In this document: piece by piece, positions 1-64,000 of the stretch
How the letters are laid out: every line of letters begins with the position of its first letter
Numbering within the stretch: the first letter of the stretch is position 1
DNA from: Candidatus Desulfovibrio intestinipullorum
Lineage (GTDB): Bacteria; Desulfobacterota; Desulfovibrionia; Desulfovibrionales; Desulfovibrionaceae
Direction of reading: 5' to 3'
DNA: 64,000 nucleotides
Assembly (NCBI GenBank): GCA_019113165.1
Contig: DXHV01000055.1
Coordinates: forward strand, 30,009-94,008
Notes under the pieces: model-generated
Databases searched by the model: none
What the model saw: the letters and a program-made list of their open reading frames with translations, nothing else
What the model was told of the DNA's origin: nothing
Position numbers and translations under genes: made by a program

Positions 1-820
1 AGGGGCTTCCGGGCAAGGGGGCTCCCGGTGCAGGGAACAGAAAAAGGTTGAACCACAGACCTTTTTCGCTCCAATGTGCTTGGGTATCCTGTTCCTGTGG
101 ATTTTGCAACCGCACAAGTTTGTGCGTTCCGTGCAGCACGGTCTCTGCATCCCCCCGAAATCACGCATCTGCATGGAAATTGCATAAATTCGCAAGGCTG
201 ATATTTGCCGAAAAGACAGGATTTTGTCTCCATGGTAGAAGACTGGATTTTTGTACCTGGACAGATCGCGAAGCCTTCGGCCCTCACCCGGACGCCCCCA
301 AACGGAGCACGCATGAAGAAACACAGCGTCCTTTTCGCAGCAAGAGGCCCTGTGCACAGGCTCTGTCCCCGGTACCGGCAGCTGCACCACGAGAACGCTT
401 TCCTGCGAAAGAGGAGCCATGTCTGCTCGTTTCTGGCCGGATCCCAGACCTGACAGGTCCTCTGGCGACCCCAGGGGAAACAGCAAAAAACATGCCAGAA
501 TAACTGAAAAAAAGAGTTGGCAAGGAGCCAGGAAGCTGCTAGGAAGAAGGAAGGGTATTGTGTACCCGGGGAATATGCTTTTTTGCATGAACCCCTTGCT
601 TGTTCAGGGCAAAAAGGCCCGGGGCGCACAAAACCAATCCAAAGGCTCTCGTTCATCATCAACCCCAACCAGTCAGGAGGCAACGCTTCCTCCCAAAGAT
701 CCCGAAGATCCCGAAGTTCCCGAAGCTCCCGGAGATCCCGGAGAGCTCCTGCAGCACCACTCCTTTGCCTGCATCAGGCCACAGGGAATTCAGGGCCTGG
801 GAGGCCGCGCTGAATCATTT

Positions 821-1117
821 ATGGAAGAGCGCCAGAACAGACAATCCGCACAGGAAAAGCTGCGCAGGCAGCGTCGTACCATACTGGCGGGCCTTGCCGC
901 TGCAGGCCTGGCCTACGCCGCCCCGGGTCTCCTCTCCCTCAACGAGGCTCATGCCTATTCACACCCGAGCAGACGCTCCCGCCCGTCCCGCAGATCGCGC
1001 CCGTCGCGCAGGTCCCGTTACTCGCGTTCAAGACGGAGCAGACGCTACAGCCGCTATACAGGCCCCACCCATCCGAGCCGCTACGGCAGGGGCCGGGATG
1101 GTCGCTACGGCTGGTAG
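821..1117 (+). CDS. small exported (twin-arginine-leader-like) protein with extremely Arg/Ser-rich repeat tail, hypothetical
   Basis: Internal ATG 821 of ORF 419..1117 gives MEERQNRQSAQEKLRRQRRTILAGLAAAGLAYAAPGLLSLNEAHA (RR motif, hydrophobic core, AHA site), then SHPSRRSRPSRRSRPSRRSRYSRSRRSRRYSRY...GRYGW. The repeated SRRSRP units use different codons. No clear SD, so the start is uncertain. Confidence 0.4.
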   Translation: MEERQNRQSAQEKLRRQRRTILAGLAAAGLAYAAPGLLSLNEAHAYSHPSRRSRPSRRSRPSRRSRYSRSRRSRRYSRYTGPTHPSRYGRGRDGRYGW

Positions 1118-1419
1118 CAGACTGGCCGAAGACGGTCAGCCGTTGGAAATGCCGGCAGACTGATTCCTGCGGACCTCCTGTCCGGCTGCCAGGGACGTGC
1201 AGCCACACGGCTTCCTGACAGGCGTCAGGGCTCGCGGCCTCGGAACAACACGTGCGGCACAGGGAACACGACACTGTCCTGTGCCGCTTTTTCGTGCTCT
1301 GCCTTTCCCAAACCTGCTGGCCATCTGGTTCACTGGCCGGATTTCGGGCCGCTTCCCGGGGTCAGGAACCAGGGACAGTATGCAGTCCCAGAGAATCCTC
1401 AAGGAGTCAGGATACAGTC

Positions 1420-3171
1420 ATGCACAGCGACAGGCAGTCAGACGGACCATCAGACAGGTACAAGGCTCCTTCCCCCAGGCCTTCAGGAACAAAGCCCCTG
1501 CTGCAGACGGCGGATCTGCAGGTGCAGGGGCTGAACGGTCACGTGCGTCTTTGTCTGACCAGTGACGAACTTCGCGCCGTCCATGCCTACCTTGCCCTGT
1601 GGCCGCACACCCTCGTCTGTCATGAGACAGCGGACGGAGCTTTGCCCAGGACCGTGTACCAAAGTCCGCGTCCCTGTGAAGAAGGCGCTCAGGCCAAAGG
1701 CTCGGCTGACACGAGTCCGCCTGAAGAGGCAGACTGCCTGCTTGTGCTGCGCCGCAGGGAGAATGATTCCTCTGGAACAGACAGATCGGATGGGCCTGAT
1801 TGTTCTGATGGGCCCGGACTGACGAGGCAGGTCCGGTCGGCCAGTCAGCCTGTTCAGCCTGATCGGGCTGATCCGAATGCTCCGAATGCTCCGCACGAGG
1901 TTCACGAGACGCCCAAAACACGACTGGAAAGGCAGTTTCAGGCCTGCGGGCCCGGCGGGGTCAGCTATCTTCTGGAAAAGGATCCCACGGCGCCCTCGGG
2001 ACAGCGCCAGGAAGTGACCCTGGCCGCAGCCCTGTGCAGCCTGGGCATAGCCCTGGTGGCCCATTTGTGCACCACGCAGGGTCTGCTGAGCATGCACGGA
2101 GCGCTCCTCGTTCCTGCTGCAGACAGCGGGAGCGGCGGCCTGCTGCTCCTTGGCGCCAACCGCGGCGGCAAGAGCTCGCTCTGCGTGCGCCTCATGGCCC
2201 TGGGCCTGCGCTCCCTTGGCGATGACATGCTGGGCCTCACCACAGACGCCACCTTCTTTTCCCTGGGCCTTGCGCCGCGCCTGCGCCTCCCCCTGCCCCC
2301 TTCCCGGGTTCTTGCCGACTTTGCTGCCAGGCATGCCGGCGCAGGCGATGAACGAGCCTTCTTCCTGCAGCCGGATGCGCGCTACCTGGAGCCCTTTGCA
2401 GGCCGGTCTCCGGTCAGCACACTGAGCCAGATTCTGGTCCTGGAGCGCGTGCCCAGAGTGCTCTGCCAGCAGCCATCCGTCCAGGCCCGGACCCCGGCAC
2501 AAACGCTCACCGAGCTTGTGGGGCGCTTCTTCATGCAGGAAGGATCGGCCCTGGACGTCCTTGATGCCGCCTGCCGCCTGGCCGAAACCGTGCCCTGCGC
2601 CACCTTTCGCTATGCCGACCTCGACGAGGCGGCCGAGCTCCTCGGAAAGCTTCTGCAAAGGCCTGCCCACGGAGACAAGCGCGCAGCAGACCGGGGCCTC
2701 TTTTTTGAGGGCTGGGAGGACGCCCTGCTGCCTGCGCCGGACAGACAGGGCGATGACGGGAGGAACGCAGGGACAGCCTCCGGCCCTGACGAAGAAGAAG
2801 TCGAAGAAGCCCGGGCAGACGCTCTGGCTCTGCTCAGTGAAGAGGAAGACGGGGAAGACGAGAACGCCCCGGACCCGGACTACGAGAGCAGCAAGATAGA
2901 GGGCACACAGGAATACTGCCGCTGCGAGGGCGTGCTGCTGGAACAGCGTCTGGGCACGGACTTTCTTGTGAACCCGAGCCGGGATGGCATCCATGTCCTC
3001 AACCAGACCGGCCGCATCATCTGGCAATTGCTTGACGATCCCCTCAGTCTGGACGAAGCCTGCCTGCTTCTGGAAGAAGTCTACCCGCAGACGGATCCGG
3101 ACTGCATTGCCGGGGACATGCAGGAACTCTTTGCCGACCTGCTGGACGCGGGGCTCATCAGGTCCTGCTGA
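1420..3171 (+). CDS. HprK-related Ser-kinase-like P-loop protein fused to a C-terminal PqqD/RRE-like peptide-binding domain
   Basis: In-frame ATG 1420 preceded by AAGGAG (1401-1406) within ORF 1252..3171. MHGALLV..GGLLLLGANRGGKSSLCVRLMALGLRSLGDDM matches the HprK C-terminal kinase P-loop. The last ~75 aa (LGTDFLVNPSRDGIHVLNQTGRIIWQLLDDPLSLDEACLLLEEVYP..FADLLDAGLI) are PqqD-like. An acidic linker lies between the two domains. Confidence 0.65.
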   Translation: MHSDRQSDGPSDRYKAPSPRPSGTKPLLQTADLQVQGLNGHVRLCLTSDELRAVHAYLALWPHTLVCHETADGALPRTVYQSPRPCEEGAQAKGSADTSPPEEADCLLVLRRRENDSSGTDRSDGPDCSDGPGLTRQVRSASQPVQPDRADPNAPNAPHEVHETPKTRLERQFQACGPGGVSYLLEKDPTAPSGQRQEVTLAAALCSLGIALVAHLCTTQGLLSMHGALLVPAADSGSGGLLLLGANRGGKSSLCVRLMALGLRSLGDDMLGLTTDATFFSLGLAPRLRLPLPPSRVLADFAARHAGAGDERAFFLQPDARYLEPFAGRSPVSTLSQILVLERVPRVLCQQPSVQARTPAQTLTELVGRFFMQEGSALDVLDAACRLAETVPCATFRYADLDEAAELLGKLLQRPAHGDKRAADRGLFFEGWEDALLPAPDRQGDDGRNAGTASGPDEEEVEEARADALALLSEEEDGEDENAPDPDYESSKIEGTQEYCRCEGVLLEQRLGTDFLVNPSRDGIHVLNQTGRIIWQLLDDPLSLDEACLLLEEVYPQTDPDCIAGDMQELFADLLDAGLIRSC

Positions 3172-3389
3172 CAGCCTGCAGAAATCCTGTTTGTCCCCCT
3201 GTCTGTCCCCTCTGTCGGCTCCCTGCCGAATCCGGCGGAGTCCCAACGGCCGGCCCCCTGATGTGCAGGACGTGGCAGGGTCCTGCCGCCATTCCGGGAA
3301 AAAAGTGTACCAGACAGGTCAGGATCGGCCCGCATCCTGGCTGCATATAACGTATCTTCAGGGCAAAAGCGTCTTTGGGAGGCAAAGAC

Positions 3390-3830
3390 ATGATAGCGAC
3401 ATTTTCCATCCACAATTTCCGATCCATTGCCGACACGACTCTTGCTCTCTCCTTCGGCGAGGGCAAGGCACCCCGTGGCTACAGGACATCGCCGGAATGG
3501 ATTTTTTGCGAACCCAAAGCCCGGCACAGGATAGTGCCCTGCCTGGCCTTGTACGGAGCTAATGCGTCCGGAAAGACAACCATTCTGAAGGCCCTGGCGA
3601 CCTTTGGGAAGATGGCAGTCGGGCATTGGGAAAAGGCTTGCTGCCAAAACAGGCTTGCTCCCAAAACAGGCTTGCTCCCGGTGACAGGACGACACGCTTT
3701 TCTCTGGAGTTCATTACAAAGAACACGTTGTACTGCTACACACTTGCCTGTGACGATCAGGGCCTCACAAGAGAAGAACTGTCTGCCAATGCCTCCCTGA
3801 TCTATTCGGTCCGGGAAGGCAGGCTTGTGT
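3390..3830 (+). pseudogene. AAA15/ABC-like ATPase, N-terminal fragment, frameshifted and truncated
   Basis: SD GGGAGG then ATG 3390. MIATFSIHNFRSIADTTLALSF...LALYGANASGKTTILKAL is the typical N-terminus plus Walker A. The frame breaks near 3650 and family-like sequence continues in another frame (RFSLEFITKNTLYCYTLACDDQGLTREELS, ORF 3626..3886). The rest of the gene is missing. Confidence 0.6.
3646..3679 (+). repeat. perfect 17-bp tandem duplication (aaaacaggcttgctccc x2) at the frameshift point of the ATPase pseudogene
   Basis: Read directly: units at 3646-3662 and 3663-3679, preceded by a related 15-mer aaaaggcttgctgcc. A 17-nt insertion is not a multiple of 3. Confidence 0.9.
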
Positions 3831-5003
3831 GTCCCCTGCCAGCAGCCTGGCCAGATCGCAGGCCGCAAGAGCGCCCCAGCGCCTGATCCAGCAGCCCACA
3901 GGGGCATACCAGCGGAGCACATCCCCTCCGTCCTGATGTGCCCTGGCAGGCGCATCCCCGTCTTCTTCTGTTCCGTCCTCCCCTGTTTTGTCTTCCTCGT
4001 CCAGCCAGTCCAGCCAGCTGGCCCCTTTGCCGTCTTCCTCCTCTGCGCCGTCCGGCCCGGGCTCGCTGCAGGCATGGCGGACAAAGTCCATGAGATCCCG
4101 TGTGCAGAAGAGTTCCATGTTGTCGCCTGCGCAGTACCTGCCGCTCAGGGCCCGCGCATCCTCCATCCTGTGGGCAAGACCTGCCCTGTGCAGCAGGGTT
4201 TCCACCTCGGAGCAGGTGAGGCCGAAGGCGTCTGCACCCCACAAATCCGGGAGGCCCTGACAGGTGACATTGTTGAAGCCAGTGATGAGATCGGCAAGGA
4301 CAATGAACAGGCTGCCCGTGAGCACGCCAAACTCCACGCTCCTGTTGCCCTTGAGGGAAGAGCTCAGGACATCCTGCAGAAAGAGGCGCATCCGGGGGTA
4401 ATAGCCGTGTGCCGAAGCCTGCAGGAGGGGCGCATCGTAGTCGTCGACGAGAACGACGACGCGCCGGCCGTACTGCTCGTACAGGGCGCGGGTCAGCGTT
4501 TCCAGGGGAAACTCGCGGGACCGCCTCCCTGTCTTCCCTGCCAGCCAGTCTTCGAGGTCTTCCCTGTCGTACCGGCACACGTTTTCCGACGCTGCCAGAT
4601 AGGCATGGCGCCTGTACTCCGTGACGACATCCTCCTGCATCCTGGCCCTGGCCTCTTCCCAGGTGACGGCGCCCTGCATGTTCCCGAAGGACACAAGGAC
4701 AACGGGGTACTGATTCATCCATTCCCTGCACACGTCCTCATGGGCCGAAATCCCGAGCCCTGCAAACAGCTCGCGACTGTCCTTCGTGAGGTCCAGGAAC
4801 TCGGCAAGCATGGAGAGCATCAGCGACTTGCCAAAGCCGTGCGGACGGGTGAAGAGCGTGGCTGCCCCAGGATGAAAAAACCGTTCCAGAAACCCCGTCT
4901 TGTCCACGTAGTACCCCTGCTCCTGGCGCAGGCTGGCAAAGGACGCCGTGTCCACAAGACGTATGCCCGAACCTCTGCTGTCTGAACGCTTGCTGTCTGG
5001 CAT
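3765..5003 (-). CDS. predicted AAA-ATPase family protein (AAA-ATPase_like N-domain), probably C-terminally truncated
   Basis: ATG 5003 with AGGAGA SD. FASLRQEQGYYVDKTGFLERFF..LFTRPHGFGKSLMLSMLAEFL is the family signature. The usual PD-(D/E)XK C-terminal domain is not recognisable. The C-terminus is acidic/low-complexity and overlaps the opposing pseudogene. Confidence 0.65.
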   Translation of the reverse strand: MPDSKRSDSRGSGIRLVDTASFASLRQEQGYYVDKTGFLERFFHPGAATLFTRPHGFGKSLMLSMLAEFLDLTKDSRELFAGLGISAHEDVCREWMNQYPVVLVSFGNMQGAVTWEEARARMQEDVVTEYRRHAYLAASENVCRYDREDLEDWLAGKTGRRSREFPLETLTRALYEQYGRRVVVLVDDYDAPLLQASAHGYYPRMRLFLQDVLSSSLKGNRSVEFGVLTGSLFIVLADLITGFNNVTCQGLPDLWGADAFGLTCSEVETLLHRAGLAHRMEDARALSGRYCAGDNMELFCTRDLMDFVRHACSEPGPDGAEEEDGKGASWLDWLDEEDKTGEDGTEEDGDAPARAHQDGGDVLRWYAPVGCWIRRWGALAACDLARLLAGDTQACLPGPNRSGRHWQTVLLL

Positions 5004-5698
5004 GGCACTTTCTCCTCGCTCAAGTGGTGTTTTCCTCATCTGGCTGCAGACTCCCGAGGGGCTGACCCCCCTTCCCTGTGTCACGGACCGGTCCGTGCTC
5101 TCATCTGATCTGGCCTGTCCTGAACCGGATCCGGCCGGATATGGCCGGGTCTGACAGCCCCTGGCGCCTCGTCCCCTCAATGGATCCTGCGCCTCTTCCT
5201 GATGAAGGATCCCGGAAATGCCCTTATGTCGGGGAGTCCCGGGAATCAGGCCGGATCTTTCCGGGGCCAGATCCTGCCGGAGCCGGATCCTTCCGGCTCT
5301 TCCCTTTCCGTTTTTCCTGCCTTTCCGGCTCTGCCTTCGGGCGCTTCCAGTCTTTCAGCCTGTCCCGCGCAGCCTGCGGAACCGGCATATCCTGCGTGCC
5401 GGCGTATCCTGCGTATCCGGTGTGCCCGGATCAGTGCGAAAAAACATAGCAGGTCGCCCGGGGAGAGGCAAGGCGTCAAAAAACAATGAACAATGCAACG
5501 GAGCAGCAGCAATGCACCGGGCAGCGAGGCAAAGGAACAGGGGGCTCCCGCGAAAAACGGGGCATCGGGTCTCCTGCGGCTTGACTGATTTAGCCCGGCT
5601 CACTATGTGAGCTTTCGGAAATTCGCTTCCGTTTCGCTTCTGAAGACAGGAAGGGAATGTTCCCCTGTTCCCGTCAGCCTTGTCATGGGGTTTTCGCC

Positions 5699-6652
5699 AT
5701 GGTTTTTCTCAATGCACTGGAAAGCATGCTGAGCATCACCCTGCTCTCGCTTGTCGGCTATATGCTTGCCTGGAAGGGGTGGATATCCAGGGAAGTGGAG
5801 ATCTTCATCCCCAGGTTCATCACCCAGGTGGTCATTCCGCCCTATCTCATGAGCTCGGTACTCCTCCACTTCAATCACGACAGCTTCCTGAGTCTCATCG
5901 TGGAATCCGTCGTCCCCATGATCAGCCTGATCATCTCCTTTCTCCTCTTCCTTGCCCTGGGCCGGCTCCTTGGCATGGACAAAAAGCACCTGAACCTTGC
6001 TGCCGTGGGGGCCGCCACCTCCAATACCATCTTCATCGGCATACCCGTGAACAATGCCCTGTTCGGAGAACAGGCCATCACCCATCTGCTGCTCTACTTT
6101 CTGGGCAATACCCTCTTCTTCTGGACCGTTGGCAACTTTGCCATAGCAAGGGAGGGCACCAAGGCCGACCACAGGCTCACCAGGCGGGAACTGCTGCAGC
6201 GGATCTTCTCGGCGCCGCTCCTGGGCACCCTGACGGGCATTGCCCTCCTGCTCCTGAACGTGCCCGTGCCGCGCTTTGTGACCGAAACCTGCTCCATGCT
6301 GGGCGGCCTCGGCACCCCCCTGGCCCTCATCTTCGTGGGCGTCATCCTGCGGCGCATAGACTGGAAGACCGCCCACATGGGCAAGGACATCATCCTGACC
6401 CTGACGGGCAGGATTATCCTGGCTCCGCTCATCATGATTGCCCTGGTCCGCATTCTGCCCATGCAGCTGCCGACGCTTGCGGAGCAGGTCTATATCATAC
6501 AGGCAGGGCTGCCCAGCATGACACAGATTGCCCTGCTCAGTGCCTTCTATGGCGCGGACAAGGAGTTTGGCAGTGTCTTTGTCTGCCTCTCCAGCATAGT
6601 GGGCATGATAAGCGTGCCCATCTGGATGACCATCATCAGTACCTGGCTCTAG
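5699..6652 (+). CDS. AEC (auxin efflux carrier) family membrane transporter
   Basis: About 10 hydrophobic segments. MVFLNALESMLSITLLSLVGYMLAWKGW..., NTIFIGIPV, LGGLGTPLALIFVG and IIQAGLPSM are typical of the AEC family. An alternative upstream ATG at 5657 also has an AGGAAGGGA SD. Confidence 0.85.
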   Translation: MVFLNALESMLSITLLSLVGYMLAWKGWISREVEIFIPRFITQVVIPPYLMSSVLLHFNHDSFLSLIVESVVPMISLIISFLLFLALGRLLGMDKKHLNLAAVGAATSNTIFIGIPVNNALFGEQAITHLLLYFLGNTLFFWTVGNFAIAREGTKADHRLTRRELLQRIFSAPLLGTLTGIALLLLNVPVPRFVTETCSMLGGLGTPLALIFVGVILRRIDWKTAHMGKDIILTLTGRIILAPLIMIALVRILPMQLPTLAEQVYIIQAGLPSMTQIALLSAFYGADKEFGSVFVCLSSIVGMISVPIWMTIISTWL

Positions 6653-6951
6653 GCGATCCCGAGAGACTCGGAGAGCATGCAGGATTGGGCCAGGAGGCAG
6701 TTCGCACCATCTGGCTCTGAAAGCACTGCCGCTGAGCCGCATGTCTTCAGCAGGCCCAGCTCCTGGCTCTTCGCGGCTTTCTGGGGATACTCCCACAGGG
6801 TTCTCTCCCCTGGAGCGTCTGGCCCTGGCAGACAGGGAAACCGTCCCCACGACTTTCAGAAAGCTCACCAGCAAAGACCAATGAAGACACCGCACGTCAG
6901 TGCCGGGCAGCGCATTGGCAGATCTTTTTCAATAATTGCAACTGGTTGTGT

Positions 6952-6978
6952 CAACTATTGAGCAAAACTCAATAGTTG
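6952..6978. promoter_or_regulatory. perfect 11-bp-arm palindrome caactattgag-N5-ctcaatagttg (operator or hairpin)
   Basis: Read directly. No T-run follows, so it is not a classical terminator. It shares the CAACTnTT half-site with the palindrome at 7123-7151. Confidence 0.35.
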
Positions 6979-6992
6979 GGGGCCCCTGTCTC

Positions 6993-7031
6993 TTGCTGCT
7001 GCCCCCAAAAACTGGTGTGTCAGGGCAGGCA
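6993..7031 (+). repeat. copy 1 of a 38-39 bp dispersed direct repeat (ttgctgctgccc..aaaaa..ggtgtgtcagggcaggca)
   Basis: Near-identical to 7467-7504, differing by a few substitutions and a 1-nt indel. Both copies lie in the 1.2-kb non-coding gap. Confidence 0.8.
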
Positions 7032-7122
7032 CAGGATGTGCGATTCTCATCCTGCCTGGGAAAAAATGAGAGGCGCCCATGCGAAGCGATCTCGATTTTT
7101 CAAATTATTTCAATATATTGCT

Positions 7123-7151
7123 TCAACTGTTAAAGAAAGCTTAACAGTTGA
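7123..7151. promoter_or_regulatory. perfect 11-bp-arm palindrome tcaactgttaa-N7-ttaacagttga (operator or hairpin)
   Basis: Read directly. Related half-site to 6952-6978. Sits in an AT-rich patch upstream of the aldehyde dehydrogenase gene. Confidence 0.35.
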
Positions 7152-7466
7152 GTGACTCACTTTGAATTTCCCTGGCCTGGGGCTGATGCACAGGACACAG
7201 GGCCTCCCGAGCCCTTCCTCCACCTGTGCAGCCCGGACAGTCTGTCCTTCCGCTTCCAGGCAAAGACCTCCGACGCCTGCACACAGAGGACGGGGACTGC
7301 CCATCAAGGCCATGGACGAAGGCTGCACAGGCCCGAAGAGACCGGTGCGAGCAGGCAGTTCCTGTGCCCTGGAGCGCTGTCTGGTCTGTCCTTGTGCAGG
7401 CAGGGAACAGGGACATGCCAGAGTCTGGCACCATCAGCACCACTGTTTCTTCTGCCGGAGCAGGAA

Positions 7467-7504
7467 TTGCTGCTGCCCAAAAAACGGGTGTGTCAGGGCA
7501 GGCA
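7467..7504 (+). repeat. copy 2 of the 38-39 bp dispersed direct repeat
   Basis: ttgctgctgcccaaaaaacgggtgtgtcagggcaggca compared with copy 1 at 6993-7031. Confidence 0.8.
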
Positions 7505-7861
7505 GGTGCTGCACGAGAGCGCGCTTTTTGTGCCTGACATTCGGCAAAAAAAAGCCGGAAACATTCTCGGGGTTACGGATGCAGACCGGCCCTTCCCGAA
7601 TGTTTCCGCCTTTGTACAATAGACGAGTTGCTCGCAAGGAGCGTGTCAATATCCTGGCAACAGGGACAGGGAGCAACAGTGCGGACAGCCCCGCATGGTG
7701 TCTTTGCTCCAATTGGCGTATGCACATCCCGGCAGGCGGGCCGGAATTGGGGGATTGGGAGCGGAACGTCTGCAAGCCGCCGAGCCGCATGCCGCGTGCC
7801 CCTAGCGCCCCCTGCACCCATGGCAGAGCACGAACAGTTCGGCCCCTGAGAGGAGGAGATC

Positions 7862-9259
7862 ATGCCAGCAAAAGACCCCGGCGTCATTGATCCGGCAGGC
7901 CTTGTGGCCGAACAGCGTGCCTTCTTTGCGGCAGGGCACACCCTGCCGGCAGAAGCACGCAGGGCAGCTCTCAAGAGACTGCACACGGTCCTCACGGCCC
8001 GCCAGGCAGACATGGAAGAGGCCCTGAAAAGGGACCTTGGCCACTGCCGCATGGAAAGCTTCCTTGCCGAGAGCGTGCTTCTTCTGGACGAGCTCAAAAC
8101 GGCCATGGCACGCGTGCGGGCCTGGGCCCGGCCAGGGTTCGTCCTGCCCAGTCTTCTGAATTTTCCCTCCCTGGACAGGATCTGGCGCGAGCCCTACGGA
8201 GCAACGCTCATCATCAGCCCCTGGAACTACCCTTTTCTGCTTACCCTGGGGCCGCTCATTGCGGCCGTGACTGCCGGCAACTGCGCCATCCTGAAGCCCT
8301 CCGAGGACGTGCCCGCGTCCGCAGCCCTGCTCGCGGACATGGTGGAGGAAGCCTTTGCACCGGAGCATGTGCGCGTAGTGCAGGGAGGAGCCGAGGTTGC
8401 CCGGGGGCTCCTGGCCCAGCGCTTCGATCACATCTTCTTCACAGGCAGCGCCAGGGTGGGCAGGCTCGTCCTGGAGGCAGCTGCCAGGCACCTCACACCC
8501 GTCTGTCTGGAACTCGGGGGCAAGAGTCCCTGTATTGTTACCAGGAGCGCCGACCTGCGGCTCGCCGCACGCCGCATTGCCTGGGGCAAGCTGCTCAACG
8601 CAGGCCAGACCTGCGTTGCCCCGGACTACGTCCTGGTGCAGCCGGACAGGGAAGAAGCACTCTGCCAGGAGCTTCGCCTGGCCATGCAGGCCTTCTACAG
8701 CACTGATGCGAGCAGGAGCCCGGACTATGCACGGATCGTGAACGCCCGTCATCACGCCCGCCTGGTCTCGTACCTTGAGACGGCCAGGGTGTGGCATGGC
8801 GGAGACCATGATGCGCAGAGCCTCTACTTCGGACCGACCATTGTGCGCGGCGCGAGCTTTCAGGACAGGATCATGCAGGAGGAGATCTTTGGCCCCATCC
8901 TGCCCGTTCTCCCCTGTTCTTCTCTGGACGAAGCCATCCGGCTCATCAACGACCGCGAAAAGCCCCTTGCCCTCTACCTCTTTTCCCAAAGCCGGGAAGA
9001 AGCGGACAGGGTGTGGACGCACTGCCACTTCGGGGGCGGCTGCGTGAACGACACCCTCTCCCATCTCATCAACAAGAGACTGCCCTTTGGCGGCGTGGGA
9101 CAAAGCGGCATGGGCAGCTACCACGGCCGCTGGGGCTTCGAGACCTTTTCCCACAAGAAGAGCCAGCTTGTGCGCCTTGTGCCCGATGTGCCCCTGCGCT
9201 ATCCGCCCTTTGCCGGCAAGAACCGGATACGGGCCCTGCTCAGGCGCCTGTTGGGCTAG
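7862..9259 (+). CDS. NAD(P)+-dependent aldehyde dehydrogenase (class-3-like)
   Basis: SD GAGGAGGAG before ATG 7862. Motifs FFTGSARVGR, ELGGKSPCIV, NAGQTCVAPDYVLV and EEIFGPILPV. Length 465 aa. Confidence 0.9.
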   Translation: MPAKDPGVIDPAGLVAEQRAFFAAGHTLPAEARRAALKRLHTVLTARQADMEEALKRDLGHCRMESFLAESVLLLDELKTAMARVRAWARPGFVLPSLLNFPSLDRIWREPYGATLIISPWNYPFLLTLGPLIAAVTAGNCAILKPSEDVPASAALLADMVEEAFAPEHVRVVQGGAEVARGLLAQRFDHIFFTGSARVGRLVLEAAARHLTPVCLELGGKSPCIVTRSADLRLAARRIAWGKLLNAGQTCVAPDYVLVQPDREEALCQELRLAMQAFYSTDASRSPDYARIVNARHHARLVSYLETARVWHGGDHDAQSLYFGPTIVRGASFQDRIMQEEIFGPILPVLPCSSLDEAIRLINDREKPLALYLFSQSREEADRVWTHCHFGGGCVNDTLSHLINKRLPFGGVGQSGMGSYHGRWGFETFSHKKSQLVRLVPDVPLRYPPFAGKNRIRALLRRLLG

Positions 9260-9510
9260 AGTACCGCGGGCTTCACGCGAGCAGCCAAGCCAAAGGACTT
9301 CCGCACGCCGGAGGACACTTCCCTGCGCCCCTCTGCCTGCAGTGGTGCCTGCAGTTGCCTTGCCGTCTCCTGCGGAGCAGATGGGCGGAACATGACCTGC
9401 GCTCGTGTCGCCCTTGTGCTGTCCAGCTCCTGATGATGAAAAAAATCACAAAAATAAAAACAAAATATTGCAAACAGTTGTACAAAAAAGATATCAATTT
9501 TTACCTGTAA

Positions 9511-9526
9511 TGTGAAAATTGTCACA
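9511..9526. promoter_or_regulatory. CRP/FNR-type palindrome TGTGA-N6-TCACA upstream of the alcohol dehydrogenase gene
   Basis: tgtgaaaattgtcaca read directly in the AT-rich region 9420-9560, about 130 nt upstream of ATG 9655. It matches the generic CRP/FNR-family half-sites. Confidence 0.4.
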
Positions 9527-9654
9527 AAATTGCTCTTGACTGTTCGTTCAACCAGTTCTAGCCTTTGTCCAACACCACAAGGCCGGGTCCCCCCCCTGAA
9601 GGCCCGTACATGTCGGTCGCAATCTTTCGTTCTTCATGGTCAAGGAGATATCTT

Positions 9655-10869
9655 ATGCTTTTTTCGCGCAAGAACAGCTTTTCCAAGGTTCGTGAGATTC
9701 GTACAAAGGTGACGACCTATCTTGGCGTTGGCGCCATCAACAAGATCGATGACATCCTGGGCGAACTCAAGAGGCGGGGCATCAGTTCCGTCCTGTGCGT
9801 AACCGGCGGCCACTCCTACAAGCTGACCGGCGCCTGGGACAAGGTCTGCGCCGCAGCCGCAAACCACGGCATGGAGCTCAGCCTCTACAACAAGGTGACG
9901 CCCAATCCCACCACCGACTCTGTGGACGAGGCCGCAGCCTGCGGCAGGGCTGCAGGTGCCGGCGCTGTCATCACCATCGGTGGCGGAAGCCCCATCGACT
10001 GTGGCAAGGGTGCGGCCATTTTGCTCGCCAACCCCGACTATACCGGCGAAGACGTCTTCTGCAGCCGCGTGGTCCCGGACAAGGCCGTGCCCATCGTGGC
10101 CATCAATCTCACCCATGGCACGGGCTCGGAAGTGAACCGCTTTGCCGTCGCCACCGTGACCACGCTCAAATTCAAGCCGGCCATTGCCCTGGACTGCATC
10201 TACCCGACCTTCTCCATTGATGACCCGGCGCTCATGACGGGCCTCTCGCCCCAGCAGACCCTGTATGTCTCCATAGACGCGGTGAACCACAGCATTGAGG
10301 CGGCCACCACAACCTGCACCAATCCCTTTGCCATCATGCTGGCGGAAGAAGCGATAAGCACTGTCTACAGGAATCTGCCCAGGGCCATGGCCCATCCCGA
10401 CGAGCTGCCCACCAGGGGCGAGCTGGCCTACGCGGCCATGCTGGCAGGCGTAGCCTTCGACAATGGCATGTTGCACCTTACCCACGCCCTGGAACACCCC
10501 TTGAGCGGTGTCAGGCCCTCGCTGAGCCACGGCCTTGGTCTGGCCATCCTGCTGCCTGCCGTCATCGAGGAAATCTATCCGGCCAGCGCCCAGACCCTGG
10601 CCTATATCCTGAGGACCATTGTCCCCGGTCTTGCCGGCATGCCGGACGAGGCCCACAAGGTTGCCCTGGCCGTCCAGCAGTGGATCTTCGGCCTGGGCGT
10701 CACCGAAAAGCTCGAGGACATGGGCTTTGGCGAAGAGGACATCAACGGTCTGTGCGATCTTGTGGAACAGACTCCTTCCTTAAGCCTTCTGACCTCCCTG
10801 GCACCTGTGAAGGCAGACAGGGAACTGGTGGCGCGCATCTACAGAAATTCCCTGCGCCCCATGATCTAG
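9655..10869 (+). CDS. iron-containing (group III) alcohol dehydrogenase
   Basis: SD AAGGAGA before ATG 9655. GGGSPIDCGK nucleotide-binding motif and His-rich metal site (HSIEA, THALEHPLS). About 404 aa. Confidence 0.9.
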   Translation: MLFSRKNSFSKVREIRTKVTTYLGVGAINKIDDILGELKRRGISSVLCVTGGHSYKLTGAWDKVCAAAANHGMELSLYNKVTPNPTTDSVDEAAACGRAAGAGAVITIGGGSPIDCGKGAAILLANPDYTGEDVFCSRVVPDKAVPIVAINLTHGTGSEVNRFAVATVTTLKFKPAIALDCIYPTFSIDDPALMTGLSPQQTLYVSIDAVNHSIEAATTTCTNPFAIMLAEEAISTVYRNLPRAMAHPDELPTRGELAYAAMLAGVAFDNGMLHLTHALEHPLSGVRPSLSHGLGLAILLPAVIEEIYPASAQTLAYILRTIVPGLAGMPDEAHKVALAVQQWIFGLGVTEKLEDMGFGEEDINGLCDLVEQTPSLSLLTSLAPVKADRELVARIYRNSLRPMI

Positions 10870-10923
10870 TCCGCAGGCAGGGAAGGCTCTGTCTCTGAGA
10901 CGGATCCGACCAATGAGTCTTTC

Positions 10924-10972
10924 AGCCGGCATGGCGTGCGTGTGCACCCCATGCCGGCTCTCTCTTTTTTTG
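10924..10972 (+). terminator. rho-independent terminator after the alcohol dehydrogenase gene
   Basis: agccggcatgg ... ccatgccggct (11-bp stem) followed by ctctcttttttt. Confidence 0.7.
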
Positions 10973-11767
10973 GGGGCCCGTTCACGGAGTTCTGCTTCCT
11001 GCGCCCTGAACAGATGGGCGTTCCGGCCGTCAGGACAGGCAGTGCCTTTTTTCTTTGCCCTTTCCCATGCCTGTCCGGGATCAGCAGGAAACGTGTCCCC
11101 TGCCCTGCACAAGGGCTTTTTTCGTCGGGGCAGTTGCTGCAAAAACGGCAACAACTGACACCAGACCCGGCTTCCCGGAAAGCCCGGGACTGCGGGAGTG
11201 ATCCGCACTGTTGTGGCGCTCCAGCGTTGCGGGCAGGGACACAATCCACCTTTTTAGCCTTTGTCAGGTCCTGTCGGTCTCTCCGGGATCTGCCACCACT
11301 GTCTGCGAAGGCAGGGGCCTTTTCCGAGCATTGGCCGGCAGTATTGCCGTCTGCTTCCCCTGGCCCTGCCCATGCTGCCATCAGGCCATCCCGCCAAATC
11401 GCCTCAGGGGAGTGCGCTGTCTGCCCCCCCTGCAAAAAGGACACGGGGGCAACTTTGGGTGAAGGCCTTTCTCAAATGTACGAGTAGGACATGGACACTG
11501 ATCCGGCCTGTCAGGACGCTATTTTTGACGAATTTTTGCCTGCATTCGCGAACCTCGGAGCACAACGAGCCACTTTTTATAATGTCTTGATATTACTAAT
11601 AAAATTTAAATATCACAAAAACAGGTTCGCGCACGATATTTTATCAATAATGGCAGTATGTTACAGAAACTGCTTCCCGTTTGTCCGACAAAACAGGCGA
11701 CTGACTGGAGAGGTTCGCGAAAATGGGCTTGCAAGTCTTCGGGAAGAGCTGTATATTTCAAGGTGCT

Positions 11768-12021
11768 GTTGGAATCTTGACCTGACTCAAAGGGATTATG
11801 ACCCCGTAACCAGTGTGAATTCTAAGTCGTTTTCCTTTCTGTTGGAATCTTGACCTGACTCAAAGGGATTATGACCCTCTACCAGGGCGGTCCACTTGTC
11901 GTCGGTCTTGACGTTGGAATCTTGACCTGACTCAAAGGGATTATGACACGGCGTTTATAATTTCCGTATATTCCACGCCTACATTTGTTGGAATCTTGAC
12001 CTGACTCAAAAGGATTCCCAG
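11768..12021 (+). CRISPR. orphan mini CRISPR array A: 4 x 35-nt repeats (GTTGGAATCTTGACCTGACTCAAAGGGATTATGAC), 3 spacers of 37-39 nt
   Basis: Repeats at 11768, 11841, 11913 and 11987. The last repeat is degenerate in its 3' 11 nt. An AT-rich leader-like region lies upstream (11580-11760). Spacers are unique. No cas genes are in the window. Confidence 0.8.
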
Positions 12022-12452
12022 ACTCACAGACCGGAGCACTGCTTCCTGCACAGAAGTACTGCTCCGGTCTTCCTTTTTCCCAAAGCTCTTGTGCGTCCCT
12101 CCCCTGCTCTTTCAAAGGCACCCGCAACACTTTCCAAAAGCGGGCAAAAAGGGCACAATGCGGCCTGTCCGCCCCATCCGGGAGCGGTCTCTCTTCCCTG
12201 GTCTGTCACGGTTGGCCTGTCTCGGGGTACACGCCCTGCCCAAAGTGATCCCTGAACCCAATAGCTCCTTGCACTGCAAACCCGGACCGGGAACATAATT
12301 TCTTGCACAAGGAGGAGCATCAGCTCTCGCACAAGGAGTGCTCTCAAGCATTCTTCGAAAGAAGCGCTCGTCCCTTGCGGCCCTCGGCCCCGCGAGCATC
12401 GGGAAGAGGCCCCTGCACTGCGCCGATCTGCGCGAGCTGTGCAACAAAACTG

Positions 12453-13715
12453 ATGAAGCCCTTTCTCAAATTGCAGTCTGTCCCCGAGGTCCTTGCAGCC
12501 CTCGGGACCTTTCCCGTGCCGGAAGAGACGGACCTTGTGCCCCTGGACGAGAGTTGCGGCCGCTATCTGGCCGACGATCTCGTCTCGGACCAGGAGGTGC
12601 CGGGCTTTTGCCGGTCGACCGTAGACGGCTTTGCCGTCAGGGCCCAGGACGTGTTCGGAGCAGGCGAAAGCCAGCCTGCCCTGCTCACCCTGACCGAGCC
12701 CTGCCAGATGGGCGTCGATGTCACCAGGCCCCTGCAGCCTGGCGAGGCAGCCCCCATTCTGACGGGCGGCATGCTGCCCGACGGCGCCGATGCCGTGGTC
12801 ATGGTGGAATATTCTCGCCCGGCCGGCGGGGATCTTGTGGAACTTACCCGCTCCGTGGCGCCCTGGGACCATGTGCTGGCCCGGGACGAGGACGTTCAGA
12901 AGGGCATGCTCTGCCTGAAAAGGGGCCAGCGCCTGCGGCCGCAGGACGTGGGCCTGCTGGCTGCCCTGGGTCATATGCAGGTTGCCGTGGCCCGGCGCCC
13001 CAGGGTGGCCCTGATTTCCACGGGCGACGAAGTCGTGCCTGCAGACACCACCCCTGCAGCAGGCCAGATCCGCGATGTCAATGCCCACAGCATTGCCGCC
13101 CTGTGCCGCGAGGAAGGGGCGGAGGTGACCTTTGCGGGCCTTCTGCGCGACGACGAAGGCACGCTCGGCGACCTTGTGAACAGGCTGTGCGCTTCCTTTG
13201 ACGTTGTTCTGGTCTCGGGCGGCTCGTCGGCCGGCATGCGCGATCACACCCTTGATGCCTTCTGCCAGGGCGACGAGAAGGCCCTGCTCTGCCACGGCGT
13301 GGCCTTGAGCCCAGGCAAGCCCTTCATCCTGGCCAGACGCGGATCCGTCTGTCTGGTGGGTCTGCCAGGCCACGTGGCCAGCGCCCTTGTCTGTGCGCGC
13401 ACCTTTGTGCGGCCCCTCCTGCGCCACCTGCAGGGCGGACCCGTCGACATGCTGCAGGGCCATGTGCTGGCCAGGCTCTCCCGGCCCATTGCCTCGGCCC
13501 AGGGCCGCAGGGACTGCATCAGGGTCCTGCTCGAACCTCTGGAGCAGCCCGAAGCCTGCTGCGACAGGGTGCAGGTTGCCTGGCAGGCCGTGCCCATTAC
13601 CTCGCCCTCGGGCTGCATCTCCAGCCTGACCAGGGCCACGGGTATTGTGCTGTGCCCGGAACAGAGCGAGGGGCTCTACGAGGGCGAACTCGTTCAGGTG
13701 GAACTTTTGCAGTAG
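12453..13715 (+). CDS. moeA: molybdopterin molybdenum/tungsten transferase MoeA
   Basis: ATG 12453 inside ORF 12303..13715. MKPFLKLQSVPEVL..., VPGFCRSTVDGFAVRAQD, PILTGGMLPDGADAVVMVE, VSGGSSAGMRD and ALSPGKPF are typical MoeA N, MoCF-biosynthesis and C-terminal domain motifs. Confidence 0.85.
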   Translation: MKPFLKLQSVPEVLAALGTFPVPEETDLVPLDESCGRYLADDLVSDQEVPGFCRSTVDGFAVRAQDVFGAGESQPALLTLTEPCQMGVDVTRPLQPGEAAPILTGGMLPDGADAVVMVEYSRPAGGDLVELTRSVAPWDHVLARDEDVQKGMLCLKRGQRLRPQDVGLLAALGHMQVAVARRPRVALISTGDEVVPADTTPAAGQIRDVNAHSIAALCREEGAEVTFAGLLRDDEGTLGDLVNRLCASFDVVLVSGGSSAGMRDHTLDAFCQGDEKALLCHGVALSPGKPFILARRGSVCLVGLPGHVASALVCARTFVRPLLRHLQGGPVDMLQGHVLARLSRPIASAQGRRDCIRVLLEPLEQPEACCDRVQVAWQAVPITSPSGCISSLTRATGIVLCPEQSEGLYEGELVQVELLQ

Positions 13716-13727
13716 GGGGAGACAGAC

Positions 13728-15731
13728 ATGACAACACAGGCAACCGATGCTGGCAGGGACATTGCCCGCCGGCTGGAAAAGGGCCAGAAGCGCAATACCT
13801 ATCTCGATTTGAAACCCCTGGCCGAGGCCAGGGATCTGTGGTTTGCGGCCATTGAAGCGTCGGGCTTTGCCCTGCAGGAGGAAGAAGTGCCCCTGCCCGA
13901 GGCCCGGCGCAGGGTCACCTCGCGCCTTGTGCAGGCCGCCCTCTCCTCGCCGCCCTTCCATGCCGCGGCCATGGACGGCATTGCCGTGAAGGCCGAGACA
14001 ACCTTCAGCGCCAGCACGCGCCACCCCCTGGATCTGCAGGTGGGCACCCAGGCCTTCTGGATCAATACGGGCCAGAAGCTGCCCGAGGGCTGCAACGCGG
14101 TCATCATGATCGAGAATCTGGTGGCCTCCCCGTCCGGCGAGAGCGTGCGCATAGAGCGCGCCGCCTTTCCTTGGCAGCATGTGCGCAAGCTGGGCGAGGA
14201 CATGGTGCACTCGGAGATTCTGCTCGCTCCGGGCACCCGCATAGGGCCCTACGAGATCGGCGCCCTGGCCGCAGCCCGCGTTCTCTCCGTGCCGGTCTGC
14301 AAAAAGCCCGTTGTGGCCATCATTCCCAGCGGCTCGGAGATTGTGCCACTCATGCAGGCCCGCGAGGAGGACCTCTGCGAGGGCCGCTGCTGGCCGGAGT
14401 TCAACTCGCTCATCTTTGCCTCCCTTGTGGAAGAGGCCGGCGCCACGGCCAGGGTGTGCGACATTGTGCCGGATGACCCGGACCTTCTGCAGAAGGCCGT
14501 GCGCACAGCCCTGGCCGAGGGCGCAGACATTGTGCTCCTCAACGCGGGCTCCTCGGCCGGCAGCAGGGACTACACCGCCCATGTGCTGCAGACCCTGGGC
14601 ACGCTCCTGGTCCACGGCATAGCGGTCATGCCCGGCAAGCCGGCCGTGCTGGGCCTGGTGGACGGGCACCCCGTGATCGGCGCTCCGGGCTACCCGGTCT
14701 CGGCCACCATTGTGGTGGAGGAATTTCTGCTGCCCCTGCTCGCCAGGCTGCAGCACACCATCAATCCCGCACGCCAGACCATTGAGGCCAGGCTCTGCCA
14801 GCCCCTGCCCTCCAGACCGGGCATGGAAGAACGCATCCGTGTGAAGCTGGGCGACGTGGACGGCACGGTCATGGCCGTGCCCCTGGCCAGGGGCGCAGGC
14901 ACGGTGACCTCCCTGAGCCGCGCCGACGGCATGCTCGCCGTTCCGGCGGCCAGCGAGGGCCTGGACGCAGGCGCTGCGGTCAGCGTGGCCCTGCTGCGGC
15001 CGCAGGAAACAATCCGCTCGGCCCTGCTGGCCATTGGCAGCCACGACAATACCCTGGATCTGCTGGACAGCCTGCTGCGCCGGCGCACCTCCCTTGCCTG
15101 CAGTCTCACCTCCGTGCACGTGGGCTCCCTGGGCGGCCTGCAGGCCCTGGAACGCCATCAGTGCCATCTGGCAGGCTCCCACCTCCTCAACCTGGAGGAC
15201 GGCGTCTACAATCGCCAGGCCATCAGGGACAACATAAGCGAACCCGTGGTGCTGCTGCGCCTTGTGGACCGCGTGCAGGGCCTCATGGTCCGCCCCGGCA
15301 ATCCCCTGCACATAGAGGGTATACGCGATCTGGTGCGCGAGGACGTGACCTTCATCAACCGCCAGCGCGGCAGCGGCACCAGGGTGCTGCTCGACTGCCT
15401 TCTGGGCAGGGAAGGGATCAGGGCCCAGGCCATCAGAGGCTACAGGGACGAGGAGTTCACCCACATGAACGTGGCGGCGGCCGTGCTGAGCGGCCGGGCC
15501 GACACGGGCCTTGGCGTGCTTTCCTCGGCCAGGGCCCTGGGCCTGGACTTCATCCCCATTGGCGTGGAGGAATACGATCTCGTCATCCCGCAGCGCTTCT
15601 TCGAGGACAGCCGCATGCAGGCCCTGCTTGCCACCATCCGCTCCCGGGTGTTCCTGGATCAGGTGGCTGCCATGGGCGGCTACGGCACAGAAAAGACAGG
15701 CCAGGTGGTCTGGGAATACGAGGGACGCTGA
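13728..15731 (+). CDS. MoeA-like molybdopterin biosynthesis protein fused to a C-terminal periplasmic-binding-protein-like (PBP-like) domain
   Basis: SD GGGGGAG before ATG 13728. The N-terminal 400 aa are MoeA-like (PFHAAAMDGIAV, NAGSSAGSRDY, VMPGKPAV). The C-terminal ~230 aa (AIGSHDNTLDLL..NRQRGSGTRVLLD..ADTGLGV) are PBP-like. Confidence 0.8.
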   Translation: MTTQATDAGRDIARRLEKGQKRNTYLDLKPLAEARDLWFAAIEASGFALQEEEVPLPEARRRVTSRLVQAALSSPPFHAAAMDGIAVKAETTFSASTRHPLDLQVGTQAFWINTGQKLPEGCNAVIMIENLVASPSGESVRIERAAFPWQHVRKLGEDMVHSEILLAPGTRIGPYEIGALAAARVLSVPVCKKPVVAIIPSGSEIVPLMQAREEDLCEGRCWPEFNSLIFASLVEEAGATARVCDIVPDDPDLLQKAVRTALAEGADIVLLNAGSSAGSRDYTAHVLQTLGTLLVHGIAVMPGKPAVLGLVDGHPVIGAPGYPVSATIVVEEFLLPLLARLQHTINPARQTIEARLCQPLPSRPGMEERIRVKLGDVDGTVMAVPLARGAGTVTSLSRADGMLAVPAASEGLDAGAAVSVALLRPQETIRSALLAIGSHDNTLDLLDSLLRRRTSLACSLTSVHVGSLGGLQALERHQCHLAGSHLLNLEDGVYNRQAIRDNISEPVVLLRLVDRVQGLMVRPGNPLHIEGIRDLVREDVTFINRQRGSGTRVLLDCLLGREGIRAQAIRGYRDEEFTHMNVAAAVLSGRADTGLGVLSSARALGLDFIPIGVEEYDLVIPQRFFEDSRMQALLATIRSRVFLDQVAAMGGYGTEKTGQVVWEYEGR

Positions 15732-15877
15732 CGGGCTGACACGGACCGAGGCACTGTGCAAAATGCGCTGTCCCATTTGCTCTGGCTCACAAGACCGCAC
15801 GGTCTGCTTGATGGAGCTTCCATCCTGTCTCTCCACGGCTCAGGTGTATCAGGGTGACGCAGAGACGGGAGACCTGG

Positions 15878-15894
15878 TTTTGCACAGTGCCTGA
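15878..15894 (+). repeat. left copy of a perfect 17-bp direct repeat ttttgcacagtgcctga flanking the AT-rich cassette
   Basis: Identical 17-mer at 16532-16548. GC content drops sharply between the copies (from about 16020). Confidence 0.85.
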
Positions 15895-16027
15895 AAAGCA
15901 AAAGACCATGGAGCAGAGGATTGCCCGGATGGCTCGGCATCTTGCCAGCGGGCACCCCAACAACGAACACAGGGAAACGGATTTTGAGAAGAAGAGCAAT
16001 GACGTCAGGCGATGCTGATATATTGGA

Positions 16028-16495
16028 ATGGAGCTTGGTATGGGCTGCAAAGATGTACTAAGATTTTTTATTGTCTGTTGTCTGTCTCTTGTTCTCTACA
16101 TACTCGGTTTTTTTCCAGATAAAGAACTTCTATCAATATCTTTTCTACTTCTTTGCATATTTTTCTCAGTTGGTATAGGAACAATTGGTACTATTGAACT
16201 AAATAAAATTAAAAATGTTTCAATATTGAAAAGACTAAAAGAAGGAATTGACAAACTCGTCAATAAATTTATTGCATATTTTGCAATCTCTCTATTTTTA
16301 TATATTGCAGGAGAACAATGCCTGGGAAAAACAGGCTTGTCTACTATTGTTATTTTGAATATTTCAATAGACTTGTATCATAGTATTGTGCGTCTCTGTT
16401 TTGCTTGTATAGCATTTGTTACTCTATACATGTTTCAAAATTGTATAGAATTAAGAAAGTTAAAATATGATATTCTAAAAGAACTTAACAAATAA
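16028..16495 (+). CDS. hypothetical small membrane protein in an AT-rich cassette
   Basis: Only long ORF in the low-GC stretch. About 4 hydrophobic segments (FFIVCCLSLVLYILGFF, SISFLLLCIFFSVGIGTIGTI, FIAYFAISLFLYIA, LCFACIAFVTLYMF). Codon usage is unlike the neighbours. No family recognised. Confidence 0.5.
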   Translation: MELGMGCKDVLRFFIVCCLSLVLYILGFFPDKELLSISFLLLCIFFSVGIGTIGTIELNKIKNVSILKRLKEGIDKLVNKFIAYFAISLFLYIAGEQCLGKTGLSTIVILNISIDLYHSIVRLCFACIAFVTLYMFQNCIELRKLKYDILKELNK

Positions 16496-16531
16496 AATTG
16501 AGAGTGCTCAAGTCAGAAATGAGACATCTTT

Positions 16532-16548
16532 TTTTGCACAGTGCCTGA
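16532..16548 (+). repeat. right copy of the 17-bp direct repeat ttttgcacagtgcctga
   Basis: See 15878-15894. Confidence 0.85.
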
Positions 16549-16589
16549 CCGACTGCCAGGGTCCGAGCACACAGGCTCCCTGACAGCAC

Positions 16590-16619
16590 GAAGAGCCGCC
16601 CCGGTGGGAGCGGCTCTTC
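16590..16619. terminator. GC-rich hairpin between convergent genes (possible bidirectional terminator)
   Basis: gaagagccgc-N10-gcggctcttc, a 10-bp perfect stem. The flanking T-runs are weak. Confidence 0.4.
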
Positions 16620-16662
16620 CTGTCCTGTTTGCGATGTGTGGCCCTGCTGTCGTTGCGGGGTC

Positions 16663-17610
16663 TCAGCTGCCAAGCTCGAAGGTCTCAAGCTCCAGCTGCC
16701 CACAGTCCAGGTGGTAGAGCGGTGTCAGGGCTCCGCCCTGCTGTCCGCCGTTCGGATTCTTCGTCCGAGCATCCTTGCGGTTGTCCATCTGCCCGAAGAG
16801 CACCCTGAGGCCCAGGGAGACCATCATGCAGGCCGTGCCCGTGACGGCCAGCACGGAGACAGGCTGACGTGCGGGCTGTTCGGGCGCGCTTTCTCCGTAG
16901 AGCAGGCTCAGGCCCGCGGGGCCATGGGCCGGACTGGCCAGGGCCAGACCTTCCTGCAGGCTCACGCCGCCGTGTACAAAGGGGAGCCCTGCGGCCTGGC
17001 AGGCTTTCTCCAGCTGCATCTTGGTGGCCAGATTGTCCAGGCAGTCGAAGACCAGGTCTGCGCCGGCAAGAAAGTCGGGCATGGTGTCGTCGTTCAGGGT
17101 CAGTGCCAGGGGGCGCACCCTGGCATAGTCGGCAATGTCCGCGACAAAGCCCGCGGCCACCTCCACCTTGGGACAGCCCAGCACCTTCTGCGTGCAGAAG
17201 GCCTGACGGTTCAGATTGCTTTCCGAAAAGACGTCCCTGTCGCAGAGGGTGAAGTGACAGACGCCCAGGCGGGCCAGCAGGGCCGTCACATGGCCGCCCA
17301 GACCGCCCGCACCGGCAATGGCCACCCTGGTGCGCAAAAGGCACTGCATCTGCCTGGCCGTATACGCGCCGCAGTTTTGCCTGAAGCGCTCGGGCCAGAC
17401 ATCGAGATCAAGGAGGGCCGCCATGACCTCGGGCAGAGCCTCGGGTACAGGCTGGCCCTGCGCCCTGGCCCAGGCCCTGATGCAGCGGTCTTCCACAAAA
17501 AGGGGCTCGGAGCCGGACAGGTCTGCCTGTGCCGTGCAGCCGGCAGCCGGCAGCGTTTCGGGAAAGTGCGCGGCCAGAAATTCGTGAAACTCGTGGCGGG
17601 TCGGGGCCAT
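16663..17610 (-). CDS. ThiF/MoeB/HesA-family E1-like adenylyltransferase
   Basis: ATG 17610. VAIAGAGGLGGHVTALLARLGVCHFTLCDRDVFSESNLNRQ is the dinucleotide-binding/adenylation motif. Lies next to a MoaD-like GG-terminated carrier gene. Confidence 0.8.
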   Translation of the reverse strand: MAPTRHEFHEFLAAHFPETLPAAGCTAQADLSGSEPLFVEDRCIRAWARAQGQPVPEALPEVMAALLDLDVWPERFRQNCGAYTARQMQCLLRTRVAIAGAGGLGGHVTALLARLGVCHFTLCDRDVFSESNLNRQAFCTQKVLGCPKVEVAAGFVADIADYARVRPLALTLNDDTMPDFLAGADLVFDCLDNLATKMQLEKACQAAGLPFVHGGVSLQEGLALASPAHGPAGLSLLYGESAPEQPARQPVSVLAVTGTACMMVSLGLRVLFGQMDNRKDARTKNPNGGQQGGALTPLYHLDCGQLELETFELGS

Positions 17611-17847
17611 GGCAATCCTCTTCTCTGCAGGCGGCAGCAGACGGCAAAAATCGACAGACAACGACAAGGGGTCCCCTGTGTTCCTGCGTTCAGGAAGGCC
17701 AGGGGACAGGCAAACTGGCGTGCGAGCTGATGACCGGGGATGGGCCAAAGATGTGCCAGAGATGTACCAGACGTGCCCGGAACCGGTCGTGTTCAGGACA
17801 GGCCTATGGACAGACGGGCCACCGGACGGATCAGTCGTGTCCCTGGC

Positions 17848-18090
17848 CTAGCCGCCGCCCACGGGCGGAAAGAGGGCCAGGCGGTCACCGTCGTGCAGCT
17901 CCTGCTCCAGGGGACTCTGGCGGGCATTGATCATGACGATCTTGATTTCGCTGGCCGGGATGTTCAGTCTGGCCGCCACGTCTGCGGCCGTGCTGCCCTC
18001 GGGAACATCGTCGAGCAGCAGTCCGGGGGTGGGCTGATAGTCTGGCACAAGATCCCTGAGCGTCGTGCTCAGCTTGACGAGGATGTGCAT
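17848..18090 (-). CDS. MoaD/ThiS-family sulfur-carrier protein (C-terminal GG)
   Basis: SD AGGAG before ATG 18090. 80 aa ending ...DGDRLALFPPVGGG. Confidence 0.8.
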   Translation of the reverse strand: MHILVKLSTTLRDLVPDYQPTPGLLLDDVPEGSTAADVAARLNIPASEIKIVMINARQSPLEQELHDGDRLALFPPVGGG

Positions 18091-18386
18091 GCAAGGAACT
18101 CCTGGAAAAGAAGGTTGATGATCACGCCCCACTCTCGCATGAAAGCCAGCCCCTGCAAAGCCCTTCACAGGGAAGCCCTGCCATGGGGAACGCCCTGCCC
18201 CGGGCCATGTCTTGCAAAAGCCGGCCCCGGGGAAAGCACTTCCTTGTGAAAGACCCGGCCAGGCGTATGGTCTGACCGGGTCTTTGAGGGTTCATGCAGT
18301 GCAAGGCTGCGGGCCCTGCCGCTGCCCCGGGAGGCAAGGATCAGAACAATCCTGTCCCCCGTGCCGGCGGCATCAAGTCCCCAGGC

Positions 18387-20162
18387 CTACTGATTCTTTT
18401 CCAGTTCCTTCACTTCATCCCGCCAGTTGAAGACTGTGGCCAGTTCCTTGGGGGTGATGTCGAAGGTCGTGTTGTGCGGCGGCACAGGCTCGTCAGTGAA
18501 GAAGTCGGGCAGGCGGTCCTGCTCGATGCCGATGCCGGCCCTGCGGTTGAAGTCGATTTCCGTGGTCAGGATGCGCTGGCCCAGGGTCACCACGTCATCG
18601 CCGGTCAGGCTCCAGCCGAACTTGGCATTGAGCATGTCCACAATGGCGGGCAGGGCATCCGGCACGTCCAGGATGGCAAAGGCGGTGAAGAGGCACAGGC
18701 CCACGGAGTCCACGGAGGCCGTGGCAATCTGCAGGTTGCGGGAGAGCTCGATCTGGCCTTCCTTCTTCAGGGGATCCACCGTGCCGCCGCAGCTCAGGAT
18801 GTTGGCGGTCACGGCGTAGCCGGCCGTGTGGTCGGCGCCCATGGGGGTGGTGGCGTAGGTCACGCCCTGGCCCTTGACGGCACGCGGATCGTAGGCGGGC
18901 AGGCTCTGCCCCTTGACACAGGGCACGCGGCGCACGCCATAGACGCGGCCCGTAGTGGCCGTTCCGCAGCCAAGCACGCGGCCAAGGGCCGTGCCTTCGC
19001 TGATCTGGGCCACGGCATCAAGGGCAGCCTTGGCATCGCCGTAGGGGATGCCGCCGCCGGCCATGCACACGCCGACGGCCACGCCCACGTCAATGGTGTC
19101 CACGCCAAAGTCGTCGCACATGTAGTCGAAGCGGGAGACAGCGTCGAGATCGTCAATGCCGCTGTGCGGGCCGAAGCACCACAGGGTTTCGTATTCGGGC
19201 CACTTGCTCTGGAACTTGCCCTTCTTGTCGGCGAGCAGGCCGCTGCAGCGGAGCATGCAGCCGCTCATGCAGCCATGGGCCACGGAGCCTTCGCCGCCGC
19301 GTTCCTTGGTGACCTTGTTGAGGGTCTCGCCGGAGAGGTTTTCATGCCCTTCGAACTGGCCCACGGTAAAGTTCTTGGTGGGCAGGCCGCCGGCTTCGTG
19401 CAGAATGTTGACGAGCACGGCCGTGCCGTACTGGGCCAGGGCATTGCCCGTGATGGGATGGTCGGTGAGGGCCTTGGCAAAACGCTTGGAGGCGCTGCGG
19501 AAGGCCTCGGGATCGGCCAGGGGAGCGGACTTGCCGTTGGCGGGGTTCACAATGATGGCCTTGAGGCCCTTGGAGCCCATGACGGCGCCGACGCCGCCGC
19601 GGCCGGCATGGCGCATGGGACGCAGTTCGCGGTCCGTGCAGGCAATGCTCGACGCCGTGAGCTTGAACTCGCCGGCGCGGCCGATGGTGATGTAGCTGCA
19701 CTTGTCGCCGTACTGCTCGACCAGCTTGGCCACGGCATCAAAGTTGTTGAGGCCTGCCACGGTGGAGGGCACCAGACGGGCCGAGTCGAGGCCCAGTTCC
19801 AGCTGCCACCACTCGCCCTCGGGGGCCATGTTTTCCACAATGATGGCCAGGATGCCCAGCTTGGCAATATGTCCGCCGGGCTGACCGCCGGCATTGCTTT
19901 CCTTGATGCCGCCGGTGAGCGGGCTCTTGCAGCCCACGGAAATTCGGTTGGAGTTGGGGCTGTTGGTGGCGCCAAGCAGGCCGGGTGCAAAGACCAGCTT
20001 GTTGTGCGGTCCAAGGGCCGTGCAGGTGGGATCGACTTCCCTGGCAACAATGGTCGAGGTCAGCGCACGTCCGCCAAGGCCGGCATATTCCTGGGGTACC
20101 GGCTCGAAGGTACAGGTCTTGCTGGCCATGTCGACGCGCAGAAAACGAAACTCAAAGGACAT
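18387..20162 (-). CDS. aor: tungsten-containing aldehyde:ferredoxin oxidoreductase (AOR family)
   Basis: SD GGGAG before ATG 20162. 591 aa. N-terminus MSFEFRFLRVDMASKTCTFEPVPQEYAGLGGRALTS, with AFOR N- and C-domain motifs throughout (GLKAIIV, CMSGCMLRC, DxxSxCxF-like LCLFTAF). Confidence 0.9.
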   Translation of the reverse strand: MSFEFRFLRVDMASKTCTFEPVPQEYAGLGGRALTSTIVAREVDPTCTALGPHNKLVFAPGLLGATNSPNSNRISVGCKSPLTGGIKESNAGGQPGGHIAKLGILAIIVENMAPEGEWWQLELGLDSARLVPSTVAGLNNFDAVAKLVEQYGDKCSYITIGRAGEFKLTASSIACTDRELRPMRHAGRGGVGAVMGSKGLKAIIVNPANGKSAPLADPEAFRSASKRFAKALTDHPITGNALAQYGTAVLVNILHEAGGLPTKNFTVGQFEGHENLSGETLNKVTKERGGEGSVAHGCMSGCMLRCSGLLADKKGKFQSKWPEYETLWCFGPHSGIDDLDAVSRFDYMCDDFGVDTIDVGVAVGVCMAGGGIPYGDAKAALDAVAQISEGTALGRVLGCGTATTGRVYGVRRVPCVKGQSLPAYDPRAVKGQGVTYATTPMGADHTAGYAVTANILSCGGTVDPLKKEGQIELSRNLQIATASVDSVGLCLFTAFAILDVPDALPAIVDMLNAKFGWSLTGDDVVTLGQRILTTEIDFNRRAGIGIEQDRLPDFFTDEPVPPHNTTFDITPKELATVFNWRDEVKELEKNQ

Positions 20163-20360
20163 ATGTAAACTCCCGATGCTGTATGGTCCCTGAAAGAAGT
20201 GCCCTGCCTGAAACACCCGGCACGAAGGAAGTCTCCCCCCTTGTGTCAGGTTCGATTTCTTCTTAGCCTCAGGGCAGCAGAATGTACACTTTTGAAAAAA
20301 ACAGTCACGCTTTGCGGGGCACCCGGCAGACGGGAAGCGGCAAAGCAGGCTTTTTGAGCC

Positions 20361-21362
20361 TTAGTCGTCGATTTCCACGCTGGAGGCCGCAAAGTGCAGC
20401 CACACCCTGCGACCCTCGTAGAGCTCGGCCGAGTCCAGTCTGCCCCAGTCCAGATCCGCATGCAGAGGCGTGCCGTCGCACAATACCGTGCTGGCAAAGC
20501 CCTCCACGGAGTCGGCGTGCAGACCGGTTACGGTGGCCTCCAGGCAGTTGTGCAGGCTTGTCGGCACATGATCCAGGGTGAGCACAATGCGCGAGGAGGG
20601 AATGTGGAAGGAGATCACCTGCCTGTGCTCGCCCAGATCCAGGTCCTGGACGCGGTCAAGGCTTGTCTGGGCATAGAGGACAAGCTTGCTGGCAACGGAG
20701 ATCTCAAGCTCGGCCCGGCGCAGGCCTAAGCGTATGCTTGTGACAATGCCTGCCAGCACGTTGTCCCTGGACCTGCTGCGCTCGCGGGCCCGGTCCAGCA
20801 CGTGGCTTTTCACATCGCCGCCGGCAAAGTTCAGGAAGAAGGTCTTGGCAGCTCCAGGCTGGCCCAGGTACTTCTGCACCATGGACAGGGGCACGTGCAG
20901 GCTCAGGAGCTCCAGGCCCCGGGCATAGCGCAGGGCCCGCGGGGCCGCCTTCTGGGGCGGCAGACCGCAGAGCTCGGCCACGGCATAGAACTTCCTTCTG
21001 ATGAAGCCCGTATCCAGGGCCAGGAAGTCCGCCTGTTCCGCTTCCGGCAGTGAGAGAATGCGGCGAAAGTGCTGCATGCAGCCCATGGGCAGCATGATGT
21101 CGCGGGCATTTTCTCCGGGCACGGACAAGAGCCCGCTCTGCCTGTCCAGACAGGCTGTCACGGGCATCTCCAGCACTTCCCTGAGCCGCAGGCCGCCGTA
21201 GCGCACCAGCAGGAAGACGAGGTGCAGCTTGGCGCGCACAATGCGGCGGGCAGGCGTGGAGACGGCCTGCTCCCATGATTCCCAGCACAGGCTGAGCGTG
21301 GCCAGTTCTTCGGGGGTAAGGTTCTGCCTGTCGGCTGGCTGCTGTTCTAACTTGTTGGACAT
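20361..21362 (-). CDS. TunR-like regulator: degenerate tyrosine-recombinase-like N-domain plus two Mop/TOBE molybdate/tungstate-binding domains
   Basis: ATG 21362 inside ORF 20361..21926. ALRYARGLELLSLHVPLSMVQKYLGQPG resembles the recombinase catalytic region but lacks the His/Tyr residues. The C-terminus (NVLAGIVTSIRLGLRRAELEISV...; NCLEATVTGLHADSVEGFASTVL...) is TOBE-like. Adjacent to aor, as described for TunR in Desulfovibrio. Confidence 0.6.
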   Translation of the reverse strand: MSNKLEQQPADRQNLTPEELATLSLCWESWEQAVSTPARRIVRAKLHLVFLLVRYGGLRLREVLEMPVTACLDRQSGLLSVPGENARDIMLPMGCMQHFRRILSLPEAEQADFLALDTGFIRRKFYAVAELCGLPPQKAAPRALRYARGLELLSLHVPLSMVQKYLGQPGAAKTFFLNFAGGDVKSHVLDRARERSRSRDNVLAGIVTSIRLGLRRAELEISVASKLVLYAQTSLDRVQDLDLGEHRQVISFHIPSSRIVLTLDHVPTSLHNCLEATVTGLHADSVEGFASTVLCDGTPLHADLDWGRLDSAELYEGRRVWLHFAASSVEIDD

Positions 21363-22469
21363 GTTCCGGTTCCCCGGGGGATCCTGGCTTTTCTTCGTGC
21401 GCGACCCTGGTACCGTGCAGGGCTTGTGCGTGCCCCGGCCCTGCTGCATGGCTTCTGCAAAGGGAGCCGAACAGGCAGTTCCGCCAGGACCCAGGGCCCA
21501 AACCAGAAGGCACGAGACCCGTGGACAAAACCCCTGAAGGCACGAGGCCAGGGGAGCACGAGAGGAGCGCGCAGCGAGAGAAAGATCGGCACAAGTCCCG
21601 GAAGGGGCGCTCGCAAAGACGGGCGCAGGGCCTGAAAGTTCTGCACGAAAAAGGAGGCCCGGGTCCGGGAGCAGGGATCTTCCCAACAGGATCGTCCCAA
21701 TGCGTTTGAGGACAGTGTGTGTTCGGCAAGGGCTCCGGGGACAATCGTTTTTGCAGGGCAGGACAAAAAAACGTGACGCTGTCGTCGTTTTCCCACAGGA
21801 GGCCTTGTCGTCCGTGAAGGGGACCGGGGGCAGCATAGAGCAGATTGGAGGCAAGCACAATGAAAAAAACGAGGCTTGTCCTGACCGGTGCCAATGGACC
21901 GGAAGCCCCACCTCTGTCCCGCACATGCTGCTTTCCCTTGTGCCTGCCGGCCCTCTGCTGCCAATGGTGACTGCCCCTTTTCCGCCCTCTGGAAAAACCG
22001 CTCCTTCCCGGCATCAGGGATCTTCTTCAACCCGAAGGATCTCATGCAGGGCCTTGCACAAGCCACCCGGGACGACAGACAGTGACCGTCCACCGATCAG
22101 TCCCAGAGCGTGGCGCGGCCTCTCTCAACCCCAGACCGTCCCGACTGATCTGTCTTCTGCTCTGGTTTGTCTCGACTGATCTGTCCCGGAGTCATGACCT
22201 GCAGGGCTCTCATCCGGGAACCGCCCTGCACTGCTCCTGTTTTCCTGCCTGAACACCTGGGCAGCGTCCTTGACACTTTCTTCTTTTTTGGAAAATCTGA
22301 TTGCACAGGTAGATGCTCACCTTGCGACGGATAGTGTCCATGTCACCGGACCTGTCTGCCTGATCGGCACGAACAACCCCGTTTGGCCCCGTTTGGCCCG
22401 ATCGACCGATCACTCACACTTTTCTCTGGGCCAGAGCTCCGGTCCAGTCATCAGAAAAAGGAATTCAAC

Positions 22470-22964
22470 ATGAGGAAACTTGCGTCTCTTTGTCTTGCCC
22501 TTCTGGCTCTTGTGTGCCTGGCAGCAAACGTGCAAGCACAGGAAATCAGGAACGACTACTTCTCCCTGAACCTTCCCGCAGACTGGAACAGCACGGTTTC
22601 CAAGCCCCAGTCCAACGGATCAGTCACCGTGCTTCTGCAGAGCAAGACCGACAAGCTCGTCATCACCATAACGGTCGTGCCCGCTCCCCTGCCTGCCCAA
22701 ATGCTTGCCGAACAGACTGTCCAGAGCATGCGGACCGGCGGCATCACTGTTAAGGAGCCTGTGCAGCAGGGAGACTCCTATGTGGTGGAATTTTCCCACG
22801 ACACCAAGCAGGTCAAAGGTCTGAACTATTTCACGAGCAACGGCAGCAAGGGCAGCGTTGTGACCATCATGGCCCCCGATACCGATGGTTTTGCCAAGGG
22901 CAAGGCCTTTTTGCAGGAAACGCTCAAGCCTGTCGACGCCAGGCTCTTCCCGGCCAGCTACTAG
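22470..22964 (+). CDS. hypothetical secreted/periplasmic protein
   Basis: SD-like AAAAAGGAA before ATG 22470. Sec signal MRKLASLCLALLALVCLAANVQA/QE. 164 aa. No family recognised. Confidence 0.6.
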   Translation: MRKLASLCLALLALVCLAANVQAQEIRNDYFSLNLPADWNSTVSKPQSNGSVTVLLQSKTDKLVITITVVPAPLPAQMLAEQTVQSMRTGGITVKEPVQQGDSYVVEFSHDTKQVKGLNYFTSNGSKGSVVTIMAPDTDGFAKGKAFLQETLKPVDARLFPASY

Positions 22965-23013
22965 GCGCAGGACCAGGAAGAAACTGACAGCGTCTGCCTG
23001 TCAGCAGAAAGGC

Positions 23014-23049
23014 AAGGGGGTGATTGTGACATCACCCCCTTTTCTTTTG
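23014..23049 (+). terminator. rho-independent terminator (could act for both convergent genes)
   Basis: aagggggtgat-tgtgac-atcaccccctt (11-bp stem) followed by ttcttttg. Confidence 0.65.
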
Positions 23050-23388
23050 CTCCTTATCATGGCGTGAAAAAATTCCTCTGCAAAGAAACAGAACTGAAGA
23101 AGTACAGAGACCAGGCATTGCCGAGGTATGCCGGGACATTCGAGAGGCTCGGGGATGCCTGATCGTCTTGTCCCGGTTTCCAGACCCTGTCTTCAGGGCA
23201 TGACGAAACAGGCCCGGTCACGGACAGGCGACCTGCTGCGCCTGCCTGTGACCGGGCCTGCATGTCAAGAAAAACCCTGCAGTCCGGGGATGCTTCTGCC
23301 TCGTGGACCGGGGCCTGGGACACATGAGCTTCCTGCCGTACAGGGAGCAGGGACGCGTCAGAAAACTTCGGGAGCCTCCTGGGAGCCT

Positions 23389-26300
23389 TCAGGCCCCTTC
23401 CCTCTTCATGCCGGCTGCCTGTTCCTCCAGCTCGGCCACAATCTGTTCCAGAATGTCGGCCGGCGCCTCGCCTGGCCGTGCTTCCAGGGCTTCGCGCCGG
23501 CGCTCGAGCTCGTCCTTGATGCTGCCGTCAGGATACGCCCTGCGCAGCACCTCCAGGGCCCTGGCGCAGCCAAGACTTGCGTAGAGCCGCGAGCGCACGC
23601 GCATGTCCTCGGCCGTGGTGGAAAAGGCCCAGCGGGCATAGGCACCCACCGTGCAGGTGAGATAGTGGATGGACTCGCCGCTTGAGGTACGAAAGAGCGC
23701 AATGAGCCCTGCCCCTGCCCTGGTGGGTCGTGTTATGTGGCGCAGGGCATGAAGGGCCGCCTGATTGAGGCCAAAGCGGGCGGCAATGTCCCTGGCTTCC
23801 TGGGCTGTGCCGCTGCCAAGGACGTAGATGCTTGTGGCCAGGTCCACGAGCACGGACGGAAAGTCCCCCAGCTGCTGGGAGTAGAGGGCAATGGAGAGGT
23901 TCTGCTTGCGGGCTTCCCTGCTTGCCGTGGTGAGATCCGCCAGAATCTGGCGCGAGAGGGGATTGTTGAGGTCCGCGCAGCTGGCCCGGTGGAATTCGTC
24001 GTAGCAGAGGCGCTTGGGGTCGGCCACCAGGTTCTCGAAGCGCGGCCTGTGATAGGAGCGGTAGAGAGGCGGCACATGATCGAGATCGGCCACGGAATTG
24101 AAAAAGTGGGCTGCGCCCACAAAGCGGGCCAGAAGGTACATGATGCCGGACTGCCGCTCTGCCGCCGCCCCGCCCCTGGGCGTCACTTCCGAGAGATCGA
24201 GCCCCACAATCTGGGCCGCGCCCAGGGCAAAGCGCGTGGGTGCGGCCAGGATGGGGTACTCGCGCAGGGCTGTGGTCAGATGGCGCACGCAGGCCTCGGG
24301 CACGCTCTCCGCCGACCCGTGCAGGGTAATGGTGCGAAAGCGGTCGCGTATGAGGGGATCGTTGAGCTCCACCAGCACGTCGGTGAGCAGGGGCACGGCA
24401 TGGCGCTGGGCCTGCACGGCCAGGGGGATGTTGCCGGCCCTGAAGAGCTCGGCCACGATGTCCCACCAGGTGGTGACCGCATCGTGGCGGATGTGGTGCT
24501 CGTCCAGCCAGCGCGTGAGCCCGGACTCCAGAAAGGGATCAAAGCGCCTGGGCCTGGCGCCCTGGGGCGCCAGCTTGCGATAGACCGCATCCAGAGCCTC
24601 GCGCAGCATGTCCGTGACGCCGTCGGCCGGAGCGGTCTCGTTCAGGGGCGTGCACAGGAGCGCCAGCAGATTGACAAGAAAACCCGCGTGATTGGGCAGG
24701 GGCGCGTCGCAGCCCAAAGGGGTGTCAAAGGGATTGATGGCGGCCTCGCGCACGTTGCGCAGCCTGGCAAAGACGGCCAGATGCCGCTTGTGCCTGGGCA
24801 GGGCCGCCCTGATGAGTTCAATGACGCCTGCACAGGAGGGGCCTATGTCGATGACTGTCAGCCAGGGGAGCCTTGTCTGCCCCGGCCGCAGCACAAAGAA
24901 GAAGTTGAGGGTATTGAGAAAGAAGGACTTGCCCGCGCCCATGCCGGCAAAGCAGATCTCGTTCCAGCTTGCCATGGAGGAGTGAAAGAGGCTCATGGGC
25001 ATGAACTTGCCGTCCGAGGTGCGCAGGGGCACTTCCGTTGCCGTCCAGGGCGAGCAGGGACGAAAGAGCGGCAGGAGGCGCACGGCGTCCGAGAGGGGCG
25101 CAATGGCCTTTGGCACAGGCTGCGAGGGCGCCATGGCCGGCAGGGTGGCAGCATAGAGTTCCAGGGCATCCCCGCACTGGGCGCTTGTGTCGCAGGCGCC
25201 CCAGGACTGCACGGCCGAGGCCAGGCGGGCCGCCCGCTGGCTCACTGTGCGGCGGGCCTGTACCCTGCTCTCGCACTCGTCCAGATTCACCCAGGTGACC
25301 AGACTCATCTGCAGGCCCACTGTGGTCTCGCCCTGCAAAACCAGATTCTGCAGGCTCTGAAAGCTCTGCTGCAGCATGCGGTTGACCGGCGAGGCAAAGG
25401 AGAGGATGGAGGCGGCCACGGACTTGAGGGCCTGGCCCTTCATGCCGTCCCCGGACAGGAGGATGCTCGCCCGCCAGGGCAGGCCCTCGTTGAGGAGGGA
25501 GCGAAAGAGGCTGGCAAAGGGCAGCAGGGTCTGGGGCGGCAGGGACAGGTAGAGCGGCGCAGAGAGAAAGCCGTCCACTTCCACCAGGCGTCCCTCGTGC
25601 ACTCGTGCCTCGCAGGGCCAGACCTGGCGCGCTATGGTGGGCGGAAGATAGGAGGTCGCCTCGTTGCGGCGCGAGCCAGGCAAAGGCACCCGAAGCGGGA
25701 GCGGATCCCCTGGCAGGCAGGGCCGCCAGGTGGGAGCAGTGGATTTGGGGGCATTGAGCAGGCGCAGGGCGGCCACGGCCTCGTGGGCTTCCAGCACTCT
25801 GGCCCGCAAACGCACACTGCCCAGCTTGTCTACAAGATCGCGCACCTGGGAGCGGTGCACATCGCGCATGCGGGCAATGGCCACGTGCAGGCCCTGGGCC
25901 TCGCGGCTTTTTGCCAGGGGCTGGCGCAGGCGGCGGTTCTCGGCCAGGGCCTTGCTGTACTCGGCCCGGCTCAGGATGGAGGGCTTTGTCCAGAAGGCCA
26001 GCAGGGTGCGCTCGCTCGCACAGTAGCGGGCAAGATCCTCTTCCCAGTCCTCCAGCACCCGCTCAAGATCGAGCTCCAGATGGCGGGCTGTCACATGCAA
26101 AGGCGCCATGGCCCTGGCAATGTCCTTGTGCGCCCGTTCCGGATCGCAGCAGAAGACCACCTGCAGGGCATGGGCCTCGCGGGCCAGGGGCGTGCGCAGG
26201 GAGCTGCAGAGCACCTGGCACACTTCCTCGTATTCCTCGCTGCCCGTGAGCCTGAGGCTGCCGGAGAGCTCGATGAGGGAGACCATGGCGGCCGTGTCGG

Positions 26301-26424
26301 CCACCAGGATGTCGTGCTCCTCGCAGGTGTGCAGGCGGCACAGGGAGGTGGGCGTCACGTTGCAGAAGTCCTGCAGATTGCGGCCAAGGCTGTCCAGTGC
26401 GGCAAAGAATCCGTCCAGGGACAT
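23389..26424 (-). CDS. icmB: type IVB secretion ATPase IcmB/DotO (TraU-like)
   Basis: SD GGAGG before ATG 26424 inside ORF 23389..27213. 1011 aa, the size of IcmB. Walker A CFAGMGAGKSFFLNTLN. Last gene of the minus-strand block, as in icm region II. Confidence 0.8.
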   Translation of the reverse strand: MSLDGFFAALDSLGRNLQDFCNVTPTSLCRLHTCEEHDILVADTAAMVSLIELSGSLRLTGSEEYEEVCQVLCSSLRTPLAREAHALQVVFCCDPERAHKDIARAMAPLHVTARHLELDLERVLEDWEEDLARYCASERTLLAFWTKPSILSRAEYSKALAENRRLRQPLAKSREAQGLHVAIARMRDVHRSQVRDLVDKLGSVRLRARVLEAHEAVAALRLLNAPKSTAPTWRPCLPGDPLPLRVPLPGSRRNEATSYLPPTIARQVWPCEARVHEGRLVEVDGFLSAPLYLSLPPQTLLPFASLFRSLLNEGLPWRASILLSGDGMKGQALKSVAASILSFASPVNRMLQQSFQSLQNLVLQGETTVGLQMSLVTWVNLDECESRVQARRTVSQRAARLASAVQSWGACDTSAQCGDALELYAATLPAMAPSQPVPKAIAPLSDAVRLLPLFRPCSPWTATEVPLRTSDGKFMPMSLFHSSMASWNEICFAGMGAGKSFFLNTLNFFFVLRPGQTRLPWLTVIDIGPSCAGVIELIRAALPRHKRHLAVFARLRNVREAAINPFDTPLGCDAPLPNHAGFLVNLLALLCTPLNETAPADGVTDMLREALDAVYRKLAPQGARPRRFDPFLESGLTRWLDEHHIRHDAVTTWWDIVAELFRAGNIPLAVQAQRHAVPLLTDVLVELNDPLIRDRFRTITLHGSAESVPEACVRHLTTALREYPILAAPTRFALGAAQIVGLDLSEVTPRGGAAAERQSGIMYLLARFVGAAHFFNSVADLDHVPPLYRSYHRPRFENLVADPKRLCYDEFHRASCADLNNPLSRQILADLTTASREARKQNLSIALYSQQLGDFPSVLVDLATSIYVLGSGTAQEARDIAARFGLNQAALHALRHITRPTRAGAGLIALFRTSSGESIHYLTCTVGAYARWAFSTTAEDMRVRSRLYASLGCARALEVLRRAYPDGSIKDELERRREALEARPGEAPADILEQIVAELEEQAAGMKREGA

Positions 26425-26498
26425 GGAAGACCTCCGGGAAAACAAGACAGAAACAGGGGAAACTCGGGACCAGGGACAGACTGGAAGCTGTGCGCTTG

Positions 26499-27305
26499 TC
26501 AGGGCACCACCACGCGCCGTGTGGTCACCAGACTGGTCAGGGCCACGCCCTGGGGGTAGTCCGTGGCCGGCACCCGCTGCACCTGGCAGACAACGGTGAC
26601 CGCATTGTTGGAGATGCGGCCTGCCGAGGTCTCGTAGGTGACAAGCAGGGGGATCTCGAATTCCCAGAGCAGAGTCCCCTGCACGACACCAGAGCGGGTC
26701 ATGACGGGTGTGCCCTGCACCACAGCGTGCATGAGGGCACGCTGCTGGCGGATGAGATCGAGATGGCCTTCCTTGTCCAGGGAAGTGGCAAAGCGCACGA
26801 AGGCCTGGCGGGTAAAGAAGCGGCGCACCTCGTTGAGCTGGCGCTTCCAGTGCACGTAGTCCAGGTTGAAGGACAGGGTCACGGCCTGGGCCACCCAGTT
26901 CTTGAGACTGGCTTCGTTCATGATGGGCGCCGAGAGCGGCGTCATGGGCAGAAGCTTCATCTCCTGGCTCATGCCGAAGTAGACCGGCTCGGGCCGGGTG
27001 AGCAGGGTCACGCACAGGGCGGCAAAGCAGAGGACATTGGCAAGGGCCAGGACAAGGCCTGTCTTCTGGGCAGAGCGCAGGGCCCGGCGCAAAGAGACCA
27101 GACTCTCCGCGCAGCCCAGGGCCCCTGCCAGGGGAAGATCTGCTCCGCTGTCTGCCAGGTTGCCTGTTCTGTCGCCTTCTGCTCCAGCCCTGCCCGTCTC
27201 CGGAAAGAAGCATCCCTGCTTAAGACCCGTTCCCTTGTGCCCGGGCTTACTGTTCTGCGACGCCTGCGTCGCCTGCCGGCCCAATCCAAACACGCGCAGC
27301 GGCAT
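26499..27305 (-). CDS. icmL: DotI/IcmL (TraM-like) family inner-membrane T4BSS protein
   Basis: SD AAGGAGG before ATG 27305. One TM (GLVLALANVLCFAALCVTLL). The periplasmic domain NEASLKNWVAQAVTLSFNLDYVHWKRQLNEVRRFFTRQAF..FEIPLLVTYETS is typical of DotI/IcmL. Confidence 0.7.
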   Translation of the reverse strand: MPLRVFGLGRQATQASQNSKPGHKGTGLKQGCFFPETGRAGAEGDRTGNLADSGADLPLAGALGCAESLVSLRRALRSAQKTGLVLALANVLCFAALCVTLLTRPEPVYFGMSQEMKLLPMTPLSAPIMNEASLKNWVAQAVTLSFNLDYVHWKRQLNEVRRFFTRQAFVRFATSLDKEGHLDLIRQQRALMHAVVQGTPVMTRSGVVQGTLLWEFEIPLLVTYETSAGRISNNAVTVVCQVQRVPATDYPQGVALTSLVTTRRVVVP

Positions 27306-27400
27306 GATGCTCCTCCTTGCATTGCTCCTTCTTCGAAGGCAGAATGGGGAAACGAGGAAAAAACTCATCAGGACAGTCCTTGGGACAATCACTGGGACAG

Positions 27401-28201
27401 TCACCGGGACAGCCCGGCACGGCCAAGCAGCCGGCGGGTTTCGGCAAACCACTGCCCGGCCCACTCCGAGGCGCTGCCCCACACCTCGGACTGGGCATAG
27501 ACGCGGGCCTTCGGGTGCCTGCGCCAGTCGCAGAGCCAGCGCAAGGGGCGCAAACGGGCGGCAGCCCGGGCGCGTTCTTCCCGTGACCCTGTGCGGACCA
27601 GGCGCCCCAGCACAAGGCCAAGGGCGGCTTCCCGGCCGTCCAGCATGTCTGCCAGATCGTAGCGCCTGCCCCGCAGGGTGAGGGTGACTCCGGCCAGCGT
27701 GCAGCGGGCAAGGGCCCGGTCCACCTCCTCGCAGCGATCGCGGATGCGCAGCATGCGTTCCTCCTCGGTGCTGCGGGCCTCTTTCGCGTGCACAATGCCC
27801 TGCTCGGCAAGCCTGGCACAGCGCACGTCCACGACGGCACGCACGTGCACATACAGGGTCAGAAAGCGCTGCGGGATCCGCTCGCTCCACAGGAAACGGC
27901 CTGGCAGAAGGCCCTGCTCCAGCATGAGGTCGCAGTGCATGAGGCCGTGGCAGAGGGGACAGAGGGTGGCCAGGTTGGCAAGCGTCTGATTGTCCGGGTT
28001 GTCGTCCTTGTGGTGCACCTCAAGGCCTGCCCACAGATCCTCGTCGCAGGGCGAAGAGCGGCAGCCGCAGCCCTGACAGGTCCAGTCGTCGTGGCGCAGG
28101 GCCGCAAAGCGCGGATCCCTGGCCGTGCCCCTGGTGTCATTGTCCATGCTTGTCTGCAGCCAGACGGCGCCGCGCACCACATTGGCCAGCGTGAATTCCA
28201 T
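27401..28201 (-). CDS. HNH/zinc-finger motif protein at the position of IcmJ/DotN
   Basis: CQGCGC...EVHHKDDNPDNQTLANLATLCPLCH is a CxxC...HH..N...CxxCH HNH-type zinc motif. It lies between the IcmD-like and IcmB genes, where icmJ lies in Legionella. Confidence 0.5.
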   Translation of the reverse strand: MEFTLANVVRGAVWLQTSMDNDTRGTARDPRFAALRHDDWTCQGCGCRSSPCDEDLWAGLEVHHKDDNPDNQTLANLATLCPLCHGLMHCDLMLEQGLLPGRFLWSERIPQRFLTLYVHVRAVVDVRCARLAEQGIVHAKEARSTEEERMLRIRDRCEEVDRALARCTLAGVTLTLRGRRYDLADMLDGREAALGLVLGRLVRTGSREERARAAARLRPLRWLCDWRRHPKARVYAQSEVWGSASEWAGQWFAETRRLLGRAGLSR

Positions 28202-28341
28202 CACTTCCTGCGCCCCCCTGTCTCTGTTCCTGTCTCTGTCTCTGTTCCTGTCTCTTGGACGTCCTGACTGTCCGGGAAAACGGGCCGGGGCAACGACAGG
28301 GGCATTCTGCCCGCAGCCTTCCCCCGGGCCCTGTTCATGAT

Positions 28342-29280
28342 CTAGAGGCCAATCTCGCTGAGTTCCGGCGTGCCCGTGCCCAGGGACCCTGCGCCCATCT
28401 GGGCCACCGTGGCTGCCCCGAGCAGGCCGCAGCCAATGACAATGGCTATGATAGCGCTGCCCTTGGGCTGGCCGGGCTGCTGGGAGCGGGACCAGAGCTG
28501 CCAGAGGCCAAGGCCCACCAGGAAGAAGCCGCCCAGGGCGAAGCCAGCCTGCAAAAGCGGCCCGAAGCGGGAGAGCTCGCCCTTGAGGTTGTCGGCCATG
28601 TCCCCGAGGCTCGTGGCGGCCAGGGCATTGGTGCAGGAGACGATCACAAAGAAGAAGACGGCCTGCACAACGCAGCCCAGCCGCTCCCTCGGTCCTGTCG
28701 CCGTCCCTGCTGCACCCTGGGCCCCATTCCCGTTTCCGCTCTTCCCTGCTCCGGCCTCCTGTTCATCGGCGGCACGGGCACGATCGCGTTCTTCAAGCCT
28801 GGCCATGACCCTGTCGGCGGTTCGTGCGGCCGTCTGCTCGGCCAGCCAGTCGGCAAGCTCCCTGGCCTGCTCCTCGCCAGCCCTGCGGGCTGCCCTGCGG
28901 TTGCGGGATCCGGACTTGCGATCCTGTGCCTGAGCCTGCACGAGGCCTGCTGCCTGTACGGGCCCGGAGTCAGAAGCCACAGGGACCGGTGCAGAGGCCG
29001 GCGCAGAAACCTGTTCAGTGGCCTGCCCGGAACCCTGGCCAGCAACCTGCTCAGGGACAGCGGCCGAACCGGCGTTGCGCACAGCCTGGGCAGCACCCTG
29101 GACAGCTCCCTGAGAATCTCCCTGCCCCTCTGCGTGTGCGCCTCCGGCAGCGGGGGAAGGCACTTCCCTGTTCACGGCAGCTTCCCTGTGTGCCCTGTCC
29201 GGGACAGGGCTGTCCTTGTGTGGGGTTGTGCCGCCCACAGTCTCCTGTGTGGCAATCTGTTCCCTGTTCTGTTCGTTCAT
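28342..29280 (-). CDS. membrane protein, C-terminal IcmD/DotP (TraR)-like by position; long low-complexity N-terminus
   Basis: SD AAGGAGG before ATG 29280. The C-terminal ~110 aa have 3 hydrophobic segments (VFFFVIVSCTNALA, AGFALGGFFLVGLGLWQLW, AIIAIVIGCGLLGAATVA). The N-terminal ~200 aa are Ala/Gln/Gly/Pro-rich. Confidence 0.4.
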   Translation of the reverse strand: MNEQNREQIATQETVGGTTPHKDSPVPDRAHREAAVNREVPSPAAGGAHAEGQGDSQGAVQGAAQAVRNAGSAAVPEQVAGQGSGQATEQVSAPASAPVPVASDSGPVQAAGLVQAQAQDRKSGSRNRRAARRAGEEQARELADWLAEQTAARTADRVMARLEERDRARAADEQEAGAGKSGNGNGAQGAAGTATGPRERLGCVVQAVFFFVIVSCTNALAATSLGDMADNLKGELSRFGPLLQAGFALGGFFLVGLGLWQLWSRSQQPGQPKGSAIIAIVIGCGLLGAATVAQMGAGSLGTGTPELSEIGL

Positions 29281-29390
29281 CAGGTCCTCCTTGATGGTTG
29301 CTGTTCTTTTGTGTCTTGTGTCGCGAAAGCCCGGGGCCTTGCGTGCAAGCCCACTGCATCGCTGCCCCGGCACCCCATGGTGTGCAAAGC

Positions 29391-29921
29391 TCAGTCGCCC
29401 AGCAGCACGCGGGCCACCTCCTCCACACTGCCGCCCATGGTGGAGCCCAGGGCGAGGACAAAGGTACGGATGTTGAGACAGAGGATGCCGCCCACGATGT
29501 GGGTGATGGCCGACCAGAAGACGTGGGCCCTGCTCGCGGACTCCCTGAGCATGACCAGGCCCTTCACGATCTGATAGGCGCCCACCACCATGACAATGGT
29601 CACGGCCAGGCGGATCATGGGCTCAAGACCGCCGGCACTGCCCACGCTCACCGAGGCAAGGTCGGCCGGCGCCGAGGTGCGAAAGAGGCTCATGGTGAGC
29701 GCGTCCATGACCGTGGTAAGGCTCAGCATAAGCCCTGCCACCAGCAGGGCGCACAACCCGGGCCAGGGACTCCGGCGCTCCTCGCCGCTTGCCTTGAGCT
29801 GCACCAGGGCAGCCCCCAGGAAGACAAAGCCTGCCAGGATGCTCACCGTGCGAATGAGGGGGTAGAAATGCTGCAGTTCGGAGGCCAGCCTGGCACAGGC
29901 CGCAAGCAGGTCCGATTCCAT
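29391..29921 (-). CDS. polytopic membrane protein, IcmC/DotE (TraQ)-like by size, topology and position
   Basis: SD AAGGAG before ATG 29921. 176 aa with 4 hydrophobic segments. Sits between the DotF-like and IcmD-like genes. Confidence 0.45.
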   Translation of the reverse strand: MESDLLAACARLASELQHFYPLIRTVSILAGFVFLGAALVQLKASGEERRSPWPGLCALLVAGLMLSLTTVMDALTMSLFRTSAPADLASVSVGSAGGLEPMIRLAVTIVMVVGAYQIVKGLVMLRESASRAHVFWSAITHIVGGILCLNIRTFVLALGSTMGGSVEEVARVLLGD

Positions 29922-29945
29922 ACGCTGCTCCTTCCTGCCTGGCTT

Positions 29946-32900
29946 TTAGTTCACTCCGGGGCCCTGGCGCCCGGAGTCCTTCTTCCCGGAGTCCTTCTTT
30001 CCAAAATCCTTCTTTCCGGACCGGTTCGTTCCGGAACCGGCAAAGGAGAGGGGCCCCTTGTCCGTCAGCACCCTGTGCCCGGCAAGGTCAATGGCCAGCA
30101 CCCGGAAGTCCGTGGTGCGGCCGCCAGCCACCACGGTCCAGGCCCGGCCCTCGGGATCGGCCAGCACGGCCCGGTTGTCGCCAATGCCGGCCACGGTCCA
30201 GCCCCTGAGGGCCAAGGGCACGCTCTTTCCTGCCTGCGCCTTTGCCCTGGCATTTGTTCGGGCACGCTCCTTCTTTTCCCGGACCGTGCGGGCCTGTGCC
30301 TTCTGCTTCTTCTCCTGCTTCGTCCTGTTCACCTCCCTGCCGGAGTCTGCCTTCGCACTGTCCTTCCGGGCTTCCTTGCGGGTCTCCTTCTGAACAGTCT
30401 GCTGTTCGCTGTCGGGGGCCTTCTGCTGCGTGTTGCGGTCGTCCTCAGGCAGAACCTGCGGGCTCTGTGCTCTGCCTGCAGCCTTCCCGGCGGGCTCACG
30501 CGAAGAAGCAGCCGGGGCGGCGGCCGTCAGGGCCGCACCGGAAAGCAGGGCGGTATGGGCGTCAGACGCTGTTTCTGTGGAAGCGGTGTCGGGAGCCTGG
30601 GCAGCCCTGGCAGCCAGGGCCCGGGCCGCACGGCGGGCAAGCTCGCGGGAGAACTCGTCCTCTGCCAGCACAAGGGCCCGGGAGCGCAACGCCCACTGCC
30701 GCATCTGGACGCCCAGGATCTCGCAGCGATCCAGCAGACGGATCAGGTCCGCCTCGGCGGCTTCCCTGGCACCGGAGGTGTCAGGCTGTCCGGCGTCCCC
30801 CGATACATCCTCCTGCCTGCCAAGGGCTTCTTCCACCCTGGCCAGCAGAGCCATGGTGTCTTGGGTGGTCAGGCGCAGGAGACGCAGTTCCAGGGCAAAC
30901 TGCCGCATCTGCCGCGCCTTCTCCTCGGCAGTTGCCCTGCCGGCAGGGTCTGCAGAGTCCCCAGAACTCGCAGACGTGTCGTCTGCCCCCTGCTCCGCAG
31001 CAGCCAGAGGCTCGGATGCCTGACCGGCTTCCCGGGAGACTTCCAGAGAGGTTTCCCGGGAGGCGCCCAAATCGTCTGCAGAATTGTCTTCATTCTGTTC
31101 GTCTGCGGACAGGATCTCGGCCCATTCCTGCGCTGTCAGACCAGCGGGCCGGTCGGCGTCCTGTGTGCCATGGAGACCATATGAGTCAGGGGCTGCCGTC
31201 CCGGGAACAAGGCCAGGAGCCGTCACGGGCACAGTCCCGTTCCGGTCCGCAGGAACAGAGGCGGACGGTCGGGACCGGTCAGTGAGCCGGTCTGGGAGCC
31301 GGCCTGTGACAGGGCCCCTGGGATCAGTCTGGCTCTGCATGAGGAACATCCCAATTGCGCCGATCCCGAGGACGATCAGGACAAGGACAATCAGCAAACG
31401 GTGGGAACAGCCAGAGAGGATGGGCAGACGGCGTCGCAGCGCAGCCGACTGTCCTGCCTGTGCCTCTTCGGCAGGCTGTTCTGGGGCCTGGTCAGTGCTC
31501 TGGTCTGTGCCCTGTTCTGTGGAACGGACGTCGGCCTCAGGAGACGCTGTCCTGTCAGACGCCGGTTCCTGCGAGACTGGGCCCGCAGCCTGGGGCCTGC
31601 TGTCCGCCCGGGCTGCCCAGGTGGCCTGGGCGGGAGTCTGCTCGGGGCTCTGGTCGACGCTCTGATTGACGCTCTGATTGACGCTCTGGCCAGAGCCCAC
31701 ATCCGCAGCAGGCTCCCTGGTCCGTGCACGCTCCCGGTGGTCTGCCTCATCCGTAGGCCCCGCAGGCCCCGTGGATCCAGGGACCGGCGCTCCTGCGGCA
31801 GGGACTCGTCCGGCAAAGCCCCTGTCTTCGGATTCTGCCGGCCCGTCATCCCTGCTGCGGGCTGCCCGGGCGGCCTCTTCGGCCTCCAGCTCGGGGAAGA
31901 GGCTGTCTGCATAGGGAGCACTCAGACGCTGACGCAGACGCCTGAGCTGGCCTTCGTCGTCGCGGGCAAAGGTCGGACGCCTGGGGATTGCGGCCTGGGC
32001 CTGGGTCTGCCGGGCAGCTTCCTGAAAAGCCGGCTGGAACGCTGTCTCTTGTGCTGCGTCTTGTGCCGCGTCAGGGTATCCTGCCACGGTCATTCCGTCT
32101 CCGGATCCTTCGGCCGGAGACGGAGCCGAATCCGAATTCGCGGACACGACAGGATCGGGCACATGTGAAGTCATCCGGGCCGTCATCTGGTCGGGGTTCT
32201 GCTCAGGACTCTGCTCGGGAGCCGTTTCCGCCGCTGCCTTGGCGCGGGTGCTCGTCCTGCGGCGCGTGCCGGTGGTGCCGGTGGTGGTCTTCCGGCGCGT
32301 GGGCTTTCTGGCGGCCTTCTTCTGCACGGTGCGGGTCGAGCGCGTGCTCCTGCGCTTCGAGCCGGTGAGCACAACGTCTTCTTCCACCACCATGGTGGTG
32401 CCCTCGGGCACGATGGGCACGGCTGCCTGATCGCTGAAGTCAAAGCTGCGGTCCAGGGCGCCGACCGCTTCCTCGCCTGTGGCCAGCTCGGCCGGAATGT
32501 CGCAGGCGGCCAGGGCCAGCACCTCGGGGCTCACTTCCTCGCCGGTCTCGACGACCACTCCAGGGACTGTTCCAGAGAGTGTTCCGATGCCTGTTCCTGC
32601 ACTGGCAGGCCCGGCAGCTCGGACGCCCGGGCCCGCAGCGGATGCGGCGGCAGGGACTGTCGCCGCAGACGGAGACTCGGCTGCCGGCACAGCCGCTGCG
32701 GCCTGGTTCTGGCGCTGATCAGGGCCATACTCCTGTCGCTGGTCCTGTCGCTGGTCGGGGTGTGCTGCTGCACGGAAACCCCGCCGGCCGCCCATGGGCC
32801 GCAGATGGTAGATGGGACGGCGTGCCGGCGCCTGGGAGACGGTGTTTCCGGTGGCCTCTGCCTGCGGCCTGGCAGCAGCCCGTGCAGCTGCGGCTGTTTC

Positions 32901-33065
32901 TTCGCTTCGGGCGGCACTGGTCGCGGCAGCGCCGGCCCGGGGCTCGGCATTCAGATCTGGCAGGCCTGGCAGGCTCATCTGGACGGCCTGGCTCGTCCGG
33001 ACGACCTGGCCAGACCCTGCCGCTTCCCCTGGCAGTACGCTGGGAATGGATTGTGTGGGACGCAT
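29946..33065 (-). CDS. giant DotF/IcmG (TraP)-like bitopic protein with massive low-complexity expansions
   Basis: SD GGAGG before ATG 33065. 1039 aa. Single TM (LLIVLVLIVLGIGAIGMFL) near the middle, a coiled-coil-like segment, and a C-terminal beta-rich domain (LRGWTVAGIGDNRAVLADPEGRAWTVVAGGRTTDFRVLAIDLAGHRVLTDKGPLSF) resembling the DotF/PilP-type fold. Follows the DotG gene. Confidence 0.5.
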   Translation of the reverse strand: MRPTQSIPSVLPGEAAGSGQVVRTSQAVQMSLPGLPDLNAEPRAGAAATSAARSEETAAAARAAARPQAEATGNTVSQAPARRPIYHLRPMGGRRGFRAAAHPDQRQDQRQEYGPDQRQNQAAAAVPAAESPSAATVPAAASAAGPGVRAAGPASAGTGIGTLSGTVPGVVVETGEEVSPEVLALAACDIPAELATGEEAVGALDRSFDFSDQAAVPIVPEGTTMVVEEDVVLTGSKRRSTRSTRTVQKKAARKPTRRKTTTGTTGTRRRTSTRAKAAAETAPEQSPEQNPDQMTARMTSHVPDPVVSANSDSAPSPAEGSGDGMTVAGYPDAAQDAAQETAFQPAFQEAARQTQAQAAIPRRPTFARDDEGQLRRLRQRLSAPYADSLFPELEAEEAARAARSRDDGPAESEDRGFAGRVPAAGAPVPGSTGPAGPTDEADHRERARTREPAADVGSGQSVNQSVNQSVDQSPEQTPAQATWAARADSRPQAAGPVSQEPASDRTASPEADVRSTEQGTDQSTDQAPEQPAEEAQAGQSAALRRRLPILSGCSHRLLIVLVLIVLGIGAIGMFLMQSQTDPRGPVTGRLPDRLTDRSRPSASVPADRNGTVPVTAPGLVPGTAAPDSYGLHGTQDADRPAGLTAQEWAEILSADEQNEDNSADDLGASRETSLEVSREAGQASEPLAAAEQGADDTSASSGDSADPAGRATAEEKARQMRQFALELRLLRLTTQDTMALLARVEEALGRQEDVSGDAGQPDTSGAREAAEADLIRLLDRCEILGVQMRQWALRSRALVLAEDEFSRELARRAARALAARAAQAPDTASTETASDAHTALLSGAALTAAAPAASSREPAGKAAGRAQSPQVLPEDDRNTQQKAPDSEQQTVQKETRKEARKDSAKADSGREVNRTKQEKKQKAQARTVREKKERARTNARAKAQAGKSVPLALRGWTVAGIGDNRAVLADPEGRAWTVVAGGRTTDFRVLAIDLAGHRVLTDKGPLSFAGSGTNRSGKKDFGKKDSGKKDSGRQGPGVN

Positions 33066-33231
33066 GATTCCTCCGCCTGTTTCTGCTGATTGGTTCTGCT
33101 GGTTCCTTGCTGAGTTGTATCGTGTGGTGTCGGCTGGCTGCTGAGGCCTTCCTGCTGTTGTGACATCTTCTGCCCTGGGGTTTTCTGTCCCTGGTGCCTT
33201 GCCCGATCGATCTTTGCCGGGACGGCCTCTG

Positions 33232-34659
33232 TCAGGGCTGCATGTGCACAAAGCGTGGTCCGCTGCGTGTCTCGTCCCCTGTCGTCCCGGATACGGAATG
33301 GGTGTTTTGTCTGGTCGCTGCCGGGACGGGCCTGGGAGCTGCCCTTGTGTCTGTCAGGGCCGCCTGACCGTGTCCTGGGAGCTGCAGGATGAGCACCCCC
33401 ATGAGGGTACCGGAGTCCAGGGTGACCGTAGGGGCCATGGTGAAGTTCTTCTCGAAGACCCCGGCCGCCCGCTCGCCCACCTTGCCGGCGGCAATCCAGG
33501 CCTCGTCGCCCGGGGAATAGCCCGGCACGCTCAGGCCCGAGCCGTAGATCGACGTATAGGATCTCGTGCCTGCCCGGCTCACCGCATCGCCAAAGCCCTC
33601 CAGAAAGGAGGCTGCCACAAGGCCGCCCCAGCGGCTGAGGCCATGGCGGTCCACGGCCGAGCGCACGGCCGTGCGATCCGTTTCCGGGTCTATGGCACAG
33701 GCTTCCAGGGGGATGATCTGTCCTTCCCTGGTCACCAGCTGGCTGAAGGCAAGCATGAGGTGCTCGCCCAGGCGCCTGAAGGAGCCGATGACCCTGGCTC
33801 CCTTGTACGGCCCCTGCACCACCTCCACCATGGCAGGCCCTGGCGCATCGGAGTCCAGGGTCACCCGGTTGACGGCGGTCAAGATGTCGCCAACCTTCAT
33901 CCCTGCCAGGGTGGGCGCCTCCCCGGCCTGAGCGGGTGCCTGAACGGACGCCTGTTTCTGAGCCTGGGGCGCATTGAGGACATAGACGCCGGCTGAAGCC
34001 AGTTCCTGGGACGGCAGACTTCCCAGGAAACGCATCATGGCCTCGCGCCGGCGGGCCAGTTCCTGATCCGCTCTCTGTCGCTGGGCCTGCAGCTCCCGCT
34101 GTTCAGCCCTGTCTTGGACTGGCTGAACCGGAGCAGGCCTGGAACGCAGGACAACAGTCTCTGGCTTTTTGGGCTCAGGCTCGGGCTTTGGGGGAACAGG
34201 AGCCGGAGCCGGCGGCAGATCGGTCGTTTTGGGCAGCTCCCGCACGCCGGTTGCCGGCGACACAAAGGTGTCGTGCTCCGAGAGGGCCTGTCTGGCCCGT
34301 TCTTCGGAGTAGCGGTGCAGGTTTTCCTGATAGGCCGCACTGCTGCGGGCTTCCACCTGCTCCAGGCGGGACGTGGCCGAGGTGAGCTCGCCCACGTGCA
34401 CCCGGCCTTCCTCGCCCCCGGTGCAGCGCACCAGGCTGAAGGCCAGAAAGCCTGTCATGGCAAGCAGCATGACCCAGGGGAGAATGCGGGCCAGGGGACG
34501 CGCCCGATCCTGCTGCTCGTACTCGGCCAGGGACTGCACGCCAGGACTGGCCTGGGCGCCGGCAGTTGCCGGCCCGCCGCTTGTGTCGGACAGGTTGTCG
34601 GGCAGGGCTGCGGACAGGGACAGGCCTGCGCCGCTGCCTGATTGTGCGGACTGTGGCAT
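33232..34659 (-). CDS. icmE: DotG/IcmE (TraO-like), VirB10/TrbI-domain core-complex protein
   Basis: SD GAGGTGG before ATG 34659. TM (ILPWVMLLAMTGFLAFSLV), a Pro-rich linker, and a C-terminal TrbI-like domain (MVEVVQGPYKGARVIGSF..LVTREGQIIPLEACAIDPETDRTAV..DRHGLSRWGGLVAASFLEGFG). Confidence 0.8.
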   Translation of the reverse strand: MPQSAQSGSGAGLSLSAALPDNLSDTSGGPATAGAQASPGVQSLAEYEQQDRARPLARILPWVMLLAMTGFLAFSLVRCTGGEEGRVHVGELTSATSRLEQVEARSSAAYQENLHRYSEERARQALSEHDTFVSPATGVRELPKTTDLPPAPAPVPPKPEPEPKKPETVVLRSRPAPVQPVQDRAEQRELQAQRQRADQELARRREAMMRFLGSLPSQELASAGVYVLNAPQAQKQASVQAPAQAGEAPTLAGMKVGDILTAVNRVTLDSDAPGPAMVEVVQGPYKGARVIGSFRRLGEHLMLAFSQLVTREGQIIPLEACAIDPETDRTAVRSAVDRHGLSRWGGLVAASFLEGFGDAVSRAGTRSYTSIYGSGLSVPGYSPGDEAWIAAGKVGERAAGVFEKNFTMAPTVTLDSGTLMGVLILQLPGHGQAALTDTRAAPRPVPAATRQNTHSVSGTTGDETRSGPRFVHMQP

Positions 34660-34837
34660 GGTCCACCTCGTACCTGGTCTGTCGTCCCTGCCCAACGCCT
34701 GCCGGCTTTTGGGGTCTGTTGTGTCAGGCAGGGACAACGTTGCCTGTGTAGTCTGTGTGTGTTTTGTGCCGGAAGGGACTTGTGTTCAGGGACGTCCGGG
34801 CTGCAGACTTCCGGGAACAGACGATCAGGAGACATGC

Positions 34838-36313
34838 TCAGGGGCCCGGCCGCTGGCAGACAAGGCTCAGCCTCCGGCCGTTCTTGCTCACCACAATGCT
34901 GGCCGTGACCGGCATCACATAGAGGTGCACGTCCTCGCAGGCCGCACTGCGCTCCCAGGCAGGCCACACGGCCTGGTAGATGGAGCGCACATAGAGGCTG
35001 CCCTCGTAGGCCCAGACCTGGACCCCAGGGTCTGCGGGCCGGGTGCGCAGGCGCACGGCCCCCTTGGGCGGCACTCCGTGCACAAAGGCCAGCAGCTCCT
35101 CGCTCACCGGCTCCTGCTCAGGCCCCAGAACGGGTGTTCTGGCCCCAGGGCCTTCCTTCTGTACCCTGAAGATGGTGAGAGCATCGTTGAGGCGGCCTTC
35201 CCTGCGGCCGCTGCCCGTGACCAGATGCAGCACAACGGGGTACTCGGCCCCTTCCAGGGTGAGCACCAGGTTGGACGACGCATGGTCGCGCAAGGGGGCA
35301 AGGTTCACAATGTGGGAGTGGACATTGCGCTCGCCCTGCTCTGCCTCTGCGCCCTTCCCCCTGTTCTCTCCTGCAGCCGCTGCTTCCACCCGTGGCTGCG
35401 AGACCGCATAGGCCCTGGCATTGCCCAGAATGGCCGCGAGCACGGGCCAGGGGGCCCCGGTGACGTCCTGAAAGAGCAGTGTGGACGAATAGCCGGCCGT
35501 CAGATGAATGACCGGCGGTTCGTCCTGCACACTGCCTGACAGGGTGCGGGTATGGGTGCGCATGCGCGCCGGATCCGGCAGGGCCGCATTGTCCAGACGT
35601 TCCTTCTGATCGAGATAGGTACGCACCTCGTCCGGGCCCAGGGGGAGGAGGTCTTCCAGGGACCTGGCAAAGGCTTCCTCGTGCTGCTGATGGCGCAGGG
35701 CTTCTGCCTTTTTTCCGGCAGCCTTGGCGGCCTCTCGTGCGTCTGCGTCTGCTCCGGCAGGGACTCTGGCTGTGCCCTGAGTCCGGGCGGCTGTGCCTGT
35801 GGCCTCATCCTGCAATTGCAGAGACCCCGGGTCCTTCTGAGCCCCTTGTGCCGGCACGGGCGCCGGATCCTCGGGGACCAGGGCGGACCGGTCCTGAGCT
35901 GCCAGGGCCTCGGAGCCTGCCAGAACGACCAGGCAGAGGATCCAGGCACCGACCAGCAGCCGGAACACAAGCACAGGCAGCAGGAAGGGGGTGATCCTTC
36001 TGCCGGTCTGTCCCCTGTTCCTGGGCGTCAGGGAGCCTTCGGGCTGTTCGGCTGGTCCGGGCTTTCCGGGCATTTTTGTTCCGGGGATTCCGGGCATTGC
36101 GGACATTCTGATTGTTGCGCGGCCTTGTGATGCGCCTTCTGTGTCCGCTCCCCGGAGGCTGCTTCCTGCGAAAAAGGCTCTGTTCGCCAGGCTGCCGGCC
36201 CGAAGGCGGCAGGGGATGTGGCCCCTGGGCAGCTGGACACGGAGCAGCCTGCGGCCGGCAGGGCAAAAGCCCGTGCCGAAGCACGGCTGATGCTGAATGC
36301 GTGCGTGGTTCAT
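34838..36313 (-). CDS. icmK: DotH/IcmK (TraN-like) outer-membrane core-complex protein
   Basis: The C-terminal half (PVIHLTAGYSSTLLFQDVTGAPWPV..IVNLAPLRDHASSNLVLTLEGAEYPVVLHLV) matches DotH/IcmK. The signal-like segment is ITPFLLPVLVFRLLVGAWILCLVVLAGSEALA. The start is uncertain: ATG 36313 has an AGGAAG SD; alternatives are 36106, 36073, or GTG 36598. Confidence 0.7.
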   Translation of the reverse strand: MNHARIQHQPCFGTGFCPAGRRLLRVQLPRGHIPCRLRAGSLANRAFFAGSSLRGADTEGASQGRATIRMSAMPGIPGTKMPGKPGPAEQPEGSLTPRNRGQTGRRITPFLLPVLVFRLLVGAWILCLVVLAGSEALAAQDRSALVPEDPAPVPAQGAQKDPGSLQLQDEATGTAARTQGTARVPAGADADAREAAKAAGKKAEALRHQQHEEAFARSLEDLLPLGPDEVRTYLDQKERLDNAALPDPARMRTHTRTLSGSVQDEPPVIHLTAGYSSTLLFQDVTGAPWPVLAAILGNARAYAVSQPRVEAAAAGENRGKGAEAEQGERNVHSHIVNLAPLRDHASSNLVLTLEGAEYPVVLHLVTGSGRREGRLNDALTIFRVQKEGPGARTPVLGPEQEPVSEELLAFVHGVPPKGAVRLRTRPADPGVQVWAYEGSLYVRSIYQAVWPAWERSAACEDVHLYVMPVTASIVVSKNGRRLSLVCQRPGP

Positions 36314-36615
36314 GGTTCTTCCTAATGATTGTTCCTGTTGTTCTACCTGTTGTTCTGTGCTCTGTGCCGCCTGGGAATGCGCTCGCGGGGATGTCGCGGG
36401 CTTGTCTGCGGATCCCGGCATCGGCCTGTTCGCCTGGCCGTTCGTCTGGCTATTCGTCTGGCCGTTTGCCTGGGGCTTTGCGGCGAAGCCTCGGACTTTT
36501 GAGCAGGGCTCAGGACCCGGATGCATGATGCCAGGCAAAAATCCGTGTCCTGTCCTTCCCTGAGAATGTCTATTGGTTGAATGCTTTTTTGACTGCACGG
36601 ATTTTTGTTTTTGTC

Positions 36616-37785
36616 CTAGATGGCGCTCAGCAGGGTGCCAGGCCTGCGCTCGCCTTCAATGATGTCCAGCAGCATGTCGACACCGCCATTGCGCAGGAAC
36701 TCCGTACCCCTGGCGTTCTCGGCAAAGAGCCCCAGCAGCACGGACACAAAGAAGGCACGCTCCCTGCGGTGCTTTTCGGGCCAGAAAAGGATGCAGGCAT
36801 AGATGACCTCGGGATCCACAATGGCCAGCAGAAAGCCGCAGGCTTCGGGCTCAAAGAGGCTCCAGCCGCCAATGAAGCTGTAGAGACGCTTCAGGTCGGC
36901 TCGCACATCCCTGCGGCCCTGATCGTCCATGGCCAGAAAGCGGCCAAGCAGGATGCCCGAGAGCACCACAAAGTCCGAGGATCCCACAAAGGAGAGCGGG
37001 CACTGCAGGATCGTCTCCAGGGCCACCTTCTCGTCCTTCAGGATGTCGATGGCATTGATGCTGTCAATCCACTGGGCTTCGGCAGCAGACAACCCGGCCC
37101 TGGCATAGACGGCCTCGCTGCTGGCAGGACGCCGCTTCCAGGCGCGCTCTTCGGGGCTGCGCAGGCCGGCCTCCTGGTATCCGGCAGCAGTGCTGTCCTG
37201 ACGGTCTGCCAGACGGTCTGTCAGGCTGCGGGACAGGCGATCTTCGTATACAGCGGCGCCCAGGGCTTCCGTCTCTTCCCCGGAATCGTCCGCAGACCGG
37301 ACACGGGAGCTTTCGTACAGGGGGACAGAGGGACGGCCGGAAGGACTGGTGGAACGATTGCCCGAAGGATGGCCCAAAGGACTGGCAGACGGATTGCCCG
37401 AACGGTTGCCCGAAGGACTGGCAGACGGCCAGGCAGAGGGACGGGCAAAAGGACGGGCAGAAGAGCGGCCCAAATCCCTCTCTGCCGGACGGGCAAAGCT
37501 GTGCTGATACCTCTTTTCTGCAGACCCGCTGGCTGCCTCTTCCGCTTCCTGTTCCTGGAAATGAGCCTGCTCCAGTGCGTCCTTCAGTACGTCCTCCAAT
37601 ACCTCTTCCTGAGCCCATTCTGTCGCTGCCTGATGCTCCAGCCTGGTCTCTTCGTCCTGGTACTGCCCCTGTGTCGCCGCAAATGCTGCTTCAAAACTTT
37701 GCCTGCCTGCTAGGGACTGGCGCGTCGAAGGCTCTGCTGTCTGCAGGGGCCCTGGTGCTCCATTCTGTGCCTTGTATGTCTCCAT
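36616..37785 (-). CDS. hypothetical protein, first gene of the minus-strand T4BSS block
   Basis: SD GGAGGA before ATG 37785. 389 aa. Acidic N-terminus, a Ser/Pro/Arg repeat region (PSGNRS units), and a conserved-looking C-terminal ~170 aa. No family recognised. Confidence 0.5.
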   Translation of the reverse strand: METYKAQNGAPGPLQTAEPSTRQSLAGRQSFEAAFAATQGQYQDEETRLEHQAATEWAQEEVLEDVLKDALEQAHFQEQEAEEAASGSAEKRYQHSFARPAERDLGRSSARPFARPSAWPSASPSGNRSGNPSASPLGHPSGNRSTSPSGRPSVPLYESSRVRSADDSGEETEALGAAVYEDRLSRSLTDRLADRQDSTAAGYQEAGLRSPEERAWKRRPASSEAVYARAGLSAAEAQWIDSINAIDILKDEKVALETILQCPLSFVGSSDFVVLSGILLGRFLAMDDQGRRDVRADLKRLYSFIGGWSLFEPEACGFLLAIVDPEVIYACILFWPEKHRRERAFFVSVLLGLFAENARGTEFLRNGGVDMLLDIIEGERRPGTLLSAI

Positions 37786-39418
37786 AACTGCTTCCTCCGT
37801 TAAGGATGGGGTTTTCTGCCTGATGCTCTGTTCTGTTTTTTTTGATGCGGGTTTTTGAACGGATTTGGATATGGGGTTTGAAGAGGGGCTTTGGCAAGAG
37901 AGCCTCAGGCAGGGGGCGTCCGGTTTTCAAGACGTCCCCTGCCTGCAGGCTCTCCCTGCAAGGGACTGATTTTTTGTGTTGTCTTCCGGTCTTGTCTTCC
38001 CTGCGGACACTCATCCCAATTGTCTTTTTGTATCCCCTCCTGACCTGGGATACTCAAGACACAAGGACAAGGAATTGCAGGTTCAACAGCCATTGCTCCC
38101 GGTATGTACAAGGTTTTATTGTGCTGACAAGGGAGTGATGGCAAAGGAACTGGTTGCCTGTTCGTTTCTGAAAAAGCCTGACGGCCGATCAGATCTGACC
38201 GGCCGGCCCGCTTGGGGTGCCCTGGGTGATGTGTCCGGGCGGACAGGATGTCTGCCCAGGGGCCCCGGCTGCAGCTGATCCTTTATAAGGACAGACAGCT
38301 GGTCAGGGCATCATGCCGGCCCCCTGTCCGCTGCCCCGCATGCGGGCAGTCCGGTTTTTCGCAGAACGTGCTGCTCGTATAAACATGTCATAATTTTTTG
38401 TCAAGAAAAAAATTTTGTGCGCCAGTAAAAATATGACAGGGCAGCTGTCAGGCTGACGTTCTGTTAATTCCATGAATTATCTTGTCAAAATTCTAAATAC
38501 TACTTTCATAGTGTTAAAGTCAGTTATTTTTACAATTTTATAACTTGACTCAAATTCCCCGGAATATCCGATCTTTTTCTTCCCGAGAAATTTCTGCTGC
38601 CTGCCTTGCAGCTCACAGGCCTGCGGCCCGGGCTGTGTGCCTCGGAAGGGACAGCCTCGGTCCTGGATGTGGCGGATACAGGGCACAGAGGGCAAGGGCT
38701 GGGCCGGAGGCTGGGCCCCGGATACCCTGGGGATGCGCAGCGACTAGTATTTTGTTTTTGAAGTTCGTTAACAAGTCTGGATTGGGAAAAATCCATTTTC
38801 CACCATATTGTAGGAATTTCTTTGCCTATTAACGAACTTAGAGAACGCTATACTAGTCCCCTGCCCTGTGCGAGGGGTCCTGATGCCACAGGGCTCGCTC
38901 TGGCACCTGAAAGGCCTTGGGGGATGCAGGGACGAATGTGCCCTGGAGTCCTTTGGCAGTCCCCCTGCTCAGTCCGGTGCAGTGGCAGTCGTGCTCTCAG
39001 CTGCCTCATCGAAGGGGACTTGAGGCACAAGGTCGCAAGCCTCACATGCGGACGTTTGGCCAGGGACAAGACTGGCACCTAAGCAGGTGCCCGTTCCCTG
39101 TCTTGCTTGTGTGAACAGGCAAAAGGAGGTCCGCATCCACCATTGCCTGCCCTGTCTATGTATATAATATATATTATAGTATACTTATTAATTAAGCAAC
39201 GGGGTCTCAAAGGCTCGCGGCTAATTTTTCAAGTTCTTAATATTGTTGACTCTTTTTTAAAGACAGACCTTGAGGTGGTTAATGGGCTGATTTCAAGGAG
39301 TTACAAGATATTCTTTGCCGTTTTTTTTGCTTTGTTTGTAAAAAATGGGCATTTTCACGCAACCCGGTTAATTTTCACCTTTCAAGTCATTGACAAGTCT
39401 TAGCTTTCTGAGCATACT

Positions 39419-39651
39419 CTTGCACAGACCTTCCAGCTGGAGGGGGTTACGACCATTCCGTTCATTAATTTCGTCAGGAGTGAAGCTTGCACAGACCTTC
39501 CAGCTGGAGGGGGTTACGACTATGTCTCCAGCCGCCCAAGGCTCATAAACTTGCACAGACCTTCCAGCTGGAGGGGGTTACGACCAGGATTCGTTCTGGA
39601 ACGTCATTTCGACGTTTTCGCAGAGTCCCCTCGACTGAAGGGGCTCTGCTC
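39419..39651 (+). CRISPR. mini CRISPR array B: 3 perfect 35-nt repeats (CTTGCACAGACCTTCCAGCTGGAGGGGGTTACGAC) plus 1 degenerate terminal repeat; spacers 32, 29 and 32 nt
   Basis: Repeats at 39419, 39486 and 39550. A degenerate copy at about 39617 matches in roughly half its positions. A strongly AT-rich leader-like region lies upstream (39150-39418). No cas genes are in the window. Confidence 0.7.
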
Positions 39652-39890
39652 TCCTTCCACAACTGGCCTCACCCCCAAGCCCCCATCCTTGATAAGACTG
39701 CCCTTCTCTCCTGACGAGCTCCCTTCTGCCCCAGGTCATCCTTCCCTGGTGCAGCCTGCCTTCGCCTGGCCAAAAAACCGTCAGCCCCCCAAACTGGCTC
39801 TGGACGCCCCCGAACAGGCCCTGGTCAGGCTCTGATCAGACTCCGACCGAGCCCCCGAAAAAAAATTTTTCGATTCCAGAAAATTTTTTC

Positions 39891-39919
39891 TTGACATGTC
39901 AGAAAAATGTTGCTAGATC
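39891..39919 (+). promoter_or_regulatory. sigma70-like promoter TTGACA-N17-(TGc)TAGATC with A/T-rich UP-like tract, pointing at the dotD block
   Basis: Read directly: ttgaca 39891-39896, 17-nt spacer, tagatc 39914-39919, preceded by aaaaaaaatttttcgattccagaaaatttttt. About 480 nt upstream of ATG 40400. Confidence 0.4.
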
Positions 39920-40399
39920 GTGCCCGTCAGGAAGACGCTTCAGGACCGCTGCCCCCTCTGGCCAGAAAACAAGACCAGACAGCAGGGGTGTCGGATCTCT
40001 GAATCAGCCGTCCTTACCAGTCAGCGATCAGACGCGCTCTCTGCCTTCCCTTTTGTCTGTACAGACCTGCTTTTGTGCAGACTGTGCCCGGGCAGATGGT
40101 GCGCTGACCTGCATTCAGGGTGTGTCTGCAGGCATCCCTAGAAGAAAACACCACCCAAAAAACAGCCCGACCAAAACGCATAAGAAAGCCCATCAACAGT
40201 CAGCCCCGGACGTATCGGGTTCCTGCTTCATGCATGTCCCGGACATTCCGACACCATCAGCGGCTCTGCACTCTGGGGAAGTCCCGCAAAAAACCGTCTC
40301 CCCTGCAGCCGCATCACTGAAAAAAACAAACGACAATCAGCCCCTGCAAGGAGCATTCAGACTTCTTCGCCCCAAAAACCAAGACACCAGGGAGGAGTT

Positions 40400-41194
40400 A
40401 TGCGCCCATACGGCAGGAATCGCTGTGCCCTACACAGTCTGCCAGAAAGCAGGCACGCTCCGGCAGAAAGGAGCAGTCTGCACAAATCATGCTGCCAGAT
40501 TTCAGGCAGAATCACGCACCCCGTCCTCAGGGAAGAAAAACAGCAAGACCATACCGCCTGCAGCACTCGGCCAGGACTGAAGCCCCTTCAAAAGAAGCGT
40601 TCTCAGAAGCGTTCACGCAAGGATCCGGCAAAAAAGGCCGCCCAAACACCCCTCCGCCCCATCCTGCAGATCTGTTCGCTCGCCCTGATCGTTCTGCTGC
40701 CCCTGCTTGCGTGCAGCTGTGCCCTGACAAAAAATGCAGCCAGGGCCCCGGACGAACAGAAGAGCGTGGATCAGTCCCTCCATGATGCCGCCAATGTCAT
40801 CATGGCGGATCTCGCAAGGCTCACGGGCTCCTACCAGAGCTATGACGCAAGCCATGCCGCAAGTCCCCTGCAGGAGCGCATGAACCTGCGCTTTGAAGGA
40901 CCCTTGCAGGAAGCCCTGGGCAGGGTCTGCGCCCATATCGGCTACCGTCTGGTCATTGTGGGCACGCCCAGGCCTGCGCCGGTCCTTGTGCATGTGCAGG
41001 CACGGGAGACGCCCGTGCTGCACATCCTGCGCGAGCTGGGCCTGCAGACCGGGCCCTACGAGCAGATTCGGGTGGTGGAGGAAGGCCGCTTCATCGAGCT
41101 CACCTGGCTTGATCCGGCAACCAATCTGCCCAACCGCTACGGCCCTGTGAAGAAGAAGCACGCACAGGGCAGCCGCACAGGCAGAGATAGGTAA
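40400..41194 (+). CDS. dotD: DotD/TraH-family T4BSS lipoprotein
   Basis: SD GGGAGGAG before ATG 40400. Lipobox LLPLLAC/S. The C-terminal domain (LRFEGPLQEALGRVCAHIGYRLVIVGTPRPAPVLVHVQARETPVLHILRELGLQTG) matches the DotD N0-like domain. The lipobox lies about 85 aa from this start, so the true start may be a downstream non-ATG codon. Confidence 0.7.
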   Translation: MRPYGRNRCALHSLPESRHAPAERSSLHKSCCQISGRITHPVLREEKQQDHTACSTRPGLKPLQKKRSQKRSRKDPAKKAAQTPLRPILQICSLALIVLLPLLACSCALTKNAARAPDEQKSVDQSLHDAANVIMADLARLTGSYQSYDASHAASPLQERMNLRFEGPLQEALGRVCAHIGYRLVIVGTPRPAPVLVHVQARETPVLHILRELGLQTGPYEQIRVVEEGRFIELTWLDPATNLPNRYGPVKKKHAQGSRTGRDR

Positions 41195-41349
41195 CGTCCG
41201 GTCTGCAGCCGCGAGGCCCAGGCCCTGCCTGCAGCCCCGAGCGGCCCGCATCTGTCCTGTTTGCTGGTCTGGTCTGTTCTGGCCAGTCCCGTCTTCTGCC
41301 TGATCCGACAAGCCCTCTGCCCTGCCGTATCGTCCCATGGAGCCCAAGC

Positions 41350-42642
41350 ATGTCCCAGCAGATTCTCAGGCGCCAGTCCTTCTTCCCGTTCTTCTTTCCG
41401 TCCTTCTTTCCGTTCATCTTCACGTCCTTTTCCCCGTCCTTTTTCTCGTCTCTTGTTCCGGCTCCCTTTCTGCCGCCTTGTGCCTTGTGTTCCCGATTCT
41501 CCATCAGCGCCCCTGTCCTGCAAACAGGTCCCTGCTCCTCGCACCGGCGCGTCCCCCGCCTTGTGCCCGTCCTCTGTCTGTGTCTCTGTCTTTCCCTGTG
41601 CCTTTTGCTGTCCCTTGCCCTGCACCTTTGCGCGCCTTCCCCGGTCCTGGCCGCTGGCGGTGACCGGGCAACAGCAGAAACAGGAGCCCGGCACACGGAC
41701 GGAGCAGAAGTCTCTGCTGGCACGGAAGACGGGCAGGGGATCTCCCAGGGTGCAGACGAGGCCTTCATAGCCCCAGGCTATCCGCTCGCCCAGGGGGACA
41801 GAAGCTATGCGGGCTACGGCACCCTGCCCAATGCCCCTGTGCTGGACATGGCCGATCTCTTCCCCGAAGAAGCCGTGACTCAGGGTGCGGGCACGAGCAC
41901 GGGCAGGGAAAGGAACGCCGAGCCTGCGGCCGAGCTGCAGGAACTGCTCGACGTGCGCGGCACAGCGGACACAAAGCCGAAGGACAGGGTGAAGACCCTC
42001 AGGGCCCGCATGCTCACCGAGGCGGCCGGCACGGTGGCCTTTCAGAAAGGGGTGCGCCGCACCTATGCCGACCTGCTGGCAGCCTGTCACAAGCGGGCCC
42101 TGGCCCTGGACCGCATCTTCGGCTTTCAGGCACTGCTTTTGCAGGGGCGGGTGCTGCCGCCGGTGCTGCGCTGGATTGAGGCAGCCACCACTCTGGAGAG
42201 CCCGGACACGGCCCGCAGCGTGGAGGCCGCCTACCGCATCGAGCAGCCGGCGCGCCTGGTCAGCCGGGCCCCGTCCTGGCGCGACTATCTGGAACAGGAA
42301 TTCGAGGCCTTTGAGCCGGGCAAAGAGCTCCTGCCCCGTACCAGCGAGGAAGTGGCCCTCTGGCAGGAAGGCGTGCGTCGCGGCTGGGCCGAGGGCTGCG
42401 AGCAGGGCCGCCAGCTCTTTGCCCTCAACCTGGCCCGCCTTGTGGCCGACTTTCGTGGCATGCTGCGCTTCAACGAACTTGCCCGGCAGGGCATGATTTC
42501 CCTGCCAGGCCTCTCAAAAGGCAAGCTCGGCATCAGGGTTGGCAACCGCAGCCTGCACATGAACGAGACCGTCTTTCGCATTACCGTGCCGGCCGCCTTT
42601 CTGCCGCCCGAGGCCTGGTCCAAAAACCGCCATCAGAACTGA
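41350..42642 (+). CDS. dotC: DotC/TraI-family T4BSS outer-membrane protein
   Basis: The C-terminal 250 aa (IFGFQALLLQGRVLPPVLRWIEAATTLE..RLVSRAPSWRDYL..LWQEGVRRGWAEG..FNELARQGMISLP) match DotC. The N-terminal ~60 codons are a Phe/Pro/Ser run encoded by a polypyrimidine tract, so the start is uncertain. Confidence 0.7.
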   Translation: MSQQILRRQSFFPFFFPSFFPFIFTSFSPSFFSSLVPAPFLPPCALCSRFSISAPVLQTGPCSSHRRVPRLVPVLCLCLCLSLCLLLSLALHLCAPSPVLAAGGDRATAETGARHTDGAEVSAGTEDGQGISQGADEAFIAPGYPLAQGDRSYAGYGTLPNAPVLDMADLFPEEAVTQGAGTSTGRERNAEPAAELQELLDVRGTADTKPKDRVKTLRARMLTEAAGTVAFQKGVRRTYADLLAACHKRALALDRIFGFQALLLQGRVLPPVLRWIEAATTLESPDTARSVEAAYRIEQPARLVSRAPSWRDYLEQEFEAFEPGKELLPRTSEEVALWQEGVRRGWAEGCEQGRQLFALNLARLVADFRGMLRFNELARQGMISLPGLSKGKLGIRVGNRSLHMNETVFRITVPAAFLPPEAWSKNRHQN

Positions 42643-42701
42643 ACAATCCCCTTCTCTCGCAAACGACTGCTGCCCAAGACGCTTCCCAGGGGAGGTCCTG
42701 C

Positions 42702-44333
42702 ATGTCCGATTCAGCCCTGCACAACATGATGATCCGGCACGTTCGCCTGCTTCCGCAGCCCTGTGTGGCCGGGGTCGGGAACGAGTCTGGAACCGAGTCC
42801 GGGGCCGTCTCCCGATCGATTTCCCAGGCAGCAGGCCAGACAGTGGGCCAGACATCGGCCCGGGCTGTCTCCCTGTCGGCCGCCCGGTCTGCTGTATCCG
42901 TACAGTCCGCTCCACTCGCCCCGTCCGTCTCGTCCGCTTCGTCTGGCTCCGGCCTGCGCTTCCCCGAGCCCCTCATCCACGAACTGAGCGTGGATCAGCT
43001 GGAGCGCCTGCTTTTGTGGTGCGTGGACCACAGGGCCTCGGACATTGTCTTCTGCCCCGGGGATCCCGTGTGGATGCAAAAGGATGGCGTCTGGCTGGCG
43101 GTCACGGATTCCGTGCTCACGGAGACGGAGACGCAGATTGTCGTCAACGAGAGCTCCGGCCAGTCCAACCGTGCCGGCATGGTCAAGACCGGCCACTCCC
43201 TGGACTATGCCTATGCCATCCGCATTCCTGGCGAACGGCTCCTTCGCCAGCGCTTCAGGGTCAATGCCACCAGTTCCAACAAGGGCCTCTATGTCGTGCT
43301 GCGCGTCCTGCCCAGATCCCTGCCGCGCCTGGAAGACATGGAGGATCTGAGCCCGGACCTTGTGGAAGCCCTCTTTCCGGCCTCAGGATTAGTGGTGGTC
43401 TCCGGGGTCATGGGCTCGGGCAAGTCCACCCTGCTTGCCGCCATTTTGCACAAAGCCCTCCTCAATCCTCGGGTAGGCCGGCAAATCCTCACCCTGGAAG
43501 ACCCCATTGAATTCGATTTCAGCTCCATCAGTGCCGACAGGCGCGTGGCGCCGGTCACCCAGTCGGCCGTGCACATCGACGTGGAGGACTGGCCCGGTGG
43601 CGTGCGCACCCTCACCCGCCGCAAGGGCGAGATTGTCATGGTGGGCGAGTGCCGCGACCGCATGACCCTGGAGGCTCTGCTGGCCACCGTGGAACAGGGG
43701 GTCACGGCCTACACGACCGTCCATGCCCAGGACGTGCCCCAGACGCTCACCCGCATGATCCATGCCTTCCCGGAGGAAGAACGCTCGGCCGTGGCAGCCG
43801 TGCTCAAGGCCAATATCCGTGTGCTCATCCATCAGCGCCTGGTGCCACGCAAGCGGCCCTGCCTCGCCGCTGCCTCAGGGGGCGTGGGCGAGACGGGCAG
43901 CAGTGTGCCCCGGGCACGGGAGGTGCCGGGCCGCGTAGCCCTGCGAGAAATCCTCGTCGTGGGCCCGGAGCTGCGCCGTCACCTCTACACCATTCCCGAC
44001 GAGCGGCTTTTGCAGGAAGTGCGCGCCCTGGTCAGCCAGTGCGGCCAGAGCCTGCTCGAAGACGCCCGCAGCAAGCTTGCCCGGGGCCTTATCTCCGAGG
44101 ACACCTATGCGGCTCTGGTGCGCGAGCAGCAGGGCCAGCACAGGCGCCTTGTCTTTCGCAGCGGCCAGGTCCCGGGCTCTGACCGGGACAGGGTCACGAA
44201 CACGAGAACGAATACGGGCGCGGACACGAATGCCGGGCAGAACGCCCGGAGAGGCAGGGCCCGCAGCCCTGCTTCATCCCCGGTTCCCTTTCCCGGCAAT
44301 CGAATACCGACGCCCTCTGAGCAAGGCTGCTAG
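42702..44333 (+). CDS. dotB: DotB/TraJ PilT-like hexameric secretion ATPase
   Basis: SD GGGGAGG before ATG 42702. ASDIVFCPGDPVWMQKDG, Walker A SGVMGSGKSTLLAAIL, LTLEDPIEFDF and VMVGECRD. Has N-terminal (~95 aa) and C-terminal low-complexity extensions. Confidence 0.85.
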   Translation: MSDSALHNMMIRHVRLLPQPCVAGVGNESGTESGAVSRSISQAAGQTVGQTSARAVSLSAARSAVSVQSAPLAPSVSSASSGSGLRFPEPLIHELSVDQLERLLLWCVDHRASDIVFCPGDPVWMQKDGVWLAVTDSVLTETETQIVVNESSGQSNRAGMVKTGHSLDYAYAIRIPGERLLRQRFRVNATSSNKGLYVVLRVLPRSLPRLEDMEDLSPDLVEALFPASGLVVVSGVMGSGKSTLLAAILHKALLNPRVGRQILTLEDPIEFDFSSISADRRVAPVTQSAVHIDVEDWPGGVRTLTRRKGEIVMVGECRDRMTLEALLATVEQGVTAYTTVHAQDVPQTLTRMIHAFPEEERSAVAAVLKANIRVLIHQRLVPRKRPCLAAASGGVGETGSSVPRAREVPGRVALREILVVGPELRRHLYTIPDERLLQEVRALVSQCGQSLLEDARSKLARGLISEDTYAALVREQQGQHRRLVFRSGQVPGSDRDRVTNTRTNTGADTNAGQNARRGRARSPASSPVPFPGNRIPTPSEQGC

Positions 44334-45154
44334 GCCTGCAGGGCCTGACGCAGCTGCGAGCGCAACAGGGCCACTTCCAGGACGCTTGGCACAAGCACGC
44401 TGTAGCTTGGACCCAGGGTCTCGGCGAGGGATCGTTTGGCACAAAAATCCATGATGAAGGGTACGGCCGAGACCGCCACGGCATCCACCACCTTGCGGCC
44501 GGCAGGCCCCATGGGCCGGCGCAGCAGCACAAGCCAGATCAGGCCCACCAGGGCTGTCACCACCCTGGGGCCTATGCGGCGCAGCAGTCCTGGGCCCAGA
44601 CGGGTCAGCTCCTGGGCCAGCACCTGCCCCAGGCGTGTGCCCACAGTGCCCTTGAGGGGCACCCTGTCCAGCAGACCGGCCACAAAGGAGGAGAGGCCAA
44701 GCTCTTCCCAGAAGTTCTTGCCCTTCTGATTGTTCACCTCGCGAATGAGGGTCTGTTCCTCTTCCTCGGTCAGGTTGTCCAGGGCAAAGGAGAGCACGGC
44801 CCACAAGAAGCGCTCCTCCACCTCCACACAGCCTTCTTCCATGGCACGCAGACGCCCGGCCTCGGAAAGGGTCTTCAGGGCCTCATCCTCCAGGCCTTTG
44901 GGCATGGCAATGGAGCAGTGCCTGGCTGCACAGACAACGCACTGGGCATAGGAAGGTTTTGTCCCTACCAGGGGCAGGGATTGCCTGAGCGAGCAGGCTG
45001 ACGTCTTGATGCCTGTCAGGATGTCCTCAGGCCTGTCGCTGTCAAAGCGCTTCCTGAGACTGGTCCAGGCCAGTGCCTGCGGTTCCATGTGTGCTGCCTG
45101 CTCAAGTACAATAATGGTCTGCCGGTCGGAATCGTGCTGAACTGCCAAAGCCAT
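44330..45154 (-). CDS. hypothetical protein encoded antisense to the surrounding T4BSS genes
   Basis: SD GGGAGGG before ATG 45154. 274 aa with host-like codon usage. Two C-terminal hydrophobic segments. Its 3' end overlaps the dotB stop by 4 nt. No family recognised. Confidence 0.5.
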   Translation of the reverse strand: MALAVQHDSDRQTIIVLEQAAHMEPQALAWTSLRKRFDSDRPEDILTGIKTSACSLRQSLPLVGTKPSYAQCVVCAARHCSIAMPKGLEDEALKTLSEAGRLRAMEEGCVEVEERFLWAVLSFALDNLTEEEEQTLIREVNNQKGKNFWEELGLSSFVAGLLDRVPLKGTVGTRLGQVLAQELTRLGPGLLRRIGPRVVTALVGLIWLVLLRRPMGPAGRKVVDAVAVSAVPFIMDFCAKRSLAETLGPSYSVLVPSVLEVALLRSQLRQALQA

Positions 45155-45343
45155 GTGCCCTCCCAAAAAGCAAAATCTGGTCAGAAAACCATTCCTGAAA
45201 ACACAGTACAGGAACCTGCCAGAAAAGACGCCCCTGCACAACTCCCCTCAAAATCAGGATACAACAATTCGCTCTCTTTTCCGGTATCTTTCCGGCGACC
45301 GTCCCAAAAAACTTTCAGCATCTCAAAGGAGGAGACGCGCTCC

Positions 45344-45613
45344 ATGATCCTCAGCAAGAACGTCTGGCGCGACACGGCTCGCCCGGTGCGCTGCGGCTTT
45401 CTGGATGCCAGGGCCCTCACAGGCTTCTTTTTGTGGATGCTCCACATGAGCTGGCCCACCTTCTGGCTCTCCCTGGCCGTGCTGCTGCTCTTCGTGGTGC
45501 TGGAGCGCTTTGGCATCACCGTGCCCGCAGCCCTGCGCTGGTGCCGGCAGAGCTTCTTTTCCCCCATCCGCCGCCACGACTCGCACTATACCCTGCGCCG
45601 GCCTGGCCGCTGA
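45344..45613 (+). CDS. icmT: IcmT/TraK-family small T4BSS membrane protein
   Basis: SD AAGGAGGAG before ATG 45344. 89 aa. VWRDTARPVRCGFLDARALTGFFLWMLHMSW..VLERFGITVPAALRW matches the IcmT signature. Confidence 0.7.
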   Translation: MILSKNVWRDTARPVRCGFLDARALTGFFLWMLHMSWPTFWLSLAVLLLFVVLERFGITVPAALRWCRQSFFSPIRRHDSHYTLRRPGR

Positions 45614-45718
45614 CAGCACTTCCTCCCCTTCGCGCCATTCGTCTTTTGTTCCAAACGCCGATCACAACCCCCAGAGAAAACCCGCAAAAGCAAAAACCCC
45701 CTGCAGCAAGGAGCACAT

Positions 45719-47119
45719 ATGGTCATTCGTTCCGCATCCTTGTTCCCCAAAGCCAGTCCCGTTCCATCATGCCCGTCTGTCCCGGTCTGCCCACACGAGT
45801 CTCTGCACGAGTCCTGCGGCCGAAGGGCACGGCCTGGGCAGGCGCCTGGCGTGTCCGGTTCGCTCTGTGCCCTGATCGTTTGCTCAATCTGTGCCGTTCC
45901 CGACCAGGCCCTGGCTTCCTATGAAGAGCACCTCCTGGTTCCCGCAAGCACGCCGGCTGCCCTAGGTCCCATGCGTGTCGTCACGGCCCCTGAGGCAGGC
46001 CTCTTTCAGGAAGGCACAGGCGCAGCCGTTCCCAGGGTGACCTCCCAGGGCACGAAGGTCCCCCTGGCCTATGCCCTCTCTCTGCTCACACCCAGGGGCT
46101 GGATCTGCCACGGCGCCCATCAGGCCAGCAGGACGCCCGTCTCCTGGAATCAGGACGAAGACTGGCTCGCCCTCCTGACCCGCCTTGGCCACGAGACCCA
46201 GTCCGCCTTCATTGTGGACTGGACGCAGCGGACACTCACTGTCCGCCCGGCCGAGCGGCCCGCTGCCAGAGAGCCTGGACAGGCGTCTGCACAAAAGGCA
46301 GCCGGGGCGACAGGCACACAGGCCGCTGCGACCATGTCCCGGCCGACCGGCAGGGACCTCTCTCCTGCCGCAACACAGGCCGAGGCGCCCAAGGCCGGTT
46401 CCGCTGACCCTGCCAGAACGTCTGCCAGAGCCGAACCCCCGGCCACGACCGCGCCCGGGCCCAGGATTGTTTCCCATGATGCCGGCGACGGCCGCGTCTT
46501 TCTGGCCTATGGCATGAGTGTGCAGGAAGCGGCCCGGGTGCTGGATACGCCCCTTGCCCGCCTCATGCGCTGGAACCATCTGGAGAAGGAGGCTTTTCTG
46601 CCCAGGGGCACGGCCCTGTGGCTGAAGGATCCGGCGTCCGTGCGCACAAAGGCCGCAGCGAGCAAGGCCACAGAAAACAGGGCTGCAGCGACGGCAAAGA
46701 CGCCCGGACTGACGATGGCCCGCAAGACTGACCAGAAGACCGGCCAGAAGCCCGGGCTGACGATCAGCGCCGCAGTGCCTGCTTCTGTCAGGACCGCGCC
46801 ATCGGCAAAAACCGGCTCTTCTGTCCCGATCCGCCAGCCCGGCCAGGCCGTTCCGGCGGATCCGGCTGGCGCAGGCCGGCAGGTCTGGACCATTGCTCCG
46901 GGCCTGCTCAAGCAGCAGCTGGAAGCCTGGGCTGCCCAGGCAGGCTACCAGGTCGTCTGGGCGCCGGACACCGACATGGAGCTTGAGGCCCGGGCCTCCT
47001 TCACAGGTCCCTTTCCCTCGGCCGTGCGTGCCCTTTTCGAAGGTCTCTATGCCCAGGGCTCGCCCTTCACGGCCCGTCTCTACCACGGCAACCGCATCCT
47101 GAAAGTGGAGGATCGCTAA
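45719..47119 (+). CDS. pilL: PilL-like thin-pilus lipoprotein (TcpQ-type C-terminal domain)
   Basis: SD AAGGAG before ATG 45719. The C-terminus WTIAPGLLKQQLEAWAAQAGYQVVWAPDTDMELEARASFTGPFPSAVRALFEGL is TcpQ/PilL-like. A similar N-terminal domain is present (LSLLTPRGWIC..WLALLTRLGHETQSAFIVDW). First gene of the pil block, as in R64. Confidence 0.6.
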   Translation: MVIRSASLFPKASPVPSCPSVPVCPHESLHESCGRRARPGQAPGVSGSLCALIVCSICAVPDQALASYEEHLLVPASTPAALGPMRVVTAPEAGLFQEGTGAAVPRVTSQGTKVPLAYALSLLTPRGWICHGAHQASRTPVSWNQDEDWLALLTRLGHETQSAFIVDWTQRTLTVRPAERPAAREPGQASAQKAAGATGTQAAATMSRPTGRDLSPAATQAEAPKAGSADPARTSARAEPPATTAPGPRIVSHDAGDGRVFLAYGMSVQEAARVLDTPLARLMRWNHLEKEAFLPRGTALWLKDPASVRTKAAASKATENRAAATAKTPGLTMARKTDQKTGQKPGLTISAAVPASVRTAPSAKTGSSVPIRQPGQAVPADPAGAGRQVWTIAPGLLKQQLEAWAAQAGYQVVWAPDTDMELEARASFTGPFPSAVRALFEGLYAQGSPFTARLYHGNRILKVEDR

Positions 47120-48819
47120 TGGCCCGTTTCCTTGCCCAAGGCCCTGTTTCGGCCCCTGCTTTGGCCCCTGTTCCGGCCCGGATGGTTGCCCTGCTGCGCA
47201 CCCTGCTCTCGATCACAGGCTCCCTCTTCCTTCTGGCCCTGACAGTCCTCACCGCAGGCCTTGCCCTCCTGCTCGCAGGCTGTGCCTCCCAGGACGTTGC
47301 TGCGCCGTCGCCGGAGCTTGTGAAGGCCCAGCGCGACAGCTTCCACAGGCACACCAGACCCCACACCTTCAGCGAGAGTCCCGAGCCCTATCTGAAAGGA
47401 CGCCTGGTGGGCCTGCGCACGGACCCGAAGGATCATCCCCTGCTGCGTACCAGGGTGACGTTAACGCAGCGCGGCAGCCTGCAGGAGGTGGCCGCCTCCC
47501 TGGCACGCCTGGCCCCGGTCACGGCGCTGGTGACCAGCGAGGACAGTGACAGCCTTCCTGCCCTCTCTTCCCTGCCACGGCCCATGAGTCCCAGCGCGGG
47601 TGCACAGATTCCGGGACTGGAAGACCTTGTGCCGGCCCATCTGGATCTCGATTTCGGCCTCGCCTCGGGCAGCATCCTTGATGTGAACTACGCAGGGACC
47701 CTGCGCGGCCTTCTGGACACCATTGCCGGGCTTTCCGGCTACGGCTGGGACTTTGACGCCAGGACCAGGCGCATCACCTTCTCCCGCCTGCAGGTGCGCA
47801 CCTTTGTGCTGGCTGCCTCGGTCGGGACAGTTGCCTGGGACAGCCAGGTCTCCAACCGCAGCCGCGAGCAGCAGGGCAATGCCCTCTCCGGCGACAACAT
47901 CAATTCCACGGTCACAAGCGGCGACACCACCAGCCAGACCGCCCAGATCAATACGACCAAAGCGACCCTGGACGTCTGGAAGGATGTGGAGACCACGGTC
48001 AAGGGCCTGCTCTCCAGGGCAGGGACCGTGAGCATCAACCAGAGTGCCGGCACCCTCACCGTGCGCGACACCCACAGCCGTCTGGAAGCCATTGCCCGCT
48101 ACATCGAGGAGATGAACGCCCGTCTGGAGCGCCAGGTGGCCCTGTGCGTGCGCGTCTGGGCCCTGGAGGTGAGCGATGCCTCGCGCCTCGGCCTCAACCT
48201 GCAGACCCTCTTCACCTCGCCCGACGTGGCCGTCGAGGCAGGCACAGCCTCCCAGGCAACAGGCAGCCTTGCTGCCGTGAGCGTTCTCAAGGGCAGGCTC
48301 ACCGGATCCTCGGCCACCCTGGAAGCCCTGAAGGAGTGGGGCAATGCCACCCAGCTCACTTCGGCCTCAGGCCTTGTCATGAACAACCAGCCCTTTCCGG
48401 TGCAGGCCGTGCGCCGCCATGCCTATCTGGCCGGCATGACCATGAGCACCTCGGAGTACAGCCAGACCTCGGAAATCACGCCAGGCGAAGTGACGACCGG
48501 CTTTGCCATGACCCTCATTCCCCACATCCTGCCGGACCGCCATGTGCTCCTGCAGTACAACATCACCCTCTCCTCCCTGGAGGACATGACCACCATAGAG
48601 CGGGACAGCATTGCCGTGCAGCTCCCCCAGGTGTCCACCAGGGCCTTTTCCCAGCGCACCCGCCTCAAGGCAGGCCAGACCCTTGTGCTGGCCGGCTTCG
48701 AGCAGGACACGGCCTCGGCCACCAGGGATCTTGGGCTCCTCTCCGGCCTGCGCGACCACGATGCGAGCAAGACCCTGCTTGTCATCAGCATTGAGCTGGA
48801 GGGCGCAGACAATGTGTGA
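47119..48819 (+). CDS. pilN: PilN-family secretin lipoprotein of type IVb (R64-type) pilus
   Basis: TAATG overlap with pilL. Lipobox LLLAGC/A. Secretin N and C domains (TLTVRDTHSRLEAIARYIEEMN, VRVWALEVS, QTLVLAGFEQD..LLVISIEL). Confidence 0.8.
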   Translation: MARFLAQGPVSAPALAPVPARMVALLRTLLSITGSLFLLALTVLTAGLALLLAGCASQDVAAPSPELVKAQRDSFHRHTRPHTFSESPEPYLKGRLVGLRTDPKDHPLLRTRVTLTQRGSLQEVAASLARLAPVTALVTSEDSDSLPALSSLPRPMSPSAGAQIPGLEDLVPAHLDLDFGLASGSILDVNYAGTLRGLLDTIAGLSGYGWDFDARTRRITFSRLQVRTFVLAASVGTVAWDSQVSNRSREQQGNALSGDNINSTVTSGDTTSQTAQINTTKATLDVWKDVETTVKGLLSRAGTVSINQSAGTLTVRDTHSRLEAIARYIEEMNARLERQVALCVRVWALEVSDASRLGLNLQTLFTSPDVAVEAGTASQATGSLAAVSVLKGRLTGSSATLEALKEWGNATQLTSASGLVMNNQPFPVQAVRRHAYLAGMTMSTSEYSQTSEITPGEVTTGFAMTLIPHILPDRHVLLQYNITLSSLEDMTTIERDSIAVQLPQVSTRAFSQRTRLKAGQTLVLAGFEQDTASATRDLGLLSGLRDHDASKTLLVISIELEGADNV

Positions 48820-50407
48820 GCCCCTTTCCCGCGAACGCGATGCTGACCACGAGACCGAATACGAGACCAGGTCCTCCTTGTACGCCGCTCCCGGCACAAA
48901 GGGGCACGAGGGAAAGGGGCACGAGGGAAGGCAGCCGGCAGGGCCTGAAGAGAGCAGGCTGTCGCCGGAAGAACGCCAGCAGGAAGAGCGTTCCCGGAGA
49001 GTGCTTTCCCGGGAAGCGCTTTCCCGGGAAGCACCTGCGCAGGCACAGATCCCCCGGGCACGACGTGTTCCGGCACGGCAGCCCCTGGCCCGCGTGCGTG
49101 TGCAGGGCCGGGATCTGCTCCTCCATCTTGTCTGGCAGGCCGGCACGGACGAGGACGGGGATCTGGACGCGCTTCTTGACGAGACAGGAACGGGCGCAGG
49201 CGCAGGCCGTGCCGCCCAGGCGGCCAGGGCCCGGGCGTCCGGCATTCCCTGCAACCGTCTGGTCTCAAGCCGCGGCCGCTTTGGCATGCTCCATCTCTCG
49301 GCCCTGCCGTCAAGGCCCCTGCGGCCCCTTTCCCTGGCAGCTTTGCTTGCCAGAGTGCAGCCCACAGGCCTGGCCGTTCTCGCCCTGCGCGATGCGGATA
49401 CGAGGTGCCTGCATTACTGGGTCTGGGCTGCCCGCCGCGGCTGCCTGTCGGCCAGGGCGGACCGCTCCTTTGCCTCGCAGGACGAGGCTCTGGCCTTTGC
49501 CTCGTCGCTGCAAGAGAGCCTGGGCCTGGACGAGGCTCTGGTCTGCAGCGAGCAGGAGTCCCTGGCCCTTGTGGCAGACATGCTTGATTCGGCCGACAGG
49601 GAGGTGCTGCGATCCTGCCAGCCTGTGCCCCTGGAGCCCCTCTCCCTCTCCCGCATTCTGGCAATGGGCACAGGGCTTGTGCTGGCCCTTGGCCTGCTCC
49701 TTGGCGGGTCGACCCTCTGGGAGTGGTGGCAGAACAGGGAAGCCTTTCACCTGCGCTCCCAGAGCCGCTCTGAGCTGGTGCGCCAGAAGCGGGAAGTGCT
49801 GGCCCACCCGGAACAGCACTTTGTGGCAGCCTGGGCAAAGGCTCCGGCTGCCGCCGATCTGGTCAGAGGGGTGCTGCCGGCCATGCTCGACTTTCCCATG
49901 GCCGGCAACGGCTGGGCCCTGGTGGAGCTGACGGGCCGGCACACGAGCTCCGGCGCCCAGTCTGGAGCTCTGTTGGACGCCCGCTGGCACGCCCTGCCCC
50001 AGGCCTCCCTGCTCCATCCGCCGGCAGGAGCTGTTCTGGAGCGAAAGAACCCGGAATACGCGCAGCAGAGCCTGCCCCTCTCCGTGCCCCTCCCCCTCAA
50101 TGCCACACCACTTTCCCGTCTTCCGGACCGGGACGAGCTGCAGCAGCAGCTCTCCGAGCTCAGCCGCCGCTTTGGCCTGCGCCTCAGGCTGGCCTTCAAA
50201 AAGGTGGAGACCCTGACCATTGGCGAGGAGACCATTGCCGCCCCCTGGATCAACGGCACACTGACCCTCGACCATCTGGCGGACTACATGGTGAGCGACT
50301 GGCCGGCCCTGGCCAGCGCCCTGGACCTGCCGGGCGTGAGCCTCACCGCCATTGCCTGGGACGGCCGCAGCTGGACGTGCACAGGCCAGGTTTCGGTCCG
50401 GCGCTGA
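48812..50407 (+). CDS. PilO-like (R64 PilO) pilus biogenesis protein
   Basis: ATG 48812 overlaps the pilN stop. One TM (ILAMGTGLVLALGLLLGGSTLW). The call rests mainly on the N-O-P-Q-R-S synteny and overall architecture. Confidence 0.5.
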   Translation: MCEPLSRERDADHETEYETRSSLYAAPGTKGHEGKGHEGRQPAGPEESRLSPEERQQEERSRRVLSREALSREAPAQAQIPRARRVPARQPLARVRVQGRDLLLHLVWQAGTDEDGDLDALLDETGTGAGAGRAAQAARARASGIPCNRLVSSRGRFGMLHLSALPSRPLRPLSLAALLARVQPTGLAVLALRDADTRCLHYWVWAARRGCLSARADRSFASQDEALAFASSLQESLGLDEALVCSEQESLALVADMLDSADREVLRSCQPVPLEPLSLSRILAMGTGLVLALGLLLGGSTLWEWWQNREAFHLRSQSRSELVRQKREVLAHPEQHFVAAWAKAPAAADLVRGVLPAMLDFPMAGNGWALVELTGRHTSSGAQSGALLDARWHALPQASLLHPPAGAVLERKNPEYAQQSLPLSVPLPLNATPLSRLPDRDELQQQLSELSRRFGLRLRLAFKKVETLTIGEETIAAPWINGTLTLDHLADYMVSDWPALASALDLPGVSLTAIAWDGRSWTCTGQVSVRR

Positions 50408-50498
50408 CAGAACAAGACAGACCTTGCCACCCAGTGGCACACAAAGCGCACAGCACAAAACAAAACAGCAAACAGGACACAAAGCAGGAGTCAGGCCC

Positions 50499-51575
50499 AT
50501 GATACGCAACAGGACAGACCAGAGCGACGAAACGAGGACAAGCCTTTTTGTACCACCCGCATCCGGTACGGCAGCCGATCCTGTGACCAGCAGGGCACAG
50601 GAATGGGCAGACGATACAGCAGCCGGGACGGCAGAGGACACGGTACAGGACAGGGCAGCGGAGGCGGTGACCCGTCCCGTTCAGGACCAGATGCAGGACC
50701 AGCATCAGGAACAGGACCTGCTGCCCAGGGAGCACACAGTGGCTGCCCCTGAACCCGGCAGCCGCAGGGGAAAGGTCCTTGTCCTTGCCACCCTCTCCTG
50801 CCTCATGCTGGCCCTGGCCGGCGGCCTGTACTGGTTCTGGCAGTTTCCCCAGGAATTTGCCCTGCTGGCCGACCGGAAGGGCAACGAAACACAGGCCAGG
50901 CTCAGACCGGTGAGTCCGTCTGCAAACCAGCCCGAAAACAGGGCCGGACACAAGACCGGCACGCAGGCCGCCACACAGGCAGCCATCCCTGGCGGGCAGG
51001 CCGAACCGGCAGAACCGGCACGATCGGCAGGGCCGGCGCAGCAGGACGAAGTGAAGCAGGCACACGCCCCTGCGCCGGATGACGCCGGATCGGACGAGCC
51101 GGCAGCCTCCGTCCAGCTGCCGGCCCTGGCTGGCTTTGCGCCGGGCAGCGTCTATTCCGGTACCCTGGGCGAGATGACGCGCCTGCAGGCCGGATCGCAG
51201 ATGGCCAGGGCCGACCTGGCCCTCAAGGAAGTGCAGGTGCGCCTGCACGAGCTGGAAGCCCGCCTGCAGCCCGAGCCCCTGAAGGAGACCAGGGCGCAGC
51301 AGAGCGAGCTTGCGACCATGCAGCAGAGCCTGCAAAAGTCCATGGACCGCATCCTGACAGCCCTCACGGCCCGCAGCGAAGAAAAGGCGGACGATATTGC
51401 CGGTTCACTGGCCGTTGTGGCCGTGCGCAGCCAGGGCGGCCATCTGGAAGCCGAGCTCAAGGGCACTCCCGGCACCTTCTGGGTGCGCGAGGGCGAGACC
51501 GTGCAGGGCCTCAGGGTGGATGAGATCTCGCGGCAGCGCGTGCGCCTCAACGGACAGACCCTGCCCTGGCGCTAG
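50499..51575 (+). CDS. PilP-like pilus biogenesis protein with long low-complexity region
   Basis: SD AGCAGGAG before ATG 50499. TM (VLVLATLSCLMLALAGGLYWFW). C-terminal beta domain LAVVAVRSQGGHLEAELKGTPGTFWVREGETVQGLRVDEISRQRVRLNGQTLPW is typical of PilP. Confidence 0.5.
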   Translation: MIRNRTDQSDETRTSLFVPPASGTAADPVTSRAQEWADDTAAGTAEDTVQDRAAEAVTRPVQDQMQDQHQEQDLLPREHTVAAPEPGSRRGKVLVLATLSCLMLALAGGLYWFWQFPQEFALLADRKGNETQARLRPVSPSANQPENRAGHKTGTQAATQAAIPGGQAEPAEPARSAGPAQQDEVKQAHAPAPDDAGSDEPAASVQLPALAGFAPGSVYSGTLGEMTRLQAGSQMARADLALKEVQVRLHELEARLQPEPLKETRAQQSELATMQQSLQKSMDRILTALTARSEEKADDIAGSLAVVAVRSQGGHLEAELKGTPGTFWVREGETVQGLRVDEISRQRVRLNGQTLPWR

Positions 51576-51652
51576 CCCCTTGTCTCCAAAGCAAAAGACC
51601 GCAAAACCAAAAACGAGCAGCAGGACCAAAAACAAGCAGCAGGGAGGATCGC

Positions 51653-53605
51653 ATGTTCCTCAGAAGCATTGTCACACGACTCGGGGCGCACCCTTGTGGC
51701 GCACACCGCGCCAGAGGCAGAGAACCGGAACGAACAGCCGGACAGGGCGCAGGCCGGGCCTGGCCCGGGAATACGGGATACACCGGGACCATCGGGGACA
51801 GAGGGGAGACCAGACCCGCCAGCGGCGCAGAAAGCGGCGCACAAGCCCGGGCAGAAGTCCGTGCACAAGCCAGGGCAGACGCCCAGGAAGAAGCCGGCGC
51901 CCGCGGGAACCAGAACGCCGACAAGGCTGACGACTGGCAGCCGGATCTGCCGGCCAGCATTGCCGACAGGGTGCGCTTCAGGGATGGGGGCTTTCACCTC
52001 TCGGCCGAACTCAGGGGCAACATGGAGCTCGATCTTGTGCTGGCCCAGGCCTCGGAGCACCTGCAGGTCACAAAGCTTCCCCTGCACTGGTACTCGCCAG
52101 GCCGCTTTGAGCAGATCTTCGGCCTGCGCCTCTCGGGCGATGCCCTCTCCGCCAGCCAGCGCCTGCAGCTGCGCACCCTGGAAGTCTCGGGCACCTGGGT
52201 GGACGAGTACGTGAAGAGCCTCTTCAAGCGGGCCATGGCCAAAAAGGTCTCGGACATCCACATTACCTACATGGGGCCCTATGCCCAGGTGTCCTTCCGG
52301 CGCATGGGCCTCATGATGGAGGAAGAATGCCTGGACGGCGCCCAGGGTTTGCAGCTCATCCGCGGCATCTTCCAGGGCCAGCTCTCCCAGGCAGAGTCCG
52401 GCTTTTCCGAATACGAGCGCTACGACGGCCGCATTGCCGACCGCAACTATCTGCCCGAAGGCCTCTTTGCGGTGCGCCTGCACACCGAGCCCATACAGAG
52501 TCCCCTCATTGCCGGCCCTGGCGTAAACCTGGCCATGCGTCTGCTCTTTGATGCCACCAGGGCCAGGGGATCCGTTACCGAGCGCCTCGCCTCCCTGGGC
52601 TTTACCGGGGAGCAGCAGGCCCTCATCGAGAGCTTTGCCGAAACGTCCGGCATGACTGTTATTTCCGGGCCGACAGGCCACGGCAAGACCACGGTGCTCA
52701 AGAACATTCTGGAGGCCCTGGCCCAGGACGTGCCCACCAGGAACTACTACAGTCTGGAAGACCCGCCGGAATACACCATCCTGGGCGTGAAGCAGCTCAA
52801 TGTCTTTACCAAGGCCGTCTCCGACGCCGAGCGCAAGCGCGCCCTGCTGGAAGCCCTGGCAGGCCTCATGCGCTCGGACCCGGACGTCATCCTCCTTGGC
52901 GAAATCCGCTACCTGGAAACGGCCAATGCCGCCGTCAATGCGGCCCTCACCGGCCACAGCGTGTGGACCACGGTCCATGCGAGCTCCGGCCTCAATGTCA
53001 TTGCCCGCTTCCACGAAATGGGCGTCCCCCTGGCCTCCCTTTGTGCCCAGGGTGTGCTCACGGGTCTCACCTATCAGCGCCTCATGCCCATGCTCTGTCC
53101 GCACTGCAAGGAGCACCTTGTGGATGTTCTCGAGCACCCGGGCCACAGGGACCGCTTCCCGCACAAGCTTGTGCACAGGCTGCAGCGTCTCTATCCGGAC
53201 GAGGCGCTTGAGCGGATCTGCGTGCGCGGCAAGGGCTGCCCCCACTGCGACGGCATGGGCCTCTCCGGCCAGCAGGTGGCTGCCGAAGTCATCCCCCTGC
53301 GCGATGCCAGGCTCATGCAGCTCATCCGCAGCAACCATCTGCAGGCCGCCCAGGCATACTGGATACGCGAGATGCAGGGCATGACCCATCTGGCCCATGC
53401 ACGACTGCGGGTGGGCCTGGGCGAGGTGGACCCGCGCCTGGCCGAGGAACGCCTGGGCACCACTCTTGATGCCGATCTCGAGGAACTGGCGTCATGGGAA
53501 AATGCCGGAAATCCTTCCAGGGACCAGGACCGGGCCCTGGCCGAAAACCGGGACGGCGCGCAGGGTGACACCCGCTCCGGACAAGAGGGAGGACGCTCAG
53601 CATGA
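51653..53605 (+). CDS. pilQ: PilQ (R64 nomenclature) GspE/PilB-family pilus assembly ATPase
   Basis: SD AGGGAGGA before ATG 51653. VSDIHI, Walker A ISGPTGHGKTTVL, LEDPPEY, RSDPDVILLGEIR, and tetracysteine CPHC..CPHC. Confidence 0.85.
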   Translation: MFLRSIVTRLGAHPCGAHRARGREPERTAGQGAGRAWPGNTGYTGTIGDRGETRPASGAESGAQARAEVRAQARADAQEEAGARGNQNADKADDWQPDLPASIADRVRFRDGGFHLSAELRGNMELDLVLAQASEHLQVTKLPLHWYSPGRFEQIFGLRLSGDALSASQRLQLRTLEVSGTWVDEYVKSLFKRAMAKKVSDIHITYMGPYAQVSFRRMGLMMEEECLDGAQGLQLIRGIFQGQLSQAESGFSEYERYDGRIADRNYLPEGLFAVRLHTEPIQSPLIAGPGVNLAMRLLFDATRARGSVTERLASLGFTGEQQALIESFAETSGMTVISGPTGHGKTTVLKNILEALAQDVPTRNYYSLEDPPEYTILGVKQLNVFTKAVSDAERKRALLEALAGLMRSDPDVILLGEIRYLETANAAVNAALTGHSVWTTVHASSGLNVIARFHEMGVPLASLCAQGVLTGLTYQRLMPMLCPHCKEHLVDVLEHPGHRDRFPHKLVHRLQRLYPDEALERICVRGKGCPHCDGMGLSGQQVAAEVIPLRDARLMQLIRSNHLQAAQAYWIREMQGMTHLAHARLRVGLGEVDPRLAEERLGTTLDADLEELASWENAGNPSRDQDRALAENRDGAQGDTRSGQEGGRSA

Positions 53606-54834
53606 GGACCTTTCCTTCTTTCAGGCCAGGCCTGACTTGTGCCCGGCAAGCTGGCCGACAGTCTGGCCGACAATCCGGCTTTTTCGGGCAGTCCGGAAAA
53701 TCCACGGCAGACAGGTCCGGCAGGGGAGCAGCACGCACCATGACAGGGCACCCTGTGCTCAGGACCCTGGCCAGGCTCTCCTTCACGGCCAGGCAGCGCT
53801 GCCAGTGCTGGGAGCAGGTGGGCGAGCAGATGAAGGCCACCCATCTGCCGCTGGAGTACTGCTTCAAGACGCTCACGAAGCAGGCCCGCGAGGACAGGGA
53901 TGTGCTGGCCCTGGTCTATGCGGACATCACGGCCCGCCTCAACGAGGGGCACAGCATAGGCCGGGCCATAGCCCCCTATGCGGGCCCTGAGGAAGTCATG
54001 CTCATCGATGCCGGCCAGACGGCCGGCGAGGCCGCCCTGTCCCAGGGCTTTCTCAAGGCCGCCCTGCTCATGCACAAGCGCCGCGAAATCCGCGACCTCA
54101 TTGTGCGCCAGCTGGCCTACCCCTGCGTGCTCTTTCTGGCCCTGGGCTGCTTTCTTGTGCTCATTGCCACGGTCATCGTGCCCATGCTCGCTTCCCTCTC
54201 CAATCCTGCCACCTGGCAGGGCGCAGGGGCCCTCCTCTACCATCTGGCCACCCTGGTCACCTCCTGGCAGGGCCTGGCCCTGGCGCTGACAGGCCTTGTC
54301 CTCCTGCTGGCAGCACTCTGTTCCCTGCCCCACTGGACAGGCCGGCTGCGCGAGATCTGCGACAGCGTGCCGCCCTGGTCCCTCTACCGTCTGCTCACCG
54401 GGGTTTCCTGGCTCTATGCCACGGCCACCCTCCTGCAGACCAGGGGCATGAAGCTTGGCATCATTTTGCGGCGCCTGCTCAAAGCCCCGGAGACCAGCCG
54501 CTACCTGCGCTGGCGCCTTGTGCCCGTCTGCCTGGCCGACAATCAGGGCTACACCCTGGGCGAGGCCCTGTGGCGCAGCCGCGGCCACTGGCCGGATCGC
54601 TCTCTTGCCAGGGAGCTGCGGGCCTATGCCGCCCTGCCCACCTTCAATACCCTGCTCCCCTCCCTGACCGACAAGCTGCTGAAGGACACCATGCGCCGGG
54701 TGGAACGCTCCACAAAGATCATCAATGCCGCAAGCCTTGCGGCCATCATTGGCCTTTTGCTGCTCTTTGTGGCCGGCATCTTCAGCATACAGGAACAGCT
54801 GATGCGCACGGTGGGCGCCGTGGGCGGCCTGTAG
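53602..54834 (+). CDS. pilR: PilR (R64 nomenclature) GspF-family inner-membrane platform protein
   Basis: ATGA overlap with the pilQ stop. 410 aa. Two GspF-like repeats with 3-4 TM segments (e.g. YPCVLFLALGCFLVLIATVIVPML, LAAIIGLLLLFVAGIFSI). Confidence 0.75.
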   Translation: MRTFPSFRPGLTCARQAGRQSGRQSGFFGQSGKSTADRSGRGAARTMTGHPVLRTLARLSFTARQRCQCWEQVGEQMKATHLPLEYCFKTLTKQAREDRDVLALVYADITARLNEGHSIGRAIAPYAGPEEVMLIDAGQTAGEAALSQGFLKAALLMHKRREIRDLIVRQLAYPCVLFLALGCFLVLIATVIVPMLASLSNPATWQGAGALLYHLATLVTSWQGLALALTGLVLLLAALCSLPHWTGRLREICDSVPPWSLYRLLTGVSWLYATATLLQTRGMKLGIILRRLLKAPETSRYLRWRLVPVCLADNQGYTLGEALWRSRGHWPDRSLARELRAYAALPTFNTLLPSLTDKLLKDTMRRVERSTKIINAASLAAIIGLLLLFVAGIFSIQEQLMRTVGAVGGL

Positions 54835-55022
54835 CAGCCAGAGGGAAAGAGACCAGCCGATCCAGCCAATCCAGCCAAATCAAATCAGACCAGGAGAAAA
54901 TGTCCAGATCAGGCAGGGGATGAACAACACGAAGGAAGCGATCCTGCGCCTGACCCGTACCGGGCTTTTCTCCCAAACAATACCCCCGAAAAACCAAAAA
55001 AACCATAACCAAAGGAGTCTCC

Positions 55023-56780
55023 ATGGCAGAAATGATCAAGGAAGCCACGGACGTCGCGGACGTCACGACATCCGCAGGCACCGCAAGCCACGCCGAACGC
55101 GCCGCAACCGCCAGGAAGCAGGCCACAAAGGCCCGCCGCAAGGGAACGACCACTGGCGGACGCAAGGCCCGCGTCAGGGCCCACCGCCGCAGCCTGCGCA
55201 GCGACCGCAAGGGCACTGTCACGCCTGAGCAGATCACGGCTGCACAGGTCGCGGCCACAGGGGCTGCTCTCGACCAGGTCATGCCCGCAAAGAAGCAGGC
55301 CGCAACGACTGCAAACGAGAAGGACGCTTGCGCAGCGGCTGCGGACGCACAGGCTGCGCCTGAGAAGGAAACGAACGGACAGGCCACGGCCCAGGGATCC
55401 GCTGAAGTCGCTGAAGTCGCTGAACCGGCCGAACCCGGCGAATCCACTGGAAGCGCAGGCTCTGCAGCATCCGCAGAGTCTGCCGATTCCGGGCCTCGCG
55501 CAGAGGCTGCAGAAGAGGCCAGGGCAGCTGACGACACGAAGGCAGCCCGCGCAGCGAAGGAAGCCGGCACGATCGACGAAACCGGCGCAACGAAGGAAAC
55601 CCGCGAAGCCCACGAACTCCGCGAGACGGAAGAAACGGGCGGAGCCGGAGCAGCCAGGGCGACCGGCAAGGCCGGCGCAACGGAAGAACGCCGCGAGACC
55701 GGCGCAAGCGCAGAAAGCGCAGAAACCGGCGCGGCCGGAGCCCCGCACGAGTCCGGAGAACCGGGCTCGACCGCAGCACCCGGCAGCGCCACAGCCACAG
55801 GGAAGGAACGTATGGCACACGCAACGACTGATCACGTCACCACTGACAACGCAATGAAGGAAGCGATTACGAAGGAAGAGGCCGCAACCGCAGCTGCTCT
55901 CCTGAGCACGGATGCCGCACAGCCCGCAGGCGCCAGAGCTGAAGCTGTTCAGGCCACGGCTGCTACGGAAGCCCAGGCTGCCACGGACGCCCAGGCACAG
56001 GCCGCAAGGGAGCCTGAAGCAGGGGCGCCTGATGCAAGGGATGTTGACGCAAAGGGCGCAGACGGAAAGGCAGCGGGCGGTTTCCTGACCGGCCTGCAGG
56101 GCCTGTTCCGCACCCTGGGCCGCGTCCGTGTCCGTGGCCGTGCCGGTACCCGCTGCCGCTGCCAGGCCTCTGGCGGCAAGGGCGACGCCCATGCGGGCTG
56201 CGGACAGCAGGACTGCGCCTGCAGCCGTGCCGCAAAGGCAGGCAAGACCGCACAGGACGGCCGCGACGCCGGCTTCACCCTCATCGAGGTGATGGGCGCC
56301 CTGGTGGTGGGCTCCCTGGTCTTCAGCTTTGCCGCCTTTGGCATCAGCAGCGCCCTTGAGTCCGCCCGTGTCTCCGGCTTCAACGAGAGCCTGGCCCTGC
56401 TGCGCATGAACATCCAGGAAGTGTACGCCAGCTCCCGCGGCTTCGGATCCACGAGCAGCTCGCCCACGGACATCACCAGCACCCTCGTCAACGCAGGCGC
56501 AGTGCCCCAGAACTGGCTCACCTCGGACACGGAATCCGACAGCACCACCATCACCCACAACTTTGGCGGCACCGTCTCCGTCGAGGGCACGGTGAGCAAC
56601 TTCGAGATCACTGTCACCGGCATCCCCCAGTCCGCCTGCCGCAAGATCGTGAGCGCGCAGTTCGAGAACTGGGACGAAGTGGCCATCGGCGGCACGACCG
56701 TGACCTCTGTCCCACCCACCAGCTGCCTGCCCGACAACGGCAACCTGGGCGTCAACAGCCTGCTCTTCACGGCCCACTAG
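55023..56780 (+). CDS. pilS: type IVb prepilin (PilS-like) with an extraordinarily long low-complexity N-terminal region
   Basis: Strong SD AAAGGAG (55010-55016) before ATG 55023. The last ~168 aa are pilin: GRDAG/FTLIEVMGALVVGSLVFSFAAFGISSALE plus a C-terminal Cys pair. About 417 aa precede the G/F site. Confidence 0.7.
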   Translation: MAEMIKEATDVADVTTSAGTASHAERAATARKQATKARRKGTTTGGRKARVRAHRRSLRSDRKGTVTPEQITAAQVAATGAALDQVMPAKKQAATTANEKDACAAAADAQAAPEKETNGQATAQGSAEVAEVAEPAEPGESTGSAGSAASAESADSGPRAEAAEEARAADDTKAARAAKEAGTIDETGATKETREAHELRETEETGGAGAARATGKAGATEERRETGASAESAETGAAGAPHESGEPGSTAAPGSATATGKERMAHATTDHVTTDNAMKEAITKEEAATAAALLSTDAAQPAGARAEAVQATAATEAQAATDAQAQAAREPEAGAPDARDVDAKGADGKAAGGFLTGLQGLFRTLGRVRVRGRAGTRCRCQASGGKGDAHAGCGQQDCACSRAAKAGKTAQDGRDAGFTLIEVMGALVVGSLVFSFAAFGISSALESARVSGFNESLALLRMNIQEVYASSRGFGSTSSSPTDITSTLVNAGAVPQNWLTSDTESDSTTITHNFGGTVSVEGTVSNFEITVTGIPQSACRKIVSAQFENWDEVAIGGTTVTSVPPTSCLPDNGNLGVNSLLFTAH

Positions 56781-57077
56781 CCGATCCCTTTTCGACAAAG
56801 GTGTCTTTCGGGATCCCTGCCTGACCTGAGGCAGGGCCCCCTCAAATCCCTCCTGCAAAGCCATGTCCCCGGGCTGTTCCTGCACGCGGACCCGGCAGAT
56901 GCCCGACCTCTTGCCTGCCGGAAAGGACACTCTGAACACCCCGGGGGTCCCACAGCCCTGCCCCGGACGGCGGGGGCAGGGCTGCACAACAAGAGAACAC
57001 ACGCAGAACACAAGAACAGCCAAACAGCAACGCGGACCCAATCATGCCCAAACACACGCACAACGAGGTTGCCGTTC

Positions 57078-57581
57078 ATGTACCCCCTGGCCCTCTGTCT
57101 GACCCTGGTCTCCCTGCTGGCACTCTCGAGTCTGGTCCTGCCTGGCTCTCTCGCGGACAGGGCCCAGATCCATCGTGCCCGCTGCGAGGCAGTGGCCGAC
57201 AACTTTCTCCTCTTTTGCAGTGCGGCCCGGCTCGCCCTGGACAAACAGGCCGCCGCACACGCAACCGGTTCCCCGGACCATTCCGCCGACCTCTCCCCTG
57301 CTGCTTCACTGACCCTGGCTCAGGTGGAGCAGCATCTGCCGCCTGGCTACGTGGCCCTGGGGTCCTGGCAGATAGCGAGCAGCGAAGACAGGGTCTGTGT
57401 CTACGGCCCCCCTGCCGCAGGCAGCCGCCACGAACTGCTGGCCTTCCATGTGCGCCGCAAACTCGACAATGCCCGCACTGCCGGTCAGTGCCGATCCAGT
57501 CACCTGCATCCCGCAGGCATTGCCCTGCCGGATGCCATCCCCGAAGGAAGTGTGGTATGCGTCCTTGCTCCCCGCCAATGA
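57078..57581 (+). CDS. PilM-like (R64/ICE-type) small pilus biogenesis protein
   Basis: ATG 57078 (GAGG 10 nt upstream). N-terminal TM MYPLALCLTLVSLLALSSLVL, then ..RARCEAVADNFLLFCSAARLAL..LPPGYVALGSWQI, resembling plasmid PilM. Confidence 0.5.
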   Translation: MYPLALCLTLVSLLALSSLVLPGSLADRAQIHRARCEAVADNFLLFCSAARLALDKQAAAHATGSPDHSADLSPAASLTLAQVEQHLPPGYVALGSWQIASSEDRVCVYGPPAAGSRHELLAFHVRRKLDNARTAGQCRSSHLHPAGIALPDAIPEGSVVCVLAPRQ

Positions 57582-58948
57582 ACACCATGTCCCGCGCAGT
57601 TCTCCGGACGGACCCTCTCGGGACCGTCCCGAAAACACCTGATGGAACGCCCGGCCCTGCCGCAGCGGATGCCGGCTTTACCCTCATCGAGGTCCTGGGC
57701 GCCCTGACCGTGGCAAGTCTTGTCCTGGTGCTGGTCATGACCCTGTGGAAGCGCGGGGCCGAGTGGCAGGAACAGGCGCAGGTGGCCTGGCATCTGCAGG
57801 CGGTCACGGCCGCTGCCACGGACTATGTCGCGAGGCATTACGACAGTCTGGCCGAAGAGGCCGGTCCGAGAGACGGTCCTGCCATCACCCTGCAGACCCT
57901 GATCAGTGAAGGCCTTCTGCCCGACGGCTTTCAGGAACACAATCCCTGGAATCAGAGCTATGCACTGACCGTGCGCAGCCTGGGAGACAGCCGTGAAGAA
58001 GGAGAAGAGGAAGGTAGCGAAGACACCGACACAGCCGGCCGCCTCCTGCTCCTGGTGCTCACCCAGGGCGGCCGCGGCACAAGCCATGATACCGGGGATG
58101 CGCACTTTCTCTCCGTCCTTGTGCCCGGCGCGGCCCGCAGGGCCGGCAGCAGCGCGGGCTTCATTCCCCATGCCCACCCGGACGGCTACGGCGAAGGCCA
58201 GCTTGTGGCAGGTCAGGGCGGCTATGTGCTCACCCTGGCCGACCTCGGGATTACCTCCCCTGGAGCCGGTCACCTTGGCAGCTACACAGTCCTTGGCGCA
58301 GGCTCCACGTCTTCCTCTTCGGACGTGCTCCACCGTGTGCCCGTAGACGGCCAGCCCGAGCTCAACCAGATGGAAGTGGACCTGGACATGACAGGCTGCG
58401 GGATCACCAATATCGGCTCCCTGCACCTCACCTCCTGGCCCCGGGATGGCGAAGAAGCCGACAAGAGGCCCCTGGACACCCTTGGCCCCGGCTCCGGCTG
58501 CGATCCTGAGGACGTGGGCAAGCTCTTTCTGGACGAGACCTACGGCCTCTACCTCTGCCGCATGATGGAGGGCTCGAACGGAACAAGGACTCCGGGCCTG
58601 GCCCTTATCAGCGATTCCGGCAACAACCTCTCCGTTCAGCACATGACCCTGGCAAGCGATCAGGACCTTGTCCCCAAGCCCGTCTGTGCCAGCGGCACGG
58701 GCATGGAGCCGCAGATCTTCGTGGCGCCCAGCATTGCCTCCTCCGGTCCCAGCAGTCCGTCCATGGTGGCCTGGCGCGCCTGGGCCAGCGAGGCGAATGC
58801 CACAACCTGGCGCGTGCACCTGGAGGTCAAGAACACCAGCCACTCGGCCAACGGCTGGTACGTCCCGTCCGTGGAAGGCGACGATCTGGCCCCCTATTAC
58901 GGATCCGTGCAGGTCATCACGGCCTGCGTGCGCAAGAGGGCCCGGTGA
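57578..58948 (+). CDS. pilV: PilV-like minor prepilin/adhesin
   Basis: ATGA overlap with the previous gene. 33-aa leader then AADAG/FTLIEVLGALTVASLVLVLVMTLW. 456 aa, the size class of R64 PilV. Confidence 0.65.
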   Translation: MNTMSRAVLRTDPLGTVPKTPDGTPGPAAADAGFTLIEVLGALTVASLVLVLVMTLWKRGAEWQEQAQVAWHLQAVTAAATDYVARHYDSLAEEAGPRDGPAITLQTLISEGLLPDGFQEHNPWNQSYALTVRSLGDSREEGEEEGSEDTDTAGRLLLLVLTQGGRGTSHDTGDAHFLSVLVPGAARRAGSSAGFIPHAHPDGYGEGQLVAGQGGYVLTLADLGITSPGAGHLGSYTVLGAGSTSSSSDVLHRVPVDGQPELNQMEVDLDMTGCGITNIGSLHLTSWPRDGEEADKRPLDTLGPGSGCDPEDVGKLFLDETYGLYLCRMMEGSNGTRTPGLALISDSGNNLSVQHMTLASDQDLVPKPVCASGTGMEPQIFVAPSIASSGPSSPSMVAWRAWASEANATTWRVHLEVKNTSHSANGWYVPSVEGDDLAPYYGSVQVITACVRKRAR

Positions 58949-59826
58949 TGACGCGCCCGGACAACGTCACGCGCAAGAGCGCCTGCCCTGAAAGCGGCAC
59001 AACCGGTTCCTGCCGGCAGGGTCAGCAGGCTGGTTCCTTGTGCCGGGAGCGCAGGGTTGTGTCCGTGCTGCCTGGTCTGCCTGGTCTGCCTGGTCTGCCC
59101 GGACTGCCTGGTCTGCCCGTGCTTCCCGTACTGGCCGTGCTGACTCTGGCCCTTGTGCTGACCCTGGCCCTTCCCGTGCGGCAGGCACAGGCCGATGTCT
59201 TCACAGGCCCCTGCAGGCTCTTTGGGGTGCCGCCCCTGCTTGCCATGGCCATGGCCCGGGTGGAATCGGACTGGTATCCCTGGTGCCTCAACATTGAAGG
59301 GAAGGATGTGCGGCCAAAATCCTTTGCCAGGGCCGTGCAGCTTGCCGAACAGGCCCTGCGTGCCGGCAAGTCCGTGGACGTGGGCCTCATGCAGATCAAC
59401 AGCTACTGGCTCAGGAAACTGCACATTGCCCCCGAGGTCGCCCTTCAGCCCCGCAACAACGTGATCCTCGGCCTCTATGTCCTGACGCAGGAAGTGCGCA
59501 GGCATGGCGCCACCTGGAAGGCCGTGGGCGCCTACCACTCGCCCACAGTGTGGCGCCAGCAGCGCTATGCCCGCAAGGTGCACACCTGCCTTGCGGCCCT
59601 GCAGCGGGCTCTGCAAACTGCACAGGCCGGGCAGGCGCAAGCCCAGGTTCAGGGAAAGGACAAAAGGACTGCCAGGGACAGGCTGAAGGACGCCCCCGTG
59701 TCCCTGTCCCGTCTCCTGCCGGGACTCTCCGAAGACAGCACAGGGGACAGGCCCGAACGCAAGACTGAAGGCAGGACTGGCAGCAGGCTTCAGCGCAGCC
59801 AGGGGAGTCAGGGGAGTTTCAGATGA
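58948..59826 (+). CDS. lytic transglycosylase (SLT domain), PilT in R64 nomenclature
   Basis: AMARVESDWYPW..VDVGLMQINSYW..YHSP are the SLT catalytic motifs. The N-terminal anchor contains the LPG repeat. GTG 58945 or ATG 58948 overlaps the pilV stop. Confidence 0.8.
   Translation: MTRPDNVTRKSACPESGTTGSCRQGQQAGSLCRERRVVSVLPGLPGLPGLPGLPGLPVLPVLAVLTLALVLTLALPVRQAQADVFTGPCRLFGVPPLLAMAMARVESDWYPWCLNIEGKDVRPKSFARAVQLAEQALRAGKSVDVGLMQINSYWLRKLHIAPEVALQPRNNVILGLYVLTQEVRRHGATWKAVGAYHSPTVWRQQRYARKVHTCLAALQRALQTAQAGQAQAQVQGKDKRTARDRLKDAPVSLSRLLPGLSEDSTGDRPERKTEGRTGSRLQRSQGSQGSFR
59068..59130 (+). repeat. 9-bp tandem repeat (ctgcctggt x3 perfect plus 4 degenerate units) encoding (LPG)n in the transglycosylase signal anchor
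   Basis: Read directly. Units start at 59068, 59077, 59086, 59095, 59104, 59113 and 59122. Confidence 0.9.
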
Positions 59827-60806
59827 GCGATGCCGCACAGCTTGTCTCCCTGTGGACCCTGTTTGCCACGGCGCCGGAATTGCTTTTCCTGCGCCTGGGG
59901 GCTGCCTTTGTCCTTGGCAGCATTCTGGCTTCCTTTGTGACCCTGTGCGCCGAGCGCCATGCCCAGGGGCACAGCTTTGTGCGGCCTGGATCGCACTGCA
60001 GCCACTGCCACCATCCCCTCACCATTCTGCAGCTTGTGCCCGTGGCAGGCTGGCTCCTTCAGGGTGGGCGCTGCGCCTTCTGCAAGACCCCCATCCCCTG
60101 GCGCTATCCTGTCCTTGAGGCAGGCCTCGGGCTCGTCTTTCTGGCGCTCTGCAGCCGATGGGGCTGGACGCCTGCCTTTCTTGTCCATGTGCCCGTGCTC
60201 TGCCTGCTGCTCTGGCTGGCCCTCACGGACTGGCTGACCCTGCGCCTGCCGGACAAAATAACCTTTCTCGCCCTTGGCTGTGTGCTGGCTGGCAAGACGC
60301 TGCTCGTGCTGACAGGTCCAGAATCCCTTTCCCTGGCAGGGCTTCTGAAGGCATGGGCCTTCTGGCTTGGCACAGGTGCTCTGGCAGCCCTCTTTCTCCT
60401 TGTCATGGGCCGTGTCCTGAGCCGTCGCGCAGGCCGCGAGGCCTTAGGCCTTGGCGATGTGAAGCTTGGCCTTGTCCTTGGCACCCTGCTGGAAGAGGAC
60501 GTGTTTGTCAGCCTGGCCCTGGCCTCTGTCCTTGCCCTTTTGGCCGCCCGGCTGGGTCTGCCTGGCTGGGCCGGACAAAGAAAGGCGTCTGAACAGGCAG
60601 AACAAGCCGAACAGGCCGGGGCACCCGAAGAGACAAGGATCCCTGACCAGGCCGAAGCATCCGCACAGACAAAGGCGTCGGGCCAGACCAGAGCATCCGA
60701 TCAGCCCCAGGCATCCGGTCAGCCCCAAACCACCGTCGTGGCCTTTGGCCCCTGCCTTGTCCTGGGCGCCCTGTGCACCCTCGCCGCCCGGGCCCTCATG
60801 CCCTGA
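59823..60806 (+). CDS. A24-family prepilin peptidase (PilU in R64 nomenclature)
   Basis: ATGA overlap with the previous stop. N-terminal CxxC..CxxC (CSHCHHPL..RCAFCKTPI). Catalytic Asp contexts LTDWLTLRLPD and GLGDVKLGLVLG. A Gln/Ala/Ser-rich insertion lies near the C-terminus. Confidence 0.85.
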   Translation: MSDAAQLVSLWTLFATAPELLFLRLGAAFVLGSILASFVTLCAERHAQGHSFVRPGSHCSHCHHPLTILQLVPVAGWLLQGGRCAFCKTPIPWRYPVLEAGLGLVFLALCSRWGWTPAFLVHVPVLCLLLWLALTDWLTLRLPDKITFLALGCVLAGKTLLVLTGPESLSLAGLLKAWAFWLGTGALAALFLLVMGRVLSRRAGREALGLGDVKLGLVLGTLLEEDVFVSLALASVLALLAARLGLPGWAGQRKASEQAEQAEQAGAPEETRIPDQAEASAQTKASGQTRASDQPQASGQPQTTVVAFGPCLVLGALCTLAARALMP

Positions 60807-60838
60807 CTGCCCCTGTCATCCTTCAAGGAGGTCCAACC

Positions 60839-61603
60839 ATGTTGCGCGCATTTCCTGCTGCAGACAGACCCGTCTGCTCTCGTTCAGGCACGTCCCGCAA
60901 GAGACGGGGATACGGCCGGATCCCTGCTCCCCTGAATCTGGTCCTGGCCCTGCTTCTGCCGGGTCTTGTCCCGGGTCTTGTGCTGAGTCTTGTCCTGGCG
61001 GCGGGCTGGCCAGCCCCGGCCCTGGCCCTGGATGCCACCTTTGACCCCACGTCTGCGGTCATTGTGCCGCAGTCGTCCTCCGGCGTGCCCATCGGCACCA
61101 TCATCGCCTGGCCCGTGAGTCAGGATCCGTCCGATGCCGCCGCCTGGCTGGACTGCGACGGCCGCACCATACAGGCCACGGACTATCCGGGTCTGGTGGC
61201 CGTGCTCTCGGGCTCGGCCACGGCCACCAGAGTGCGACTGCCCGACTTGCGCGGCCTTTTTCTGCGCGGCCACGGTTCCCGTACCCATCTGCAGAACAAT
61301 GGCGAAAACGTGGGCGTCACGGCCACCACCCATCAGAGCGGCCAGCTTGGCCAGGTGCAGGGCGATGCCATCCGCAACATCTATGGCACCCTGACCTGCG
61401 GGGAACGGATACCGGGCGGCGAGTGGATCAACGACTCCCTCACCGGCGCCTTCGGCTGGTACGGTCCCTCCAATGCCGACGGTCTTGGCCAGTCGGACGG
61501 CGACAATGTGCACTCCTTCTTCAGTGCCTCCAGGGTGGTGCCCACGGGCCCGGAAAACCGTCCCGTGAACATGGCCGTGCGCTACCTCATCCGCGCTCTT
61601 TAG
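60839..61603 (+). CDS. phage tail-collar (tail-fibre-like) domain protein with N-terminal membrane anchor/signal
   Basis: SD AAGGAGG before ATG 60839. GTIIAWPVS..WLDCDGRTIQATDYPGLVAVL..RLPDLRGLFLRGHG matches the collar domain. The C-terminus is ENRPVNMAVRYLIRA. Confidence 0.7.
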   Translation: MLRAFPAADRPVCSRSGTSRKRRGYGRIPAPLNLVLALLLPGLVPGLVLSLVLAAGWPAPALALDATFDPTSAVIVPQSSSGVPIGTIIAWPVSQDPSDAAAWLDCDGRTIQATDYPGLVAVLSGSATATRVRLPDLRGLFLRGHGSRTHLQNNGENVGVTATTHQSGQLGQVQGDAIRNIYGTLTCGERIPGGEWINDSLTGAFGWYGPSNADGLGQSDGDNVHSFFSASRVVPTGPENRPVNMAVRYLIRAL

Positions 61604-61612
61604 GATGTGCCC

Positions 61613-62965
61613 ATGGCTCGTTCCAAAACTTCGGAGGCCCCGCCGAGCGGCGCAGGGCCCCTGCTCATCTGCACAGGGATCTGTCTCGCCCTTGCCCTGG
61701 CCTCGGCACGCTTCGGGCCGGATCTGGCACGCCTGCTGCTGGATCTGGCCCGTCTGCTTCTTGTCCCCCTGGCTTATGCAAGCGATCACTATGCGGCTGT
61801 TCTCGCCCGTCTTGCTTCGGCTCCTTCCTGGCAGCAGCCCGAGCCCGGCCAGGCCCTGGCCCTGCTGCAGGCCGTCTGCCGTCCCTATGTCTTCTGTGTC
61901 GGCCTGCCCCTGTCCTTCCTCTATATTGCCCTTGGCTGGCGGACCTCGGTGGCCGATGTCTACCGCCGGACCCTGACCATGAAGGGGCTGCTGGCCACGC
62001 AAAAGCCCTTTTCCGCCTGCATTGCGCCCATCCTGAACTGGCCGGTGAGCCTGCTTGAGGAGCCCCTGGACCGCGGCCCCTGGCGGGCCGGCAGACAGCC
62101 CGTGCAGCTGGCCGTGGACCACGGTCTGCTGCTTTCTCCGGCACAGGGAGGGGGCAGGCCCGTGGCACGGGAGGACATTGTCGGTCCGGACAACCTGGCC
62201 CGGGCGGACTCGCCCTGGCTTGGCCGCACGCACAAGGGCCTTGCCCTGGACCGGGAAAGGGCACGAAGGCTCTTTGCCGCCCAGCTTGGGCCCAGGTGGG
62301 CCGGCTGGCACAAGCTCCCCCCGGAACTGGCCAAGCTCTCCTGTGCCTGGATGCTCTTTGCCAGCGACCACAAGAACGAGGCTCAGGCCCTGCTGGACGA
62401 GCTCTCCCTGTCCTTCAGGGCTCCCGAAAAGGCCCGCAAGGCTCGCTGGCAGTGGACTCCGCCCTTTCGCATCCCGGCACAAAAGGGGCACCCCTACCTG
62501 CTGGACACGCATCTGAACGCAGCCACCCGGGCACTCTGCGAGCAGGCCCTGAACAGTCCCCTTGTGCAGAAGGCCCTGCGGCCGCACAGCACCTGGCGCA
62601 ACCTGGCCCTGCTGGCGCTCTACGAGGCCGCACGCAGCAAGGGGGTGCTGCCCACGGCCGAGTTTATCTGGCTCAGGCCGGTGCACAGGGAACTCTTCTA
62701 TTTGTGCAACAATGTGGGCCGCCGCACGGCCTGGCCGGAAATTGCCGGAGCCCTGGCCCACTATCAGGCCGAAGAGGTCCTGGGCCACATGGATGCGGCA
62801 AGCCGGGGCATTGTCGAGCCCCAGGTGGAAGAGGCCGTGACCTCCCTGGAAGTGGCGCTTTACGAGGAAGGCTGGATCTCGCCTGATGCCCTGTCCGAGC
62901 AGGTGGCAGGCAAGAGCAGGAATCTGGGGCTGGACGATCCCGAAAGCGCCCGCAGGGAGGTATGA
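61613..62965 (+). CDS. IcmP/DotM (TrbA-like) T4BSS coupling-complex membrane protein
   Basis: Two N-terminal TMs. YRRTLTMKGLLATQKPFSACIAPILNWPVSLLEEPLDRGPWRAGRQPVQLAVDHGLL resembles the conserved DotM region. The start is ATG 61613 or GTG 61607. Confidence 0.55.
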   Translation: MARSKTSEAPPSGAGPLLICTGICLALALASARFGPDLARLLLDLARLLLVPLAYASDHYAAVLARLASAPSWQQPEPGQALALLQAVCRPYVFCVGLPLSFLYIALGWRTSVADVYRRTLTMKGLLATQKPFSACIAPILNWPVSLLEEPLDRGPWRAGRQPVQLAVDHGLLLSPAQGGGRPVAREDIVGPDNLARADSPWLGRTHKGLALDRERARRLFAAQLGPRWAGWHKLPPELAKLSCAWMLFASDHKNEAQALLDELSLSFRAPEKARKARWQWTPPFRIPAQKGHPYLLDTHLNAATRALCEQALNSPLVQKALRPHSTWRNLALLALYEAARSKGVLPTAEFIWLRPVHRELFYLCNNVGRRTAWPEIAGALAHYQAEEVLGHMDAASRGIVEPQVEEAVTSLEVALYEEGWISPDALSEQVAGKSRNLGLDDPESARREV

Positions 62966-62994
62966 CGTTCAGAAGAATCTGGAGAAGCTCAGGA

Positions 62995-63030
62995 CAAGGT
63001 ACATGGCACGTTGCTGTGTACCTTGTTTCG
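62995..63030 (+). terminator. possible terminator after the dotM-like gene
   Basis: caaggtaca-N11-tgtaccttg followed by tttcgtt. GC content drops from this point. Confidence 0.4.
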
Positions 63031-63098
63031 TTATCAGCTGTTGGCAACACAGGGGCTTTCCTGATAAGGAACAGCAAACAGTCATGAAGGAGCGCGCC

Positions 63099-64000
63099 AT
63101 GCCAACAGACAACAGAAAAGAACAGGAACGTGCCGAGCTGCACCGTGCCATCTGGAACATAGCCAACGATCTGCGTGGCAGTGTGGATGGCTGGGACTTC
63201 AAGCAGTATGTCCTTGGTGTCCTCTTCTACCGGTACATCTCGGAGAATCTGACCAATTACATCAATGTCTGGACGGCAGAGTCCGGGGATTCGAATTTCA
63301 ATTATGAAGAGATCGATGATTCCCGTGCTGAAAAGGTTCGCAAGAGCATGGTCCGGATCAAGGGCTTTTTCATTCTGCCGAGCGAACTCTTTGCCAATGT
63401 CTGCAAAAGGGCAGACAATGATGAGAACCTGAACGAGACCCTGGATCGCATCTTCAGGCATATTGAAGATTCTGCCGCAGGAACGGACAGTGAAAGCGAT
63501 TTCAAGGGATTATTTGACGACGTCGATGTCAACAACAACAAGCTTGGCACTGATGTCCCTGCCCGCAATGCCAAGCTGCGCAAGCTTTTGCATGGCGTTC
63601 AGGCCATGCAGCTTGGCAACTACAAGGACAACACCATCGACGCCTTCGGTGATGCCTACGAATTTCTGATGGGCATGTACGCCTCCAATGCCGGCAAGAG
63701 CGGCGGAGAGTTCTACACCCCTCAGGAAGTGTCCGAACTGCTGGCCCGCATCACCACAGTTGGCAAGACAAGTGTGAACAAAGTCTATGATCCGGCCTGC
63801 GGCTCAGGGTCTCTGCTGCTGAAATTTGCCAAGATTCTCGGCACAGAGAATGTCACAACCGGATTCTTCGGTCAGGAAATCAATATCACGACCTACAACT
63901 TGTGCCGCATCAACATGTTCCTGCACGATGTCGATTATAACAAATTCGACATTGCCCTGGGCGATACGCTGACTGCTCCGCAGCACTGGGATGACGAGCC
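63099..64000 (+). CDS. hsdM: type I restriction-modification system methyltransferase subunit HsdM (5' part; continues beyond the window)
   Basis: Not in the ORF track because it has no stop in the window. SD AAGGAG before ATG 63099. LHRAIWNIANDLRGSVDGWDFKQYVLGVLFYRYISE is the HsdM N-domain, followed by GEFYTPQEVS and the AdoMet motif VYDPACGSGSLLL. Confidence 0.9.
   Translation, partial: MPTDNRKEQERAELHRAIWNIANDLRGSVDGWDFKQYVLGVLFYRYISENLTNYINVWTAESGDSNFNYEEIDDSRAEKVRKSMVRIKGFFILPSELFANVCKRADNDENLNETLDRIFRHIEDSAAGTDSESDFKGLFDDVDVNNNKLGTDVPARNAKLRKLLHGVQAMQLGNYKDNTIDAFGDAYEFLMGMYASNAGKSGGEFYTPQEVSELLARITTVGKTSVNKVYDPACGSGSLLLKFAKILGTENVTTGFFGQEINITTYNLCRINMFLHDVDYNKFDIALGDTLTAPQHWDDE

What the first reader, a model, noticed from the sequence alone, without database searches (positions are those of the whole stretch)
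821..3171. Arg/Ser-repeat twin-arginine-leader peptide gene next to an HprK-like kinase fused to a PqqD/RRE domain
Seen: the small ORF ends in SHPSRRSRPSRRSRPSRRSRYSRSRRSRRYSRYTGPTHPSRYGRGRDGRYGW (19 Arg and 12 Ser in the last 54 residues). It sits behind a Tat-like leader (RRQRRTILAGLAAAGLAYAAPGLLSLNEAHA). The repeated SRRSRP units use non-identical codons, so this is not a fresh slippage artefact. About 300 bp downstream on the same strand, a 583-aa protein combines an HprK-type P-loop kinase domain with a C-terminal PqqD/RRE-like peptide-recognition domain. Established: HprK-family kinases phosphorylate Ser of RiPP precursors (phosphorylated lasso peptides such as paeninodin). PqqD/RRE domains dock precursor peptides. 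HprK-related kinases co-occurring with PqqD proteins are catalogued as a system of unknown function. Inference: the Ser/Arg-repeat peptide could be the substrate of a fused RRE-kinase, giving a multiply phosphorylated, exported cationic peptide. I do not know this arrangement to be described. No cyclase or protease partner is visible, but the window begins here, so upstream partners may be cut off.
Basis: partly seen in the sequence, partly recalled or inferred. Interest (0 to 1): 0.7.

Follow-up and report, generated by a model that had tools for sequence, protein, structure and literature searches.

The report
Arg-rich exported peptide with kinase-RRE partner
A gut Desulfovibrio carries a two-gene module, a small arginine/serine-rich peptide with an export-signal-like leader plus an enzyme that fuses a peptide-docking domain to a serine kinase, and it most likely makes a phosphorylated secreted peptide of a kind described only once before, in a different form.

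Summary
Window 821-1117 encodes a 98-aa peptide with 19 Arg and 12 Ser in its last 54 residues. Window 1420-3171 encodes a 583-aa protein with an HprK/PEPCK-fold P-loop kinase core and a C-terminal PqqD/RRE domain.

The pair is conserved. One or two small ORFs sit directly upstream of the kinase-RRE gene in 21 of 23 assessable, mostly independent loci. All other neighbours differ between clades. No cyclase, protease, exporter or nucleotidyltransferase lies within 10 kb.

The peptides share an invariant 28-residue leader block, RR..L..L...G..Y..P......EA.A. It reads both as a Tat-type signal peptide with an AxA cleavage site and as the YxxPxL motif that lasso-type RREs bind. The cores are hypervariable: about 29% Arg, rich in Ser/Thr/Tyr/Pro/Gly, median net charge +16.

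The fusion family is large (479 clusters at 50% identity, E<=1e-30) and is annotated only generically. A split kinase + PqqD version exists. Alphaproteobacterial plasmid versions add an S8 protease carrying the same leader.

The closest published system is the Bacillota Linear Polyphosphorylated Peptides (2026). This module is not a member of that family.

I read it as a new variant: a minimal phosphorylated linear RiPP whose leader doubles as an export signal. Phosphorylation and export are inferred, not shown.

The parts
821..1117 (+). Precursor peptide gene (98 aa plus stop)
   Evidence: ORF. Homologues sit next to the kinase-RRE gene in 21 of 23 loci. pS exceeds pN. A 1-nt indel just upstream of the ATG in relatives fixes the start.
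821..955 (+). Leader (M1-A45): polar n-region, RR, uncharged h-region, EAHA
   Evidence: In A3 the invariant residues are R18 R19 L22 L25 G29 Y32 P35 E42 A43 A45. The RR-to-AxA block has a fixed 28-residue length in 25 sequences.
872..877 (+). Twin-arginine codons (R18 R19) of RRTIL, a Tat-type motif
   Evidence: Invariant in A3. 89 of 92 precursors pass a TATFIND-like rule: RRx[FLIVAM][LIVAMF] followed by at least 13 uncharged residues.
914..931 (+). YAAPGL, the YxxPxL RRE-recognition motif inside the h-region
   Evidence: Y32 and P35 are invariant. [Y/W]xxPx[L/V/I] is the motif bound by lasso and LPP RREs (PMC13381572; PMC10368454).
947..955 (+). A-H-A, the predicted signal peptidase I site (-3, -1 Ala)
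   Evidence: EAxA is invariant in A3. The cleavage itself is inferred.
956..1114 (+). Core: 53 aa with 19 Arg, 12 Ser and 6 Tyr. Holds SRRSRP units and the YSRYTGPTHPSRYGR motif.
   Evidence: The motif is shared with L003, L011, L018, L020 and L022.
1254..1292 (+). Terminator-like hairpin (GCGGCACAGG...CCTGTGCCGC) plus TTTTT, between the precursor and enzyme genes
   Evidence: The fold has -23.5 kcal/mol and z = -3.46, and 0 of 200 shuffles fold as well. The stem and T-run are conserved in L020. Attenuation is inferred.
1420..3171 (+). Kinase-RRE fusion gene (583 aa plus stop)
   Evidence: AF2 model: pLDDT 76.9, pTM 0.76.
2014..2658 (+). HprK/PEPCK-fold P-loop kinase core (about aa 199-413). 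Includes His226 (2095-2097), the P-loop GANRGGKS (2152-2175) and D268-D269 (2221-2226).
   Evidence: Invariant columns H226, G250, K251, S252, D268 and D269 in A1. They align with the L. casei HprK/P motif HG..G.[24 protein letters not shown]. Foldseek: PEPCK 1e-5; HprK/P 8e-4, TMt 0.41-0.53.
2905..3168 (+). C-terminal PqqD/RRE winged-helix domain (about aa 496-583)
   Evidence: Pfam PF05402, E=1.4e-11. Best PDB profile hits are TbiB1, LppB, PbaB1 and TfuB1. Foldseek TbiB1 5v1v: TMt 0.82, rmsd 2.2. N528, D566, L570, L574 and L579 align with the YxxP-binding residues N33, D70, F74, M78 and L83 of LppB.
646..669 (+). 24-nt element CTCTCGTTCATCATCAACCCCAAC, about 150 nt upstream of the ATG. It may belong to the promoter or 5' UTR.
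   Evidence: Identical in L020, L021 and L022 while the surrounding sequence diverges. Found only in the close clade. Function unknown.

Best explanation
This is a minimal biosynthetic module for a linear, phosphorylated, exported ribosomal peptide (RiPP).

Shown: gene 821-1117 encodes a precursor whose leader is conserved and whose core is hypervariable. Gene 1420-3171 encodes a protein with no predicted signal peptide, so presumably cytoplasmic. It joins an HprK-type P-loop kinase to a lasso-type RRE. The two genes travel together as a self-contained unit.

Inferred, step 1: the RRE domain docks on the invariant YxxPxL inside the leader.

Inferred, step 2: the tethered kinase domain phosphorylates Ser (perhaps also Thr) of the Arg-rich core. 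Two chemistries are possible. It may hit many R-S/R-T sites. Or, as the characterised HprK-like RiPP kinases do, it may add several phosphates to one junction-proximal Ser: S+2 here, which is 16 residues after the leader Tyr, against 19 in LppA.

Inferred, step 3: the same leader is also a Tat-type signal peptide (RRx[FIL]L, about 22 uncharged residues, EAxA). After release, the peptide is exported by the general machinery and the leader is removed by signal peptidase I after AxA. No dedicated peptidase or exporter is then needed.

Inferred, step 4: the mature product is a disordered Arg/Ser/Tyr/Pro/Gly-rich phosphopeptide outside the cytoplasm. Phosphorylation would offset its +16 to +19 charge. 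That would ease export and would keep a polycation from binding nucleic acids inside the producer. Its final biological role is unknown; candidates are an antimicrobial, a matrix or polyanion binder, or a mineral binder.
For: Linkage. One or two leader-bearing ORFs lie directly upstream on the same strand, often 3-18 nt away or overlapping, in 21 of 23 assessable loci. These span fusion proteins 98% to 29% identical to the window's, a split kinase + PqqD version, and two plasmid-borne relatives found with a distant family member. All other neighbours differ between clades.

Precursor anatomy. The invariant 28-residue leader block, hypervariable cores and several precursors per locus fit the usual RiPP pattern. 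The frame is under purifying selection.

RRE. Pfam PqqD passes its cut-off. The best PDB relatives are lasso and LPP RREs. The fold matches TbiB1 with TM 0.82. The residues that hold Tyr, Pro and Leu of YxxPxL in LppB are conserved.

Kinase. The His, Walker A and DD positions are invariant and align with HprK/P. The fold matches PEPCK and HprK. The split homologue hits TIGR04352 at E=1e-13.

Precedent. HprK-like kinases phosphorylate RiPP precursors in an RRE-dependent setting (PMC13381572; PMC10368454).

Substrate. Every one of 71 distinct cores has Ser. 89% of Ser/Thr have Arg or Lys within -3..+2. Ser is at +2 in 33 of 71 cores, and [ST]N at +6/+7 is common in the EP-type cores.

Export. 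RR plus at least 13 uncharged residues occurs in 89 of 92 precursors, and EAxA is near-invariant. The same leader heads S8 subtilisin-like proteases in Shinella and Paracoccus, and such enzymes normally work outside the cytoplasm. Tat tolerates unstructured hydrophilic cargo of about 100-120 residues (PMC6708511). RiPP precursors that use a general signal peptide are known, namely the bufferins (PMC11626156).
Against: No biochemical evidence exists for phosphorylation, docking, export or cleavage.

The kinase assignment rests on weak sequence scores: E about 1e-4 to PDB HprK, 24 bits to TIGR04352 against a cut-off of 200, and no Pfam Hpr_kinase_C hit for the window protein. It also rests on a predicted fold.

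No TatP or SignalP run was possible, so the Tat call is pattern-based.

An RRE motif buried in a hydrophobic signal h-region is unprecedented, and Y..P could simply be part of the signal.

Two loci (L013, L026) have the enzyme without an adjacent precursor.

Exporting a polycation of +16 to +19 against the membrane potential is energetically awkward.

LppK did not accept Thr or Tyr in place of Ser. Thr-rich cores would then offer few sites.
Confidence: 0.6

Rival explanations
1. The hydrophobic segment is an uncleaved membrane anchor. The Arg-rich tail stays in the cytoplasm at the inner leaflet, where it might bind nucleic acid, polyphosphate or acidic lipids. The kinase-RRE protein switches its charge by phosphorylation. 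This would be a regulatory pair, not a secreted RiPP.
For: The positive-inside rule favours keeping a tail of +16 to +19 in the cytoplasm (core statistics). The kinase-RRE protein has no signal peptide. No dedicated exporter or peptidase is encoded nearby.
Against: The n-region also carries the invariant RR and further positive charges, so neither orientation is favoured. EAxA at the end of the h-region is invariant, as expected for a signal peptidase site. The same leader precedes S8 subtilisin-like proteases with a propeptide-like region, which are normally extracytoplasmic enzymes. Hypervariable cores with several paralogues per locus look like secreted products rather than regulators.
Confidence: 0.12
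2. The small protein is an ordinary Tat/Sec-exported low-complexity protein that binds the envelope, matrix or minerals. The kinase-PqqD protein acts only as a signal-peptide-binding chaperone or proofreader, like TorD or DmsD. On this reading the P-loop domain works as an NTPase, or acts on something else, and does not phosphorylate the peptide.
For: The linkage and the Tat-like leader are as in the main model. Chaperones that bind Tat signal peptides before export are established for redox enzymes (my own knowledge, not tested here). The HprK assignment is remote.
Against: All catalytic HprK positions (His, Lys-Ser of the P-loop, Asp-Asp) are invariant in the 25 aligned sequences. Every core keeps Ser/Thr flanked by Arg. 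The only characterised HprK-like proteins that work together with lasso-type RREs are peptide kinases.
Confidence: 0.13
3. The small ORF is a chance open frame in GC-rich DNA and the adjacency is meaningless.
For: Spurious frames elsewhere in the window reach 27-29 R+S per 54 aa against 31 here. Gene callers do not call the 98-aa ORF. A 9-nt DNA repeat upstream (691-744) also reads SRRSRR in another frame.
Against: The leader is invariant at 10 positions in sequences whose DNA has diverged to pS about 0.5-0.65. pN is below pS. A profile search finds 60 clusters of homologues. A well-placed Shine-Dalgarno sequence (AGGAGGG 5 nt before the ATG) is implied in other clades by the reading QEGIM.
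Confidence: 0.02
4. It is a fragment of a larger lasso-peptide or LPP-type cluster whose cyclase, protease, exporter or nucleotidyltransferase lie elsewhere in the genome.
For: The RRE is of the lasso type and the leader has YxxPxL. Only 74 kb around the genes was seen (the window plus L001).
Against: No such gene lies within 6-10 kb in any of the clades examined. The module sits in unrelated neighbourhoods, for example next to tuf and ribosomal genes, a Wadjet-like island, or hydrogenase-type genes. Cores of 15-120 residues with about 29% Arg, and no obvious lasso-type N-terminal ring pattern on inspection (not formally tested), do not look like lasso cores. The leader lacks Thr(-2).
Confidence: 0.08

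Closest known systems
Linear Polyphosphorylated Peptides (LPP; lppA-K-B-S-D-N) of Bacillota, Popov et al. 2026 (PMC13381572)
   Same: Both have a linear precursor with a conserved leader carrying YxxPx[V/L] and a highly variable C-terminal core of 35-200 aa, with one to three precursors per cluster. Both use an HprK-like kinase and a lasso-type RRE. In both, the leader is removed by signal-peptidase-type chemistry: a SipW-like enzyme in LPP, and a predicted AxA site here. A Ser close to the leader-core junction is present in both (S3 in LppA, S+2 here).
   Different: Here the RRE is fused to the kinase instead of being discrete. No LppS, LppD or LppN gene lies nearby. The rest of the LPP leader motif (VLxHQxIxFETxxS) is absent; instead the leader is a Tat-type signal peptide (RR, h-region, EAxA). 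The cores are about 29% Arg. The hosts are Desulfovibrio and other Pseudomonadota rather than Bacillota, and the authors call LPP restricted to Bacillota. No sequence comparison with LppK was possible because its sequence was not on hand.
Phosphorylated lasso peptides (paeninodin / Bsf type) with HprK-like kinase and B1 RRE
   Same: An HprK-family kinase acts on a ribosomal precursor whose leader carries [Y/W]xxPxL and is bound by a PqqD-like RRE (PMC10368454; PMC13381572).
   Different: There is no macrolactam cyclase and no B2 protease here. The cores do not look lasso-like. The paeninodin-type kinase phosphorylates the C-terminal Ser of the core. The leader here lacks the Thr/Ile(-2) signal.
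HPr-rel-A system (NCBIfam TIGR04352 HprK-related kinase A, TIGR04353 PqqD_rel_X, TIGR04355 kinase B) and the SynChlorMet cassette (ScmC/ScmD)
   Same: These are catalogued, uncharacterised pairings of an HprK-like protein with a PqqD-like protein. They are the best NCBIfam hits for the kinase half of this family.
   Different: All scores are far below the curated cut-offs: 24-54 bits against 200, and 17 against 35 for PqqD_rel_X. The family here is a distinct, mostly fused lineage with its own Tat-leader precursors.
Bufferins (MNIO-modified RiPPs with Sec signal peptides; PMC11626156)
   Same: The precursor uses a general-secretion signal peptide instead of a dedicated leader, peptidase and exporter. 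The partner protein contains an RRE-like domain. ECF sigma / anti-sigma regulators lie nearby, as they do next to the Shinella and Paracoccus loci here.
   Different: Bufferins use a Sec-type rather than a Tat-type signal. Their chemistry is Cys to thiooxazole by an MNIO enzyme. Their cores are folded and Cys-rich. In bufferins the signal peptide is dispensable for modification, whereas here the RRE motif lies inside it.

Membership tests
PqqD / RRE domain (Pfam PF05402) | Sequence match above Pfam's gathering score | tested here: met
   45 bits against 23.4, E=1.4e-11, covering profile positions 4-67 of 67. The domain is also found in all 32 homologues.
PqqD / RRE domain (Pfam PF05402) | Winged helix-turn-helix fold with a three-stranded sheet | tested here: met
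   AF2 pLDDT is about 85-94 for aa 496-583. Foldseek matches are TbiB1 5v1v (TMt 0.82, rmsd 2.2) and PqqD 5sxy (TMt 0.76).
PqqD / RRE domain (Pfam PF05402) | Binds the leader of a cognate precursor through a [Y/W]xxPx[L/V/I] motif (lasso-type subclass) | tested here: inconclusive
   The motif is invariant in the adjacent precursors. The LppB contact residues N33, D70, F74, M78 and L83 align with the conserved N528, D566 (D/E in all 25 sequences), L570, L574 and L579. Binding itself is not testable here.
HprK/P - PEPCK-like P-loop kinase superfamily | Walker A P-loop GxxGxGK[ST], preceded by a His-Gly and followed about 15 residues later by the catalytic Asp-Asp | tested here: met
   SMHGALL..GGLLLLGANRGGKSSLCVRLMALGLRSLGDDML. 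H226, G250, K251, S252, D268 and D269 are invariant and align with L. casei HprK/P 1jb1.
HprK/P - PEPCK-like P-loop kinase superfamily | PEPCK-like nucleotide-binding fold | tested here: met
   Foldseek top hits are PEPCK (E=1e-5) and HprK/P 1kkl, 2qmh and 3tqf (E about 1e-3, TMt 0.41-0.53). This rests on a predicted model.
HprK/P - PEPCK-like P-loop kinase superfamily | Match to curated family models (Pfam Hpr_kinase_C, TIGR00679) | tested here: not met
   The window protein has no Pfam Hpr_kinase_C hit. Relatives P0018 and P0031 hit only at E=0.07-0.29, and some representatives hit TIGR00679 at 18-23 bits against 240. The protein is therefore a remote superfamily member, not an HPr kinase.
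HprK/P - PEPCK-like P-loop kinase superfamily | ATP- or PPi-dependent phosphorylation of a Ser | not testable with these tools
   Needs an enzyme assay or co-expression with mass spectrometry.
HPr-rel-A system (TIGR04352 / TIGR04353) | Score above NCBIfam's curated cut-offs for kinase A and PqqD_rel_X | tested here: not met
   TIGR04352 scores 24.1 bits against 200 for the window protein, 51 bits for the split kinase of L040 and 15-54 bits for nine of ten representatives. TIGR04353 scores 17 against 35, in one representative only.
Linear Polyphosphorylated Peptide (LPP) clusters | HprK-like kinase plus RRE plus a precursor with a YxxP leader and variable core | tested here: met
   Here the kinase and RRE are one polypeptide.
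Linear Polyphosphorylated Peptide (LPP) clusters | Dedicated SipW-like signal peptidase LppS, MsbA-like exporter LppD and NTP transferase LppN in the cluster | tested here: not met
   None lies within 6-10 kb in any Desulfovibrio locus. One NTP_transf_3 gene about 6.7 kb away in L011 is not conserved.
Linear Polyphosphorylated Peptide (LPP) clusters | Leader consensus YxxPxVLxHQxIxFETxxS | tested here: not met
   Only YxxPx[LVIM] is shared. The remainder of the leader here is ....EAxA.
Lasso peptide biosynthetic cluster | Asn-synthetase-like macrolactam cyclase (C) and transglutaminase-like leader peptidase (B2) | tested here: not met
   The called genes around 12 loci show no such Pfam families. 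The family-less neighbours upstream of the window were rescanned against Pfam and gave no hits.
Twin-arginine (Tat) signal peptide | Z-R-R-x-phi-phi motif, moderately hydrophobic h-region of at least 13 uncharged residues, AxA c-region, overall length above 30 | tested here: met
   The leader reads QRRTILAG...; the relatives SRRRFLLG and KRRAFLAG match S/T-R-R-x-F-L. 89 of 92 precursors pass a TATFIND-like rule, and the RR lies at residues 10-36. EAxA is invariant. This is a pattern test only; no TatP or SignalP run was possible.
Twin-arginine (Tat) signal peptide | Tat-dependent export and cleavage by signal peptidase I | not testable with these tools
   Needs reporter fusions, RR to KK mutants and tat mutants.

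The most novel reading that the evidence does not exclude
A Tat signal peptide doubles as a RiPP leader. The RRE domain acts as a proofreading chaperone: it holds the signal's h-region through YxxPxL until the tethered kinase has phosphorylated many R-S/R-T sites. This converts a +16 to +19 polycation into a near-neutral zwitterion that can cross the energised membrane. The result would be a bacterial counterpart of the SR-protein / protamine / silaffin charge switch. The exported phospho-arginine-rich peptide of gut sulfate reducers would then act outside the cell, for example as a Pro/Arg-rich antimicrobial unmasked by phosphatases, or as a matrix or mineral organiser.
Probability: 0.2. Interest if true: 0.85.

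Novelty: new variant of a known kind. Interest (0 to 1): 0.68.

Why it matters
If the model holds, it defines a large and so far unnamed RiPP-like family. There are at least 479 clusters at 50% identity, present in cultured Desulfovibrio piger, Halomonas/Vreelandella, Paracoccus and Shinella. The whole pathway is two genes, because export and leader removal are handed to the housekeeping machinery.

It would be the first case I could find of an RRE recognition motif embedded in a twin-arginine signal peptide. It would also extend the just-described phosphorylated linear peptides from Bacillota to Gram-negative bacteria.

The precursors are mostly unannotated or mis-called, so the family goes unnamed in current genome annotation.

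The products are extreme polycations made by prevalent human gut sulfate reducers. That makes them candidates for interactions with neighbouring microbes, mucus, DNA or metal sulfides.

The system is small enough to be tested directly by co-expressing two genes in E. coli.

Tried and rejected
- Exact look-up of the 98-aa product found nothing, because callers report a 232-aa ORF.
- Pfam, NCBIfam and PADLOC gave no family for the peptide. PADLOC gave none for the enzyme, so a defence-system reading has no support.
- The sigma-70 promoter scan found none, and the simple terminator scan missed the real hairpin because its loop exceeds 8 nt. Folding found it.
- Folding of the conserved upstream region 630-710 gave no significant structure (z = -0.22).
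- Rfam at gathering threshold and tRNA scans of the window were empty.
- tblastn of the window enzyme against plasmids found nothing. A distant family member (P0210) did find plasmid loci.
- A search for an S8 protease or a second leader-bearing ORF in the window and upstream 10 kb found none.
- An all-against-all ORF comparison among loci was too noisy in this GC-rich DNA to define neighbours beyond the two genes.
- The RRE-Finder paper and the 2025 structure-based RRE survey do not mention kinase fusions. No paper in the library links twin-arginine signals to natural RiPP precursors.
- I considered and rejected a lasso cluster (no cyclase or B2), membership in HPr-rel-A (scores far below cut-off), and a chance ORF (purifying selection).
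- I could not model the RRE-leader complex, because chimeric sequences are not accepted by the structure tool. I had no look-ups left to fetch the Halomonas or P0080 contexts.

Full report
**1. What is there**

It encodes 98 aa, and the last 54 residues contain 19 Arg and 12 Ser, encoded by mixed codons. The second gene starts at ATG 1420, 302 bp downstream on the same strand, and encodes 583 aa.

Composition alone is only modestly unusual in this 63% G+C DNA. The tail is the most R+S-rich 54-aa stretch among 634 stop-free stretches in six frames, but it scores 31 against 29 and 27 for spurious frames. What makes the ORF real is its conservation, described in section 3.

**2. The enzyme**

Pfam places a PqqD domain at the C-terminus (45 bits, cut-off 23.4). 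NCBIfam gives only a sub-threshold hit to HprK-related kinase A (24 bits against 200).

I aligned 25 homologues (A1). They share an invariant core: H226; G250-K251-S252 of a Walker A loop (GANRGGKS); D268-D269; and a PRLRLPLP motif.

A profile of A1 searched against PDB sequences gives two sets of hits.
- For the C-terminal domain: the lasso and LPP RREs TbiB1 (E=2.6e-5), LppB (9x8z), PbaB1 (9x90) and TfuB1.
- For the core: HprK/P (1jb1/2qmh, E=1.3e-4; 1ko7; 3tqf). The HMMER alignment puts the family's His, P-loop and Asp-Asp on HprK/P's "[41 protein letters not shown]".

An AF2 model built from A1 has pLDDT 76.9 and pTM 0.76, with disordered inserts and a disordered linker. By Foldseek it matches PEPCK (1e-5), HprK/P (about 1e-3, TMt 0.41-0.53) and TbiB1 (TMt 0.82, rmsd 2.2).

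Both domain assignments hold. The kinase half is a remote member of the HprK/PEPCK superfamily, not an HPr kinase.

**3. The peptide is a conserved partner**

I retrieved the genomic context of relatives with the search for related loci and the look-up of encoding contigs and with plasmid searches. One or two small ORFs with the same leader lie immediately upstream, on the same strand, of the kinase-RRE gene in 21 of 23 loci that have enough upstream DNA.

These loci include:
- Desulfovibrio piger ATCC 29098 (L006);
- the most divergent fused member found by the first search (P0031, 29% identity; L024);
- a locus where the kinase (297 aa) and PqqD (93 aa) are separate genes (L040). That kinase hits TIGR04352 at E=1e-13 and is 28% identical to the window kinase core (E=1e-19).

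The gap to the enzyme gene is often 3-18 nt, or the genes overlap.

Everything else around the pair differs from clade to clade: GGDEF-EAL here, tuf and ribosomal genes in the D. piger group, a Wadjet-like island in L011, and Fe-S oxidoreductase genes (FlpD, Fer4) in L016. The 10 kb upstream of the window (L001) holds no cyclase, protease, exporter or nucleotidyltransferase. The module is therefore self-contained.

There are two exceptions.
- L026: a recombinase gene and phage-like genes lie directly upstream of the enzyme gene, and no precursor is present.
- L013: no precursor was found nearby.

**4. Anatomy of the precursors**

Twenty-five distinct precursors share a gap-free 28-residue block, RR..L..L...G..Y..P......EA.A. 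In alignment A3 the invariant residues are R18, R19, L22, L25, G29, Y32, P35, E42, A43 and A45.

In this frame, synonymous differences exceed non-synonymous ones. The median is pS 0.53 against pN 0.25, and the closest pairs give 0.32/0.03 and 0.17/0.04. A 1-nt indel three bases before the ATG in L020 and L022 shows that translation starts at 821, not at the upstream in-frame ATG used by gene callers.

After the AxA the sequences become hypervariable low-complexity cores:
- SRRSRP units plus YSRYTGPTHPSRYGR (this clade, L003, L011, L018);
- RRRTRRTRPS / RPGRTRPG;
- YHTYRSPRSR...GGYQGP;
- KSRKSRHSRHS;
- SGRGGSGRGG.

Over 71 distinct cores the composition is 29% Arg, 14% Gly, 13% Pro, 11% Ser, 6% Tyr and 6% Thr, with only 6% hydrophobic residues. 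The median length is 67 and the median net charge is +16. Every core contains Ser, and 89% of Ser/Thr have Arg or Lys within -3..+2.

The first residues of the core fall into two main types. One is [YHSG]-S-..., with Ser at +2 in 33 of 71 cores. The other is EP(W/R)(K/R)(H/R)[ST]N, with Ser/Thr at +6 or +7.

A conserved leader, variable cores and several precursors per locus are the classical RiPP signature.

**5. Two readings of the leader, both supported**

(a) The leader is a Tat-type signal.
- A long polar n-region is followed by RRx[FIL]L. The relatives read S-R-R-R-F-L-L and K-R-R-A-F-L-A, close to the S/T-R-R-x-F-L-K consensus.
- About 22 uncharged residues follow, and the block ends in EAxA.
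- 89 of 92 precursors pass a TATFIND-like rule.
- In Shinella and Paracoccus plasmids the same leader, followed by an S/G/R-rich stretch, heads an S8 subtilisin-like protease encoded next to the precursor and the fusion gene. This argues that the leader is a working export signal.
- Tat tolerates unstructured hydrophilic cargo of about 100-120 residues (PMC6708511).
- A strongly basic early mature region is also what I would expect to disfavour Sec. This point is from my own knowledge and was not tested.

(b) The leader carries YxxPx[LVIM], with Tyr and Pro invariant. This is the motif bound by lasso-type and LPP RREs (PMC13381572; PMC10368454).
- In the LppB-leader crystal structure the Tyr is held by D70, the Pro by N33, V35 and F74, and the next hydrophobic residue by a pocket that includes F74, M78 and L83.
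- In the HMMER alignment these positions correspond to N528, D566 (Asp or Glu in all 25 sequences), L570, L574 and L579 of the window protein.
- Tyr and Pro are not required by Tat signals, so their invariance points to a second constraint.

**6. Mechanism proposed**

*Shown:* the gene pair, the domains, the motifs and the linkage.

*Inferred:*
- The RRE docks on YxxPxL.
- The tethered HprK-like domain phosphorylates the core.
- The peptide is exported and signal peptidase I cuts after AxA, so no dedicated peptidase or exporter is needed.

*Phosphorylation site.* The characterised HprK-like RiPP kinases (LppK and the paeninodin-type kinases) place several phosphates on a single Ser, S3 in LppA. 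In LppA the Tyr(-16) to Ser(+3) distance is 19 residues.

*Expression.* A strong hairpin plus T-run at 1254-1292 lies between the two genes (-23.5 kcal/mol, z = -3.46) and is conserved in L020. It fits the common RiPP arrangement in which the precursor transcript is abundant and the enzyme is made by read-through. This is inferred.

**7. Size and annotation of the family**

An exhaustive profile search finds 479 clusters (50% identity) at E<=1e-30. Nearly all of the best 150 are proteins of about 400 aa that match most or all of the profile; a few are truncated or longer.

Cluster members from Vreelandella and Halomonas are named only "PqqD family peptide modification chaperone", "PqqD family protein" or "Serine kinase".

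A precursor profile finds 60 clusters with no Pfam domain; the only source name is "hypothetical protein". The Shinella precursor is likewise annotated "hypothetical protein". The Paracoccus precursor is frameshifted at a C-run and is unannotated.

**8. Comparison with what is known**

The closest published system is the Linear Polyphosphorylated Peptide family of Bacillota (PMC13381572). It comprises a precursor with a YxxPxVLxHQxIxFETxxS leader and a variable core, the HprK-like kinase LppK, the discrete RRE LppB, the SipW-like leader peptidase LppS, the exporter LppD and the NTP transferase LppN.

The module here works like an LPP system but is not a member of that family. The RRE is fused. 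LppS, LppD and LppN are absent. The leader outside YxxPx[LV] is different. The hosts are Desulfobacterota and Pseudomonadota.

It is also not a lasso cluster, since it has no cyclase or B2 protease. It is not a member of the catalogued HPr-rel-A or SynChlorMet systems, because its scores are far below their cut-offs.

Using a general signal peptide as a RiPP leader has a precedent in the Sec-dependent bufferins (PMC11626156). I found no report of a natural RiPP precursor with a twin-arginine signal, nor of a kinase-RRE fusion.

**9. Verdict**

It is best classed as a new variant of a known kind: a minimal, fused, Tat-leader version of the phosphorylated linear RiPPs. Phosphorylation, docking, export route, cleavage and biological role remain to be shown. 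The experiments are simple, and a cultured type strain (D. piger ATCC 29098) carries the module.

Noticed in passing
L042:3046-4383 (Shinella plasmid) and L041:3201-4466 (Paracoccus marcusii plasmid): S8 subtilisin-like peptidases encoded just upstream of the precursor and kinase-RRE genes begin with the same leader (e.g. TRRRMLQRLGIATGLAYAAPALLGLGSARA) followed by an S/G/R-rich stretch. An ECF-type sigma factor and a hypothetical gene lie divergently upstream. A convergent S8 protease also neighbours the split system in L040. No S8 gene lies near any Desulfovibrio locus.
   Followed up: partly
L041:4538-4925: The Paracoccus marcusii precursor loses its reading frame at a run of C near 4625. 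The shifted frame continues ...PTLVGFGAAHA|SGASGRGGGSGRGGSGRGG...SRPSRPGTRRDWSKPSR*. It is unannotated in RefSeq. The cause could be a sequencing error, a pseudogene or slippage.
   Followed up: partly
L040:2170-3706: Here the system is unfused: precursor (KS/RS-rich core), a 297-aa HprK_rel_A-like kinase, and a separate 93-aa PqqD that overlaps the kinase gene by 14 nt. It looks like the ancestral or split form of the fusion.
   Followed up: yes
window 691-744: A 9-nt tandem repeat (TCCCGAAGA, 6 copies, 88% matches) lies in the region upstream of the precursor ATG. It is absent from L022 and not repeated in L020. In another frame it reads SRRSRRSRSSRSSRRSRR, which echoes the core. This may be coincidence or a relic.
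   Followed up: partly
window 646-669: The 24-nt element CTCTCGTTCATCATCAACCCCAAC is perfectly conserved in L020, L021 and L022 about 150 nt upstream of the precursor start. It is followed by a GGAGGCAACGC(T/A)TCCTCC inverted repeat. No sigma-70 promoter and no Rfam match were found.
   Followed up: partly
L026:2489-4579: In one D. piger-like lineage, a tyrosine-recombinase gene and phage-like ORFs sit directly upstream of the kinase-RRE gene, and no precursor is present in 11.8 kb. An insertion apparently displaced or removed it.
   Followed up: partly
L001:9000-9698; L022:3-1244: Automatic gene calls merge or overrun the precursor. One call is a 232-aa product that starts 402 nt upstream in frame. 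Another is a 413-aa call on a different frame that covers the first L022 precursor. The true small genes are therefore missing from protein databases.
   Followed up: yes
window 2728-2889 (aa 437-490 of the enzyme): The disordered linker between the kinase and RRE domains is strongly acidic in this clade (EEEVEEARADALALLSEEEDGEDENAPDPDYE) but not in others. It could interact with the polycationic core.
   Followed up: no
window 3375-3800 (+) and 3765-5180 (-): A 141-aa ORF matches only the N-terminal P-loop part of the AAA_21 / AAA_15 families, so it may be a truncated gene. It overlaps the 3' end of a convergent PF09820 AAA-ATPase_like gene.
   Followed up: no
L001:2831-5140 (about 3.7 kb upstream of the window start): A 769-aa protein with several long hydrophobic stretches, so probably a membrane protein, has no Pfam or PADLOC family. 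It is syntenic in L020, next to an 84-89-aa basic protein and a GGDEF-EAL gene.
   Followed up: partly
L011:1-15163: In this lineage the module lies inside an apparent defence island. The island holds EH_Signature, SNF2/Mrr, JetD_C and DUF3375 (Wadjet-like) genes and SbcC/SbcD-like genes.
   Followed up: no

Follow-up and report, generated by a model that had tools for sequence, protein, structure and literature searches.

A small CRISPR array without adjoining cas genes between divergent type IVB secretion operons of a chicken-gut Desulfovibrio

Introduction

The stretch of DNA analysed here (64 kb, the window) contains two divergent operons for type IVB secretion/conjugation (T4BSS), and the 2.6 kb between them (37786-40399), a hub without genes, holds a cluster of direct repeats, here termed array B. 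The original prediction was that these repeats form a mini CRISPR array with which a mobile element would carry its own crRNAs against competing elements. The locus raises the question of whether the repeats are a genuine array and, if they are, whether the array serves the element, the host, or neither.

Arrays without cas genes are already known from conjugative elements. Orphan arrays have been described on conjugative plasmids and ICEs, with spacers that often match other mobile genetic elements (Pinilla-Redondo et al., NAR, PMC9071438; Botelho et al., NAR 2023, PMC9841420), and as outlined in these papers they resemble array B in being short, in having no adjoining cas gene, in lying in a conjugation-type cluster and in presumably being served by Cas proteins in trans. 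There are, however, differences from the arrays described there. Array B lies between divergent T4BSS promoters and not among cargo genes, arrays with related repeats and leaders are dispersed across the host chromosome as well, and its spacers are without a match, on a carrier that is itself a putative element. Virus-borne mini-CRISPR arrays in interviral conflict, the spacers of which match competing viruses (Medvedeva et al., Nat Commun 2019, PMC6858448), are likewise cas-less in that account, with one to three spacers and host repeats on a mobile element; unlike these, array B is carried by a conjugation-type cluster, and no spacer match was found.

The hub and its array

The borders of the hub, and two features within it other than the array, are as follows.

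36616-37785, minus strand: 389-aa ORF that opens the minus-strand T4BSS block and forms the left border of the hub (ORF list)
38490-38517, minus strand: promoter-like site (TTAACA-16-TAGAAT, 10/12, consensus match only) oriented towards the minus-strand T4BSS block
38741-38857, no strand given: MITE-like insertion (30-nt inverted-repeat arms, 57-nt core)
40400-41194, plus strand: DotD, which opens the plus-strand T4BSS block and forms the right border of the hub (Pfam PF16816, E = 4e-16)

The 389-aa ORF, which follows DotH/IcmK (34838-36598), has no Pfam or NCBIfam match, and its nucleotide identity to contig L029 of a sister-species MAG is 78-88%. None of the seven ORFs of 94-229 aa in or overlapping the hub matched Pfam, and an Rfam scan of 37000-41000 (E <= 1) returned only chance miRNA-like matches. 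The hub had been read as regulatory DNA, but it also holds the MITE-like insertion, of which there are eight more copies at 97-99% identity (contigs C33, C87, C56, C46, C35, C31, C18 and C5). Metagenome contigs pile up in large number at this insertion. The GC content of the hub in 400-nt segments has a minimum of 43.5%, compared with 58-65% in the flanking genes; the "nearly pure A/T" leader-like region noted previously is present but only ~40 nt long (~39159-39200).

The array itself reads as follows.

39419-39453, plus strand: repeat 1 (35 nt), CTTGCACAGACCTTCCAGCTGGAGGGGGTTACGAC
39454-39485, plus strand: spacer 1 (32 nt), unique
39486-39520, plus strand: repeat 2 (35 nt), exactly as repeat 1
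39521-39549, plus strand: spacer 2 (29 nt), unique
39550-39584, plus strand: repeat 3 (35 nt), exactly as repeat 1
39585-39616, plus strand: spacer 3 (32 nt), unique
39617-39651, plus strand: degenerate terminal repeat, 19/35 positions matching, mainly over the hairpin

CRISPR arrays are recognized by regularly spaced direct repeats of 23-55 nt, at least three in number and nearly identical, and array B fits this description, with start-to-start distances of 67 and 64 nt. The three perfect and one degenerate 35-nt repeats with 32/29/32-nt spacers that had been proposed were confirmed at 39419-39651. The terminal repeat has kept its hairpin and lost its 3' GTTACGAC end, a decay like that of the sister arrays in this genome, which also end in decayed repeats. 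Just two 35-mers of the window are present in at least three copies, the repeat of array B and that of a second array, array A; in the whole genome the array B repeat gave three matches and a reversed-pattern control none. (A 1270-aa ORF beside array A was considered as a possible effector and rejected as an antisense artefact of two MoeA genes.) No cas match was found among the 67 ORFs of the window that were scanned with Pfam; NCBIfam was applied to 8 of these ORFs in addition, and PADLOC to 8. Identical repeats, unique spacers, a conserved leader, hairpin covariation and spacer turnover mark array B as a real, if small, CRISPR array that has no adjoining cas gene.

The repeat family and its hairpin

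The repeats of the family are 35 nt long, with a 6-bp stem and a 4-nt loop. All 15 aligned variants end in TTACGAC, and 14 of them in GTTACGAC. Across 13 distinct variants, 78 of the 78 cells of the hairpin pair, two pairs having changed on both sides, and the covariation score was reached in 0 of 500 shuffles; folding of the single repeat gives the same stem (-9.2 kcal/mol). The family is lineage-restricted. Its skeleton pattern is present in 2 of 300 other family genomes, and a search of JGI metagenome contigs for the repeat pattern gave no match. The repeat of genome G050 is identical to that of array B at 27 of 35 positions, and in G050 and G043 related repeats that share these ends border type III-D-like loci, which encode a Cas6-RT-Cas1 fusion in the former and a Cas6-Cas1 fusion in the latter.

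Direct repeats in the intergenic hub of a plasmid-like gene cluster could also be iteron-like sites of the element, or sites bound by a partition protein. Iterons are short repeats, typically of ~17-22 bp, that lack unique spacers, lie beside a rep or par gene and are under no constraint from RNA structure. The units found here are 35 nt long with unique spacers of 29-32 nt between them, their hairpin is kept by compensatory changes, and no rep or par family was seen among the flanking ORFs. In addition, the promoter-bearing leader is common to arrays at chromosomal loci, spacers have been replaced between orthologous loci, and the related repeats of G043 and G050 flank cas operons. The iteron or partition reading was rejected on the hairpin covariation, the unique spacers and the shared leader, and its probability is negligible.

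A leader shared with chromosomal arrays

Upstream of repeat 1, the hub contains two further features.

39022-39418, plus strand: CRISPR leader of array B (BLAST of the hub against its own genome, leader alignment)
39390-39418, plus strand: sigma-70-type promoter TTGACA-17-CATACT (promoter scan, 10/12), ending 1 nt before repeat 1

Homology with the leaders of the sister arrays sets in at 39022-39058 and reaches its highest level in the final ~265 nt, and the AT-rich stretch mentioned above falls within it. Pairwise identity between the array B leader and five sister leaders of the same genome is 72-82%, and both promoter hexamers are kept in the six leader-bearing arrays of the genome and in four arrays of the MAG.

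The array family in this genome comprises 24 repeat units at no fewer than seven loci on six contigs, and six of the loci have a homologous leader of ~265-330 nt. All of the arrays are short (1-6 spacers), the locus C17a being a lone degenerate repeat and C83 having lost its leader, and the repeats within each array are still identical. The idea that the repeat and leader are the element's own was not borne out, as the same family occupies six other loci, mostly among housekeeping genes and with no adjoining cas genes. An I-E-like array fragment was also seen at the end of contig C6, and no Cas7e partner for it was found in the genome.

In the sister species, MAG contig L029 carries an array of the same family in the same T4BSS hub, with the same tail after the array and with zero spacers in common with array B. 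A chromosomal pair, the C74 array and the array on MAG contig L027, also has zero spacers in common, with leaders that are 98% identical. The hub leaders of the two species are only 69% identical compared with the 98% of this chromosomal pair, and the T4BSS DNA is 71-88% identical between the species compared with 90-93% for housekeeping flanks. That T4BSS copies as deeply diverged as this (69% vs 98%) both have the array at this position suggests that it travels with the element lineage. The hub leader is closer to the chromosomal leaders of its own genome (80-82%) than to the hub leader of the other species. Whether the array travels with the T4BSS in other genomes had been posed as a check. 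It is present in the one close relative of the element, MAG L029, and arrays upstream of DotD were absent from 17 regions in 15 other family genomes, which carry distant T4BSS (25-39% DotD identity). The scan left out a sixteenth genome, G063, the contig of which is too short.

Spacers at the array B locus apparently differ between metagenome samples. One contig of run X2 and one of run X13 have the array B leader followed by other spacers, which is weak evidence from contigs only at a depth of 3-4, and in one contig of run X2 spacer 1 is replaced by other letters. No RNA run is among those listed as containing this stretch; run X13, marked "RNA?", is probably DNA.

Spacer searches and the possibility of an element-borne weapon

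Comparison of the spacers with phage, plasmid, viral-contig and family-genome DNA gave a match for none of the three array B spacers. Array B and the C79 array, searched whole against phages and plasmids (blastn, E <= 1), returned no target; the three spacers had no exact match in IMG/VR; against 300 family genomes array B gave only 18-24-nt matches (E 0.016-0.1); and the spacers of the genome and of the MAG had no match in each other's DNA, the sister element included. Matches to 12-nt seeds of spacer 1, seen in eight T4BSS loci that are distant, were dismissed as chance (best full-length match 20/32, shuffled maximum 21). The only spacer marginally above its control was spacer 1 of the C79 array, with 25/33 positions to L064 against a shuffled maximum of 22.

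These results bear on the possibility that the T4BSS element keeps a guide-RNA cassette in its hub and borrows the host Cas6 and type III machinery against competing plasmids, ICEs or phages. The shared hub position of the array in two T4BSS copies, whose divergence is much greater than that of the host chromosomes, speaks for such a weapon, as do repeats compatible with the host Cas6 and the enrichment of orphan arrays on conjugative plasmids and their occurrence on ICEs, as these are summarized in the literature (PMC9071438, PMC9841420). However, no spacer matches a plasmid, an ICE-bearing genome, a phage or the sister element, nothing singles out the hub copy among a family with six chromosomal loci, and the hub leader resembles the chromosomal leaders of its own genome more than the other hub leader. 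The mobility of the region is also in question. Array B is surrounded by MPF-I-like T4BSS genes and IncI-like thin-pilus genes, and the region differs between the two species far more than the chromosome does, but the genome lacks a PF03432 relaxase and the window is without a tRNA; comparison of the left-flank DNA with 30 genus genomes matched mainly an aldehyde-oxidoreductase gene (best 67-84%) and defined no insertion site. An element-borne weapon is considered unlikely on this balance.

The position of the array also allows for a regulatory cassette, in which the leader promoter and crRNA-like RNAs would tune the T4BSS operons, through read-through into dotD or partial complementarity, and would not act in immunity. 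The leader promoter is predicted to point towards dotD, ~750 nt upstream of it, the hub position is conserved in two elements, and crRNA-like regulatory RNAs from mini-arrays have been described, at least in outline (bioRxiv 10.1101/2024.10.29.618823). Against this, the spacers have not been kept from one hub array to the other, the genome contains no second match to any of the 21 spacers in its arrays, and identical modules adjoin unrelated housekeeping genes. A regulatory role is very improbable.

Cas machinery elsewhere in the genome

Identification of a cas locus with matching repeats had been suggested; the cas genes that match lie on other contigs and consist of a host Cas6 and a degraded type III-C operon. 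The Cas6 is a stand-alone protein of 353 aa (C74:4487-5548; PADLOC Cas6 E = 4e-10), 34% identical to the corresponding domain of the G050 fusion, and in the MAG it is intact and 86% identical (dN/dS 0.26). The assignment is based on the PADLOC models and on homology to the fusion proteins; the match to Pfam PF10040 was below the cut-off (19.6 vs 25 bits), families PF01881 and TIGR01877 gave no match, and a search of metagenome contigs with the Cas6 protein found none. Neighbours of the gene encode a 777-aa protein with only a TPR-like stretch and a 470-aa protein without a PDB or atlas lead.

The sole effector operon of the assembly, on contig C19, is type III-C-like and consists of Cas10c, Cmr4, Cmr5 and Cmr3 (PADLOC), an incomplete type III effector set. 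An IS-like terminus lies directly upstream of it, and its Cas10c begins at residue 76 of that of a relative, without the LHDVGK segment (N-terminal HD motif). Cmr1 and Cmr6 were not found with G377 probes, only one RAMP match was seen in the genome, and III-D-type Cas7 and Cas10 were not found in it. Cas1 (PF01867) was found neither in the genome (98.3% complete) nor in the MAG, probes with the G050 RT-Cas1 and Cas2 gave no Cas1 or Cas2 match (Cas2 being sought only with the G050 protein), and no Cas10c homolog was detectable in the MAG.

Adaptation modules of the Cas6-RT-Cas1 or RT-Cas1 kind have been described in type III systems (PMC8102632, PMC6821258, PMC5513706); the G050 and G043 repeats of such Cas6-(RT-)Cas1 loci belong to the same superfamily as those of array B, and the Cas6 found here is homologous to the fusion Cas6 domain, but unlike in the Cas6-RT-Cas1 systems it exists in this genome only as a separate gene. 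The type III-C system of G377 (Cas6-Cmr1-Cmr6-Cas10c-Cmr4-Cmr5-Cmr3) shares with the operon on C19 the order Cas10c-Cmr4-Cmr5-Cmr3 (PADLOC), whereas the C19 operon has no Cas6, Cmr1 or Cmr6 upstream, encodes a Cas10c without the HD-bearing N-terminal part and adjoins an IS. The G377 repeats, of ~30 nt, end in GGGGTTGAGAC and are otherwise unlike those of array B, which end in GGGGGTTACGAC. In G063, one 6-kb contig carries both Cas10c-Cmr4-Cmr5-Cmr3, with proteins 58-72% identical to those on C19, and a Cas6 that is 55% identical to the one on C74; no array B-like repeats were seen in that fragmentary assembly. Any link of the repeat family to type III-C rather than III-D is indirect.

The P. 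aeruginosa CRISPR3 array (type I-F) is an isolated array that shares its leader with a cas-adjacent array and works in trans (PMC13142298). As that system is presented, the two cases have in common arrays far from cas genes, near-matching leaders, an association with mobile elements and a spread thought to be by recombination. They differ in that CRISPR3 belongs to type I-F and is served by complete and demonstrably active cas genes, whereas array B belongs to a Cas6/type III-like family at seven or more loci, for which the effector and adaptation genes are truncated or were not found.

Another possibility is that the arrays are functionless leftovers of a lost type III system. The truncated and IS-abutted Cas10c is what would be expected of such a relic, as is the failure to find Cas1, Cmr1 and Cmr6 (and Cas2, sought with the one protein), together with the short arrays, the lone degenerate repeat of C17a and the leaderless C83; the mean length of orphan arrays is, as reported in the literature, below that of arrays with cas genes, and decaying systems may have left them behind (PMC9071438). 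However, each array still has identical repeats, the promoter hexamers have been kept, both species have an intact Cas6 (dN/dS 0.26), near-identical leaders carry different spacers in different samples (weak evidence), and a draft of 87 contigs can miss cas genes. Simple decay is considered an unlikely alternative.

Proposed role and implications

The reading preferred here, at a probability of about 0.7, is that array B is a genuine array of the host family and a long-standing passenger of the T4BSS, linked to type III, and now idle or dependent on variable or missing cas genes. It would be transcribed from the TTGACA-17-CATACT promoter towards dotD, and the Cas6 on C74 would cut each repeat 3' of the hairpin, leaving an 8-nt GUUACGAC handle. 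The resulting crRNAs would be taken up by a type III effector, which would act in trans on invader transcripts. The hub copy would be a passenger of the T4BSS element lineage of long standing, using the host repeat family and having no private system. As the machinery in this assembly is degraded or incomplete, the array may now be idle, or may rely on cas genes that the assembly lacks or that are variable in the population.

The local sequence by itself does not establish an element-specific reading. If the hub array does belong to the element, guide RNAs would be placed at the control point of the transfer genes. The value of the findings is mostly descriptive, and lies in the documentation of a chicken-gut Desulfovibrio lineage in which many very small arrays are dispersed, Cas6 is conserved as a stand-alone protein and the III-C operon is abutted by an IS; the CRISPR system of this lineage looks to be in decay or in flux. 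More speculatively, and with clear doubt attached, the MPF-I/T4BSS lineage may have had a hub array since before its two known copies diverged, and may keep it usable by recombining leader and repeats with host arrays, its guides being plugged into the current host's Cas6 and type III machinery and co-transcribed with the transfer genes. If the hub array does belong to the element, host and element arrays would also be shown to exchange leaders and repeats, which would bear on how CRISPR memory moves between genomes.

Array B and the hub

Array B is a real, well-formed CRISPR array. It lies in the hub, a 2.6-kb gene-free stretch (37786-40399) between divergent operons of the type IVB secretion/conjugation cluster (T4BSS), and its structure is as described in the original prediction: three exact copies of the 35-nt repeat CTTGCACAGACCTTCCAGCTGGAGGGGGTTACGAC (39419-39453, 39486-39520 and 39550-39584) and a fourth, degenerate unit (39617-39651) that keeps 19 of 35 repeat positions, chiefly those of the hairpin, with spacers of 32, 29 and 32 nt. 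Only two 35-mers are present at least three times in the window, the array B repeat and that of a second array, array A, and the array B repeat was counted three times across the 2.77-Mb genome (reversed-repeat control, 0). A sigma-70-type promoter (TTGACA-17-CATACT, by consensus match) at 39390-39418 ends one base ahead of repeat 1. The AT-rich leader-like region proposed earlier is present, but its "nearly pure A/T" part extends for only ~40 nt, and the GC minimum of the hub in 400-nt windows is 43.5%.

Genes bordering the hub
36616-37785, minus strand, 389-aa ORF, left border, coming after DotH/IcmK
40400-41194, plus strand, DotD, right border

The T4BSS genes around the hub are DotI/IcmL, TrbI-like, DotH, DotD, a TraI/DotC-like lipoprotein, two T2SSE ATPases and DotM, adjoined by an IncI-like thin-pilus set (PilS-like pilin, shufflon-type PilV, TcpQ, secretin and prepilin peptidase). 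A Pfam scan of all seven ORFs inside or overlapping the hub returned zero matches. The hub also carries a MITE-like element of ~115 bp with 30-nt inverted arms (38741-38857), of which eight further copies (97-99% identity) are found on other contigs of the genome.

A dispersed repeat and leader family

A k-mer scan and fuzzy search of the whole genome placed the array B repeat family in 24 units at seven loci on six contigs.

Loci of the array B repeat family, by contig
C6, 3 units
C17, one degenerate repeat on its own and, apart from it, an array with a single spacer
C28 (the contig holding the window), array B, 3 units
C74, 5 units and 1 degenerate
C79, 6 units and 1 degenerate
C83, 2 units scored in the family search, one more truncated unit being seen outside that scoring

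Six of the seven loci have in common a leader of ~265-330 nt with both promoter hexamers, that of array B being 72-82% identical to the others within the genome. Within an array all copies of the repeat are identical, and every array has a variant of its own. The other family arrays neighbour genes for MetRS, SmpB, PTS components, metal ATPases, GroEL, transporters and others, with no adjacent cas genes. Array B is therefore a member of a host family scattered over the genome, and the idea that it is private to the T4BSS region is not upheld. C17 600-960 is an emptied array: a complete leader, then one degenerate repeat, then a terminator-like tail. The C83 array (690-1200) is without the family leader, which its ortholog in the sister MAG, an uncultured Desulfovibrio metagenome genome, retains.

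The repeats were aligned as 15 sequences (13 distinct) from this genome, the sister MAG and G050, a genome of the same family. They share a 6-bp stem and 4-nt loop with 78 of 78 cells paired, and two stem pairs are altered on both sides (U-A to C-G; C-G to A-U). The observed covariation score was reached by none of 500 shuffles. The 3' end TTACGAC is found in all 15 variants and GTTACGAC in 14 of them, and from this conserved end a cut of the Cas6 type would probably produce a handle of 8 nt. The alternative named in the original prediction, that the repeats are iterons, is excluded by the compensated hairpin, the family-wide leader with its promoter and the decay of the terminal repeat, taken together.

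Array A (window 11768-12019) has a 35-nt repeat, GTTGGAATCTTGACCTGACTCAAAGGGATTATGAC, in three exact copies and a decayed fourth, with spacers of 37-38 nt; the repeat ends (xTTGxA ... GGGxTTAxGAC) are like those of array B. It is a single locus in the genome, with a gene for an Fe-alcohol dehydrogenase on one side, two MoeA genes on the other and no adjacent cas gene, and a 1270-aa ORF beside it was rejected as an antisense artefact of the MoeA genes. The end of contig C6 (16143-16234) holds a fragment of an array resembling type I-E (repeat ~29 nt, period 61), and neither a Cas1 nor a Cas7e/Cse4 partner for it was found in the genome. Three tandem near-identical tRNA-like gene copies with short AT-rich spacers (C83 29626-29901), flagged by the array scan, were rejected as CRISPR.

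A proposed Cas6/type III system, separated and damaged

The original prediction called for a cas locus with matching repeats, and related repeats do flank such loci in other genomes, but the arrays of this genome are not beside cas genes. Among 300 family genomes searched by BLAST with array B, G050 has three arrays whose repeat, CTTGCAGTGACCTTCAGGCCTGGAGGGGTTACGAC, matches at 27 of 35 positions. The locus that they flank is type III-D-like: besides a small Cas10 and Cas2 it encodes three fusion proteins of the Cas7-IIId type and a Cas6-RT-Cas1 fusion of 909 aa, and CARF proteins are encoded close by; type III Cas6-RT-Cas1 fusions are described in the available parts of PMC8102632, PMC6821258 and PMC5513706. 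A search of this genome with the G050 proteins recovered nothing beyond a match to the fusion's Cas6 domain (C74:4565-5374, 34% identity, E = 3e-21). The 353-aa ORF at this site matches PADLOC Cas6 models (E = 4e-10) and falls under the cut-off of Pfam PF10040, and the stand-alone Cas6 is intact in the sister MAG (86% identity, dN/dS 0.26). Its neighbours (C74 707-7963) are four uncharacterised genes, for products of 377, 777, 470 and 212 aa (the 777-aa one includes a TPR stretch), and then an ankyrin-repeat protein; the sister MAG shows synteny for Cas6 and the 470- and 777-aa genes, with 83-87% identity in nucleotides, and the 470-aa neighbour gave no family, PDB or atlas lead.

Homologs of this Cas6 are found in three of 300 other family genomes (G050, G043 and G063). 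G043 has a Cas6-Cas1 fusion within another III-D-like locus, and its repeat, GTTGAAGTGACCCCGGAGCTCTGGGGGGTTACGAC, shares the AGCU loop and 3' end of the array B family. G063 has a Cas6 55% identical to that on C74, and a single 6-kb contig carries it together with Cas10c, Cmr4, Cmr5 and Cmr3. The skeleton repeat pattern occurs in two of the 300 other family genomes (G043 and G050), and the stricter family pattern in one other among 185,579 species genomes, the sister MAG, and in none of the JGI metagenome contigs.

No Cas1 (PF01867) was found in this genome, which is rated 98.3% complete, nor any match to the Cas6 profiles PF01881 and TIGR01877. The single match to the RAMP family is on contig C19 (6.9 kb), where PADLOC identified Cas10c (871 aa), Cmr4, Cmr5 and Cmr3, which share 58-72% identity with the G063 proteins. 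In a 400-genome phylum sample the closest relative is in G377 (32-37% identity, BLASTP/tblastn), with the gene order Cas6, Cmr1, small ORF, Cmr6, Cas10c, Cmr4, Cmr5, Cmr3 and then two arrays with the repeat 3' end GGGGTTGAGAC. With the G377 proteins as tblastn queries, only the last four genes of this order were recovered here. The C19 Cas10c aligns to its G377 counterpart from residue 76 of the latter and thus lacks the part bearing the LHDVGK (HD) motif, and the 145 nt upstream of cas10c (C19 6773-6917) are the terminus of a multi-copy IS-like element, of which a 98.6% identical copy on C44 (62562-62706) has an ORF behind it. Given the missing upstream genes, the lost HD segment and the IS-like end at cas10c, the C19 effector operon, as assembled, is what remains after truncation. 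On C50, C43 and C54, and just upstream of the C17 leader at 600-960, the terminus recurs in weaker copies. A PDC-S29/EcsC-like candidate defence gene adjoins cmr3 (C19 955-1616), apparently split into overlapping frames of 75 and 156 aa. We read the Cas6, the III-C genes and the repeats as one Cas6/type III system, whose Cas6 and III-C module would have become separated and damaged in this genome.

Spacers, host and element

The sister MAG has arrays on four contigs, all with the array B leader type, and no Cas1, TIGR01877 Cas6 or Cas10c homolog was detected in its contigs. By their flanks, L027 is orthologous to the C74 array (90-93% identical) and L026 to the C83 array, and L029 is orthologous to the T4BSS hub, with DotH and the 389-aa gene 78-88% identical, the array-to-DotD stretch 71% identical and the same tail trailing its array. 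No spacers are common to orthologous loci of the two genomes. The L029 array carries the same 33-nt spacer twice in a row (4831-4997). In public metagenome runs from chicken and bird gut, assembled as contigs at a depth of 3-4, one X2 contig has the array B leader and repeats with different letters in spacer 1, and one X13 contig links repeat 1 to the tail via a different 30-nt spacer, which hints at spacer turnover at the array B locus.

The array was proposed to serve in conflict between elements. Array B spacers found no target in phage and plasmid collections, in IMG/VR (exact match only), or in the sister MAG and other compared loci, T4BSS-bearing DNA included, and no credible protospacer by BLAST in 300 family genomes; since no targets match, the proposal is neither supported nor refuted. 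Spacer 1 of the C79 array (L007 15459-15491) matches a distant T4BSS-adjacent locus of another genus member (L064 43-75) at 25 of 33 positions, slightly more than the shuffled maximum of 22; either a diverged protospacer or a chance match would account for this.

Leader identity is 98% for the chromosomal pair C74/L027 and 69% between the two hubs, and T4BSS DNA is 71-88% identical between the species against 90-93% for housekeeping flanks. From these low identities, each T4BSS copy seems to represent an element lineage that has evolved on its own and retained an array at its hub. The hub leaders are not paired in the leader tree, and that of array B is nearer the chromosomal leaders of its own genome (80-82%); hub and host arrays may have traded leader and repeats. 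The shared hub position in L029 suggests that the array may travel with this T4BSS lineage. Several results caution against reading too much into this: no array was found upstream of DotD in 17 regions from 15 family genomes with distant T4BSS clusters (G063, on a short contig, was left out), the genome yielded no PF03432 relaxase, there is no tRNA within the 64-kb window, and a search with the left-flank DNA in 30 genus genomes hit chiefly the aldehyde-oxidoreductase gene (best matches 67-84% identical) and gave no insertion site.

A cas-less array on a conjugation-type cluster is of an already known kind, to which array B adds a member. In its available part, PMC9071438 reports 207 orphan arrays on plasmids, shorter than cas-linked arrays, and an enrichment of conjugative functions among plasmids with CRISPR-Cas components, and suggests that orphan plasmid arrays may work with host Cas proteins in trans. 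Orphan arrays are also known on ICEs and IMEs (PMC9841420, in part), and isolated arrays of P. aeruginosa, with leaders matching the cas-adjacent array, are described as MGE-spread (PMC13142298, in part). Two things are unusual: the position of array B between divergent T4BSS operons, which two deeply diverged copies share, and the number of tiny sister arrays in a genome with a broken cas complement, features that are worth a note, if unsurprising to specialists.

Follow-up and report, generated by a model that had tools for sequence, protein, structure and literature searches.

A type IVb prepilin gene of a Desulfovibrionaceae conjugative element with an open frame of 417 codons ahead of its predicted processing site

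Reviews put the leaders of type IV prepilins at 6-26 aa, with figures of about 15-30 aa for type IVb (T4b) pilins and no more than 18 aa for type IVa (T4a) pilins (PMC4471445, PMC10191384). The pilS-like gene described here, from a 64,000-nucleotide stretch of a Candidatus Desulfovibrio intestinipullorum contig (the window), has its predicted processing site 417 codons from a start codon with a Shine-Dalgarno sequence. The question it raises is where translation of this pilin begins. The original prediction offered two answers: a giant cytoplasmic pro-region that is released on processing, or initiation at an unconventional internal codon. The features of the gene and its 5' flank are listed below.

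54948..54975, + strand: hairpin with a T-run after it, resembling a terminator or attenuator, between pilR and pilS (consensus scan; conserved in L005)
55011..55017, + strand: Shine-Dalgarno sequence AAAGGAG, 5 nt 5' of ATG 55023, with an A/C-rich tract before it
55023-56780, + strand: pilS precursor ORF, 585 aa
55023..56273, + strand: leader (pro-region) coding sequence, 417 codons; hydrophilic, low-complexity, T-poor
55812..55814, + strand: in-frame ATG inside the leader (codon 264); an AAGGA Shine-Dalgarno sequence lies 4 nt upstream; possible alternative start, 154-aa leader
56271..56276, + strand: predicted prepilin-peptidase site G417/F418, in the motif ..GRDAG417/F418TLIEVMGALVV.. (PF07963/TIGR02532 match)
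56274..56780, + strand: mature PilS pilin, 168 aa plus stop (PF08805; type IVb)

The C-terminal 168 aa are a type IVb pilin with a Cys pair, as had been read from the letters. The PilS model PF08805 matched aa 462-563 with 44.5 bits (cut-off 22; E = 2e-11), exceeding the gathering score, and two models matched around the processing site: N_methyl PF07963 at aa 414-437 with 24.8 bits (cut-off 21.2) and TIGR02532 at aa 416-438 with 20.0 bits (cut-off 16.3). The class III signal was present, with Gly at -1, Phe at +1, Glu at +5 and then about 20 hydrophobic residues (IPR012902, PF07963, TIGR02532), and G417, F418, T419, L420 and E422 were invariant in the homologue alignment. The C-terminal Cys residues, C539 and C568, predicted to form a disulfide, were invariant in 10 homologues. 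The alpha1N helix (aa 418-445) was the sole TM-like segment of the 585-aa protein, with a Kyte-Doolittle maximum of 2.2 compared to 0.91 anywhere in the leader. The leader was hydrophilic, as expected for a class III signal, but not the short segment of 6-30 aa at the extreme N-terminus that is usual for one. The mature part had a dN/dS of 0.03-0.11, indicating strong purifying selection, and the pilin must therefore be translated. GC3 was approximately 0.9 in the mature part and 0.5-0.8 in the leader.

The gene lies in a pil operon that is intact throughout, of the pilL-pilV type and adjoining an I-type (Dot/Icm-like) transfer system. Its neighbors in the operon are as follows.

51653..53605, + strand: pilQ-like assembly ATPase (PF00437 T2SSE, E = 2.7e-54); the real start is perhaps downstream
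53602..54834, + strand: pilR-like platform protein (PF00482 T2SSF); stop 188 nt before the pilS ATG
57069..57581, + strand: pilM homologue with a TTG start (PF07419, E = 8e-7), in a frame that differs from that of pilV
57578..58948, + strand: pilV minor pilin; leader of ordinary length (33 aa) if ATG 57578 is used (PF04917 Shufflon_N and PF07963)
59823..60806, + strand: pilU-like A24 prepilin peptidase (PF06750, E = 4e-25, and PF01478); presumed processing enzyme

TraI, a TraJ-like ATPase, PilL (TcpQ domain), a secretin, PilQ and PilR, the context of the PilS family, were all present, as were PilM, PilV, SLT, PilU and DotM_C. The gene order was common to L001, L003 and L005, and pilR was directly 5' of the long pilS ORF in L001, L003, L004, L005, L006 and L007. 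PilM was called as a separate gene in L001 and L005. The A24 peptidase gene expected at 59823 is complete and lies 3 kb downstream of pilS. PilV has the 33-aa leader first attributed to it when read from ATG 57578, and the long leader is indeed specific to the major pilin. Other proteins of the element also have low-complexity Ala/Thr/Gln/Pro inserts.

The 585-codon ORF opened by AAAGGAG and ATG 55023 was as originally described. The sequence at this start, CAAGGAGTCT[C/T]CATG, was conserved in L001 and L005, and the far-upstream ATGs of L009, L011, L012 and L013 had similar ribosome-binding sites (an A/C-rich 5' UTR and an AAGGAG-type Shine-Dalgarno sequence). The start sites are thus homologous from lineage to lineage. 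Before G417, in-frame ATG, GTG or TTG codons occurred only at codons 1, 4, 87, 264 and 278. This list agrees with the claim that there is none in the ~139 codons before the site and that the nearest ATG is codon 278; the stretch lacking ATG, GTG and TTG is 139 codons long, so that any canonical start would give a leader of at least 140 aa. A scan for near-cognate codons (CTG/ATT/ATC/ATA with a Shine-Dalgarno sequence) found none within 52 codons of the cleavage site. There was no plausible canonical or Shine-Dalgarno-backed near-cognate start near the site, which speaks against the proposal of an unconventional internal start. Other lineages (L003/L008, L004/L010 and L006/L007) had an in-frame GTG 16-25 codons before the site, with a weak or absent Shine-Dalgarno sequence.

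Several properties of the DNA indicate how the region upstream of the pilin is read. The pilin frame of the leader region had no stops, compared with 4 and 12 for the two remaining forward frames. Mononucleotide shuffling of the window region gave a mean of 7.25 stops, with a probability of 0.0002 for no stops in the pilin frame; the corresponding probabilities were 0.003 (L001), 0.008 (L006), 0.0002 (L008), 0.017 (L010) and 0.003 (L013). The pilin frame was free of stops throughout the pilR-pilS spacer of six lineages. The other forward frames mostly had 2-12 stops across lineages, the exception being frame +2 of L010 and L004, which had none. Codon-usage log-odds for frame 0 exceeded zero in each of the seven 300-nt slices (+0.25 bits/codon over the leader), whereas those for the remaining five frames were zero or negative in most slices; the same test rejected an artefactual ORF upstream of pilV. 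At codon position 1, the fraction of G was 0.56 and that of T 0.04. Tandem repeats had periods of 9, 18, 27, 15 and 6, every one a multiple of 3, and indels were all in frame (n = 4 for the window and L005; n = 9 for L006 and L007; many more in alignment A1). High GC does not account for the long in-frame region; selection maintains its reading frame. We also discarded the possibility of a gene in a different frame or on the opposite strand, as +1 and +2 contain stops and five of the six frames have scores at or below zero across most slices. A 710-aa antisense ORF overlaps the true pilin as well and is the usual high-GC mirror artefact.

The extension was found in at least 10 related Desulfovibrionaceae lineages, with leaders of 58-454 aa. 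The check proposed at the outset was whether homologues keep the long in-frame region; every close homologue found had it uninterrupted (58-454 aa), and none had a separate gene upstream of the pilin. An exhaustive search covered 1.84 billion representatives; leaders of 58-417 aa occurred in its 10 closest clusters, and the other 140 PilS-like matches listed had no more than ~48 aa before the match. More distant relatives had leaders of 12-17 aa; those of L015, L016 and L017 were an ordinary 13, 17 and 12 aa, each with its own Shine-Dalgarno sequence. N-termini were conserved within sub-lineages despite very unequal leader lengths: MSIDIEKR was common to P0010 (202-aa leader) and P0012 (70 aa), MR[KT]VW to P0004 and P0005, and MQVLK to L012, L013 and P0016, with MHALK in P0015. 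The ORF was reproduced in independent assemblies from different samples (P0001, P0158 and L005). One additional locus, L022, came from a scan of metagenome contigs, and tblastn against 72,556 plasmid records gave no match. The leader appears to be more than 10 times longer than any described for this class of pilin, and to be shared by related elements.

Sequence evolution of the leader is close to neutral, and three short islands within it were shared with L001.

55113..55202, + strand: N-terminal basic block, aa 31-60, ..GGRKARVRAHRR.., net +13 (charge count; conserved with L001)
56076..56123, + strand: amphipathic motif GGFLTGLQGLFRTLGR, aa 352-367 (conserved with L001)
56154..56222, + strand: Cys patch CRCQASGGKGDAHAGCGQQDCAC, with C378, C380, C393, C398 and C400 (clustering permutation p = 0.0002)

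The basic start had been described as giving way to an acidic Ala/Glu/Thr/Gly-rich region and a Cys-rich patch before the cleavage site, and this layout was borne out: the basic block at aa 31-60 is followed by an acidic Ala/Thr/Gly/Glu-rich tract, a second basic block at aa 361-390 (net +7) and the five Cys residues from C378 to C400. Amino acid identity with L001 was 65% in the first basic block, with flanks at 25-40%, and 80% in the amphipathic motif, where the surrounding region is near saturation; GCGQxDCAC of the Cys patch was kept between the window and L001. There were also Cys clusters in L001, L006, L008 and L010 (p = 0.002-0.04), and Cys positions were retained in P0005-P0009 while adjacent residues varied. 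Over the leader as a whole, dN/dS was ~0.5-0.7, a value dominated by realigned repeats for the window and L005, and substitutions were spread evenly over codon positions; most of the leader sequence is therefore without selection at the amino acid level. Differences between the window and L005 were concentrated in the tandem repeats; the repeat tract of the window lies at 55400-55730.

Pfam searches of six leaders gave no match at E <0.01 and noise only at E ≤1, and a PDB sequence search with the leader gave no match at E ≤1. An AF2 model from a 10-sequence alignment had a mean pLDDT of 37.8 (leader ~30) and no confident fold; because the alignment had just 10 sequences, confidence was low throughout, and the model does not prove disorder. 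No cytoplasmic effector domain of the kind seen in anti-sigma-like substrates of regulated intramembrane proteolysis was recognisable by Pfam, PDB sequence search or AF2. A target of a diversity-generating retroelement was rejected on the substitution spectrum, which was not A-specific (window vs L005; L006 vs L007).

The main start could instead be the ATG at codon 264 (55812), which would give a leader of ~154 aa and leave the first 263 codons to a minor isoform or to occasional translation. The window, L005 and L001 share this ATG with AAGGA at a 4-nt spacing, for leaders of 154, 154 and 148 aa, respectively; M264 is an invariant column of alignment A1, and Shine-Dalgarno-like ATGs occur 138-167 codons before the site in other lineages too. 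However, the part 5' of codon 264 is also stop-free, where composition predicts ~4.6 stops in 263 codons; 55023-55322 has a coding score of +0.31 bits/codon in frame 0, and the part holds the basic island conserved at the protein level. In addition, the ribosome-binding site of ATG 55023 is much stronger, is conserved and lies in a true intergenic spacer, and the purine-rich sequence makes chance Shine-Dalgarno-like strings common. We consider it unlikely that codon 264 is the main start, and a 154-aa leader would itself remain unprecedented. It is far less likely still that the extension is an untranslated 5' leader, open by virtue of its T-poor composition, with the pilin starting unconventionally near G417 behind a short leader. 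The region is 7.9% T with an AT skew of 0.57, so that stops are rare and open frames cheap; it evolves near-neutrally, and high-GC genomes yield spurious long ORFs, such as the 634-aa one upstream of pilV and the 710-aa antisense one. Even so, composition-preserving shuffles predict 4-7 stops for each lineage and there were none in six lineages (joint probability <1e-10), whereas stops are present in most other frames. The in-frame indels, the codon-position periodicity and codon usage matching frame 0, and the conserved N-termini also speak against it, and the last 52 codons before the site lack any ATG, GTG, TTG, CTG or ATH. Rfam had no match to the leader region at E ≤1, by which a regulatory RNA was also rejected, and a consensus scan of 54600-57100 found no sigma-70-like promoter, a weak test as Desulfovibrio promoters may differ.

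Least probable of all is that the gene is a decaying pseudogene or that errors of sequencing or assembly created its long frame. The relatives are mostly metagenome-assembled contigs, and GC-rich, repeat-rich DNA is error-prone, but 12 or more independent contigs, differing in sample and assembler, share this architecture, purifying selection on the mature domain is strong and the pil operon is intact throughout. A leader that is translated could have grown neutrally, through loss or displacement of a proximal start and repeat slippage, and have no function, its Cys and basic islands included, beyond an open frame and the positive-inside rule. Consistent with this are the dN/dS of 0.5-0.7, the extremes of length (58-454 aa, and 202 aa vs 70 aa even in the close relatives P0010 and P0012), the concentration of window-L005 differences in the repeat tract, and the Ala/Thr/Gln/Pro inserts in other proteins of the element. 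Against it stand the significant Cys clustering in five lineages with otherwise unalignable leaders, the islands that are 65-80% identical between the window and L001 over a background of 25-40%, and the Cys residues kept among variable neighbors in P0005-P0009. We hold purely neutral growth to be doubtful.

The reading that we prefer, with a probability of roughly 0.6, is that pilS of the window is most likely translated from ATG 55023 as a 585-aa prepilin with a mostly disordered, cytoplasmic leader of 417 aa that is cleaved by PilU. The giant pro-region of the original prediction thereby gained support from the in-frame indels, codon usage, homologous ribosome-binding sites and conserved N-termini. 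We infer the topology and fate of the precursor as follows. Because it has no hydrophobic segment, the leader would stay in the cytoplasm, while the alpha1N helix would insert as an N-in/C-out anchor. The neighboring A24 peptidase PilU would cut after G417, and the 168-aa mature pilin would be assembled into a thin mating pilus. The leader itself would be mostly an intrinsically disordered spacer that arose as repeats expanded in frame within an ancestral leader of already increased length, and its main constraints would be to remain open, hydrophilic and basic beside the membrane. The N-terminal basic block, the amphipathic motif and the Cys(/His) patch would be short islands under selection; they may serve as binding sites for metal or for a partner protein, and processing could be modulated through them. 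We know of no A24 peptidase shown to accept a substrate with such a long leader, and 417 residues would be costly on each 168-aa subunit, a consideration against a leader of this size. The lower GC3 of the leader and its dN/dS of 0.5-0.7, the conserved ATG at codon 264 and the GTG codons close to the site in other lineages count against it as well.

A more speculative reading, which we think improbable though worth stating, is that the leader is a second gene product, made in stoichiometric amounts with the pilin, released by PilU into the cytoplasm and acting through its basic blocks and its Cys/His (and Met/His) islands. Possible roles would be binding of metal, nucleic acid or the pilus motor, coupling pilin processing to the regulation of transfer or assembly. 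If true, this would be a bacterial counterpart of the release of intracellular domains by GxGD-type aspartyl proteases.

The closest known counterpart is PilS of the IncI1/IncI2 thin pili (R64, TP114). The window protein resembles it in its PF08805 domain, G/F..E5 class III signal and C-terminal Cys pair, and in its neighbors (pilQ, pilR, pilV, a lytic transglycosylase, the pilU A24 peptidase and an adjoining I-type system with TraI and DotM). It differs in the leader of 417 aa rather than a few tens, in the position of pilM between pilS and pilV, and in its host, a member of the Desulfovibrionaceae rather than Enterobacteria. The classical type IVb prepilins TcpA, BfpA, CofA and LngA and the long-leader T4a pilins of Streptococcus sanguinis have the longest leaders described for bacterial pilins. 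Like the window protein, they have a hydrophilic leader ending in Gly and an A24 site on the cytoplasmic face, although cleavage in the window protein is predicted and its leader has 417 aa, and no canonical start would make it shorter than 140 aa.

Long N-terminal extensions ahead of a conserved processing site are also known from GspG of the miT2SS of Naegleria and other protists: NgGspG1 has one of ~160 aa, and proteomics saw only peptides downstream of the site (PMC8134430). GspG is likewise a pilin-type protein, but it is eukaryotic, its extension is a mitochondrial targeting sequence, there is no GspO/A24 peptidase, and there is no sequence relationship to the window leader. Modular pilins such as PilB and PilC of S. 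sanguinis display C-terminal folded domains on the pilus (PMC8179133). They too carry additional polypeptide on a pilin scaffold; the extra part of the window protein, however, is N-terminal, predicted to be cytoplasmic, apparently unfolded and, in our proposal, removed before assembly. The RseA/RsiW anti-sigma factors and the SPP/SPPL substrates of GxGD aspartyl proteases have a large cytoplasmic N-terminus on one N-in helix. By analogy, a membrane-embedded protease would free the window leader into the cytoplasm. Unlike those substrates, PilS of the window has no detectable effector domain, and its cleavage would be constitutive maturation rather than signal-triggered.

If the precursor is real, A24 prepilin peptidases can handle very large cytoplasmic N-terminal parts, and class III signals can function hundreds of residues into a protein. 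Pilin-finding tools are expected to seek the signal near the N-terminus, and searches limited to that region could miss such cases. The gene would then be a natural system for asking what a leader does, if anything, and an example of a segment selected only to stay open and hydrophilic while growing from ~60 to >400 residues. These conjugative systems come from Desulfovibrionaceae of the human gut, and the gene-transfer machinery of such bacteria has, to our knowledge, received little study. An example of a tryptic peptide that lies within the leader (aa 1-417) is GTVTPEQITAAQVAATGAALDQVMPAK.

The pilS open reading frame at 55023-56780 (+) encodes 585 amino acids, as originally predicted, and its ATG lies 5 nt downstream of the Shine-Dalgarno sequence AAAGGAG (55011-55017). 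The last 168 residues, proposed to be a type IVb pilin, belong to the PilS family (PF08805 at aa 462-563; 44.5 bits, cut-off 22) and carry the proposed C-terminal cysteine pair (C539/C568). Two class III signal profiles matched the product (PF07963, aa 414-437; TIGR02532, aa 416-438), and the cleavage motif is DGRDAG417/F418TLIEVMG. The start-free stretch of 139 codons before G417 was also found: in-frame ATG, GTG or TTG codons occur upstream only at codons 1, 4, 87, 264 and 278, and an in-frame scan found no CTG or ATH codons in the final 52 codons before the site. The leader (the residues before the cleavage site) had the charge layout first described, a basic beginning followed by an acidic region, and the reported cysteine patch comprises C378, C380, C393, C398 and C400 (clustering p = 0.0002). 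The giant-leader PilS prepilin is a real and robust feature.

The gene lies within an R64-like thin-pilus operon, itself part of an I-type conjugation module. The A24 peptidase and the normal 33-aa PilV leader (read from ATG 57578) were as predicted. There were no Pfam matches for the window ORFs in the PilO and PilP positions. The tail-collar-domain protein, possibly an adhesin or a protein of the pilus-type tip, has a PF07484 counterpart in the matching position in three related loci (L001, L003 and L005).

Genes of the conjugation module and pilus operon, in order
41350-42642, TraI
42702-44333, TraJ-like ATPase
45719-47119, PilL with a TcpQ domain
47119-48819, PilN secretin
between PilN and PilQ, ORFs in the PilO and PilP positions (assigned by gene order and a PAP_PilO match on the corresponding L001 gene)
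51653-53605, PilQ
53602-54834, PilR
between PilR and PilM, PilS
57069-57581 (+), PilM (PF07419), TTG start, frame different from pilV
57578-58948 (+), PilV, starting at ATG 57578
between PilV and PilU, SLT transglycosylase
59823-60806, PilU, A24 prepilin peptidase
60773-61603 (+), tail-collar-domain protein (PF07484), after pilU
last, DotM-like protein

The window is 63% GC, the leader-coding extension has 7.9% T and an AT skew of 0.57, and spurious long ORFs are plentiful, which calls for caution over the pilS frame. A 634-aa ORF at 57044-58948 (+) was rejected as a high-GC artefact fusing pilM, in another frame, with pilV; the codon-usage score rejects this artefact upstream of pilV and selects the pilM frame there. 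A 710-aa antisense ORF spanning pilS is also listed as spurious.

Composition-keeping shuffles gave an expectation of 7.25 stops in the extension versus none seen in the pilin frame (P(0) = 0.0002); frames +1 and +2 contain 4 and 12. The same stop-free result was obtained for L001, L006, L008, L010 and L013 (P = 0.0002-0.017 each). Codon position 1 is rich in G (0.56) and poor in T (0.04). Using codon-usage log-odds trained on confident genes of the window and scored per 300-nt slice, we found that the pilin frame was the top forward frame in all slices (+0.10 to +0.36 bits/codon). Scores in the five remaining frames were mostly zero or negative; the exception, one reverse frame at 55923-56222 (+0.30), is the mirror pattern commonly seen antisense to GC-rich genes. 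Tandem-repeat periods in the extension (9, 18, 27, 15 and 6) are all multiples of three, and indels between relatives are all in frame (4 gap runs for window/L005, 9 for L006/L007, and many more in an alignment of 10 homologous proteins). Because these five independent lines agree (stops, codon-position periodicity, codon usage, repeat periods and indels), we conclude that the pilin frame is maintained.

Strong purifying selection acts on the mature domain (dN/dS of 0.03 for L006/L007 and 0.11 for window/L001, changes nearly all third-position), and therefore the mature pilin is expressed. Since there is no start within 139 codons of the site, translation must begin further upstream. Between the pilR stop and ATG 55023 lie 188 nt of intergenic DNA, in which we found a hairpin and T-run, an A/C-rich tract and the strong Shine-Dalgarno sequence. 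The spacer repeat and hairpin could form a terminator or attenuator that controls the amount of pilS transcript.

Features of the pilR-pilS spacer, both conserved in L005
54853-54878, 9-nt tandem repeat CCAGCCAAT, 2.9 copies
54948-54975, GC hairpin followed by a T-run

The far-upstream starts are homologous across lineages. The start region CAAGGAGTCT[C/T]CATG at 55023 is kept in L001 despite diverged flanks, and the far-upstream ATGs of L009, L011, L012 and L013 carry the same kind of ribosome-binding site. N-terminal MSIDIEKR is common to P0010 (202-aa leader) and P0012 (70 aa), MR[KT]VW to P0004 (348 aa) and P0005 (250 aa), and MQVLK to L012 (73 aa), L013 (182 aa) and P0016 (172 aa), with the variant MHALK in P0015 (99 aa). 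Conservation of N-termini across such different leader lengths indicates that leaders grew internally while start and cleavage site stayed fixed. Two loci have both a far-upstream and a proximal Shine-Dalgarno-supported ATG in one open frame: L011 (2211/2316; 58- and 23-aa leaders) and L013 (3455/3953; 182 and 16 aa). These relatives may produce two forms of the precursor and perhaps capture an intermediate stage in evolution.

Homologues keep the long in-frame region, with extensions of 198-442 aa in 10/10 matches of a word-indexed search. A separate upstream gene, the alternative raised originally, was absent: the long pilS ORF directly follows pilR in every flanked locus. When the mature pilin was searched exhaustively with HMMER against 1.84 billion representatives, the 10 closest clusters among the matches listed had 58-417 aa ahead of the matched region; P0017, an eleventh close cluster, had 13 aa, and the remaining 139 had at most ~48 aa. 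The relatives L015, L016 and L017 have ordinary leaders (13, 17 and 12 aa), each with its own Shine-Dalgarno sequence, and the frame upstream closes within 35-58 codons. The long leader is thus an innovation of one clade among the pilS genes of Desulfovibrionaceae. The loci come from Desulfovibrio/Desulfovibrionaceae gut MAGs and a human gut metagenome. L005, from a different sample, is 95-97% identical to window 49018-62783; the mature pilS part (504 nt) is identical, and differences within pilS lie mainly in the leader repeat tract at aa 125-215. The bins of two contigs with Desulfovibrio-type loci, L013 and L014, are labelled Bulleidia sp. and Odoribacter splanchnicus; misbinning of a mobile element is the probable reason, transfer across phyla also being conceivable.

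We estimate a probability of roughly 0.6 that ATG 55023 directs synthesis of a 585-aa precursor cut by PilU, with a leader that is mostly a tolerated disordered spacer holding a few short functional islands. The hydrophilic leader would remain cytoplasmic, and the net charge of +7 in aa 361-390 fits the positive-inside rule. The hydrophobic helix opening the mature pilin (alpha1N, aa 418-445) would anchor the precursor N-in/C-out, PilU would cleave after G417, and the mature pilin would then be assembled. There is no TM-like segment in the leader (Kyte-Doolittle maximum 0.91 vs 2.2 for alpha1N), and domain and sequence searches found no relatives of it in Pfam or PDB. AF2 pLDDT is ~30 over aa 90-417, in a model that is poor throughout and built on a shallow alignment, consistent with disorder. 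In-frame repeat slippage would have inflated the leader. Initiation mainly at codon 264, giving a 154-aa leader, is improbable as the main reading. This internal ATG bears an AAGGA Shine-Dalgarno sequence and could be an alternative start.

Leader dN/dS is 0.49-0.73, with substitutions even over codon positions, indicating near-neutral drift, and much the greater part of the leader may well lack a function. Three islands are nevertheless conserved against this drifting background, and five lineages with leaders that otherwise cannot be aligned all have cysteine clusters (p = 0.0002-0.04). A leader that is neutral bloat throughout, devoid of functional islands, is improbable, to about the same degree as main initiation at codon 264. 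Cryptic proximal initiation, with the extension untranslated, would give the pilin an ordinary short leader; set beside the codon usage of the extension and the lack of candidate codons near the site, it is very unlikely. Least probable of all is an assembly artefact or pseudogene, since the long frame recurs among relatives and the mature part is under selection.

Leader islands conserved with L001
aa 26-57, basic block
aa 352-367, GGFLTGLQGxxRTLGR
aa 392-400, GCGQxDCAC

There was no sign of a diversity-generating retroelement acting on the leader; the substitution spectrum is not adenine-specific. Several lineages have a Met/His/Asp/Thr-rich island ~140-170 aa before the site (window 55800-55870 and the leaders of P0004-P0010), with the sequences MAHATTDH / MAHATTDHVTTDNAM; TMDTMHMTHDMTDAHAHA; and EEHEMHDTMD. 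It presumably resembles metal-binding Met/His motifs, and it coincides with codon 264, overlapping candidate internal starts. The L008 leader has KKRGRPRKR close to the cleavage site, which we take to be AT-hook-like.

The mature protein and operon agree with the PilS family in every respect tested, and leader length is the only one in which the window pilin departs from it. Reviews put pilin leaders at 6-26 aa overall, ~15-30 aa in T4b and up to 18 aa in T4a pilins (PMC4471445, PMC10191384), and the additions of modular pilins sit at the C-terminus (PMC8179133). Among pilin-type proteins, mitochondrial GspG of Naegleria offers the closest parallel for a long pre-sequence; there ~160 aa form a targeting sequence and the A24 peptidase is absent (PMC8134430). 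In the open-access literature we found no published description of a leader of at least 100 residues on a bacterial prepilin. The PilS prepilin itself is known; the giant leader appears to be new.

Low-complexity Ala/Thr/Gln/Glu/Pro tracts also occur in other proteins encoded by the element, and AT skew is likewise high at 50-52 kb of the window. The element as a whole seems prone to repeat-driven growth of disordered segments.

Examples of low-complexity tracts
45719-47119, PilL
50352-51575, ORF in the PilP position
51653-51980, N-terminus of the called PilQ ORF
59040-59110, (LPG)n run at the SLT N-terminus
~60550-60720, loop near the PilU C-terminus

We found no tRNA genes within the window. 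Low-GC patches (0.47-0.52) at 16001-17000, 38001-40000 and 63001-64000, in a window otherwise 63-69% GC, are candidates for the element's cargo or insertion boundaries.
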